Assembly: GCF_011386835.1 (NCBI RefSeq)
Contig: NC_088807.1
Location: 25,482,001 to 25,546,000 of the forward strand
Reading direction: 5' to 3'
DNA: 64,000 bases
Source: Chrysemys picta bellii
Taxonomy: Eukaryota
The notes beneath the pieces are model-generated. The model made no database searches and was not told the origin of the DNA. It worked only from the letters and a program-made list of their open reading frames with translations. Shown in pieces: positions 1 through 64,000 of the stretch (position 1 is the stretch's first letter; each line of letters opens with the position of its first letter). Position numbers and translations under genes: made by a program.

Positions 1-12284: not shown

Positions 12285-15200
12285 CTGTGCGCCAGGGTGT
12301 GGATGCCATGTGGCTGGAAGGGCGCGGTGTGTTTGTGTGTATCTAGCCGTGTGTTGGTGTGTGCAGATTAGGGGTGGGGCTGTGGGATGTGTGTGTGTTT
12401 GCATTGTGGAAGGGGAGGTGTAGGCAGTGCCCCATGTCTGCAGGGGGCGGGTGTTTTAGGGTCTCTGTGATCCTGGGCCTAGGACAGCTCCCTCTCCAGG
12501 CCCCAGGGGCTGGAGTCTATTTGCGGGGTGTGTGTGGGGGGAGACTATAATCCTGACTCCACCCCACCGTCTGCCCCTCAGATCTGGTTGTTCCCTGCCC
12601 CCCACCCCCTGCACCTCACCCAGAATCAATGATTAACCACCCTGCCGCCCTGCCCAGCTCTTGCAAAGGGAGAAATGAGCCAAAGAGAGAACCCCGGAGT
12701 CCTGGCTCCCAGCCTGCTCCCTCCCCACCACGCTGCAATCCACTATACCCCACTCCCCTCCCAGAGCCGGGGAGAGAACCCAGGAGTCCTGGCTCCTAGC
12801 CCGCCCTGGTCTAATCCACCAGACCCCACTCCCCTCCCAGAGCCGGGGAGAGAACCCAGGAGTCCGGGCTCCCAGCCCTCCCTGCTCTAACCACTAGACC
12901 CCACTCCCCTCCCAGAGCCAGGGAGAGAACCCAGGCATCCTGGCTCCCAGCCCCCCTGCTCTAACCACTAGACCCCACTCCCCTCCCAGAGCCAGGGAGA
13001 GAACCCAGGAGTCCTGGCTGCCAGCCCCCCGTGCACTAATCACTAGGCCCCACTGTCCTGATTTTCCTTCTGAAAGGGGCAGGGCTCCTTTAAGGCTCAG
13101 GGGCATGTTCTCCCGGGGAGGAGAAAGGGCGTTTTTGGGGTGGGCGTGGGAGCTGCAGGTCCCGGCAGGACCGAGGTGCGGGTGGGTGGGGAACATACAC
13201 CCAGTTCTGCGCCCTGTCCAGACCTGTCTGGTGCCTCGCTTTCCCCACCCCTCCGCTGCTAGGGCGGCTGCCACAGCGGGCTGGCCCGTTAAGTGCTCGC
13301 CGGGGGGACCCCATCCCTTTAGGACCCACCACCACCACGGCCCCTCCGCCTGTTGCAGGTTCCATCCCTGTAACATCCCACATCACCTCTGCCTGTTCAA
13401 TGCACCGCCCCTGTAACAGTCCCCCCACTCTGCCTGTAGCAGGCACCACCCCGTAACAGCCCCCCGCTCCGCCTGTAGCGGGCACCGCCCCGTAACAGCC
13501 CCCCACTCTGCCTGTGGCGGGCACTGCCCATTTAACAGTCCCCCCACTCTGCCTGTAGCAGGCACCACCCCGTAACAGCCCCCCGATCCGCCTGTAGCGG
13601 GCACTGCCCCGTAACAGCCCCCCACTCTGCCTGTAGCAGGCACTGCCCCTGTAACAACCCCCCACTCTGCCTGTTCAATGCACCGCCCCTGTAACAACCC
13701 CCCACTCCGCCTGTAGCGGGCACTGCCCCGTAACAGCCCCCCACTCTGCCTGTAGCAGGCACCGCCCCGTAACAGCCCCCCGCTCCGCCTGTAGCGGGCA
13801 CTGCCCCGTAACAGCCCCCCACTCTGCCTGTAGCGGGCACCGCCCCTGTAACAACCCCCCACTCTGCCTGTAGCGGGCACTGCCCCATAACAGCCCCCCA
13901 CTCTGCCTGTAGCGGGCACCGCCCCTGTAACAACCCCCCACTCTGCCTGTAGCAGGCACCGCCCCTGTAACAACCCCCCACTCTGCCTGTAGCGGGCACT
14001 GCCCCGTAACAGCCCCCCGCTCCGCCTGTAGCGGGCACTGCCCCGTAACAGCCCCCCACTCTGCCTGTAGCAGGCACCGCCCCTGTAACAACCCCCCTCT
14101 GCTCCGCCTGTAGGGGGCACCCCTTTCACAGCCCCCCCCCACTCCACCTGTAGCAGGCACCACCCCTGTAACAACCCCCCACTCCACCTGTAGCAGGCAC
14201 CGCCTCTTTAAGACCCCCCCCATGTGCCCCTGCCTGTGACAGACTCCACCCCCCCTCTGAATATTTGGCAGGGGGGGAGCTGGTTGAATTTAGTGGTTGT
14301 CATGGAGACCGGCCCCACCCCCCACCCTCCACACACTCGCCCCTTTGTGTGCCCAGCGTGGGCTGGTATTTTTAGCCTCCAGATGTGACTCGAGCTGGAA
14401 CATTCCCCAGGCGCCCCGAATGCCCCGCCCAGCCCACGCAGGACCCAGGAGTCCGGGCTCCCACTCCCTCCCACCCCCCAACCACTAGGCCCACTCCCCT
14501 CCCAGAGCCAGGGAGAGAACCCAGGAGTCCTGGCTCCCAGCCCCCCCTGCTCTAACCACTAGCCCCCACTCCCCAGGAATGTACAGGAAAGCGGCGGGTG
14601 AGTCAGACCCTTGGCAGAGAAGCAGACGCCCGTCTTGCAGCTAATGGAATATTACAGCGTGACTCAGACTCTCCAACCACCCCCTTGCCCTTCCTGGGGG
14701 GCGCTGTGCTGCAGGGAGCCGGGGCGCTGGGCAGGGGGCGCTCTCCCCTGGCAGGCAGAGCCGGGCACTGGGGGGGGCTGGGGGGCTGGGCAGGGGGCGC
14801 TCTCCCCTGGCAGGCAGAGCCGGGCACTGGGCTGGGGGGCTGGGCAGGGGGCGCTCTCCCCTGGCAGTCAGGGCTGGGCACTGGGGGGGGCTGGGCAGGG
14901 GGCGCTCTCCCCTGGCAGTCAGGGCTGGGCACTGGGGGGGGCTGGGCAGGGGGCGCTCTCCCCTGGCAGTCAGGGCTGGGCACTGGGGTGGGGGGCTGGG
15001 GGGCTGGGCAGGGGGCGCTCTCCCCTGGCAGTCAGGGCTGGGCACTGGGGGGGGCTGGGCAGGGGGCGCTCTCCCCTGGCAGTCAGGGCCGGGCACTGGG
15101 CTGGGGGGCTGGGCAGGGGGCGCTCTCCCCTGGCAGTCAGGGCCGGGCACTGGGGGGGCTGGGCAGGGGGCGCTCTCCCCTGGCAGTCAGGGCCGGGCAC

Positions 15201-18200
15201 TGGGGGGGCTGGGCAGGGGGCGCTCTCCCCTGGCAGTCAGGGCCGGGCACTGGGCTGGGGGGCTGGGCAGGGGGGCGCTCTCCCCTGGCAGTCAGGGCTG
15301 GGCACTGGGGGGGGGCTGGGCAAGGGGCGCTCTCCCCTGGCAGTCAGGGCTGGGCACTGGGGGGGGCTGGGCAGGGGGCGCTCTCCCCTGGCAGTCAGGG
15401 CCGGGCACTGGGCTGGGGGGCTGGGCAGGGGGCGCTCTCCCCTGGCAGTCAGGGCCGGGCACTGGGGGGCGCTGTACTTATTTAAACATCTAAACATGAG
15501 ACTCACCTGCTCTGCTCCTTACGCGCTTTATCCCTTCCGCCTTATGTTCAGGATGGGAACCCCGGTGTCCGGGCCATATCCCAGTTTAGGGACACTCCCG
15601 TTCTGTTTCCTTTCATCCCCCTGCAGCAGCCACCGGAAACAAGATTTTCTTTCACTTCCTGTCCCAAAGGTGTACGTCTGGTCCCCAGCTGCCCTGCCCC
15701 AGAGGTGGCTGCATCTTAGCACTGGCTGAACAATTTTCCTAACTATTGTCCATTTCCACCCCACACAGGGCCTCTGTATTGTTATCCTGATCTGCTACGG
15801 TGCTTCTCGGACCCCTGGTTATACCGGTGTGGCCATCTTCGAGATGGTGTTTTCAATCGTCTTCTTCGTCATCTACACGCTAGGATTAAACAAGCAGTTG
15901 GCGTTTGTGCATTGGGGCTGGAGTGTAAGGAGTTTGATTCTATTCACACCATTGGGGGGGACCTATAACATACCACTGCCAGGTGTCTGGAATCTTCTGT
16001 ACAATTCGCTGTTCTGAATAACCCTTAAAAAGGGGGGGGGGGAATCCCCTAACAAACTTGTTTTAAATTATTAACATGCAAGACAATAACAGCACAAAAA
16101 CCTATGTTAAAATGCAAAGAAATTCCCATGCAAAAAACTCTGTTAAAACCCATGGAAATAGATGTGCAAAAAACGTTGTTAAAATGCACAGACAACGCTA
16201 TGCAAAAGAACTTTGTGAATTAGCAAGAAAACAGTTAAAATGCAATCCAATTCTTAAAGGTTGATGTGTGACCACACAAAAATATTGCTGCACATACAAA
16301 TGGTTGATTTAGAATAAATAAATGAAGAAATTGCCACAGGGGAAAAATATTAATCTAAAACCAAACATACCCAGAAATGCCAATGAAAAAAAAAAGGCCA
16401 TTAAAGGGGTTAATATACTGAGAAAATTCCCCCACGAAACCCTGATTAATTTCTTAATATACAAGGATTTTCCATGGCAAATTTGTTAAAATGCAAAGAA
16501 ATTCTGATTTAAAAAAGGAGCCAAGTTATTCATCTGCCAGGAAATTTCTGTGCAAACGAGTTAATTCATTTATCATACGCATAGAAATTCCCATGGAAAC
16601 AACTCCATCAAAATGCAAGGAAATTTCTATGCCAAAAACTTCGTTAATGTCGGTCGAGTGCATCGTACCAAAGACAGGTCGGTGCATCTCTCTGCTTCTT
16701 ACCTTCGGTTTCTTTCTTCCTCAGGATTTTATCCGTGCTCTGATTGGTGCTCTGCTCTTCCTCATCACCTCCCTCATCGTCGTCATTGGCCACAGGGACG
16801 GCGCTGGCATCGCAGCTGGGGTAAAACAACTGGCTTTCCTGGCAGCTAGGACCGGATGCTGGAGGGCACCGTGAGGGCGGGGAGCGGGGCCGGGGGCTCG
16901 GCAGGGGGCGCTCTCCCCTGCAAGTCAGGGACGGGCGCTGGGAGGCACCGTGAGGGCGGGGAGCAGGGCCGGGGGCTCGGCAGGGGGCGCTCTCCCCTGC
17001 AAGTCAGGGACGGGCGCTGGGAGGCACCGTGAGGGCGGGGAGCGGGGCCGGGGGCTCGGCAGGGGGCGCTCTCCCCTGCAAGTCAGGGACGGACACTGGG
17101 GGGCGTCGTGGGCCTCAACGGGGGACACTGTCCAGCGGTCAATGCTGGCCGTGGCAATGGGGGCACTGTGCTGCATTCATTCCTTGCAATCAGCCTCCAG
17201 GCCTGACCCCAGAGGTGGCTGCATCATAATGTTGGGGTGGGGGAAGAAATGAGGCAAACTGCCCAAAATTGGGGAGGGGGATCTTCTGCTCCTCTTGATC
17301 CGGGGGCCTTGAATCCCCACTGCGAATCCTCTGCTCGTTACCAGCAATCAACCGATACAGCAATTAACTCCCGCTTGGTCCCGTCCCCCGCAGGTCTTTG
17401 GGCTCCTGGCTGGCATCCTGTTTGCATATGATGCCTATATTACATTCCCCACCCTCCGGAAAACCCACACAGCTGCCCCCACTGGTAAGTGCCCCCACCC
17501 CCCTGGGGCTAGACAGAGGGGGCGACCCTGCTCCACCACGGGGCCAGGGGGGGTGGGCTAGATGGGAGAGGGCGACCCTGCCCCACCACGGGGCCAGGGG
17601 GGGTGGGCTAGACGGGAGGGGGCGACCCTGCCCCACCACGGGGCCAGGGGGGTGGGCTAGACGGGAGGGGGCGACCCTGCTCCACCACGGGGCCAGGGGG
17701 GTGGGCTAGACGGGAGGGGGCGACCCTGCTCCACCACGGGGCCAGGGGAGGTAGGCTAGATGGGAGGGGGCGACCCTGCTCCACCATGGGGCCAGGGGGG
17801 TGGGCTAGATGGGAGGGGGCAACCCTGCTCCACCATGGGGCCAGGGGGGGTGGGCTAGATGGGAGAGGGCGACCCTGCTCCACCACGGGGCCAGGGGGGG
17901 TGGGCTAGACGGGAGGGGGCGACCCTGCCCCACCACGGGGCCAGGGGGGGTGGGCTAGATGGGAGAGGGCGACCCTGCTCCACCACGGGGCCAGGGGGGG
18001 TGGGCTAGACGGGAGGGGGCGACCCTGCTCCACCACGGGGCCAGGGGGGTGGGCTAGATGGGAGAGGGCGACCCTGCTCCACCACGGGGCCAGGGGGGGT
18101 GGGCTAGACAGGAGGGGGCGACCCTGCTCCACCATGGGGCCAGGGGGGGTGGGCTAGACGGGAGAGGGCGACCCTGCTCCACCACGGGGCCAGGGGGGGT

Positions 18201-18401
18201 GGGCTAGACGGGAGGGGGCGACCCTGCCCCACCACGGGGCCGGGGTGTGTGTGTTTTTAGACGGGAGGGGGAGACCCTGCCCCACCATGGGTCTGGTGGG
18301 GGGCGGGCTAGACGAGAGAAGATAGGGGGTGATCCCTGACTCTCTAACACCCCCTTGTGGTCTCTCTCTCTCTCCTTACAGAATCCCCGGAGGGTGTCTG
18401 A
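10590..18401 (+). CDS. PLP2: Proteolipid protein 2 (MARVEL domain), complete, 150 aa
   Basis: Five in-phase GT-AG exons: 10590-10679 (MDSSGGTPGCMGQCTSFLRSHKGTVLALEI), 15769-15924 (GLCIVILICYGASRTPGYTGVAIFEMVFSIVFFVIYTLGLNKQLAFVHWGWS), 16725-16820 (DFIRALIGALLFLITSLIVVIGHRDGAGIAAG), 17394-17484 (VFGLLAGILFAYDAYITFPTLRKTHTAAPT), 18382-18401 (ESPEGV*). Colinear with human PLP2. Confidence 0.95.
11790..12420 (+). repeat. (TG)n-rich higher-order repeat in PLP2 intron 1
   Basis: Three degenerate copies of GGTTAC...TGTGCGACAGGG...CCATGTGGCTGGAAGGGCG separated by TG microsatellites. Confidence 0.75.
13390..14205 (+). repeat. VNTR of about 40 bp in PLP2 intron 1
   Basis: Unit CCTGTAGCAGGCACCGCCCCTGTAACAACCCCCCACTCTG; shorter in copy 2 (about 49275-49770). 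Confidence 0.9.
14690..15475 (+). repeat. VNTR of about 50-60 bp in PLP2 intron 1
   Basis: Unit GGGCAGGGGGCGCTCTCCCCTGGCAGTCAGGGCCGGGCACTGGGGGGGGCT; about twice as long in copy 2 (about 50265-51810). Confidence 0.9.
16860..17097 (+). repeat. 79-bp VNTR in PLP2 intron 3
   Basis: Period 79 (GCACCGTG at 16866, 16945, 17024); 3 units here and about 15 in copy 2 (about 53195-54380). Confidence 0.9.
17510..18290 (+). repeat. VNTR of about 49 bp in PLP2 intron 4
   Basis: Unit GGGGCGACCCTGCTCCACCACGGGGCCAGGGGGGGTGGGCTAGACGGGA. Confidence 0.9.
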
Positions 18402-18935
18402 GGAGTCGCAGGACCCCGGCCCCCGCTTTGCTGCCTTCGCCCCCCCCACCTCGCTGGTTCTAAGGATTCTTGTACATACTGCTGGGGGGGCAGCAAAGAA
18501 GAGATTCCCCCCGCAACTAATCTCCCTCCAGCTCCCCATCCCCAATTCCTGCCCTGACCTCAGGGCCCCACCCCTGTTTAGAAGCCTTGACAATGGGGAT
18601 AGCATGGGGGGAGCCACCCGCCCACCCCAGCAATGCCACCCCCACCTTCCTAGGTTGGTTGGAGCGAGGATGAGGGCAGTGGGGTCTAGTGGTTAGAACA
18701 GGTGTGGGTGAGGGGGGGAGGGTTGGGAGCCAGGACTCCTGGGTTCTATCCCCAGCTCAGGGCGGGGAGCGGGGTCTAGTGGGCTCTGTCCCCTTATCAA
18801 GTGCCTTTACTCTTTCTGTGCCTCGGTTTCCCCTGGGCTAACAGGGTGTTACATTGCCAGCTGTTTAGGGCTGAATGACCCATGTGTTTACGTAGGGCCT
18901 ACCAGAACTGGAGCCCATGGGATGTTTTCAAGGGA

Positions 18936-19171
18936 AATAAATTTTAATATAAGGGGGAGATTTTTTTTAAATGAACTAAACTTAATGCAAGGAAACCGGC
19001 CCCAGGGTGGGGGACTGGGTGGGGAATGGCACACGGGGGGATTGGTGTGGTGATGCTCAGGGCACTGACACCCCCCCGCCGAACCCCTCATGTTCCCCCC
19101 CACACACTCCCCGGTCCTGCATGTGGCTTGTGTTAATTTCTGCTTATTTTGGGGGGGAAAGGGTTAATAAA
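18936..19171 (+). terminator. Candidate PLP2 polyadenylation signals
   Basis: AATAAA at 18936-18941 and 19166-19171; the second is followed by TGGTTTTGTTTGG. Confidence 0.45.
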
Positions 19172-20678
19172 AATACTGATAAATGGTTTTGTTTGGTCCC
19201 AGTGATGTTGGGGGGGGGGTGTTTCTGAACTGGGGGGGGGGTCAGATGGCCCATCCACCCCAGATGAGAACTATGGACCCAGTGAGCCTGGATCCGCCCT
19301 CCCCAGGGTCTGTTAAACACAGTCTTCAAGTCAGCGGCACTGCGATGGGTCCCTGCATGGCCCCACAGTAGGCCGACATTTTTATGGCTGACTTAGAACA
19401 ACACTTCCTCAGCTCTCGTCTCCTAGTGCCGCTCCTCTACTTGTGCTACATTGGGGACATCATCATCTGGACCCACGGCAAGGAGGCCCTTGAAGAATTC
19501 CACCTGGATTTCAACAACTTCCACCCCACCAACAACCTCAGCGTGGACCTGTCCACACAAGAGATCCACTTCTTGCACACTACAGTGCAAATAAGCGAAG
19601 GTCACATAAACACCACCCTATACCGGAAACCTACTGACCACTACACTTACTTACATGCCTCCAGCTTCCATCCAGGACACATCACACGATCCACTGTCTA
19701 CAGCCAAGCCCAAAGATACAACCAATCCCTCAGACAGAGACAAACACCTACAGGATCTCTATCAAGGGTTCTTAAAACTACAATACCCACCTGGGGAAGT
19801 GAGAAAAGAGATTGACAGAGCCAGACGGGTACCCAGAAGTCACCTACTACAGGACAGGCCCAACAAGGACAATAACAGAACACCACTGGCCATCACATAC
19901 AGCCCCCAGCTAAAACCTCTCCAGCGCATCATCAACGATCTACAACCTATCCTGGAAAACAATCCCTCACTCTCACAGACCTTGGGAGACAGGCCAGTCC
20001 TCGCCTACAGACAGCCTCCCAACCTGAAGCAAATACTCACCAGCAACTACACATCACACCACAGAAACACCAACCCAGGAACCAAACCCTATAACAAACC
20101 CCGTTGCCTTCTCTGTCCCCATATCTACTCTAGCGACACCGTCAGAGGACCCAACCACATCAGCCACACCATCAAGGACTCATTCACCTGCACATCTACC
20201 AATGTGATATATTCCATCATGTGCCACCAATGCCCCTCTGCCATGTACATTGGCCAAACCGGACAGTCTCTACATAAAAGAATAAATGGACACAGATCGG
20301 ACATCAGGAATGGTAACATACAAAAGCCAGTAGAAGAACACTTCAATCTCCCTGGACATTCAATAACAGATTTAAAAGTAGCCATCCTGCAACAAAAAAA
20401 CTTCAGAAACAGACTTCAAAGAGAAACTGAAGAACTAAAATTCATTTGCAAATGTAACACCATTAATTTGGGCTTGAATGGGGACTGGGAGTGGCTGGCT
20501 CATGACAGAAGCAACTTTCCCTCTCCTGGAATTGACACCTCCTCATCAATTGTTGGGAGTGGACTACATCCACCCTGATCGAATTGGCCCTGTCAACGCT
20601 GGTTCTCCACTGGTGAGGTAACTCCCTGCTCTTCACGTGTCAGTATAATAACGCCTGCATCTGTAATTCTCACTTCTT

Positions 20679-20720
20679 GCATCTGAAGAAGTCGGGTTTT
20701 TTACCCACAAAAGCTTATGC
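20679..20720 (+). ncRNA. Degenerate minimal type I hammerhead ribozyme in the Penelope-like element terminus
   Basis: GCAT-CTGAAGA-A-GTCGGG-TTTTTTA-CCCAC-AAAA-GCT-T-ATGC: stem I GCAU/AUGC, CUGANGA box, imperfect stem II, palindromic AGCU stem III. The GAAA box reads AAAA. Confidence 0.7.
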
Positions 20721-20753
20721 CCAAATAAATCCGTTAGTCTTTAAGGTGCCACC

Positions 20754-20976
20754 CAGGGCCGGCTCCAGGCACCAGCTTGGCAAGCAGGTGCTTGGGGCGG
20801 CCGCTCCAGAGAGGGGCGGCACGTCCAGCTGTTTGGCAGCAATTCCGCGGACGGTCCCTCACTCCCGCTCGGAGCGAAGGACCTCCCACCGAAGTGCCGC
20901 TGCAGATCACGATCGCGGCTTTTTTTTTTTTTTTTTTGAGCTGCTTGGGGCAGCCAAAACCCTGGAGCCGGCCCTG
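20754..20976. mobile_element. Non-autonomous hAT-type MITE (223 bp) nested in the Penelope-like element
   Basis: Perfect 16-bp terminal inverted repeats CAGGGCCGGCTCCAGG / CCTGGAGCCGGCCCTG and 8-bp target-site duplication GTGCCACC (20746-20753, 20977-20984). Confidence 0.92.
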
Positions 20977-21247
20977 GTGCCACCGGACTCCTTGTTGTTT
21001 TTGTGGATACAGACTAACACGGCTACCCCGATACTTCTTAAAACACAGGTCACGTCCGGCCTTATAAATGATCATGTTACAATGACACTGACACTCTCTA
21101 CTGCCAGGAAAAGGAATACCCCCCTCCATTGCTCACCCGGTGCTGAGATGCAGCCACCTCTGGGGGGGGGGGGGGCACCTGGGGAACAGTGGCATATAAC
21201 GCCACAAGGGGACAGCTCAGACTCGGATCCAGGTTTTAAAGGTCTCT

Positions 21248-21253
21248 TTTATT
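21248..21253 (-). terminator. Probable PRICKLE3 polyadenylation signal
   Basis: TTTATT on + (AATAAA on -), about 1.38 kb downstream of the PRICKLE3 stop. Confidence 0.55.
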
Positions 21254-21524
21254 AAAAAGGTTGCTTTTTCTTCTTTAAATTAACCCTTTAATAGAAAAAC
21301 AAATTGGAAGGTTAAATTCCAGACACAGCAGGGACCCCAATTCTGTACTGGGGCCAGTACAGGGTGTACTCCCATACATAACTGTACCCCCATTCTCTGC
21401 AACCCCCCTCCCCCTTCCCCCCAGCGCAGCCCCAAAGAGGGTCTGGAGGGTGGGAACTGAACCCCCCAATTGTTCCACTATTAAACAATCAAAAAAAACC
21501 TGATCTAAATGGGGGAACACACCA

Positions 21525-21556
<32 letters not shown>

Positions 21557-21577
21557 AAATCCTGCTGACCCCCTCCC

Positions 21578-22629
21578 AGGTCAAAGTTCAAAGGTCACAA
21601 TGGACAAGTCACAGGTCAGTGATGATCCCCCATGTGAGAGGGATGAAAGGTCAAAGCACAAAAGTCAACAGGTCAAGGGCCCCAAAGTCACAGTGCAAGG
21701 GTCCCATCCAAAAGGCAAAGGTCAGAGTGGGAAGGCATTTTCAGGGGTTAGAGGTCAAAGTTCCCAGCCAAAACTCAAGGGGCACAGTGGAAAGGTCAAA
21801 GGCCACAAGGGAAAGCTCACCACCAGCAGGTCAAAGGTCGCCACCAAATCTAACCAGCCACAGTAGAAAGGTGCCAACCAGAGTTCAAAGGTCACCGATG
21901 CAAAGATCCTGAGTAGGGTTCAAAGGTCACAATGGGCAGGTCAGTGTTCATAGGTCCCTGAGGAGAGGTCAAAAATCACAAGGGCGAGGTCCAACCATCC
22001 ACAGCCCCGGGGCAAAGACAAGGGGCAAGGTCGCTGTTGAGAGGCCATTGCCCCAGGATCCTTGGCCAGAGGTTAAAGTTGAAAGGTCACAGCACAAAGT
22101 CCCAGGTCGACAAGGTCAAAGGTCACAACGGAAAGGTCAAAGTCCAAAGGTCCCCAGTGAAACGTGATGAGTTAAGGTCATAGTGGAAAGATCAACCGCC
22201 GAGCATTCACAGCAAAGGTCAGAGGTCACCACAGAGGCCAATGGCTAAGGATTCCAGACAAAAGGTCACAAAGGTCATAGATCTGGAAAGGTCACAGATC
22301 AAAGGTCAGAGATTCCAATGCAGAAGCCAATCGCTGAGAGTCCCAGGTGAAAGGTCAGGGGTGACACCAGAAAAGGTCGACGTTCAAAGGTCCTCCATGG
22401 AAGGTGACCACTAAAGGTCAGAACTCACAGCGGAGAGGTCAAAGTCTAAAGGTCACAAGCCACACTGGAGAGGTCAAAGCTCAAAAGGGTGACCAAAGGC
22501 TGCAAGCCGAGGTCAAAGGTTGCTGACGGGGGTCAGAGTTAAAAGGTCACGAGTGCAGGTCAGAGGCCGCCGTGGACAGGTCACACTGGAGAGGTCGTTG
22601 CCAGCAGGAGGGTCAAAGTTCAAAGGTCA
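21578..22629 (+). repeat. Dispersed array of 34 AGGTCA hexamers in the PRICKLE3 3' UTR
   Basis: Hand count: 34 exact AGGTCA on +, no TGACCT on +, with heterogeneous spacers. Confidence 0.9.
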
Positions 22630-22631
22630 AC

Positions 22632-25600
22632 TCAGGCCACCACGCAGCTCCTGTCCCGAGCCCCCCGCAGCCCCTGGCGCCTTTTTCCCCCTCCCTGCCG
22701 GGGGGGTCCCGCCTCAGCGGCCGGAGGGGGGCTGGCCCCGCCCCGCAGGTGGGGAGGCAGGGGGATGGGCTCCCCGAGGAAGTAGCCTTCCTCCTCCGAG
22801 TCCGAGGAGGAAGAGGAGGAGGAGGAGTCGTGCCAGGGGCCGCCGCGGCCCCGGAGGTAGCGGCGCCGGTGGCTGGGGGGGAAGGCCCCCTCCGAGGCCG
22901 AATAGACCAAGCGCCGCCCCCCCCGGCCCTGCTCCTCCGGGGGGAGCCCCCCCCCAGGCTCCTCCTCCCCCACCAGGTGCAGGGCGTTGTCGGAGGAGGA
23001 GCAGGGCCGGGCGCGGGGACGGCGCCGATGCAGTTGGGCGCTGCGGGACCCCCCCGGCTCGCCCGCCACCAGGGGCTCGCGGAAGCTCACTCGGGGGGCG
23101 GCACCCCGGGGGAAGCCTCCCTCCCCCGCTGCCGCCCCCCCGCCCTCCAGGGCGGGCCCCAGGCTAAGCCGGGGGGAGACCGAGAGCTTGGAGACGGAGC
23201 TGCTGGTCCAGTCGGCCCCCTTGGCCGGGGCCAGGCCTAGCTCGGGCATGGAGTGTCGGTGGGGGACGCCGCGGTGGAAATGGGACGTGGAACCTGGGGG
23301 GAGAGAGACGGGGCGGGGGGTTAGAGACAGGAGCTGCCATGCCGCCCACCTCCCCCCCACCGCTGGGATCCCCCCCCCATCTGTGCACCCCCCGCTGCCC
23401 CCCTCCGGGATTGCTCCCCAGTCTCACCTCCTTCCTCCTCCTCCGGGGGTCGTGGGCAGGTGGAGGTGCCCCGTGAGGTGCATCCGGCCGGCTCACCCCC
23501 CTCCTCCGCCCCGGGGGTCCCGCTCCAGCTGCGCCGCCCGCCAGGGTCCGAGCCCCGGGCTGGGGCAGGGCGGCTGGCGAAGGAGACGGAGCGGGCGACA
23601 GGCGGGCGGCGGAGGGGGGCCCGGCGCCCGTCCTGGGGGCGGGGGCCGTGGAGGGCGGAGTCGCAGGAGTCTGAGGCACTGGCCTCGTCCCCCCCCAGGC
23701 TGCAGCCGCGGGAGCAGAAGATCTGCCCCCCCTTGGGGAGGAAGGGTTTGCCCAGCAGCGGCAGCCGGCAGCGGGTGCAGCAGAAGCAGGTGTCGGTGGC
23801 GTGCCAGTGCTGGCCCTCGTAGGTCATCTGGCCCTGGTTGATGCCTGCGGGGGGCAGAGATGGGGGCACAATGTCACCCAGGACTCCAGGGTTCTATTCC
23901 AGCTCTGGGAGGGGAGAGGGGGCTGGAACGGGGGGTGGGGCTGGGGCTGGGAGCCAGGACCCCTCGGTTCTATTCTGATGCCTGGGTGCTCCCTACACCC
24001 CCCGCCCCCACTTCCCGGGCACCTGCTTTCCTGCTTCATGAATCCCCGGACACCTGGGTCCCTCTGCTGCCTAGGTGCTCCCTCCTTTTCCATTGCCTGG
24101 AGGCCGGGGACCCCCTGCTGCCCGGACACCTGGGTCCTCCACTCTTTATTGTCCCCGGATACCAAGTCTCCCCACTCTCCACAGTCCCTGGATGCCATGT
24201 CCCCCTGCTGCCTAGACACTGGGGTGCCCTGCTCTCCAGGTCCCCAGACAGCAGGACCCCCTGCTACCCAGATGCCGGGGTCCCCCCGCTCTTCGTGGTC
24301 CCCAGATGCCGAGTCCCTCTGCTGCCTAGACACCAGGTCCCCCCGCTCTCCACGGTTCCCGTACACCAGGTCCCCCCACAGCCCGGTGTAGCCCATGGGG
24401 TTACTTTCCTAGCTTCCTATATTATATAATCGGTTTGATCAATTATATGATTTTGGTGTTTCCATTTCAGCAGCCATTATCTCGTTCTACTCGGCTGTAC
24501 GCAAGGAACCTGCAGGCCTGTATCCTGTCTGATTAGCTAGAGTGAGTTAGCACACGTGTCTGTAATCTTTGGCCTAGATAGCTGCGGCCCACCGGTTACC
24601 CCTTGTGACTCTGAATGGGGAACCAAATGTGTTTACCCAAACTCTGGGACGGACCGGTAACCGCAAGGGCATAGAAGTAACGGCTCAGGCCAAAGGAAAC
24701 GCTTTCGAGAACGAGCTAATCGAGATGAATGCGCAGGACTATGTGAGAACGTGCCAGCCCATGAAGTAAGCGTCCCCTATCCAGCTCAGATTTGAGCATG
24801 GACGGCCGGGCACAGGTTCGAATATTCTGGATACTGCCAGGACGCCGTAAGGGAGCGAAGCGCCAGACGCTCTAGAGCGGGACGACGTCTTTGGGGCGCT
24901 GTGATTCGGAGCTTTGGTTACTCGCTCGTTTGGTTGAATGGACTGAACTCGCTTCACTAATTCTGTAGCCTGATTTTGGGACAGTATCTGCTGGTCAGAT
25001 CACTGGCGAGCCTATGATAAATCAGCCCCATATAATCAGGGGTTAACATCGGACGCCGGGGTCCGCCTGTTCTCCACGGTCCCCAGGTCCCCCCACTGCC
25101 CAGACGCTGGGGTCTCCCCGCTCTCCATGGCTCCCAGACACCAGCTCCCCCTGCTACCCGGACGCCGGCGTCTGCCTCTTCTCCACGGTCCCCGGACCCT
25201 GGGTCCCGCCACTTCCCAGATGCCAGGGTCCCCCCACTCTCCATGGCTCCCAGACACCAGCTCCCCCTGCTGCCTGGACGCCGGCGTCTACCTGTTCTCC
25301 ACGGTCCCCACATGCTGGGTCCCCCCACTGGCCGGATGCTGAGGTAACCCCGCTCTCCACGGTCCCCAGAACCCAGGTCCCCCCGCTGCCCGTACGCCGG
25401 GGTCCCCCCGCTCTCCACGGTCCCCAGACCCCGGGCCCCCCCACTCTCCACGGTCCCCAGACCCCAGCTCCCCTCGCTGCCCGGACGCCAGGGTCCCCCC
25501 GCTCTCCACGGTCCCCAGACCCCGGGTCCCCCCGTTGCCCGGACACTGGGGCCCCCCTGCTCTCCACAGTCTCCAGACCCTGGGTCCCCCCGCTGCCCGG

Positions 25601-28600
25601 ACGCCGGGGTCCCCCCGCTCTCCACAGTCTCCAGACCCCGGGTCCCCCCGCTGCCCGGACGCCGGGGTCCCCCCGCTCTCCACGGTCCCCAGACCCCAGC
25701 TCCCCCCGCTGCCTGGACGCCAGGGTCCCCCCCGCTCTCCACGGTCCCCAGACCCCGGGTCCCCCCGCTGCCCAGACGCCAGGGTCCCCCCCGCTCTCCA
25801 CGGTCCCCAGACCCCGGGTCCCCCCGCTGCCCGGACCCCGGGTCCCCCCCGCTCTCCACGGTCCCCAGACCCCGGGTCCCCCCGCTGCCCGGACGACGGG
25901 GTCCCCCCGCTCTCCAGACCCCGGGTCCCCCCACTCTCCACGGTCCCCAGACCCCGGGTCCCCTCACTGCCCAGACGCCAGGGTCTCCCCGCTCTCCACG
26001 GTCCCCAGACCCTGGGTCCCCCCGCTGCCCGGACGCCGGGGTCCCCCTACCGATGGGCTCCCCGCAGGCGTCGCAGTACTCGGCGTAGAGGGCCTGGTAG
26101 CAGCGGCAGCAGTAGGGGCGGCTCTGACGCATGACGTAACGCTGCCCGCCCAGCGCCTCCTCGCACTCGAAGCAGCAGAAATGGCGCATGTGCCAGTGAC
26201 GGCCCTCGGCCTCCGTGCACTCGTCGGCGAAGATGATCTGGAGGGAGATGGAGGCACGTCCCTCTGACCCCCTGTGGGGACCCCCTCAGATTCCCCCCCA
26301 GGCCACCCTCCCGGACCCCACAATCCCAACCACAGAGAACCCGTCTGGACCATCAGATCCCCCCCACCGACCCCCTGATCCCCCCCACCACGCTCCTGCC
26401 CCCTGCAGAGCCCCACCGCCGGCCCCCCGCCCTCACCTCGTCACAGGCCTGGCAGCGGGGTTTGAGGTGCTCGGCGTGGTGCCGCCCGCAGTAGATCTTC
26501 CCCTCCTGGTAGAAGTAGATGAGATCCACCAGCAGCTCCTGGCAGGTCGTGCACTGGAAGCACTGGGGGTGCCAGCAGGCCCCGTGCCCCGCCCGGCTGG
26601 CAAACACCGCGATGTCCCCGCCACGGATCTGCTTCCCGCACTGCCCCGCAGAGAGAGAGAGAGAGACCGGTCACAGGGAGCCAGGCACCTGGCCTGTCCC
26701 CTCTGGGGGGCGCCGGCTCCCATCGGCCCCAGGGCAGGGATTGGCTGGCTCAGGGGGGGTGGGGAGTGGGGCAGGGGCCTGTCCCCTCTGGGGGGCGCCG
26801 GCTCCCACCAGCCCCAGGGCAGGGACTGGCTGGCTCAGGGGGCCGGGGAATGGGGCAGGGGCCTGTCCCCTCTGGGGGGCGCCGTCTCCCATCTGGCCCC
26901 AGGGCAGGGGGCTGGCTAGCGTGGGGGGCAGGGAACAGGGTAGGAGACTGACAGATGCTGCAATGCCCCCTCTGGCCTGTAGGTGTCACTGCTCAGCTAC
27001 TCGCTGACTGGTGCCTCCAAGGGCAGGGGGAGGGGAGCCGAGCTCTGGGCGGGGCTTTGGGCGCAGGCCCCGCCCCTCCTCACCCGACAGATGAGACTGG
27101 GCAGCATGGCCGGGACTGAGTGATCAGCATGGGATCAGAGCTGCCGGGACGTTAGCCAGAGAGAGAACCCAGCCGTCCGGGCTCCCAGCCCCCCCCTGCT
27201 CTAACCACTAGCGCCCACTCCCCTCCCAGAGCCAGGGAGAGAACCCAGGCGTCCGGGCTCCCAGCCCCCCCCGGCTGCTCTAACCACTAGCCCCCACTCC
27301 CCTCCCAGAGCCAGAGAGAGAACCCAGGCGTCCGGGCTCCCAGCCCCCCCCGGCTGCTCTAACCACTAGCCCCCACTCCCCTCCCAGAGCCAGAGAGAGA
27401 ACCCAGGAGTCCTGGCTCCCAGCCCCCCCTGCTCTAACCACTAGACCCCACTCCCCTCCCAGAACTCCCAATCAGCACCCACAACTCCCTGCCTGGCCGA
27501 GGGTGGCGTCCCGGCTCCCACAATGCTTTGCACAGCCCACGGGGGTGGGTTTTTGCTCCCAAAATCCCACTGGGGTAGTGGAGTGGGAGGGGCGAGAGGG
27601 GGCACAGGCGGGGGGGGCGTGCTGGGTACCTGCTCACAGATGGCACCAGTAATGGTGACCGGGAACAGCCGGACCATCCCCCGCCCGAGATTCTCCCGCT
27701 TCCGCTGCTGGGAGAAAAGCTTCAGCTCCTTCTTCTCTTCCTCCTCCAGAGGGCTGCAGTACTGAGCCTGGGACACGGAGACCAACTGAGCCAGCTCCAA
27801 AATACAGCCAGCTCTGGGGTGGGGCAGCCGGGGAACAGCCGCACATAACGGCGCATGGGGACGGCTCGGCCGGCGCTGAGATGCAGCCAGCTCTGGGGTG
27901 GGGCAGCTGGGGAACAGCCGCAGAGACACCACAGACCAGTCTGGGGCGGGAAGAGAGACCAAGGGAGGCCGACTGGAATCCCTTGAACTGGGATTTGGCC
28001 CGGATGCCGGGGTTCGCTCCTGGTCTCTTGGGGGAAAATATGCCAGGGGAACTTTTAGATCAGGATCTCGTTTAGGGCCGCCTCCTGCCGCACGGAGCCG
28101 GCCTGCCAGAGGAGGTGCCCCCCCGCCCAGCCCCCCAGAGCCTGGCCCCTCACCTCGCTGTCGTGGGGGGGCAGCTGGTGCAGGAGCTGGCGGATCCGGT
28201 ACCGCTCTCCAGGACTGTTCACATAGGGCACCTTGTCCTCAGGGAGGCAGCTGAAAAACTGATACACCTGGCGTGGGGAGAAGGGCGGGGGGGGGGGGGG
28301 GGGCGTGAGAGGTGTCAGGCCCAGGGGGCGTGGCCTGGCCACCCCAAGGGGTGGAGTCACAGAGCAGGGTTGGGGCTGGGATGGCCACAGGGGGAGGAGC
28401 TGGAAGGGCGGCGCCGTGCCTTCGATTCCCCCCGCCCCCCCCGTAGGTTATCTCTGGCCCCTATGCGGGCGTGGCTTCGGCCCCCTTGGGGGTGGGTCTA
28501 GGATCCCAATGGGGGGCGGTGTCCATGTACCTATGTGGGCGTGGCTTCCACCTCCAGGAATAAAGGGGTGGGGCTATGGGACACCTCACTACAGGAGGCG

Positions 28601-31600
28601 GGGCTACGACCACAGGGGTGGGGCATGAGACAGGGCTTTGAGTACAGGGGCGGGGCTCTCCCAGGGGGTGGGGGTCACCAGGGGGCGGGGCTTTGGGACC
28701 CCCAGGGGGCAGGGCTCACCTGCTCCGGCTTGAGGCCGGGCGGCACCCAGGCGTACTCCTCGGAGGCGCAGCCCGAGTCGTCGTCGGAGATCGAGTGGCG
28801 CTGGAAGTCCGAGATGAGCCGGCACATCATGCGCTCCAGGTCGACGGGCACCGCCCGCACTGCGTGCTCCTCCCGAGGGCACTTGCAGTGCTGGCAGATC
28901 TTCCTGGGGGCGGGGAGACCCTACAATAACACACCGCCCCCCCAGAGAGACCCTACAATAATGCACCGCCCCCCCGAGAGACCCTACAATAATACACCAG
29001 CCCCACCCCCAGAGAGACCCTACAATAACACACCGCCCCCCCGAGAGATCCTACAATAATGCACCGCCCCCCCCCGAGAGACCCTACAATAATACACCAG
29101 CCCCACCCCCGGAGAGACCCTACAATAACGCACTGCCCCCCCCCCAGAGAAACCCCACAACAATGCAGTGCCCACCCCCAGGGAGACCCTACAATAACAC
29201 ACCAGCCCCCCCCCCCCGGAGAGACCCCACAACAATGCACTGCCCACCCCCAGGGAGACCCTACAATAACACACCAGCCCCCCCCCCGGAGAGACCCTAC
29301 AATAATACACCAGCCCCACCCCGAGAGAGACCCTACAATAATGCACCGCCCCCCCCGAGAGACCCTACAATAATACACCAGCCCCACCCCCAGAGAGACC
29401 CTACAATAACACACCGCCCCCCCGAGAGAGACCCTACAATAATGCATCGCCCCCCCAGAGAGACCCTAGAATAACACACCGCCCCCACAGAGAGACCCTA
29501 CAATAATACACCAGCCCCACCCCCAGAGATACCCCACAACAATGCACTGCCCATCCACAGAGAGACCCTACAATAACACATGCCCCCCCCAGAGAGACCC
29601 GACAATAACACACGCCCCCCTTCGCCCTGGGAGAGACCCTACAATAAACACACTGAAGCAGAGGGTGACTCCTGGAGGACCAGGAGTGGGGCTGTAGGCT
29701 GGGCATGGGTGGGGGAGGGGGTCGGGGAGGAGTGTCTTGGGGAAGGGGTCACAGGGAGGGAGAGCGTCCCTAGGGTCTCTTCCCCCCATGCAGCAGGTGC
29801 AGAGTCTCCTTCAGCCCATTAACCCCAATGGCCTGGGCCTCACAGCGCTACTGGGCTGGAAACGGGGCCCAGCTTGTCTGAGTCCCCCCCCGGGCACCAG
29901 GCCAGGCCCTTTGCTGCCTCATGGGGGGGGGGGAAGTGGGGAGTGCGGGGGGTGCTGGGGGTGAGCGGGGTGGGATGGGCAGGATGCTGGGGGCAGCTGC
30001 GATGGGCAGAGGGGTGGGTGCCGGGGAGCAGAGGGGTGGGTGCCGGGGGGGCAGCGGGGTGCTGGGAGGCAGAGGGGTGGGTGCCGGGGGGGCAGCAGGC
30101 CAGCGCAGGGTCCCTACCTCCATCCGTGCACCAGGAAGCCGGGGCACTGGTCCCCACACGTGTGGCACGGCTGCCCCCGGTCGGGGTCGGCATCTTCGGG
30201 CGGCTGCGGGGCGCAGACACAGAGCGTCACCACCCGCCACGGCCCCCCCACCCTGAAACTGTGGGGTCTGGTGGTTAGAGCAGGGGAGTGGGTCTGGGAG
30301 CCAGGACTCCTGGGTCCCATCGCCGGCTCTGGGCGGGGCGGGGGTGTTTCTCCAGCCCCATGGCCACGCGCCCCGTCTCTGAGCTGCCAAGGCAGAGGCC
30401 GGAGCCCCCCCAAACCCTGCCGGGGGGGCAGGTCTGGGGCAGGGACAGGAGCCACCACCCCTGCACCCAGGGCATTGTGGGAGTCCAGACCCCAACCAGG
30501 GCGCCCCAGGGCATTGTGGGTGAAAATCTCGCCAACCAGGGCGCCCCAGGGATTGTGGGATCCCAGACGCCAACCAGGGCCCCCCAGGGCATTGTGGGAG
30601 TAAAACCCACCACCAAACCCAGCACCCCAGGGGATTGTGGGAGCCGAGCCACCAACCTCAGCCATGCAGGGGGCTCGTGGGAGCCGCGGTGCCGGGCCAC
30701 CTGGGTCCCGCTGGGGCTTGTGGGAGCTCAGACGCCAACCGCGCCGGCCCAGGGCATTGTGGGAGGCGACAGCCGCCCCGCACGCCAGGACCTGCCCCGG
30801 CTCGGCTCAGCGGAGCGTGACGCACGCCGAGAGCTGGGCGGTGGCCAAGGGAGGGGGGCAGAGAGCGGTAGGGGCCGGGGGTTTAACTGGGCGTGTGTAA
30901 TTGGGGGGTACGGGGGGGACCCACCCCTTCCCCTTGGGGAAGGTCACGTCAAGGGGAGACCAAATATGGGGGAGTCGTGCCGAGGAACCCACCCCCTATG
31001 CCAGAGGTGGGGTGGGTCGGGGCAGTGCCCGGCCTGGCAGAGGAGACGAGCCGGGGAAGGGGGTGAATGAGAGAAAGACCGTGGCCCCCTTGACCCTAAT
31101 CACACCTCAGCAACCCGCCCCCCCACACCCCACAGCAACCCCTGCTGGGAGAGGCCGGCACTGGAGTAGCCGGGAGCTCCCCCCACAACCTGCGCTCCTG
31201 CCCCGCTCCCCACAGCAATCCTGTGCCCCTTCTCCAGCCCCCCACCGTCCCTCCCCACTCCGGGTCCCCATACACAGCCCCCCAACCTCCCCCTCCTGTC
31301 CCACGGCCTCTAAGTCAGGACCCCTTTCCCCGGCACAGTGCCCCCAAGCACTGCCCCTCCCAACTCAAGGGCCCCCAAGACACAGATCCCCATCGTCATC
31401 CCCTCTGCCCCCCATTCAGGAAATCCTCTCCCCCCACAGCCCCATCTCCCCCCACGTCCTGTCCCCCTGCCCTCAGACACAGCCCCCTGGCACTCCCTAC
31501 ACAGCTCCCCGTTCCCCCCTCCCCCTCCTCGGCCTCCCCCAAACATGCACAGACCCCCCTTTCCTCCCCCACAGCCCCCGCTGTAACTACACGGCCCCCT

Positions 31601-34544
31601 CCCCCTCCCCACACAGCCCCCTCCCCACACCCCTCGCCAGGGGATTGACCCCAAAGCCGCATTAAACCCGACCCCTTAATACCACCAGCGAGTTAATCCT
31701 GACCCAGATGAGAGACAATCCCCACCCCCAACATCGGGGAGGTGGCGCTGGTGGCTGAAGCAGCCTGGATTATTCCCCACCCCCCCAGCTGTAATTCCAT
31801 CCATGAGGGGTACATTTAATAACCCCCCCCCATTACCTCCACTCAACTGTCCCCCTGGAGAGCTAGAAGCGCCTGGGGGGGTCTGATTGGGGTGATGGAG
31901 GCGGGATACCGGGGTAGACGGGCCCCTGGGTCCGGCCGGGGGCGAGGGAGGCGGGACGCCGGGGCAGACGAGCCCCTGGGTCCGGCCGGGGGCGAGGGAG
32001 GCGGGACGCCGGGGTAGACGGGCCCCTGGGTCCGGCCGGGGGCGAGGGAGGCGGGACGCCGGGGTAGACGGGCCCCTGGGTCCGGCCGGGGGCGAGGGAG
32101 GCGGGACGCCGGGGTAGACGGGCCCCTGGGTCCGGCCGGGGGCGAGGGAGGCGGGACGCCGGGGTAGACGGGCCCCTGGGTCCGGCCGGGGGCGAGGGAG
32201 GCGGGACGCCGGGGTAGACGGGCCCCTGGGTCCGGCCGGGGGCGAGGGAGGCGGGACGCCGGGGTAGACGGGCCCCTGGGTCCGGCCGGGGGCGAGGGAG
32301 GCGGGACGCCGGGGTAGACGGGCCCCTGGGTCCGGCCGGGGGCGAGGGAGGCGGGATCCCGGGGTAGACGGGCCCCTGGGTCCGGCCGGGGGCGAGGGAG
32401 GCGGGATGCCGGGGTAGAGGGGCCCCTGGGTCCGGCCGGGGGCGATGGAGGCGGGATGCCGGGGTAGAGGGGCCCCTGGGTCCGGCCGGGGGCGATGGAG
32501 GCGGGAAGCCGGGGCAGAGGGGCCCCTGGGTCCGGCCGGGGGCGATGGAGGCGGGAAGCCGGGGCAGAGGGGCCCCTGGGTCCGGCCGGCGGGGATGGAG
32601 GCGGGATGCCGGGGCAGACGGGCCCCTGGGTCCGGCCGGGGGCGAGGGAGGCGGGATGCCGGGGTAGAGGGGCCCCTGGGTCCGGCCGGGGCGATGGAGG
32701 CGGGATGCCGGGGTAGAGGGGCCCCTGGGTCCGGCCGGGGCGAGGGAGGCGGGATGCCGGGGTAGACGGGCCCCTGGGTCCGGCCGGGGGCGAGGGAGGC
32801 GGGACGCCGGGGCAGACGGGCCCCTGGGTCTGGCCGGGGGAGAGGGAGGCGGGACGCCGGGGCAGACGGGCCCCTGGGTCCGGCCGGGGGAGAGGGAGGC
32901 GGGACGCCGGGGCAGACGGGCCCCTGGGTCCGGCCGGGGGCGATGGAGGCGGGAAGCCGGGGCAGAGGGGCCCCTGGGTCCGGCCGGGGCGATGGAGCCG
33001 GGACGCCGGGGCAGACGGGCCCCTGGGTCCGGCCGGCGGGGATGGAGGCGGGACGCCGGGGTAGACGGGCCCCTGGGTCCGGCCGGCGGGGATGGAGGCG
33101 GGACGCCGGGGTAGACGGGCCCCTGGGTCCGGCCGGCGGGGATGGAGGCGGGACGCCGGGGTAGAGGGGCCCCTGGGTCCGGCCGGGGGCGATGGAGGCG
33201 GGACGCCGGGGTAGACGGGCCCCTGGGTCCGGCCGGGGGCGAGGGAGGCGGGACGCCGGGGTAGACGGGCCCCTGGGTCCGGGGCGAGGGAGGCGGGACG
33301 CCGGGGTAGACGGGCCCCTGGGTCCGGCCGGGGGCGAGGGAGGCGGGAAGCCGGGGCAGACGGGCCCCTGGGTCCGGCCGGGGGCGAGGGAGGCGGGACG
33401 CCGGGGTAGACGGGCCCCTGGTCCGGCCGGGGGCGAGGGAGGCGGGACGCCGGGCAGACGGGCCCCTGGGTCCGGCCGGGGGCGAGGGAGGCGGGACGCC
33501 GGGGCAGACGGGCCCCTGGGTCCGGCCGGGGGCGAGGGAGGCGGGACGCCGGGGTAGACGGGCCCCTGGGTCCGGCCGGGGGCGATGGAAGCGGGAAGCC
33601 GGGGTATACGGGGGTCTGACGAGGGGCAGCAGAGTGGGAAGTGGGGCAATCGTAACCAGGAGTCGCCCTGCCCCATGTAGGGCAGGTGCCACAGCTGGTT
33701 TGCCCTAGAGGAGGGAAACTGAGTCAGCCAGCTGGGTCAGCTGGTAACATCCCCTGGGGGGAGGGGAGAAAACTCCCCACCTGTCAACAGCAAAACAATC
33801 AGCTCCCCAGTGCCGGCCTGTGCCCCCAGCCCCCTGAACTCCTGCCCCACGGCGCCCCCCAGCGCCCGGCCCTGACTGCCAGCCAGGGGACAGCGACCAC
33901 CCCAGCCCCCTGCCCTCACCCACCCTCCTGCCCCACGGCGCCCCCCAGGGCCCGGCCCTGACTGCCAGGGACAGTGACCCCCCCAGCCCCCTGCCCTCCC
34001 CCACCCTCCTGCCCCACGGCGCCCCCCAGGGCCCGGCCCTGACTGCCAGGGGACAGTGACCCCCCCAGCCCCCTGCCCTCCCCCACCCTCCTGCCCCACG
34101 GTGCCCCCCAGCGCCCGGCCCTGACTGCCAGGGGACAGCGACCCCCCCCAGCCCCCTGCCCTCACCCACCCTCCTGCCCCACGGTGCCCCCCAGCGCCCG
34201 GCCCTGACTGCCAGGGGACAGCGACCCCCCCAGCCCCCTGCCCCTCCCCACCCTCCTGCCCCACGGTGCCCCCCAGCGCCGGCCTGACTGCCAGGGGACA
34301 GCGACCCCCCCAGCCCCCTGCCCTCACCCACCCTCCTGCCCCACGGTGCCTCCCAGCGCCCGGCCCTGACTGCCAGGGGACAGCGACACCCCCCCGAGCC
34401 ACCCGCAGCACGGCGCCCCCCCCGTTCTCCCCTCCCCACGCTGTGCGGGGGGGGGGGGGCAGCCCACCCCCGACCGTCCCCGAGACCCCCCCCAGCACTC
34501 ACGGGGCGGGAGGAGCGTCGGCGCCGAGACCCCCGAGTGAACAT
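22632..34544 (-). CDS. PRICKLE3: Prickle planar cell polarity protein 3 (PET + 3 LIM domains + CaaX), complete, 677 aa
   Basis: Nine in-phase GT-AG exons: 34503-34544 ([14 protein letters not shown]), 30118-30203, 28720-28903 ([13 protein letters not shown]...[12 protein letters not shown]), 28154-28267, 27630-27767, 26437-26640, 26051-26237, 23428-23844, 22632-23293 (...PRVSFREPL...[15 protein letters not shown]...RSCVVA*). The N-terminus, [10 protein letters not shown] and exon layout match PRICKLE3. Confidence 0.96.
24050..26048 (+). repeat. Alternating 33/24-bp minisatellite in PRICKLE3 intron 7, split by the solo LTR
   Basis: GGGTCCCCCCGCTCTCCACGGTCCCCAGACCCC alternating with GGGTCCCCCCGCTGCCCGGACGCC. 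Confidence 0.85.
24387..25048. mobile_element. Probable solo LTR in PRICKLE3 intron 7
   Basis: 662-bp unique, lower-GC block with TG...CA ends (TGTAGCCC...GGGGTTAACA). It interrupts the intronic minisatellite and has a near-perfect 4-bp target-site duplication CCGG/TCGG. Family not identifiable by eye. Confidence 0.65.
28915..29645 (+). repeat. VNTR of about 34 bp in PRICKLE3 intron 2
   Basis: Unit GAGAGACCCTACAATAA(C/T)ACACC(A/G)GCCCC(A)CCCC. Confidence 0.88.
31895..33610 (+). repeat. Homogeneous CpG-rich 50-bp VNTR (about 34 units) in PRICKLE3 intron 1
   Basis: Unit GGCCCCTGGGTCCGGCCGGGGGCGAGGGAGGCGGGACGCCGGGGTAGACG, period 50 (31921, 31971, 32021...). Confidence 0.95.
33840..34390 (-). 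repeat. Minisatellite in PRICKLE3 intron 1 related to the MAGIX and PLP2 VNTRs
   Basis: On -: GGGGGTCGCTGTCCCCTGGCAGTCAGGGCCGGGCGCTGGGGGGCACCGTGGGGCAGGAGGG. Confidence 0.8.
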
Positions 34545-34569
34545 CGTCTGGTGACGGCACCGGCACCGC

Positions 34570-35290
34570 GCCCCCCCCCCCCCAGCTCCTCCCCCGTCCC
34601 CCCCCGTCACGCTCCTCCTTCGCCCCCCCCCCCCCCCGCAGCTCCTCTCCCGGGCCCCCCCGCCACGCTCCTCCTTTGCCCCCCCCGCAGCTCCTCCCCC
34701 GGCCCCCCCCACCGCGCTCCTCCCCCGCCCCCCCGTCACGCTCCTCCTTCGCCCCCCCCGCAGCTCCTCCCCCGGCCCCCCCCGCCACGCTCCTCCTTTG
34801 CCCCCCCCCGCAGCTCCTCTCCCGGGCCCCCCCGTCACGCTCCTCCTTCGCCCCCCCCGCAGCTCCTCCCCCGGCCCCCCCGCCACGCTCCTCCTTTGCC
34901 CCCCCCCGCAGCTCCTCTCCCGGGCCCCCCCGCCACGCTCCTCCTTTGCCCCCCCCGCAGCTCTCCCCCGGCCCCCCCCACCGCGCTCCTCCCCCGCCCC
35001 CCCCGTCACGCTCCTCCTTCGCCCCCCCCGCAGCTCCTCCCCCGGCCCCCCCGCCACGCTCCTCCTTCGCCCCCCCCGCAGCTCCTCCCCCGGCCCCCCC
35101 CGTCACGCTCCTCCTTCGCCCCCCCCCGCAGCTGCTCCCCCCCCGCCACGCTCCTCCCCCGGCCCCCCCGTCACGCTCCTCCTTTGCCCCGCCCGCAGCT
35201 GCTCCCCCCCCGCCACGCTCCTCCCCTGGCCCCCCGTCACGCTCCTCCTTCGCCCCCCCCCATCGCAGCTCCTCTCCCGCCCCCCCCCCA
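34570..35290 (+). repeat. C-rich VNTR of about 48 bp immediately upstream of the PRICKLE3 start codon
   Basis: Unit CACGCTCCTCCTTCGCCCCCCCCGCAGCTCCTCCCCCGGCCCCCCCGC. Confidence 0.88.
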
Positions 35291-35614
35291 CGCTCCACCC
35301 ACCCCCCAGCTCCTCCTCCGGCCCAGACCCCTCCCGCTGCTCCTCCCCTTGGAGCTCCCCACAAGCTCCTCCCCCGTCCTCACGCTCCACCTCCGGCCCC
35401 TCCCACACCGCTCCTCCCCCTAACCACCCCCCCCCCAGCTTCCTCCCCCGGGCCCCCTCCCTCCCCCCATCGCTTCTCCCGCCCCAGCGGCCCCCCGTCC
35501 CTGGTAACATTGGTCCTATAACAGGTGCCCTTGGCCACCTGCAGCCCCCAGACCCTCCATAGTTCTCCCCTCGCCCCCATTCCGACCCACAGCCCCCCGC
35601 GAGCCCAGTGCCCC

Positions 35615-36590
35615 CCCTACAAACACCAGGACTCCTGGGTTCTCTGCCTGGCTCTGGGAGGGGAGTGGGGGCTGGTGGTTAGAGCAGGGGGGGCTAGGAG
35701 CCAGGACTCCTGGGTTCTCTCCCCGGCTCTGGGAGGGGAGTGGGGGCTGATGGTTAGAGCAGGGGGGAGCTGGGAGCCAGGACTCCTGGGTTCTCTCCCC
35801 GGCTCTGGGAGGGCAGTGGGGGCTGGTGGTTAGAGCAGGGGGGGGCTGGGAGCCAGGACTCCTGGGTTCTCTCCCCGGCTCTGGGAGGGCAGTGGGGGCT
35901 GGTAGGTTAGAGCAGGGGGGGCTGGGAGCCAGGACTCCTGGGTTCTCTGCCTGGCTCTGGGAGGGGAGTGGGGGCTGGTGGTTAGAGCTGGGGGGGCTGG
36001 GAGCCAGGACTCCTGGGTTCTCTCCCCGGCTCTGGGAGGGCAGTGGGGGCTGGTAGGTTAGAGCAGGGGGGGCTGGGAGCCAGGACTCCTGGGTTCTCTG
36101 CCTGGCTCTGGAGGGAGTGGGGGCTGGTGGTTAGAGCTGGGGGGGCTGGGAGCCAGGACTCCTGGGTTCGCTCCCCGGCTCTGGGAGGGCAGTGGGGGCC
36201 AGTGGTTAGAGCAGGGGGGGCTGGGAGCCAGGACTCCTGGGTTCGCTCCCCGGCTCTGGGAGGGCAGTGGGGGCCAGTGGTTAGAGCAGGGGGGGCTGGG
36301 AGCCAGGACTCCTGGGTTCGCTCCCCGGCTCTGGGAGGGGAGTGGGGGCTGGTGGTTAGAGCAGGGGGGGTGGGAGCCAGGACTCCTGGGTTCTCTGCCT
36401 GGCTCTGGGAGGGGAGTGGGGGCTGGTGGTTAGAGCTGGGGGGGCTGGGAGCCAGGACTCCTGGGTTCTCTCCCCGGCTCTGGGAGGGGAGTGGGGGCTG
36501 GTGGTTAGAGCGGGGGGGCTGGGAGCCAGGACTCCTGGGTTCTCTCCCCGGCTCTGGAGGGCAGTGGGGGCCAGTGGTTAGAGCGGGGGG
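35615..36590 (+). repeat. Largest cluster of a dispersed tandem-repeat family with a unit of about 75 bp
   Basis: Unit CTGGGAGCCAGGACTCCTGGGTTCTCTCCCCGGCTCTGGGAGGGGAGTGGGGGCTGGTGGTTAGAGCAGGGGGGG. Also in either orientation at about 6410, 8090, 10860-11240, 11425-11660, 12680-13050, 14445, 18680, 23880, 27165-27465, 30265, 38215, 38545 and in copy 2. Confidence 0.9.
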
Positions 36591-36834
36591 CCGGAGCTAG
36601 GCGCCGGGTCTCCCTGTATTTCTGGCTGGAGGGGGATTAGTGCTGACCTGGCCTGTGTGCCTGAAATGAGTGTTCTGCATCTCAGCCCCATTCCTCCCAA
36701 GGGGGGTGACTTCGGAGCCGGGGGCAGGGCTGGGGGGCTGGGATATAGAACCCAGGCATCCGGGGCTCAGCCTCTGGGCCCGTCCCTCCCCCGGCTGCAC
36801 CACGGGCCCTTCCCTCCCCCCCAGCCCTGTAGCG

Positions 36835-36900
36835 CCTGGTCTTATCTGTGGGCCTGGGCGGCTCCGTTATGGGTGGGGCTGGCGAGAGGGGGCCCAGGCC
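36835..36900 (+). promoter_or_regulatory. ALAS2 erythroid promoter elements (GATA and CACCC boxes)
   Basis: TTATCT (AGATAA on -) at 36842-36847 and GGGTGGGG at about 36871, just upstream of the IRE exon. Confidence 0.55.
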
Positions 36901-36928
36901 GCCTCTCGGGGGTGTCAGTTAGTGCTGG

Positions 36929-36955
36929 TTGTTCGTCCTCAGTGCAGGACAACAG
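36929..36955 (+). promoter_or_regulatory. Iron-responsive element in ALAS2 non-coding exon 1
   Basis: TTGTT-C-GTCCT-CAGTGC-AGGAC-AACAG: unpaired C (36934), 5-bp upper stem, CAGUGC loop (36940-36945) and paired lower stem. Splice donor CAG|GTAAC at 36956. Confidence 0.93.
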
Positions 36956-37399
36956 GTAACGGGGTCATCGGGGGGGGCATGAGGGGGTCAGTGGGGGAGC
37001 ATGGGGGTGGGGGACTCAGCTGGGGGGGCGGTTAGGAGGAAGGGGAGGCTGAGGAGGGCACGCTTTGGGGGGAGGCAATGAACCCTGGACGGGTTGGGGG
37101 GTTTCTGCTGGGGGGGGCCCAGCCAGCCTGGGGCCGTCAGCAGCCCGGAGACACCATACCTCAGCCCCATGGCTTCACCCCTCGAGCATGTTAGGGGGTC
37201 CTGCCTCTCGAGGGGGCACCGGCTCTGATCTGGCCCCATGGCAAGGAGGGGGCTGGCTCGGGGGGGGGCAGAGAATGGGGCCTGGACGGTGCTGCCCCCA
37301 TAAAATCCCATGGGCATTTGGGGCGTCATTCTTCTAGGGCCTCCCCTCTGCCCCCGTCCATCCATCACCCCCCCACACCGCAAACCCACCCATCCCCCA

Positions 37400-37438
37400 C
37401 AGCTGTGTTGGGTGGGCCCCCCCCCCGGCTCTTATCAG
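37400..37438 (+). promoter_or_regulatory. Candidate ALAS2 intron 1 GATA enhancer
   Basis: E-box CAGCTG (37400), GGGTGGG (about 37410) and TCTTATCAG (CTGATAAGA on -, 37430-37438) within 40 bp. Confidence 0.45.
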
Positions 37439-38027
37439 CCTCCAACAGACACAGCCCCACCCTGCCACCCTTCTCCGGGGTGTCCGACTGTCACACCACC
37501 TCACACTCAGTCCATAGAGACTGACGGGACGTGGACGGAGACGGGTCCCGTCCACCCACCCTCCAATCACGCTCGTTGGATGGTCCCCTCCCCACCTGTC
37601 CCCCTATTGTTACTCCTCTGGGACGGGGGTGGGGATCAGTCATTCGGGAGGAGTCTCCGGGGGGGGGGCACTCGGGAGGCTGGTCTGCTGGAAGGGGTCG
37701 ATTTCTGCCCGCTTGGATCTATTGGCAGACAGGTGCCTACTGGTGTGGCTGTACTGAGCCAAGGTGTCTCCCCCGCTTCCCATTTTCAGATTTGCCACAG
37801 GGGCCAATTCGGCCAACAGGCCAATCACATGCTTCAGGGCTCCCCAGGGTCAGGAAGGAAGTTCTCCACCACCGCCGTACCCCTCCAGGCACAACTGGCC
37901 AGCTGTATCTGCATGTTCCCCTCTCCCCCGAAGAGCTGGGAGGGGGTGGCGTGCTGCGGGTGGGCGTCCCGGATGCCTGGGTTCTTCATGCCCTTTCTCT
38001 CTCCCGGCAGCACCGCAATCCGGCACG

Positions 38028-38814
38028 ATGGCTTCCTTCCTCCAGCGTTGCCCCTTCCTGACCCGGGACCCCAGCGTCTTCTTGCTCAAAGCTCGCCCGC
38101 TCCTGGTGAGCAGCGCCCAGCGATGTCCTGTCATGGTAGCCCGGACCCTCATGGGCTCCTCCCCAGACCTGCAGAGGGGGACAGACAACCCCATCCCACT
38201 TGGTAAGCAGTGGGCGGGGCTGGGAGCCAGGACTCCTGGGTTCTCTCCCTGGCTCTGGGAGGGGAGTGGGGTCTAGTGGTTAGAGCAGGGGGAGGAGGGG
38301 CTGGGAGCCAGGACTCCTGGGTTCCCCATCCCTTTCACTTGGCTGTCTCTCCCCAGCAGTAGGATCTGTCCCCCAGGAGTCGGGGCCCCCAGAAGCAGCC
38401 TCCACCCCTTCCCAGACCCACTGCCCCTTCATGGAGTCGGAGGTGTGGGGCGGACGGAGCCGGATCGTTCAGCGCGCCGGGCCAGAGGTGCAGGAGGATG
38501 TGAAGGTCTACAGGGCAGGTGAGGACTGCTCTGACCTGGTCGGAGAACCCAGGAGTCCTGGTTCCCAGCCCCTCCCCTGCTCTAACCACTAGACCCCACT
38601 CCCCTCTCAGAGCCCGGGAGAGAACCCAGGTGTCCTGGCTCCCAGCCCCCCCTGCTCTAACCCACTCACCCCCCATCTCTGTACCCCTCCAGACCCCCTC
38701 AGCTCTCTGCTCCTCGAGGTCCAGTCCAGCCTCCGGAAGAAATTCCTGGGCCGTGACGGGCTGGGGCCCGATGCCCGCTCCTCCCCACCCACCTGCTCCA
38801 GGACAACATGCCAG
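38028..38814 (+). CDS. ALAS2: Erythroid 5-aminolevulinate synthase, N-terminal coding exons 2-4; remainder cut off by the gap
   Basis: 38028-38202 (MASFLQRCPFLTRDPSVFLLKARPLLVSSAQRCPVMVART...), 38357-38518 (...THCPFMESEVWGGRSRIVQRAGPEVQEDVKVYRA), 38693-38814 (DPLSSLLLEV...THLLQDNMP; needs one C added in the run at about 38783-38786). Three CP heme-regulatory motifs, the IRE and GATA sites indicate ALAS2 rather than ALAS1. Confidence 0.92.
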
Positions 38815-38835
38815 GTGAGGCCTGATATCGGGTGA

Positions 38836-39163
38836 CATAGAATCATAGAATATCAGGGTGGGAAGGGACCTCAGGAGGTATCTAGTCCCACCCCCTGCTC
38901 AAAGCAGGACCAACCCCAACTCAATCATCCCAGCCAGGGCTTTGTCAAGCCGGGCCTTAAAAACCTCCAAGGAAGGAGATTCCACCACCTCCCTAGGGAA
39001 CCCACCATTCCAGTGCTTCACCACCCTCCGAGTGAACCAACCTAGACCTCCCCCACTGCAACGTGAGACCATCGCTCCTTGTTCTGTCATCTGCCACCAC
39101 TGAGAACAGCCGAGCTCCATCCTCTTTGGAACCCCCCTCAGGTAGTTGAAGGCTGCTATCAAA
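38836..39163 (-). mobile_element. CR1 LINE 3' fragment (ALAS2 intron 4)
   Basis: CATAGAAT repeats on + (CR1 3' octamer tail) and ORF2 C-terminal remnant (...VVKHWNG..PREVVESPSLEVFKARLDKAL). Confidence 0.88.
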
Positions 39164-39980
39164 TCATAGATTCATAGATTCATAGACTTTAAGGTCAGAA
39201 GGGACCATTATGATCATCTGGTCTGACCCCCTGCACGAGGTCAGAAGGGACCATTATGATCATCTGGTCTGACCCCCTGCACGCTGCAGGCCATAAAACC
39301 GTCCCTACCCCTTCCCTGGACTCTGCTGCTGAAGTCCCCAATCCTGTTATTAGTGACCTCAATCGGCAGAGACCCTCCTGCTAGAGATCCCTGCCCCATG
39401 CTGCGGAGGAAGGCGAAAACCCTCCAGAGGCTCAGCCAATCTGCCCTGGAGGAAAATTCCTTCCCGACCCCAAATGTGGCGATCAGTAAGACCCCGAGCA
39501 TATAGGCAAGAGTCTCCAGCCTGACCCCTTTTAGTCATTATGCTATTTACCCACCATTGCTTGGCTTTCCTTGACTACTATGTTTTACCATTAAACCATT
39601 CCCTCCATAAACTTATCTAACTTAATCTTAAAACCAGACAGGTCCGTCGCCCCCACCGTTTCCCTCGGTAGGCCGTTCCAATATTTCACCCCTCTGACGG
39701 TCAGAAACCTTCGTCTAATTTCAAGCCTGAACTTCCCCACGGCCAGTTTATATCCATTCGTTCTCGTATCCACGTTAGTACTAAGCTGGAATAATTCATC
39801 TCCCTCCCTTGTATTAATCCCTCTAATATATTTAAAGATAGCAATCATATCCCCCCTCAGCCTTCGCTTTGTCAGACTAAACAACCCAAGCTCCTCTAGT
39901 CTCCTTTCGTACGACAGCTTTTCCATTCCTCTGATCATCCTAGTGGCCCTTCTCTGCACCCGTTCCAGTTTGAGTTCATC
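39164..39980 (-). mobile_element. Second CR1 LINE, 3' portion, truncated by the gap
   Basis: CATAGATT tail; ORF2 C-terminus LERVQRRATRMIRGMEKLSYERRLEELGLFSLTKRRLRGDMI...LDKFMEGMV open up to the gap. Confidence 0.92.
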
Positions 39981-40480
39981 NNNNNNNNNNNNNNNNNNNN
40001 NNNNNNNNNNNNNNNNNNNNNNNNNNNNNNNNNNNNNNNNNNNNNNNNNNNNNNNNNNNNNNNNNNNNNNNNNNNNNNNNNNNNNNNNNNNNNNNNNNNN
40101 NNNNNNNNNNNNNNNNNNNNNNNNNNNNNNNNNNNNNNNNNNNNNNNNNNNNNNNNNNNNNNNNNNNNNNNNNNNNNNNNNNNNNNNNNNNNNNNNNNNN
40201 NNNNNNNNNNNNNNNNNNNNNNNNNNNNNNNNNNNNNNNNNNNNNNNNNNNNNNNNNNNNNNNNNNNNNNNNNNNNNNNNNNNNNNNNNNNNNNNNNNNN
40301 NNNNNNNNNNNNNNNNNNNNNNNNNNNNNNNNNNNNNNNNNNNNNNNNNNNNNNNNNNNNNNNNNNNNNNNNNNNNNNNNNNNNNNNNNNNNNNNNNNNN
40401 NNNNNNNNNNNNNNNNNNNNNNNNNNNNNNNNNNNNNNNNNNNNNNNNNNNNNNNNNNNNNNNNNNNNNNNNNNNNNNNN
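39981..40480. other. Assembly gap (500 N)
   Basis: Run of exactly 500 N; sequence resumes inside the MAGIX last exon (equivalent to 4934). Confidence 1.
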
Positions 40481-40690
40481 GGAGGCCAGGAAGGGAGAGA
40501 GCGGGTCCCTCTCCCCCCAGAGGGAGCAGGTCTGGAGGGGCCTCTCGGAACCAGCCCTGGGCCCTGGCTGGTGCCCAGCAAGGAGCGCCTCTCACGGGCC
40601 CTGAGGGGCGTCTGCATGGGGGAGGCAGAGGACGACGAAGGGGGCAGCCTGGGGCGGGGCAAAGGCGGAGAGGTGAGAAGGAGGACCTAG
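40481..40690 (+). CDS. MAGIX: MAGIX last exon, 3' part, copy 2
   Basis: Matches 4934-5144 (...PGPWLVPSKERLSRAL...RRRT*), starting at the gap edge. Confidence 0.85.
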   Translation, partial: GGQEGRERVPLPPEGAGLEGPLGTSPGPWLVPSKERLSRALRGVCMGEAEDDEGGSLGRGKGGEVRRRT

Positions 40691-43600
40691 TCCAGCCCCG
40701 CCCAGCGCAGGATGTTCTCAGTGCCTGGGAGAGTCCACCCACCCCTCATCTGGATGTGCAATGGTACCTTCCATTCTCCTCACCACCCCTTCAACCAGGG
40801 CCCAGCTATGTAGTGGTACTCTCCACTCTTGTTCCCCTTCCCATTTTGACTAATGGTACTGTCTAATCTACTCAGAGTGGTACCTGCCATTTCTTCCCCC
40901 CCTCCCCCCATCAGCTATGCAGTGGTATAATCCTCTCCTGTCCCCTACCCTCTGGGTTGTGAAATGGTACCTTCCATTCGTCTTGTGTGTGTCTCCCCCC
41001 CCTGCCATTCAATGAATGGTACTTTCCTCTCTCCCCTCCCCCATTCACAATCTGCACTGATACCTTCTACTCTGCTGGTAACCTTCCCCCCCACTAGTCT
41101 GTGCAATGGTGCTGTCCACTAGTGCCCTCTTTGCAATGGTATTGTCCACTGGTAATTTTGCATACCCCATGTCAGGATTGCAATGGTATTGTCCACTCTA
41201 CCTTGCCAACACTCTTCACAGAGCCACACATGGACTGACCCATTCCATGGAGGGGGAGGAAATTGAGCTAATCCATTCCATCGTGGGGGGGGGGGAGAGC
41301 CTCTTCCTGCATAGAGCAATGTCCGATGGACTGATCCATAGGGGGTGGGAGCCACCACATGTGGCTTGATCCACTCCATCGATGGGGGAGTGTGTGAATG
41401 GGCCGATCCATTCCACCAAAAGGAGGGTGAGTGCTCTAGCACAGCTCAAAGACACACGCAGACTGATCCATTCCATGGGGGGGCGGAATGGACCCAACCA
41501 TTCCCTTGAGGTGGGAGAATCACCAAGGGCCAAACCATTTCATGGAGCAGGGAGAAATAGACCAATCCATTACAGGCTCACATGTGGACGGATCCATTCT
41601 GTGCGGCAGTGGGGGGGGGGAAATCACAGACTACCTATTCCATGGAGGGAGGAGGAATGGATCGAGGTGTGGGGGAGATGGGAAATGACTGGATCTGCTC
41701 CAGAAGGGGTCCTGTCCCAGGGGATGGGAGGTGTGTGTGTGTGTGTGTGGGGGGGGGGGTCACGGTCTCGCATTAAGATGCTGCAGTTGCCTTGGTTTCT
41801 GTCTCCATGGGGACAGTCTTTATTTAAAATGAACAGAAACTCTCTTCCCGGCAACGAATAAAAAGAAAAAACCCAAAGGGGTTTGTGGTTGTCGCCTGAG
41901 TCATTTCAGAAGCACAGAGAGCATCTGGAACATGCCCGTCTCGCCACAGAGCGAACCCAGGTGTCCTGGCTCCCAGCCCCCCTGCTCTAACCCCCAGATC
42001 CCACTCCCCTGCCTAGGGAGAACCCAGGAGTCCTGGTCCCCTGCCTCCCCTGCTCTATCCCCTAGACCCCACTCCCCACCCGGGGAGAGAACCCAGGATT
42101 CCTGGTTCCCAGCTCTAACCATTATCCCCATTCCCCCCCACCCCAAGCTAAGGATAGAACCCAGGACCCACCTCCCCCCATAACCCACCAGACTCTGCTC
42201 CCCTCCCAGCCCTGAAGAGGGATTTCCCCTCTGCTAGCTTCAGAGTCCCACCGCCTCCCTCGGCCCCTGCACGTTATCGACCACACAGACGTCTTCTCCT
42301 GGGAGCTGGATTCGCCCCCTCCAGGAGCTCTTCAACTTCGGAGCAGCCCCATCTCCCACTGAGCTCCGGGAGCCGCTTCTGGACCAGGTGCTCATTCGCC
42401 AATTAGCTGCCAACCACCTAGGTGGTTAATCACCTCCAGGTGAGTCCAGCTAGGTTCCCGCCGGTGCAGCATTGGTATGGACGCAGTGTCCTGGAGCACC
42501 TCCTGGTGGCCAGATCAAGGCTGGCAGCAGCCCCATAACTACTGGTGGTCCATGCAAGAGTTCCAGCCCAGTGCAGAAGGACGAACCCTCCTACCCGCCC
42601 TGGGCTCCGTCGACTTTTGCACTGCCTCAGGCGTCTCCTTGAGCCCAGCTGCCCAGTCCATGATCCTGGTCCCACTGTGGGTCTTCCCTGGAAGAGGAAA
42701 CTCCTGGTTAGACACCTACCGCCTTGGTCTCCTCCTACTGCACCTTGAACTCCTCTGTAGCCATGGCCTGGCCTGGAAACACCACGCCACTCAACTCCCC
42801 GCAGCCCTCCTGCAGCTCTTTATAGAGCACACATGACCCGGCCCCAGACGGCGCTTATCCCTGAGCAGGCCTCCGGCCTTTAAACGGGGCAGGGCCATTA
42901 CAGCCTCTTGGGGGAGCTGGTGGGGAAAAATGGTGGTGGGTGGAGAAAAATTAAAGATGAACATTGTTGTGTGCCGGGGAGGGGAGGGAAAATTGCCGGC
43001 AGTCAGGGGCTTGGGGGCCCGACGTCAGGACCAGAGATCAAAACGTGGGTCGCGTTGTGAGGCTGGAGCCAGGGTCGGACTCCAAGGCACAGTCAATCCC
43101 GGGAGTTCAGGAGCAGAGTCGGTCCCGGTAGTTCACAGAGGAGCCCCATTGTTGCCATGACATTAGTGGGATGCCCAGACCCTGCTGATAGCGCGGGAGG
43201 AGGAAGGAAACTGATCAGGGAGGGGAGTGTGGTCTAGTGGTAAAGCTGGGGTGGGGTGGGGGATGGGAGCCAGGATTCCTGGGTTCTCTCCCTGGCTCTG
43301 GGAGGGGAGTGGGGGCTGGTGGTTAGAGCAGGGGGGGCTGGGATCCTGGACTCCTGGGTTCTCTCCCTGGCTTTGGGAGGAGAGTGGGGTCCGGATTAAC
43401 CCCTGGAGCTGAGCTCAGATTCGGGCCCTGGCCCCCTTGCAGGCTGGGGGGACTCCGGCTTTGCCGCCCTGGGTGCTGTTTGCTCCCCCGTTTGGCGCGG
43501 CTATGCCCACTCTGGCTACTTCCTGCCGGGCTCTGCGAACACCGGGTGATGCAGCTGCTGGCACGACGCCCACGCGGGTCCCGCCCTGCACGGCACAGCC

Positions 43601-45789
43601 ACACCTGGGTCGGGGGGACAGGTGTCTCGGGGGGGGGGAGGTCTGGGTACAGCTGGATGGATAGAGGAGAGTGTGTGGAGATAGAGGGGGTGGGAGGATA
43701 GAGGGGAGTGGGGGGAAGGAGGGATGTGGGGGGGATGGGTGAGTGGCTAGTGGGGTGGGAAAAGGAGCGGTGGGGAGATGGGTGGGAGATAGAGGGGCGG
43801 AGGGATGGAGGGCTGTGGGGGGAAGGGGTGGGGAATAGAGGGGCAGGGGATAGAGGGGCAGAGGGATGGAGGGCTGTGGGGGGAAGGGGTGGGGGATGGG
43901 TGGGGGGATAGAGGGGCAGGGGATGGAGGGAGGTGGGGGGATAGAGGGGCAGAGGGATGTAGGGCTGTGGGGGGAAAGGGTGGGGGGGATAGAGGGGTGT
44001 GGGGGATGGGTGGGGGATAGAGGGGTGGGAGATAGAGGGGCAGGGGATGGAGGGCTGTGGGGGAAGGAGCGAGAAGGGGTGGGGGGAGGAGGGATGTGGG
44101 GAGGGGTGGGGGCTAGAGGGGCAGGGGATGGAGGGCTGTGGGGGAAGGAGCGGGAAGGGGTGGGGGGAGGAGGGATGTGGGGAGGGGTGGGGGCTAGAGG
44201 GGCAGGGGATGGAGGGCTGTGGGGGGAAGGAGCGGGAAGGGGTGGGGGGAGGAGGGATGTGGGGAGGGGTGGGGATAGAGGGGTGGGGGGAGGAGGGATG
44301 TGGGGAGGGTGAGAGATAGAGGGGCAGGGGATGGAGGGCTGTGGGGGGAAGGAGCGAGAAGGGGTGGGGGGAGGAGGGATGTGGGGAGGGGTGGGGGCTA
44401 GAGGGGCAGGGGATGGAGGGCTGTGGGGGGAAGGAGCGAGAAGGGGTGGGGGGAGGAGGGATGTGGGGAGGGGTGGGGATAGAGGGGTGGGGGGGTGGAT
44501 TGTGGGGGAAGGAGCGGGAAGGGGTGGGGGATAGAGGGGTGGGGGGGATGTGGGGAGGGGGAGGAGATAGAGGGGCAGGGGATGGAGGGCTGTGGGGGGA
44601 AGGAGCGGAAGGGGTGGGGGGAGGAGGGATGTGGGGAGGGTGAGAGATAGAGGGGCAGGGGGAGGAGGGATGTGGGGAGGGGTGGGGATAGAGGGGTGGG
44701 GGGGGATGTGGGGAGGGGGAGGAGATAGAGGGGCAGGGGATGGAGGGCTGTGGGGGGAAGGAGCGGGAAGGGGTGGGGGATAGAGGGGTGGGGGGAGGGA
44801 TGTGGGGAGGGGTGGGAGATAGAGGGGCAGGGGATGGAGGGCTGTGGGGGGAAGGAGCGAGAAGGGGTGGGGGGGAGGGATGTGGGGAGGGGTGGGAGAT
44901 AGAGGGGCAGGGGATGGAGGGCTGTGGGGGAAGGAGCGGGAAGGGGTGGGGGGAGGAGGGATGTGGGGAGGGGTGGGGGCTAGAGGGGCAGGGGATGGAG
45001 GGCTGTGGGGGGAAGGAGCGGGAAGGGGTGGGGGAGGAGGGATGTGGGGAGGGGTGGGGGCTAGAGGGGCAGGGGATGGAGGGCTGTGGGGGGAAGGAGC
45101 GGGAAGGGGTGGGGGGAGGAGGGATGTGGGGAGGGGTGGGGGCTAGAGGGGCAGGGGATGGAGGGCTGTGGGGGGAAGGAGCGGGAAGGGGTGGGGGGAG
45201 GAGGGATGTGGGGAGGGGGTGGGGGCTAGAGGGGCAGGGATGGAGGGCTGTGGGGGGAAGGAGCGGGAAGGGGTGGGGGGAGGAGGGATGTGGGGAGGGG
45301 TGGGGGCTAGAGGGCAGGGGATGGAGGGCTGTGGGGGGAAGGAGCGGGAAGGGGTGGGGGATCGAGGGGCGGAGAAGGGAAGGGGGGAGATACGGACACA
45401 AGCAGGGGGGTGACTAGATCCCTTCTCTGTCCCGTCTAAGCCATTTGTAAAGCACAGAGCCGGCGGGGGGGGGGGGGTCCAGGTGCGCCCCTCCCTCCCT
45501 CTGGCTTCCTCTGTTATTTGTCCCCAGCGCCCCATAACCAGCGGGGCTTCTCCCCTGGGCCCCCCACACCTCCTAACCCGCCAGCGCCACCTTAACCGGG
45601 CTCCGGCGCCCTCCGATGCCACCTTAACCGGGCTCCGGCGCCGCTCCCCACCCAATGCTCCCCCCGGCTCCTCTTAAAGGGCCAGCCCCGCCCACCCCCC
45701 CGCGCCCCGCCCGGCCCCGCCCTGCCCTGTCGGCTGCCCGCGTTGACAGTCGCTTGACAGCCGGAGCCGACTGGGGGTTCTCCGGGGCC

Positions 45790-47919
45790 ATGGACTCCTC
45801 TGGCGGCACCCCGGGGTGCATGGGGCAATGCACCAGCTTCCTCCGCTCCCACAAGGGCACCGTCCTGGCGCTGGAGATTGTGAGTTACCCGGGGGGGGGG
45901 GGCACGGCCCGGGGGGGGGGCGCGGAGCAGAGACGGGGGGTCCCGGGGCGCGCGGAGGAAGGAGGCGCCCATGGGTGTCAGCCACACGTGTCAGCTCTTA
46001 CAGGCGCCCCGTAGAGGCAGGAACAGGGTCCGGACCCGGTCTGTCCACACGCACTCACCGGCCCCCACTCCCCGCCTGGCTCCCAGCCCCCCCTGCTCGC
46101 ACTCACCGGCCCCCACTCCCCGCCTGGCTCCCAGCCCCCCCTGCTCGCACTCCCCGGCCCCCACTCCCCGCCTGGCTCCCAGCCCCCCCTGCCCGCACTC
46201 ACCGGCCCCCACTCCCCGCCTGGCTCCCAGCCCCCCCTGCCCGCACTCACCGGCCCCCACTCCCCGCCTGGCTCCCAGCCCCCCCCTGCTCGCACTCACC
46301 GGCCCCCACTCCCCGCCTGGCTCCCAGCCCCCCCTGCTCGCACTCACCGGCCCCACTCCCCGCCCCGAGCCAGGAGAGAACCCAGGAGTCCGGGCTCCCA
46401 GCCCCCCCCCCCCCCCGCTCTAAACACCAGCCCCCACTCCCCTCCCAGAATCGGGGAGAGAACCCAGGAGTCCTGGCTCCCAGCCCCCCTGCTCTAACCA
46501 CCAGCCCCCACTCCCCTCCCAGAGCTGGGGAGAGAACCCAGGAGTCCTGGCTCCCAGCCCCCCTGCTCTAACCACCAGCCCCCACTCCCCTCCCAGAGCT
46601 GGGGAGAGAACCCAGGAGTCCTGGCTCCCAGCCCCCCCGCTCTAACCACCAGCCCCCACTCCCCTCCCAGAGCTGGGGAGAGAACCCAGGAGTCCTGGCT
46701 CCCAGCCCCCCCCCCCAGCTCTACAACACCAGCCCCCACTCCCCTCCCAGAGCTGGGGAGAGAACCCAGCCCCCCCCCGCTCTAAACACCAGCCCCCACT
46801 CCCCGCCCCGAGCCAGGAGAGAACCCAGGAGTCCGGGCTCCCAGCCCCCCCCCCCCCGCTCTAAACACCAGCCCCCACTCCCCTCCCAGAATCGGGGAGA
46901 GAACCCAGGAGTCCTGGCTCCCAGCCCCCCTGCTCTAACCACCAGCCCCCACTCCCCTCCCAGAGCTGGGGAGAGAACCCAGGAGTCCTGGCTCCCAGCC
47001 CCCCTGCTCTAACCACCCAGCCCCCACTCCCCTCCCAGAGCTGGGGAGAGAACCCAGGAGTCCTGGCTCCCAGCCCCCCCGCTCTAACCACCAGCCCCCA
47101 CTCCCCTCCCAGAGCTGGGGAGAGAACCCAGGAGTCCTGGCTCCCAGCCCCCCCCCCCAGCTCTAAACACCCAGCCCCCACTCCCCTCCCAGAGCTGGGG
47201 AGAGAACCCAGCCCCCCCCCGCTCTAAACACCAGCCCCCACTCCCCGCCCCGAGCCAGGAGAGAACCCAGGAGTCCTGGCTCCCAGTCCAGAGCGGCGTG
47301 TGATTTCTCGGGTGGGGAGGGCGGGTTACCACCCTGTTGGAGATGAATGAGCTGCAGCCCACGAAGGGTTAACACCTGCGGGCAGAGCTGGGCTGTGGCT
47401 CCCGCCAACTGAGTGGAGGGAACTGTGATTCAAACAGGGTTGACACCCAAAGGGAGGGGGGGCTGGGAGCCAGGACTCCTGGGTTCTCTCCCCGGCTCTG
47501 GGAGGGGAGTAGGGTCTAGTGGTTAGAGGGGGGGTGCGCTGGGTGCCAGGCCTCCTGCTGCCCATCCTAGTTCCTTCCCCTCCTCCGTTATTTCGACACT
47601 CCCAGAGGCTCCCTGCAGTCTGTGTCCTGTTCGGCCTCCGGGGCCATGTTCCTGGGTGTGGCTGTCCCGGACACGGCTGTGTGTGTTGGAGCTAGAGAGA
47701 GAACATCTGTATTTGTCTGTATGTGTGAGGGTTACTGCGTATGTCACCTGTGCAGGGTGTGCATGTGTATCTGTGCGACAGGGCGTGGACGCCATGTGGC
47801 TGGAAGGGCGCGGGGTGTGAGTGTGTATCTAGCCGTGTGTTGGTGTGTGCACATTATGGGTGGGGCCTATCTCAGGCGGCTGTGAGTGTGCGTGGGTGAG
47901 GTTTACAGCATGTGCCACC

Positions 47920-47963
<44 letters not shown>

Positions 47964-48132
47964 TGGGTTACCATGTGTGCCGCCTGTGCAGGGTGTGTGT
48001 GGATCTGTGCGACAGGGTGTGGCTGCCATGTGCCTGGAAGGGCGGTGTGTCTGTGTGTGTGTGTGGGGGGGGTTACCGCATGTGCTGCCTGCGTGTGTGT
48101 CTGTGTGTGTAAGGGTTACCGCATGTGCCACC

Positions 48133-48165
<33 letters not shown>

Positions 48166-51100
48166 CTGTGCGCCAGGGCGTGGATGCCATGTGGCTGGAA
48201 GGGCGCGGTGTGTTTGTGTGTATCTAGCCGTGTGTTGGTGTGTGCAGATTAGGGGTGGGGCTGTGGGATGTGTGTGTGTTTGCATTGTGGAAGGGGAGGT
48301 GTGGGCAGTGCCCCATGTCTGCAGGGGGGGGGTGTTTTAGGGTCTCTGTGATCCTGGGCCTAGGACAGCTCCCTCTCCAGGCCCCAGGGGCTGGAGTCTA
48401 TTTGCGGGGTGTGTGTGGGGGGAGACTATAATCCTGACTCCACCCCACCGTCTGCCCCTCAGATCTGGTTGTTCCCTGCCCCCCACCCCCTGCACCTCAC
48501 CCAGAATCAATGATTAACCACCCTGCCGCCCTGCCCAGCTCTTGCAAAGGGAGAAATGAGCCAAAGAGAGAACCCAGGAGTCCTGGCTCCCAGCCTGCTC
48601 CCTCCCCCCCACGCTGCAATCCACTATACCCCACTCCCCTCCCAGAGCCGGGGAGAGAACCCAGGAGTCCTGGCTCCTAGCCCGCCCTGGTCTAATCCAC
48701 CAGACCCCACTCCCCTCCCAGAGCCGGGGAGAGAACCCAGGAGTCCGGGCTCCCAGCCCTCCCTGCTCTAACCACTAGACCCCACTCCCCTCCCAGAGCC
48801 AGGGAGAGAACCCAGGCATCCTGGCTCCCAGCCCCCCTGCTCTAACCACTAGACCCCACTCCCCTCCCAGAGCCAGGGAGAGAACCCAGGAGTCCTGGCT
48901 GCCAGCCCCCCGTGCACTAATCACTAGGCCCCACTGTCCTGATTTTCCTTCTGAAAGGGGCAGGGCTCCTTTAAGGCTCAGGGGCATGTTCTCCCGGGGA
49001 GGAGAAAGGGCGTTTTTGGGGTGGGCGTGGGAGCAGCAGGTCCCGGCAGGACCGAGGTGCGGGTGGGTGGGGAACATACACCCAGTTCTGCGCCCTGTCC
49101 AGACCTGTCTGGTGCCTCGCTTTCCCCACCCCTCCGCTGCTAGGGCGGCTGCCACAGCGGGCTGGCCCGTTAAGTGCTCGTCGGGGGGACCCCATCCCTT
49201 TAGGACCCACCACCACCACGGCCCCTCCGCCTGTTGCAGGTTCCATCCCTGTAACATCCCACATCACCTCTGCCTGTTCAATGCACCGCCCTTGTAACAG
49301 TCCCCCCACTCTGCCTGTAGCAGGCACCACCCCGTAACAGCCCCCCGCTCCGCCTGTAGCGGGCACCGCCCCGTAAACAGCCCCCCGCTCCGCCTGTAGC
49401 GGGCACTGCCCCTTTAACAGTCCCCCCACTCTGCCTGTAGCAGGCACCACCCCGTAACAGCCCCCCAATCCGCCTGTAGCGGGCACTGCCCCTGTAACAA
49501 CCCCCCACTCTGCCTGTTCAATGCACCGCCCCTGTAACAGCCCCCCCGCTCCGCCTGTAGCAGGCACTGCCCCGTAACAGCCCCCCACTCTGCCTGTAGC
49601 AGGCACCGCCCCTGTAACAGCCCCCCACTCTGCCTGTAGCAGGCACCGCCCCTGTAACAACCCCCCACTCTGCCTGTAGCAGGCACCGCCCCTGTAACAG
49701 CCCCCCTCTGCTCCGCCTGTAGGGGGCACCCCTTTCACAGCCCCCCCCACTCCACCTGTAGCAGGCACCGCCTCTTTAAGACCCCCCCCATGTGCCCCTG
49801 CCTGTGACAGACTCCACCCCCCCTCTGAATATTTGGCAGGGGGGGAGCTGGTTGAATTTAGTGGTTGTCATGGCGACCGGCCCCACCCCCCACCCTCCAC
49901 ACACTCGCCCCTTTGTGTGCCCAGCGTGGGCTGGTATTTTTAGCCTCCAGATGTGACTCGAGCTGGAACATTCCCCAGGCGCCCCGAATGCCCCGCCCAG
50001 CCCACGCGGGACCCAGGAGTCCGGGCTCCCACTCCCTCCCACCCCCCAACCACTAGGCCCACTCCCCTCCCAGAGCCAGGGAGAGAACCCAGGAGTCCTG
50101 GCTCCCAGCCCCCCTGCTCTAACCACTAGCCCCCACTCCCAGGAATGTACAGGAAAGCGGCGGGTGAGTCAGACCCTTGGCAGAGAAGCAGACGCCCGTC
50201 TTGCAGCTAATGGAATATTACAGCGTGACTCAGACTCTCCAACCACCCCCTTGCCCTTCCTGGGGGGCGCTGTGCTGCAGGGAGCCGGGGCGCTGGGCAG
50301 GGGGTGCTCTCCCCTGGCAGTCAGAGCCGGGCACTGGGGTGGGGGCTGGGCAGGGGGCGCTCTCCCCTGGCAGTCAGGGCCGGGCACTGGGGTGGGGGGC
50401 TGGGGGGCTGGGCAGGGGGCGCTCTCCCCTGGCAGTCAGGGCCGGGGCACTGGGGGGGGCTGGGCAGGGGGTGCTCTCCCCTGGCAGTCAGGGCTGGGCA
50501 CTGGGGGGGGCTGGGCAGGGGGTGCTCTCCCCTGGCAGTCAGGGCCGGGCACTGGGGTGGGGGGCTGGGGGGCTGGGCAGGGGGCGCTCTCCCCTGGCAG
50601 TCAGGGCCGGGCACTGGGGGGGGCTGGGCAGGGGGCGCTCTCCCCTGGCAGTCAGGGCCGGGCACTGGGGGGGGCTGGGCAGGGGGCGCTCTCCCCTGGC
50701 AGGTCAGAGCCGGGCACTGGGGTGGGGGGCTGGGCAGGGGGCGCTCTCCCTGGCAGTCAGGGCCGGGCACTGGGGTGGGGGGCTGGGGGGCTGGGCAGGG
50801 GGCGCTCTCCCCTGGCAGTCAGGGCCGGGCACTGGGGGGGGCTGGGCAGGGGGTGCTCTCCCCTGGCAGTCAGGGCCGGGCACTGGGGGGGGCTGGGCAG
50901 GGGGCGCTCTCCCCTGGCAGTCAGGGCTGGGCACTGGGGGGGGCTGGGCAGGGGTGCTCTCCCCTGGCAGTCAGGGCCGGGCACTGGGGTGGGGGGCTGG
51001 GGGCTGGGCAGGGGGCGCTCTCCCCTGGCAGTCAGGGCCGGGCACTGGGGGGGGCTGGGCAGGGGGCGCTCTCCCCTGGCAGTCAGGGCCGGGCACTGGG

Positions 51101-54100
51101 GGGGGCTGGGCAGGGGGCGCTCTCCCCTGGCAGTCAGGGCTGGGCACTGGGGGGGCTGGGCAGGGGCGCTCTCCCCTGGCAGTCAGGGCTGGGCACTGGG
51201 GGGGGCTGGGCAGGGGGCGCTGGGCAGGGGGCGCTCTCCCCTGGTAGTCAGGGCTGGGCACTGGGCTGGAGGGCTGGGCAGGGGGCGCTCTCCCCTGGCA
51301 GTCAGGGCCGGGCACTGGGGGGGGCTGGGGGGCGCTGGGCAGGGGGCGCTCTCCCCTGGCAGTCAGGGCCGGGCACTGGGCTGGGGGGCTGGGCAGGGGG
51401 CGCTCTCCCCTGGCAGTCAGGGCCGGGCACTGGGGGGGGCTGGGCAGGGGGCGCTCTCCCCTGGCAGTCAGGGCCGGGCACTGGGGGGGCTGGGCAGGGG
51501 GCGCTCTCCCCTGGCAGTCAGGGCCGGGCACTGGGGGGGGCTGGGCAGGGGGCGCTCTCCCCTGGCAGTCAGGGCCGGGCACTGGGGGGGGCTGGGGGGC
51601 GCTGGGCAGGGGGCGCTCTCCCCTGGCAGTCAGGGCCGGGCACTGGGGGGGGGCTGGGCAGGGGGCGCTCCCCTGGCAGTCAGGGCTGGGCACTGGGGGG
51701 GGCTGGGCAGGGGGCGCTCTCCCCTGGCAGTCAGGGCCGGGCACTGGGGGGGGCTGGGCAGGGGGGCGCTCTCCCCTGGCAGTCAGGGCCGGGCACTGGG
51801 GGGCGCTGTACTTATTTAAACATCTAAACATGAGACTCACCTGCTCTGCTCCTTACGCGCTTTATCCCTTCCGCCTTATGTTCAGGATGGGAACCCCGGT
51901 GTCCGGGCCATATCCCAGTTTAGGGACACTCCCATTCTGTTTCCTTTCATCCCACTGCAGCAGCCACCGGAAACAAGATTTTCTTTCACTTCCTGTCCCA
52001 AAGGTGTACGTCTGGTCCCCAGCTGCCCTGCCCCAGAGGTGGCTGCATCTTAGCACTGGCTGAACAATTTTCCTAACTATTGTCCATTTCCACCCCACAC
52101 AGGGCCTCTGTATTGTTATCCTGATCTGCTACGGTGCTTCTCGGACCCCTGGTTATACCGGTGTGGCCATCTTCGAGATGGTGTTTTCAATCGTCTTCTT
52201 CGTCATCTACACGCTAGGATTAAACAAGCAGTTGGCGTTTGTGCATTGGGGCTGGAGTGTAAGGAGTTTGATTCTATTCACACCATTGGGGGGGACCTAT
52301 AACATACCACTGCCAGGTGTCTGGAATCTTCTGTACAATTCGCTGTTCTGAATAACCCTTAAAAAGGGGGGGGGAATCCCCTAACAAACTTGTTTTAAAT
52401 TATTAACATGCAAGACAATAACAGCACAAAAACCTATGTTAAAATGCAAAGAAATTCCCATGCAAAAAACTCTGTTAAAACCCATGGAAATAGATGTGCA
52501 AAAAACGTTGTTAAAATGCACAGACATCGCTATGCAAAAGAACTTTGTGAATTAGCAAGAAAACAGTTAAAATGCAATCCAATTCTTAAAGGTTGATGTG
52601 TGACCACACAAAAATATTGCTGCACATACAAATGGTTGATTTAGAATAAATAAATGAAGAAATTGCCACAGGGGAAAAATATTAATCTAAACCCAAACAT
52701 ACCCAGAAATGCCAATGAAAAAAAAAAAAGGCCATTAAAGGGGTTAATATACTGAGAAAATTCCCCCACGAAACCCTGATTAACTTCTTAATATACAAGG
52801 ATTTTCCATGGCAAATTTGTTAAAATGCAAAGAAATTCTGATTTAAAAAAGGAGCCAAGTTATTCATCTGCCAGGAAATTTCTGTGCAAACGAGTTAATT
52901 AATGTATCGTACGCATAGAAATTCCCATGGAAACAACTCCATCAAAATGCAAGGAAATTTCTATGCCAAAAAACTTCGTTAATGTCGGTCGAGTGCATCG
53001 TACCAAAGACAGGTCGGTGCATCTCTCTGCTTCTTACCTTCGTTTCTTTCTTCCTCAGGATTTCATCCGTGCTCTGATTGGTGCTCTGCTCTTCCTCATC
53101 ACCTCCCTCATCGTCGTCATTGGCCACAGGGACGGCGCTGGCATCGCAGCTGGGGTAAAACAACTAGCTTCCCTGGCAGCCAGGACCGGATGCTGGAGGG
53201 CACCGTGAGGGCGGGGAGCGGGGCCGGGGGCTCGGCAGGGGGCGCTCTCCCCTGCAAGTCAGGGACGGGCGCTGGGAGGCACCGTGGGGGCGGGGAGCGG
53301 GGCCGGGGGCTCGGCAGGGGGCGCTCTCCCCTGCAAGTCAGGGACGGGCGCTGGGAGGCACCGTGGGGGCGGGGAGTGGGGCCGGGGGCTCGGCAGGGGG
53401 CGCTCTCCCCTGCAAGTCAGGGCTGGACACTGGGGGGCACCGTGGGGGCGGGGAGCGGGGCCGGGGGCTCGGCAGGGGGCGCTCTCCCCTGCAAGTCAGG
53501 GACGGGCGCTGGGAGGCACCGTGAGGGCGGGGAGCAGGGCCGGGGGCTCGGCAGGGGGCGCTCTCCCCTGCAAAGTCAGGGACGGGCGCTGGGAGGCACC
53601 GTGAGGGCGGGGAGCAGGGCCGGGGGCTCGGCAGGGGGCGCTCTCCCCTGCAAGTCAGGGACGGGCGCTGGGAGGCACCGTGAGGGCGGGGAGCGGGGCC
53701 GGGGGCTCGGCAGGGGGCGCTCTCCCCTGCAAGTCAGGGACGGGCGCTGGGAGGCACCGTGGGGGCGGGGAGCGGGGCCGGGGGCTCGGCAGGGGGCGCT
53801 CTCCCCTGCAAGTCAGGGACGGGCGCTGGGAGGCACCGTGGGGGCGGGGAGCGGGGCCGGGGGCTCGGCAGGGCGCGCTCTCCCCTGCAAGTCAGGACCG
53901 GATGCTGGAGGGCACCGTGGGGGCGGGGAGCGGGGCCGGGGGCTCGGCAGGGGGCGCTCTCCCCTGCAAGTCAGGGACGGGCGCTGGGAGGCACCGTGGG
54001 GGCGGGGAGCGGGGCCGGGGGCTCGGCAGGGGGCGCTCTCCCCTGCAAGTCAGGACCGGATGCTGGAGGGCACCGTGGGGGCGGGGAGCGGGGCCGGGGG

Positions 54101-55384
54101 CTCGGCAGGGGGCGCTCTCCCCTGCAAGTCAGGGACGGGCGCTGGGAGGCACCGTGGGGGCGGGGAGCGGGGCCGGGGGCTCGGCAGGGGGCGCTCTCCC
54201 CTGCAAGTCAGGGACGGGCGCTGGGAGGCACCGTGGGGGCGGGGAGCGGGGCCGGGGGCTCGGCAGGGGGCGCTCTCCCCTGCAAGTCAGGGACGGGCGC
54301 TGGGAGGCACCGTGGGGGCGGGGAGCGGGGCCGGGGGGCTCGGCAGGGGGCGCTCTCCCCTGCAAGTCAGGGCCGGACACTGGGGGGCGTCGTGGGCCTC
54401 AACGGGGGACACTGTCCAGCGGTCAATGCTGGCCGTGGCAATGGGGGCACTGTGCTGCATTCATTCCTTGCAATCAGCCGCCAGGCCTGACCCCAGAGGT
54501 GGCTGCATCATAATGTTGGGGTGGGGGAAGAAATGAGGCAAACTGCCCAAAATTGGGGAGGGGGATCTTCTGCTCCTCTTGATCCGGGGCCTTGAATCCC
54601 CACTGCGAATCCTCTGCTCGTTACCAGCAATCAACCGATACAGCAATTAACTCCCGCTTGGTCCCGTCCCCCGCAGGTCTTTGGGCTCCTGGCTGGCATC
54701 CTGTTTGCATATGATGCCTATATTACATTCCCCACCCTCCGGAAAACCCACACAGCTGCCCCCACTGGTAAGTGCCCCCACCCCCCTGGGGCTAGACAGA
54801 GGGGGCGACCCTGCCCCACCACGGGGCCAGGGGGGGTGGGCTAGATGGGAGAGGCGACCCTGCTCCACCATGGGGCCAGGGGGGGTGGGCTAGATGGGAG
54901 AGGGCGACCCTGCTCCACCACGGGGCCAGGGGAGGTAGACTAGATGGGAGAGGGCGACCCTGCCCCACCACGGGGCCAGGGGGGTGGGCTAGATGGGAGA
55001 GGGCGACCCTGCTCCACCACGGGGCCAGGGGGGTGGGCTAGATGGGAGAGGGCGACCCTGCTCCACCACGGGGCCAGGGGAGGTAGGCTAGATGGAGAGG
55101 GTGACCCTGCTCCACCACGGGGCCAGGGGAGGTAGGCTAGATGGGAGAGGGCGACCCTGCTCCACCACGGGGCCAGGGGGGTGGGCTAGACGGGAGGGGG
55201 CGACCCTGCCCCACCACGGGGCCGGGGGGGGGTGTGTTTAGACGGGAGGGGGAGACCCTGCCCCACCATGGGTCTGGTGGGGGGCGGGCTAGACGAGAGA
55301 AGATAGGGGGTGATCCCTGACTCTCTAACACCCCCTTGTGGTCTCTCTCTCTCTCTCCTTACAGAATCCCCGGAGGGTGTCTGA
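45790..55384 (+). CDS. PLP2: Proteolipid protein 2, copy 2, intact
   Basis: Exons 45790-45879, 52103-52258, 53059-53154, 54677-54767, 55365-55384; same lengths and phases as copy 1. Confidence 0.93.
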
Positions 55385-56309
55385 GGAGTCTCAGGACCCC
55401 GGCCCCCGCTTTGCTGCCTTCGCCCCCCCCCCCCACCTCGCTGGTTCTAAGGATTCTTGTACATACTGCTGGGGGGCGGCAAAGAAGAGATCCCCCCCCG
55501 CAACTAATCTCCCTCCAGCTCCCCATCCCCAGTTCCTGCCCTGACCTCAGGGCCCCACCCCTGTTTAGAAGCCTTGACAATGGGGATAGCATGGGGGGAG
55601 CCACCCGCCCACCCCAGCAATGCCACCCCCACCTTCCTAGGTTGGTTGGAGCGAGGATGAGGGCAGTGGGGTCTAGTGGTTAGAACAGGTGTGGGTGAGG
55701 GGGGGAGGGTTGGGAGCCAGGACTCCTGGGTTCTATCCCCAGCTCAGGGCGGGGAGCGGGGTCTAGTGGGCTCTGTCCCCTTATCAAGTGCCTTTACTCT
55801 TTCTGTGCCTCGGTTTCCCCTGGGCTAACAGGGTGTTACATTGCCAGCTGTTTAGGGCTGAATGACCCATGTGTTTACGTAGGGCCTACCAGAACTGGAG
55901 CCCATGGGATGTTTTCAAGGGAAATAAATTTTAATATAAGGGGGAGATTTTTTTTAAATGAACTAAACTTAATGCAAGGAAACCGGCCCCAGGGTGGGGG
56001 ACTGGGTGGGGAATGGCACACGGGGGGATTGGTGTGGTGATGCTCAGGGCACTGACACCCCCCCCGCCAAACCCCTCATGTTCCCCCCACACACTCCCCG
56101 GTCCTGCATGTGGCTTGTGTTAATTTCTGCTTATTTTGGGGGGGAAAGGGTTAATAAAAATACTGATAAATGGTTTTGTTTGGTCCCAGTGATGTTGGGG
56201 GTGTGTGTTTCTGAACTGGGGGGGGGTCAGATGGCCCATCCACCCCAGATGAGAACTATGGACCCAGCGAGCCTGGATCTGCCCTCCCCAGGGTCTGTTA
56301 AAACACAAT

Positions 56310-58037
56310 CTTCAAGTCAGCGGCACTGCGATGGGTCCCTGCATGGCCCCACAGTAGGCCGACATTTTTATGGCTGACTTAGAACAACACTTCCTCAGCT
56401 CTCGTCTCCTAGCGCCGCTCCTCTACTTGTGCTACATTGGGGACATCTTCATCATCTGGACCCACGGCAAGGAGGCCCTTGAAGAATTCCACCTGGATTT
56501 CAACAACTTCCACCCCACCAACAACCTCAGCGTGGACCTGTCCACACAAGAGATCCACTTCTTGCACACTACAGTGCAAATAAGCGAAGGTCACATCAAC
56601 ACCACTCTATACCGGAAACCTACTGACCGCTATACGTACCTACATGCCTCCAGCTTCCATCCAGGACACATCACACGATCCATTGTCTACAGCCAAGCCC
56701 AAAGATACAACCGAATTTGTTCCAATCCCTCAGACAGAGACAAACACCTACAGGATCTCTATCAAGGGTTCTTAAAACTACAATACCCACCTGGGGAAGT
56801 GAGAAAAGAGATTGACAGAGCCAGACGGGTACCCAGAAGTCACCTACTACAGGACAGGCCCAACAAGGACAATAACAGAACACCACTGGCCATCACGTAC
56901 AGCCCCCAGCTAAAACCTCTCCAGCGCATCATCAACGATCTACAACCTATCCTGGAAAACGATCCCTCACTCTCACAGACCTTGGGAGACAGGCCAGTCC
57001 TCGCCTACAGACAGCCTCCCAACCTGAAGCAAATACTCACCAGCAACTACACATCACACCACAGAAACACCAACCCAGGAACCAAACCCCTACAACAAAC
57101 CCCGTTGCCTTCTCTGTCCCCATATCTACTCTAGCGACACCGTCAGAGGACCCAACCACATCAGCCACACCATCAGGGACTCATTCACCTGCACATCTAC
57201 CAATGTGATATATTCCATCATGTGCCAGCAATGCCCCTCTGCCATGTACATTGGCCAAACCGGACAGTCTCTACGTAAAAGAATAAATGGACACAGATCG
57301 GACATCAGGAATGGTAACATACAAAAGCCAGTAGAAGAACACTTCAATCTCCCTGGACATTCAATAACAGATTTAAAAGTAGCCATCCTGCAACAAAAAA
57401 ACTTCAGAAACAGACTTCAAAGAGAAACTGAAGAACTAAAATTCATTTGCAAATGTAACACCATTAATTTGGGCTTGAATGGGGACTGGGAGTGGCTGGC
57501 TCATTACAGAAGCAACTTTCCCTCTCCTGGAATTGACACCTCCTCATCAATTGTTGGGAGTGGACCACATCCACCCTGATCGAATTGGCCCTGTCAACAC
57601 TGGTTCTCCACTGGTGAGGTAACTCCCTTCTCTTCACGTGTCAGTATAATAACGCCTGCATCTGTAATTCTCACTTCTTGCATCTGAAGAAGTCGGGTTT
57701 TTTACCCACAAAAGCTTATGCCCAAATAAATCCGTTAGTCTTTAAGGTGCCACCCAGGGCCGGCTCCAGGCACCAGCTTGGCAAGCAGGTGCTTGGGGCG
57801 GCCGCTCCGGAGAGGGGCGGCACGTCCAGCTGTTCGGCAGCAATTCCGCGGACGGTCCCTCACTCCCGCTCGGAGCGAAGGACCTCCCACCGAAGTGCCG
57901 CTGCAGATCGCGATCGCGGCTTTTATTTTTTTTTTTTTGAGCTGCTTGGGGCAGCCAAAACCCTGGAGCCGGCCCTGGTGCCACCGGACTCCTTGTTGTT
58001 TTTGTGGATACAGACTAACACGGCTACCCCGATACTT
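56310..58037 (+). mobile_element. Penelope-like element, copy 2
   Basis: Same element as 19324-21036. Retains 11 bp and 3 bp that copy 1 lacks; hammerhead-like motif at 57680-57721. Confidence 0.9.
57755..57977. mobile_element. hAT-type MITE, copy 2
   Basis: Same 16-bp terminal inverted repeats and GTGCCACC target-site duplication (57747-57754, 57978-57985). Confidence 0.92.
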
Positions 58038-58564
58038 CTTAAAACACAGGTCACATCCGGCCTTATAAATGATCATGTTACAATGACACTGACACTCTCT
58101 ACTGCCAGGAAAAGGAATACCCCCCTCCATTGCTCACCCGGTGCTGAGATGCAGCCACCTCTGGGGAGGGGCACCTGGGGAACAGTGGCATATAACGCCA
58201 CAAGGGACAGCTCAGACTCGGATCCAGGTTTTAAAGGACTCTTTTATTAAAAAGGTTGCTTTTTCTTCTTTAAATTAACCCTTTAATAGAAAAACAAATT
58301 GGAAGGTTAAATTCCAGACACAGCAGGGACCCCAATTCTGTACTGGGGCAGTACAGGGTGTACTCCCATACATAACTGTACCCCCATTCTCTGCAACCCC
58401 CCTCCCCCTTCCCCCCAGCGCAGCCCCAAAGAGGGTCTGGAGGGTGGGAACTGAACCCCCCAATTGTTCCACTATTAAACAATCAAAAAAAACCTGATCT
58501 AAATGGGGGAACACACCAAAAAAAAAAAAAAAAAAAAAAGCCAAAATCCTGCTGACCCCCTCCC

Positions 58565-59611
58565 AGGTCAAAGTTCAAAGGTCACAATAGACAAGTCACA
58601 GGTCAGTGATGATCCCCCATGTGAGAGGGATGAAAGGTCAAAGCACAAAAGTCAACAGGTCAAGGGCCCAAAGTCACAGTGCAAGGGTCCCATCCAAAAG
58701 GCAAAGGTCAGAGTGGGAAGGCATTTTCAGGGGTTAGAGGTCAAAGTTCCCAGCCAAAAGTCAAGGGGCACAGTGGAAAGGTCAAAGGCCACAAGGGAAA
58801 GCTCACCACCAGCAGGTCAAAGGTCGCCACCAAATCTAACCAGCCACAGTAGAAAGGTGCCAGAGTTCAAAGGTCACCGATGCAAAGATCCTGAGTAGGG
58901 TTCAAAGGTCACAATGGGCAGGTCAGTGTTCATAGGTCCCTGAGGAGAGGTCAAAAATCACAAGGGCGAGGTCCAACCATCCACAGCCCCGGGGCAAAGA
59001 CAAGGGGCAAGGTCGCTGTTGAGAGGTCATTGCCCCAGGATCCTTGGCCAGAGGTTAAAGTTGAAAGGTCACAGCGCAAAGTCCCAGGTCGACAAGGTCA
59101 AAGGTCACAACGGAAAGGTCAAAGTCCAAAGGTCCCCAGTGAAACATGATGAGTTAAGGTCATAGTGGAAAGATCAACCGCCGAGCATTCACAGCAAAGG
59201 TCAGAGGTCACCACAGAGGCCAATGGCTAAGGATTCCAGACAAAAGGTCACAAAGGTCATAGATCTGGAAAGGTCACAGATCAAAGGTCAGAGATTCCAA
59301 TGCAGAAGCCAATCGCTGAGAGTCCCAGGTGAAAGGTCAGGGGTGACACCAGAAAAGGTCGATGTTCAAAGGTCCTCCATGGAAGGTGACCACTAAAGGT
59401 CAGAACTCACAGCGGAGAGGTCAAAGTCTAAAGGTCACAAGCCACACTGGAGAGGTCAAAGCTCAAAAGGGTGACCAAAGGCTGCAAGCCGAGGTCAAAG
59501 GTTGCTGACGGGGGTCAGAGTTAAAAGGTCACGAGTGCAGGTCAGAGGCCGCCGTGGACAGGTCACACTGGAGAGGTCGTTGCCAGCAGGAGGGTCAAAG
59601 TTCAAAGGTCA
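58565..59611 (+). repeat. AGGTCA array in PRICKLE3 3' UTR, copy 2
   Basis: Colinear with 21578-22629. Confidence 0.88.
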
Positions 59612-59613
59612 AC

Positions 59614-62600
59614 TCAGGCCACCACGCAGCTCCTGTCCCGAGCCCCCCGCAGCCCCTGGCGCCTTTTTCCCCCTCCCTGCCGGGGGGGTCCCGCCTCAGC
59701 GGCCGGAGGGGGGCTGGCCCCGCCCCGCAGGTGGGGAGGCAGGGGGATGGGCTCCCCGAGGAAGTAGCCTTCCTCCTCCGAGTCCGAGGAGGAAGAGGAG
59801 GAGGAGGAGTCGTGCCAGGGGCCGCCGCGGCCCCGGAGGTAGCGGCGCCGGTGGCTGGGGGGGAAGGCCCCCTCCGAGGCCGAATAGACCAAGCGCCGCC
59901 CCCCCCGGCCCTGCTCCTCCGGGGGGAGCCCCCCGCCAGGCTCCTCCTCCCCGCCAGGTGCAGGGCGTTGTCGGAGGAGGAGCAGGGCCGGGCGCGGGGC
60001 CGGCGCCGATGCAGTTGGGCGCTGCGGGACCCCCCCGGCTCGCCCGCCACCAGGGGCTCGCGGAAGCTCACTCGGGGGGCGGCACCCCGGGGGAAGCCTC
60101 CCTCCCCCGCTGCCGCCCCCCCGCCCTCCAGGGCGGGCCCCAGGCTAAGCCGGGGGGAGACCGAGAGCTTGGAGACGGAGCTGCTGGTCCAGTCGGCCCC
60201 CTTTGCCGGGGCCAGGCCTAGCTCGGGCATGGAGTGTCGGTGGGGGACGCCGCGGTGGAAATGGGACGTGGAACCTGGGGGGGAGAGAGACGGGGCGGGG
60301 GGTTAGAGACAGGAGCTGCCATGCCGCCCACCTCCCCCCCCACCGCTGGGATCCCCCCCCCATCTGTGCACCCCCCGCTGCCCCCCTCCGGGATTGCTCC
60401 CCAGTCTCACCTCCTTCCTCCTCCTCCGGGGGTCGTGGGCAGGTGGAGGTGCCCCGTGAGGTGCATCCGGCCGGCTCGCCCCCCTCCTCCGCCCCGGGGG
60501 TCCCGCTCCAGCTGCGCCGCCCGCCAGGGTCCGAGCCCCGGGCTGGGGCAGGGCGGCTGGCGAAGGAGATGGAGCGGGCGACAGGCGGGCGGCGGAGGGG
60601 GGCCCGGCGCCCGTCCTGGGGGCGGGGGCCGTGGAGGGCGGAGTCGCAGGAGTCCGAGGCGCTGGCCTCGTCCCCCCCCAGGCTGCAGCCGCGGGAGCAG
60701 AAGATCTGCCCCCCCTTGGGGAGGAAGGGTTTGCCCAGCAGTGGCAGCCGGCAGCGGGTGCAGCAGAAGCAGGTGTCGGTGGCGTGCCAGTGCTGGCCCT
60801 CGTAGGTCATCTGGCCCTGGTTGATGCCTGCGGGGGGCAGAGATGGGGGCACAATGTCACCCAGGACTCCAGGGTTCTATTCCAGCTCTGGGAGGGCGAG
60901 AGGGGGCTGGAACGGGGGGTGGGGCTGGGAGCCAGGACTCCTCGGTTCTATTCTGATGCCTGGGTGCTCCCTACAACCCCCCGCCCCCACTTTCCGGGCA
61001 CCTGCTTTCCTGCTTCATGAGTCCCCGGACACCTGGGTCCCTCTGCTGCCTAGGTGCTCCCTCCTTTTCAATTGCCTGGAGCCGGGGACCCCCTGCTGCC
61101 CGGACGCCTGGGTCCTCCACTCTTTATTGTTCCCGGATACCAAGTCTCCCCACTCTCCACAGTCCCTGGATGCATGTCCCCCTGCTGGCCTAGACACTGG
61201 GGTGCCCTGCTCTCCAGGTCCCCAGACAGCAGGACCCCCTGCTACCCAGATGCCGGGATCCCCCCGCTCTTCGTGGTCCCCAGATGCCGAGTCCCTCTGC
61301 TGCCTAGACACCAGGTCCCCCCGCTCTCCACGGTTCCCGTACACCAGGTCCCCCCACAGCCCGGTGTAGCCCATGGGGTTACTTTCCTAGCTTCCTATAT
61401 TATATAATCGGTTTGATCAATTATATGATTTTGGTGTTTCCATTTCAGCAGCCATTATCTCGTTCTACTCGGCTGTAACGCAAGGAACCTGCAGGCCTGT
61501 ATCCTGTCTGATTAGCTAGAGTGAGTTAGCACACGTGTCTGTAATCTTTGGCCTAGATAGCTGCGGCCCACCGGTTACCCCTTGTGACTCTGAATGGGGA
61601 ACCAAGTGTGTTTACCCAAACTCTGGGACGGACCGGTAACCGCAAGGGCATAGAAGTAACGGCTCAGGCCAAAGGAAACGCTTTCGAGAACGAGCTAATC
61701 GAGATGAATGCGCAGGACTATGTGAGAACGTGCCAGCCCATGGAGTAAGCGTCCCCTATCCAGCTCAGATTTGAGCATGGACGGCCGGGCACAGGTTCAA
61801 ATATTCTGGATACTGCCAGGACGCCGTAAGGGAGCGAAGCGCCAGATGCTCTAGAGCGGACGACGTCTTTGGGGCGCTGTGATTCGGGAGCTTTGGTTAC
61901 TCGCTCGTTTGGTTGAATGGACTGAACTCGCTTCACTAATTCTGTAGCCTGATTTTGGGACAGTATCTGCTGGTCAGATCACTGGCGAGCCTATGATAAA
62001 TCAGGCCCCATATAATCAGGGGTTAACATCGGACGCCGGGGTCCGCCTGTTCTCCATGGTCCCCAGGTCCCCCCGCTGCCCGGACGCCGGGGTCCCCCGC
62101 TCTCCACAGTCTCCAGACCCCGGGTCCCCCCGCTGCCCGGACGCCGGGGTCCCCCCGCTCTCCACAGTCTCCAGACCCCGGGTCCCCCCGCTGCCCAGAC
62201 GCTGGGGTCTCCCCGCTCTCCATGGCTCCCAGACACCAGCTCCCCCTGCTACCCGGACGCCGGCGTCTGCCTCTTCTCCACGGTCCCCGGACCCTGGGTC
62301 CCGCCACTTCCCGGATGCCAGGGTCCCCCCACTCTCCATGGCTCCCAGACACCAGCTCCCCCTGCTGCCTGGATGCCGGCCTGTTCTCCACGGTCCCCAC
62401 ATGCTGGGTCCCCCCACTGGCCGGATGCTGAGGTAACCCCGCTCTCCACGGTCCCCAGAACCCAGGTCCCCCCGCTGCCCGTACGCCGGGGTCCCCCCGC
62501 TCTCCACGGTCCCCAGACCCCGGGTCCCCCCGCTGCCCAGACGCCAGGGTCCCCCCCGCTCTCCACGGTCCCCAGACCCCGGGTCCCCCCGCTGCCCCGG

Positions 62601-63407
62601 ACCCCGGGTCCCCCCCGCTCTCCACGGTCCCCAGACCCCGGGTCCCCCCGCTGCCCGGACGACGGGGTCCCCCCGCTCTCCAGACCCCGGGTCCCCCCAC
62701 TCTCCACGTTCCCCAGACCCCGGGTCCCCTCACTGCCCAGACGCCAGGGTCTCCCCGCTCTCCACGGTCCCCAGACCCTGGGTCCCCCCGCTGCCCGGAC
62801 GCCGGGGTCCCCCTACCGATGGGCTCCCCGCAGGCGTCACAGTACTCGGCGTAGAGGGCCTGGTAGCAGCGGCAGCAGTAGGGGCGGCTCTGACGCATGA
62901 CGTAACGCTGCCCCGCCCAGCGCCTCCTCGCACTCGAAGCAGCAGAAATGGCGCATGTTGCCAGTGACGGCCCTCGGCCTCCGTGCACTCGTCGGCAAAG
63001 ATGATCTGGAGGGAGATGGAGGCACGTCCCTCTGACCCCCTGTGGGGACCCCCTCAGATTCCCCCCCAGGCCACCCTCCCGGACCCCACAATCCCAACCA
63101 CAGAGAACCCGTCTGGACCATCAGATCCCCCGCACCGACCCCCTGATTCCCCCACCACGCTCCTGCCCCCTCCAGAGCCCCACCGCCGGCCCCCCGCCCT
63201 CACCTCGTCACAGGCCTGGCAGCGGGGTTTGAGGTGCTCGGCGTGGTGCCGCCCGCAGTAGATCTTCCCCTCCTGGTAGAAGTAGATGAGATCCACCAGC
63301 AGCTCCTGGCAGGTCGTGCACTGGAAGCACTGGGGGTGCCAGCAGGCCCCGTGCCCCGCCCGGCTGGCAAACACCGCGATGTCCCCGCCACGGATCTGCT
63401 TCCCGCA
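59614..63407 (-). CDS. PRICKLE3: PRICKLE3 copy 2, exons 6-9 (window ends in intron 5); apparent frameshifts
   Basis: Exons 63204-63407, 62817-63005 (189 nt vs 187; extra T at about 62958 and extra C at about 62911), 60411-60827, 59614-60274 (661 nt vs 662; one C missing at about 59950). Confidence 0.88.
61365..62028. mobile_element. Probable solo LTR, copy 2
   Basis: Same TG...CA block and CCGG/TCGG flanks as 24387-25048. Confidence 0.65.
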
Positions 63408-64000
63408 CTGCCCCGCAGAGAGAGAGAGAGAGACCGGTCACAGGGAGCCAGGCACCTGGCCTGTCCCCTCTGGGGGGGCGCCGGCTCCCACCAGCCCCAG
63501 GGCAGGGACTGGCTGGCTCAGGGGGGCAGGGAATGGGACAGGGGCCTGTCCCCTCTGGGGGGCGCCAGCTCCCACCAGCCCCAGGGCAGGGACTGGCTGG
63601 CTCAGGGGGCTGGGAATGGGGTCTGGGGCCTGTCCCCTCTGGGGGGCGCCGGCTCCCATCAGCCCCAGGGCAGGGACTGGCAGCTCAGGGGGGCAGGGAA
63701 TGGGGCAGGGGACTATCCCCTCTGGGGGGCGCCGGCTCCATCGGCCCCAGGGCAGGGACTGGATGGCTCAGGGGGCTGGGAACGGGGTTTGGGGCCTGTC
63801 CCCTCTGGGGGGCACCGGGTCTCATCCGGCCCCAGGGCAGGGACTGGCTGGCTCAGGGGGGCGGGGAATGGGGCAGGGGCCTGTCCCCTCTAGGGGGCGC
63901 CGGCTCCCATCGGCCCCAGGGCAGGGACTGGCAGCTCAGGGGGCTGGGAACGGGGTCTGGGGCCTGTCCCCTCTGGGGGGGACCGGCTCCCACCCGGCCC

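What the first reader, a model, noticed from the sequence alone, without database searches (positions are those of the whole stretch)
21578..22629. One-strand array of 34 AGGTCA hexamers filling the PRICKLE3 3' UTR
Seen: 34 exact AGGTCA in 1052 bp on + (chance expectation well under 1) and none in the other orientation. Spacers are unrelated, so this is not an ordinary tandem repeat. Variants AGTTCA, GGGTCA and AAGTCA also occur. The array starts right after the stop codon and is bracketed at both ends by the same triple unit RGGTCA-A-AGTTCA-A-AGGTCA (21578-21597, 22610-22629). Copy 2 keeps it (58565-59611). Established: RGKTCA is the nuclear-receptor half-site; DR1 spacing is bound by HNF4, COUP-TF, RXR and PPAR, and AAGGTCA by ERR/NR5A/NR4A. 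On the mRNA strand UGACC, UGACU and GAACU all fit the m6A DRACH consensus. Inference: a motif preserved while spacers diverged suggests selection, either as a homotypic nuclear-receptor binding cluster or as an RNA-level (m6A or RNA-binding protein) array. A decayed (AAGGTCA)n microsatellite is the null model.
Basis: partly seen in the sequence, partly recalled or inferred. Interest (0 to 1): 0.75.

Follow-up and report, generated by a model that had tools for sequence, protein, structure and literature searches.

The report
Ancient heptamer repeat in PRICKLE3 3'UTR
The 1-kb stretch right after the stop codon of a turtle's PRICKLE3 gene is the worn remnant of a 7-base tandem repeat (TGACCTN on the mRNA) that arose before turtles and lizards split and is copied into the mRNA; I found little sign that the exact hexamers are themselves protected.

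Summary
The count is real. There are 34 exact AGGTCA on + in 21578-22629, none on the other strand, against about 0.3 expected. The array begins 2 nt after the stop codon of a minus-strand PRICKLE3 last exon. A spliced RNA contig carries the whole array, so it lies in the 3'UTR and fills about 76% of it.

The claim that the spacers are unrelated is wrong. The whole stretch has 7-nt periodicity and aligns to (TGACCTT)n with z of about 21. It is a degenerate heptamer minisatellite of about 150 units.

The array is orthologous and alignable in Macrochelys (37 motifs) and Lepidochelys (33). A shorter, more decayed version sits at the same place in five squamates (5-9 motifs) and in one unnamed taxon (14). 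A frog and an echidna lack it. It is therefore probably a sauropsid-stem expansion.

In turtles, motif sites evolve at 0.56-1.0 times the spacer rate (P=0.8, 0.044, and 0.14 without CpG sites). Squamates clearly constrain the whole UTR, because their introns do not align while the UTR does at 73%.

One embedded 8-mer, CTCAGGGA (a miR-125 seed match), is kept in 8 of 9 sauropsids.

Verdict: an old transcribed repeat relic inside a functional 3'UTR. Selection on the hexamer itself is unproven, and nuclear-receptor or m6A roles are untested.

The parts
21578..22629 (-). Degenerate heptamer array, about 150 units of TGACCTN on the mRNA strand (AGGTCA on +). It holds 34 exact hexamers, 40 RGKTCA and 8 DR1 pairs.
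   Evidence: counts and periodicity; repeat pieces; wraparound alignment, z about 21; DR1 and DRACH counts.
22632..22634 (-). PRICKLE3 stop codon (TGA), 2 nt upstream of the first array motif.
   Evidence: ORF 22632-23360(-) ends ...CVVA*. The same C-terminal tail is seen in turtle PRICKLE3 proteins.
22635..23294 (-). Last coding exon of PRICKLE3.
   Evidence: tblastn of Macrochelys PRICKLE3 residues 134-353. It is 94% identical to Mauremys mutica PRICKLE3.
23292..23427 (-). Last intron, about 134 nt. The cut is ambiguous by 2 nt. It is removed in the RNA contigs.
   Evidence: read laying joint 23291->23426 with ends CT..AC on +, which is GT..AG on the minus strand. Seen in X8, X12 and X14.
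21241..22631 (-). Whole 3'UTR, about 1.39 kb. The array is its first 1052 nt.
   Evidence: The spliced contig of X14 covers 21573-23291 plus 23426-23600. Contigs of X8 and X12 end at about 21244. The UTR is alignable to its end in three turtles.
21955..21962 (-). CTCAGGGA on the mRNA strand, an 8-mer match to the miR-125a/b seed, embedded in the array.
   Evidence: It occurs once per UTR in the window (position 670), Macrochelys (675), L006 (673) and five squamates (215-238). Lepidochelys has CTCAGAGA. CUCAGGGA is the validated miR-125 seed match in PMC3733964.
21524..21552 (-). T29 run on the mRNA strand (A29 on +), just after the array. Its length varies.
   Evidence: TRF. It is 22 long in copy 2 and only 6-8 long in Macrochelys and Lepidochelys.
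21248..21253 (-). AATAAA poly(A) signal, preceded by a deeply conserved block (TTTTCTATTAAAGGGTTAATTTAAA, about 21275-21300).
   Evidence: The TAATTTAA block is also present in squamates, L006 and echidna, where it lies 36 nt after the stop.
58565..59611 (-). Copy 2 of the array, with 35 exact hexamers. It is part of a duplicated block that begins at the end of an N gap.

Best explanation
The array is the fossil of a heptanucleotide tandem repeat (unit TGACCTN on the mRNA strand, about 150 units). It expanded between the PRICKLE3 stop codon and the conserved poly(A)-signal block in the stem lineage of sauropsids.

Shown:
- It is repeat-derived.
- It is transcribed as most of the PRICKLE3 3'UTR.
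- It is positionally orthologous in three turtle families.
- A shorter, more decayed version lies at the same place in squamates and in one further taxon.
- It is missing in one frog and one monotreme.

Inferred:
- Since the expansion it has mainly decayed by point substitutions and small indels.
- Turtles still show 33-37 perfect hexamers because their substitution rate is several times lower than that of squamates, not because the hexamer is individually protected.
- The UTR as a whole is a working 3'UTR under mild (turtles) to clear (squamates) constraint, and it has acquired ordinary post-transcriptional elements. The best example is one conserved miR-125 8-mer site.
- The one-strand orientation and the DR1 spacing are automatic consequences of head-to-tail 7-nt repetition.
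For: Repeat origin:
- 7-nt periodicity runs through the whole array and phase drifts by indels.
- Wraparound alignment gives z of about 21 in the window, 12 in L006, 6-9 in squamates and 0 in the frog.
- Higher-order pieces have periods 14, 21 and 35.

Transcription:
- A spliced RNA contig spans the array and the last two exons. Its GT..AG orientation places it on the minus strand.

Orthology and age:
- The window-Macrochelys array aligns at 91%, and three turtles align end to end.
- Same-strand TGACCT counts after the stop are 34, 37 and 33 in turtles, 14 in L006, 5-9 in squamates, 0 in the frog and 1 (a chance-level count) in the echidna.
- CTCAGGGA lies at the same offset in turtles and L006 and is present in all squamates.

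Neutral-like decay in turtles:
- Motif and spacer divergence are 0.079-0.10 against 0.088, P=0.8.
- Consensus-restoring to consensus-destroying singletons are 4:21 in the window lineage and 3:29 in Lepidochelys. The null ratio is about 7:61.
- The seventh heptamer position is no better kept than in shuffles, and the other six are kept about equally.

Slow turtle clock:
- Turtles evolve at about one third of the human rate and one fifth of the python rate (PMC4054807).

Constraint at the UTR level:
- Phrynosoma and Gekko align only in exons and in this UTR (73%).
- Non-CpG divergence between window and Macrochelys is 0.066 in the array and 0.096-0.121 in introns.
Against: - The polarised three-turtle test shows fewer changes at ancestral motif sites: 13/422 against 87/1580 branch-sites, P=0.044. 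This weakens to P=0.14 without CpG sites.
- About 11 motif losses by substitution were seen on two branches, against about 21 expected from the spacer rate (my arithmetic).
- Gecko-defined motif columns are better conserved among the other squamates: 0.80-0.82 against 0.72, P=0.016-0.07.
- Squamates keep 5-9 exact hexamers. A 3-5 times faster neutral clock would predict about 0-2 (my arithmetic, using the rates).
- Macrochelys has an excess of consensus-restoring changes: 14 against about 4 in the other lineages.

Each of these points would fit weak selection for motif multiplicity.
Confidence: 0.55

Rival explanations
1. RNA-level multivalent element. The many UGACCU(U) or UGAMCU copies in the PRICKLE3 mRNA are themselves the functional units. 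They could be a landing platform for an RNA-binding protein, or a dense DRACH (m6A) field just after the stop codon, controlling stability, translation or localisation. Selection would act on motif number rather than on each copy, which allows turnover.
For: - The array is in the mature, spliced mRNA.
- There are 58 DRACH matches on the mRNA strand against 9.5 +/- 2.8 in shuffles, and only 10 on the other strand.
- The region is retained at the same UTR position in turtles, squamates and L006.
- The squamate UTR is conserved where introns are not.
- Motif columns are slightly better kept in squamates (P=0.016-0.07), and motif sites are slightly slower in the polarised turtle test (P=0.044).
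Against: - No protein or conserved microRNA family known to me reads UGACCU, and the literature search found none.
- The pairwise turtle test shows no motif protection, and the polarised signal fades without CpG sites.
- The blocks invariant in all five squamates (CTCAGGG, TCCATTGTGGCCTTT, ACTGTGA, CTTCTTACC, TTGCCATTA) are not the hexamer.
- The echidna and the frog do without the array.
- The DRACH enrichment follows automatically from the repeat unit.
Confidence: 0.28
2. DNA-level homotypic nuclear-receptor cluster. The 40 RGKTCA half-sites, 8 of them as DR1 pairs, bind HNF4, COUP-TF, RXR or PPAR-type receptors (or ERR/NR5A monomers at AAGGTCA). The array would act as an enhancer or silencer for PRICKLE3, the convergent synaptophysin-like gene or other neighbours.
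For: - There are 40 RGKTCA on + against 0.9 in shuffles.
- There are 8 DR1 pairs, one DR3 and no other spacing.
- 21 of the 34 hexamers carry the 5' A of the extended monomer site.
- It is established knowledge, not tested here, that DR1 is the HNF4/COUP-TF/RXR element.
Against: - DR1 spacing and single orientation are forced by a 7-nt head-to-tail repeat, so they carry no independent information.
- Half-sites are not clearly better conserved than other positions in turtles.
- The array is confined exactly to the transcribed interval between the stop codon and the poly(A) block in every species, which a DNA element has no reason to respect.
- No chromatin or binding data could be consulted.
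Confidence: 0.08
3. Recent lineage-specific microsatellite or assembly artefact. The array would be a young expansion or a mis-assembly peculiar to this genome.
For: - The window holds two nearly identical copies, and the second starts right at an assembly gap.
Against: - The same array, base-for-base alignable, is in independent assemblies of Macrochelys and Lepidochelys.
- It is also in DNA and RNA runs of at least three other coded organisms.
- Decayed versions exist in squamates.
Confidence: 0.01

Closest known systems
Degenerate minisatellite or microsatellite-derived tandem repeats inside 3'UTRs
   Same: Head-to-tail units on one strand, a recoverable consensus (TGACCTN), higher-order pieces of 14, 21 and 35 nt, and transcription as part of the mRNA.
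   Different: - It is not a variable, turning-over locus. The units are fixed in place and alignable between turtle families at 91%.
- Traces persist at the same site in squamates, so it is very old.
- TRF reports only fragments.
DR1 nuclear-receptor response elements (HNF4A, COUP-TF/NR2F, RXR, PPAR) and extended monomer sites (ERR, NR5A, NR4A)
   Same: Exact RGKTCA half-sites, 8 of them paired with 1-nt spacing. 21 of the AGGTCA copies carry the 5' A of the extended monomer site.
   Different: - There are forty sites in 1 kb of 3'UTR rather than one or two in a promoter or enhancer.
- Spacing and orientation are explained by the repeat.
- No binding evidence exists, and there is no clear extra conservation of half-sites in turtles.
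m6A DRACH clusters near stop codons and in 3'UTRs
   Same: The array has 58 DRACH matches on the transcribed strand, starts at the stop codon, and is in a mature mRNA.
   Different: DRACH is a loose consensus that the repeat unit happens to fit. Methylation was not tested, and the frog and echidna orthologues lack the field.
Conserved miR-125/lin-4 8-mer target sites (CUCAGGGA)
   Same: A single exact 8-mer is kept in 8 of 9 sauropsid UTRs, at matching offsets in turtles and L006. The same 8-mer is the validated miR-125a/b seed match in PMC3733964.
   Different: It is one site embedded in the array, not the array motif. Regulation by miR-125 in reptiles was not tested.
CTCF-motif minisatellite in another turtle 3'UTR, noted earlier in this scan (s1-322505)
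   Same: Both are old tandem arrays of a protein-binding-like motif kept in a turtle 3'UTR for about 100 million years or more (an AI note that I did not check).
   Different: The unit differs (48 nt against 7 nt), as do the motif and the gene. The present array is much more degenerate and reaches beyond turtles.

Membership tests
Tandem repeat (heptamer minisatellite, degenerate) | Head-to-tail periodicity at the unit length across the whole stretch | tested here: met
   Autocorrelation peaks at 7, 14, 21, 28 and 35, and 18 of 33 spacings are multiples of 7. The wraparound score is 554 against -256 +/- 39.
Tandem repeat (heptamer minisatellite, degenerate) | A recoverable consensus unit | tested here: met
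   The consensus is TGACCT plus a variable seventh base (T over G and C). Per-position match is 0.62-0.79 for positions 1-6 and 0.53 for position 7. The TRF consensus is AGGTCAA.
Tandem repeat (heptamer minisatellite, degenerate) | Copy-number change by unit-sized gain or loss between relatives | tested here: inconclusive
   Indels between turtles are 4-26 nt long (for example a 26-nt and a 13-nt block) and are mostly not multiples of 7. The array length is almost constant, with the last exact motif at UTR position 1049, 1061 and 1031 in the three turtles.
Nuclear-receptor response-element cluster | RGKTCA half-sites in DR spacing | tested here: met
   40 half-sites and 8 DR1 pairs on +. The repeat period explains this trivially.
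Nuclear-receptor response-element cluster | Half-sites conserved above their surroundings | tested here: inconclusive
   Turtles give P=0.8, P=0.044 for all sites and P=0.14 without CpG sites. Squamates give P=0.016-0.07.
Nuclear-receptor response-element cluster | Occupancy by a nuclear receptor, open chromatin, enhancer activity | not testable with these tools
   No ChIP or ATAC data were available.
m6A (DRACH) field in a 3'UTR | DRACH matches on the transcribed strand of a mature mRNA | tested here: met
   58 matches against 9.5 +/- 2.8 in shuffles. A spliced RNA contig covers the array.
m6A (DRACH) field in a 3'UTR | Actual methylation | not testable with these tools
   Only assembled contigs of RNA runs were available.
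miR-125 target site (single embedded element) | 8-mer seed match in the 3'UTR, conserved across lineages | tested here: met
   CTCAGGGA is present in the window, Macrochelys, L006 and five squamates. It is mutated in Lepidochelys. The seed identity is from PMC3733964.
miR-125 target site (single embedded element) | Repression by the microRNA | not testable with these tools
   This needs a reporter assay.
Known structured RNA family (Rfam) | Covariance-model match | tested here: not met
   No match up to E=1 in 21100-22800 on either strand.

The most novel reading that the evidence does not exclude
The heptamer field is a functional, multivalent cis-element of PRICKLE3 that sauropsids have kept for roughly 280-300 million years (dates from general knowledge). 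It would most likely act at the RNA level, as a platform for a still unknown UGACCU-reading protein or a dense m6A field next to the stop codon. Selection would act on motif number rather than position. This would explain why squamates, despite fast clocks, still hold 5-9 exact copies and an alignable UTR.
Probability: 0.25. Interest if true: 0.7.

Novelty: new member of a known kind. Interest (0 to 1): 0.35.

Why it matters
- It shows how a simple repeat can become the bulk of a gene's 3'UTR and remain recognisable for hundreds of millions of years in slowly evolving genomes.
- That makes turtles a useful place to read the origin of UTR sequence that looks unique in faster lineages. The squamate UTR aligns as ordinary conserved sequence but still carries the 7-nt phase.
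- It is also a caution for motif scans. Dozens of perfect one-strand nuclear-receptor half-sites in DR1 spacing, and a six-fold DRACH excess, arise here from repeat history alone.
- If the minority reading is right, it would give a natural, graded series (0, 5-9, 14 and 33-37 motifs) for testing dose effects of a repeated 3'UTR motif on a planar-polarity gene.

Tried and rejected
- **Copy 1 against copy 2 as a conservation test.** Only 7 substitutions and 2 indels separate them, so the test has no power.
- **Rfam.** Nothing up to E=1.
- **Literature.** Nothing on AGGTCA arrays or minisatellites, on a PRICKLE3 UTR repeat, or on a UGACCU-binding protein. Searches failed on term syntax.
- **MicroRNA complementary to UGACCU.** From memory, none of the broadly conserved vertebrate seed families is AGGUCA. 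miR-192/215 carries UGACCU itself and would pair with the + strand. I have no evidence that the + strand is transcribed across the array.
- **Naming the taxon of L006 (SRR18112698).** A search with its last-exon protein found no relatives. A protein tree left it on a long unresolved branch. It shares the -CVVA end with sauropsids, so I only call it an unnamed, probably sauropsid taxon.
- **Look-ups of Emydura and Carettochelys loci.** These would have been the ideal turtle outgroups. They failed because those isoforms are not on record.
- **Deep positional alignment, turtle against squamate.** Only one 37-nt BLAST block (E=5e-5) plus the CTCAGGGA landmark. Other similarities may be between non-orthologous repeat units.
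- **Depth differences along the UTR in RNA contigs.** Not interpreted, because contig depths cannot rank parts of a gene.

Full report
**1. The observation**

The window holds 88 exact AGGTCA against 35.9 +/- 5.4 in shuffles. Sixty-nine of them lie on the + strand in two blocks, 21578-22629 (34) and 58565-59611 (35). Neither block has any on the other strand. From the shuffle rate, about 0.3 would be expected per 1052 nt per strand.

The gene lies on the minus strand:
- An ORF at 22632-23360 ends ...CVVA followed by a stop at 22632-22634.
- The next exon upstream carries a LIM domain.
- The best protein matches are turtle PRICKLE3 (Macrochelys 85%, Mauremys mutica 94% over the last exon).
- The first motif (22624-22629) sits 2 nt after the stop.
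The same AGTTCAAAGGTCA-type 13-mer also recurs inside the array.

**2. It is a tandem repeat**

Base autocorrelation peaks at 7, 14, 21, 28, 35 and so on (0.40 at lag 7, against 0.16-0.25 between peaks). Eighteen of 33 motif-to-motif distances are multiples of 7, and the phase drifts stepwise along the array as expected from small indels.
- A wraparound alignment to (TGACCTT)n on the mRNA strand scores 554 against -256 +/- 39 for shuffles.
- Positions 1-6 of the unit match the consensus in 62-79% of about 150 units. Position 7 matches no better than in shuffles.
- TRF sees only fragments with periods 7, 14, 21/22 and 35, and the repeat finder finds 14- to 46-nt families at 60-90% identity. The array therefore also grew by duplicating blocks of several heptamers.
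- One-strand orientation and DR1 spacing follow directly from this. There are 8 RGKTCA-N-RGKTCA pairs, one DR3 and no other spacing. The excess of DRACH matches on the mRNA strand (58 against 9.5 +/- 2.8) has the same cause.

**3. It is in the mRNA**

- Several small RNA-type runs of a close relative (organism C) hold about 80% of the words of the stretch, and a poly(A) RNA-seq run of another turtle (organism D) holds part of it.
- Laid on 20200-23600, one 3133-nt contig (X14) covers 21573-23291 and continues at 23426-23600. It skips 134 nt whose ends read CT..AC on +, which is GT..AG on the minus strand. Two other runs show the same joint. This is a spliced minus-strand transcript that contains the entire array.
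- Contigs of two runs end at about 21244, just after an AATAAA at 21248-21253. The 3'UTR is therefore about 1.39 kb, and the array is its first 1052 nt.
- Organism D's contigs match at about 95% and lack the same 26 nt that Macrochelys lacks.

**4. Related loci**

Loci were fetched through proteins found with the last exon.

| Taxon | Exact TGACCT after the stop | Notes |
|---|---|---|
| Window (turtle) | 34 | about 1.05 kb |
| Macrochelys suwanniensis | 37 | aligns to the window at 91% without gaps |
| Lepidochelys kempii | 33 | all three turtles align to the poly(A) signal |
| Phrynosoma, Gekko | 9 each | decayed heptamer field; about 550 nt in Phrynosoma, with motifs out to about 870 nt in Gekko because of a gecko-specific insertion (z = 6-9) |
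| Three unnamed squamates | 5-6 | tails like Phrynosoma and Gekko |
| L006 (unnamed taxon) | 14 | -CVVA end; about 1 kb before its AATAAA (z = 12) |
| Hymenochirus (frog) | 0 | no periodicity (z = 0) |
| Tachyglossus (echidna) | 1, at chance level | conserved poly(A)-region block begins about 20 nt after the stop |

None of these UTRs has an opposite-strand AGGTCA inside the array interval; the few recorded copies lie beyond it (L002 position 1173, L003 1049, L006 1200) or, in the echidna, at position 630.

The simplest reading is an expansion in the sauropsid stem, inserted between the stop and an older poly(A) block. Loss in mammals cannot be excluded, because only one mammal was examined.

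**5. Is the hexamer protected?**

- **Pairwise test, window against Macrochelys.**
  - 26 motifs are shared, 8 are window-only and 11 are Macrochelys-only.
  - Motif survival implies 0.10 changes per site. Union motif sites show 0.079 and spacers 0.088 (Fisher P=0.8).
  - Six of the 17 one-sided differences that involve substitutions rather than deletions are CGACCT/TGACCT, which is CpG decay creating the motif.
- **Polarised three-turtle test.** Ancestral states at the Macrochelys-Lepidochelys node were inferred with the window as outgroup.
  - There were 40 ancestral motifs.
  - Motif sites show 13 changes in 422 branch-sites against 87 in 1580 for spacers (P=0.044).
  - Without CpG sites the rates are 0.031 against 0.049 (P=0.14).
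- **Direction of change** (consensus-restoring to consensus-destroying singletons).
  - The ratio is 4:21 in the window lineage and 3:29 in Lepidochelys, close to the null ratio of about 7:61.
  - It is 14:21 in Macrochelys. This excess (P=0.0004 pooled) is confined to one assembly. It could be gene conversion or a polishing artefact, and I leave it unexplained.
- **Regional rate.** Non-CpG divergence is 0.066 in the array, 0.069-0.082 in the flanking UTR and intergenic DNA, 0.096-0.121 in introns and 0.053-0.055 in coding sequence. The whole 3' region is therefore somewhat slow, and the array is not special within it.
- **Squamates.**
  - Phrynosoma and Gekko align by BLAST only in exons and in this UTR (73% over 650 nt, plus two more UTR blocks). 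Introns and most of the last coding exon do not align. The region is clearly constrained there.
  - Motif columns defined in the gecko are better kept among the other four squamates than random 6-column blocks: 0.82 against 0.72 (P=0.07) for exact motifs and 0.80 (P=0.016) for motifs with at most one mismatch.
  - The blocks invariant in all five squamates are CTCAGGG, TCCATTGTGGCCTTT, ACTGTGA, CTTCTTACC and TTGCCATTA. None is the hexamer.

**6. Rate argument**

Turtles evolve at about one third of the human rate and one fifth of the python rate (PMC4054807). If a nearly pure array of about 150 units existed in the sauropsid ancestor, keeping about 23% of hexamers intact needs only about 0.25 substitutions per site on the turtle line. 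This is my arithmetic, and such a figure is plausible for a slow lineage. The turtle count therefore needs no selection. The same arithmetic predicts 0-2 intact copies in squamates, which in fact have 5-9. This agrees with the constraint seen.

**7. Embedded element**

CTCAGGGA occurs exactly once in each of the following UTRs:
- the window (UTR position 670, which is 21955-21962);
- Macrochelys (675);
- L006 (673);
- all five squamates (215-238).

Lepidochelys has a one-base variant. A given 8-mer is expected about 0.015 times per kb. CUCAGGGA is the experimentally validated seed match of miR-125a/b in another gene (PMC3733964). This is the best single candidate for a working site, and it serves as a positional landmark tying the arrays together.

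**8. Verdict**

- The array is an old, transcribed heptamer-repeat relic that forms most of a functional 3'UTR.
- Its spectacular motif statistics come from repeat history plus the slow turtle clock.
- Weak selection on motif multiplicity (RNA-level, about 0.28) or on DNA half-sites (about 0.08) is not excluded. No result here requires either.
- I found no description of this array in the searchable literature. As a kind of object (a degenerate minisatellite inside a UTR) it is known.
I did not check that note.

**9. Limits**

- Organism names of the runs are coded.
- The window species is inferred only as a Mauremys-like (geoemydid) turtle.
- The taxon of L006 is unknown.
- Divergence dates are from general knowledge.
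- No birds or crocodilians could be named among the hits.
- RNA evidence comes from assembled contigs, so expression level and exact 3' ends are approximate.

Noticed in passing
window 40481-63714 versus 4934-26949 (N gaps at 388-887 and 39981-40480): The second copy of the roughly 22-kb block starts exactly at the end of an N gap. Identity is 86-96% in blocks but about 99% in the array. It could be a recent segmental duplication or a falsely duplicated haplotype. Variants that separate the copies (for example 22045 C/T and 22094 A/G) both occur in RNA contigs of a related organism.
   Followed up: partly
window 59617-60290 (minus strand): The last PRICKLE3 exon of copy 2 is frameshifted relative to copy 1. 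The reading frame changes near the ...[13 protein letters not shown]... segment. Copy 2 is therefore either a pseudogene or carries an assembly error.
   Followed up: partly
window about 19430-21030: About 1.7 kb is present here but absent at the orthologous place in Macrochelys. Read-contig depth over 20200-21225 is in the thousands. This is probably a high-copy transposable element inserted between PRICKLE3 and the convergent MARVEL-domain (synaptophysin-like) gene.
   Followed up: no
window 21275-21300 (minus strand); L009 about 20-45 nt after the stop: The block TTTTCTATTAAAGGGTTAATTTAAA, upstream of the poly(A) signal, is conserved in turtles, squamates, L006 and echidna. In the echidna it follows the stop codon almost directly. 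TAATTTAA also occurs once in the frog UTR.
   Followed up: partly
L001 (Macrochelys) 7343-8420: Macrochelys alone shows 14 singleton sites where it has the heptamer consensus base and the other two turtles do not. The window has 4 such sites and Lepidochelys 3. Possible causes are gene conversion among units or a polishing artefact in that assembly.
   Followed up: partly
window 21524-21552: An A29 homopolymer (T29 on the mRNA) lies directly after the array. It is 22 long in copy 2 and 6-8 long in the other turtles. RNA contigs break there.
   Followed up: no
window 31889-33612, 8521-10166, 43666-45360, 50280-51808, 25050-26048: Several long tandem arrays, with self-matches offset by about 50-100 nt, lie in introns and intergenic DNA of this GC-rich region. 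One is inside a PRICKLE3 intron.
   Followed up: no
window 22866-23062: One RNA contig (X8) skips 197 nt inside the last coding exon with non-canonical ends (CC..GC). This may be an assembly collapse in GC-rich, repetitive coding sequence or a deletion allele.
   Followed up: no
L006 1-190 and 1090-1200 after the stop (locus 4617 onward): The unnamed taxon carries a different GC-rich tandem motif (GGAGTCTGGGGAACCCAGG-like). It lies both between the stop and its heptamer field and again after the poly(A) signal.
   Followed up: no
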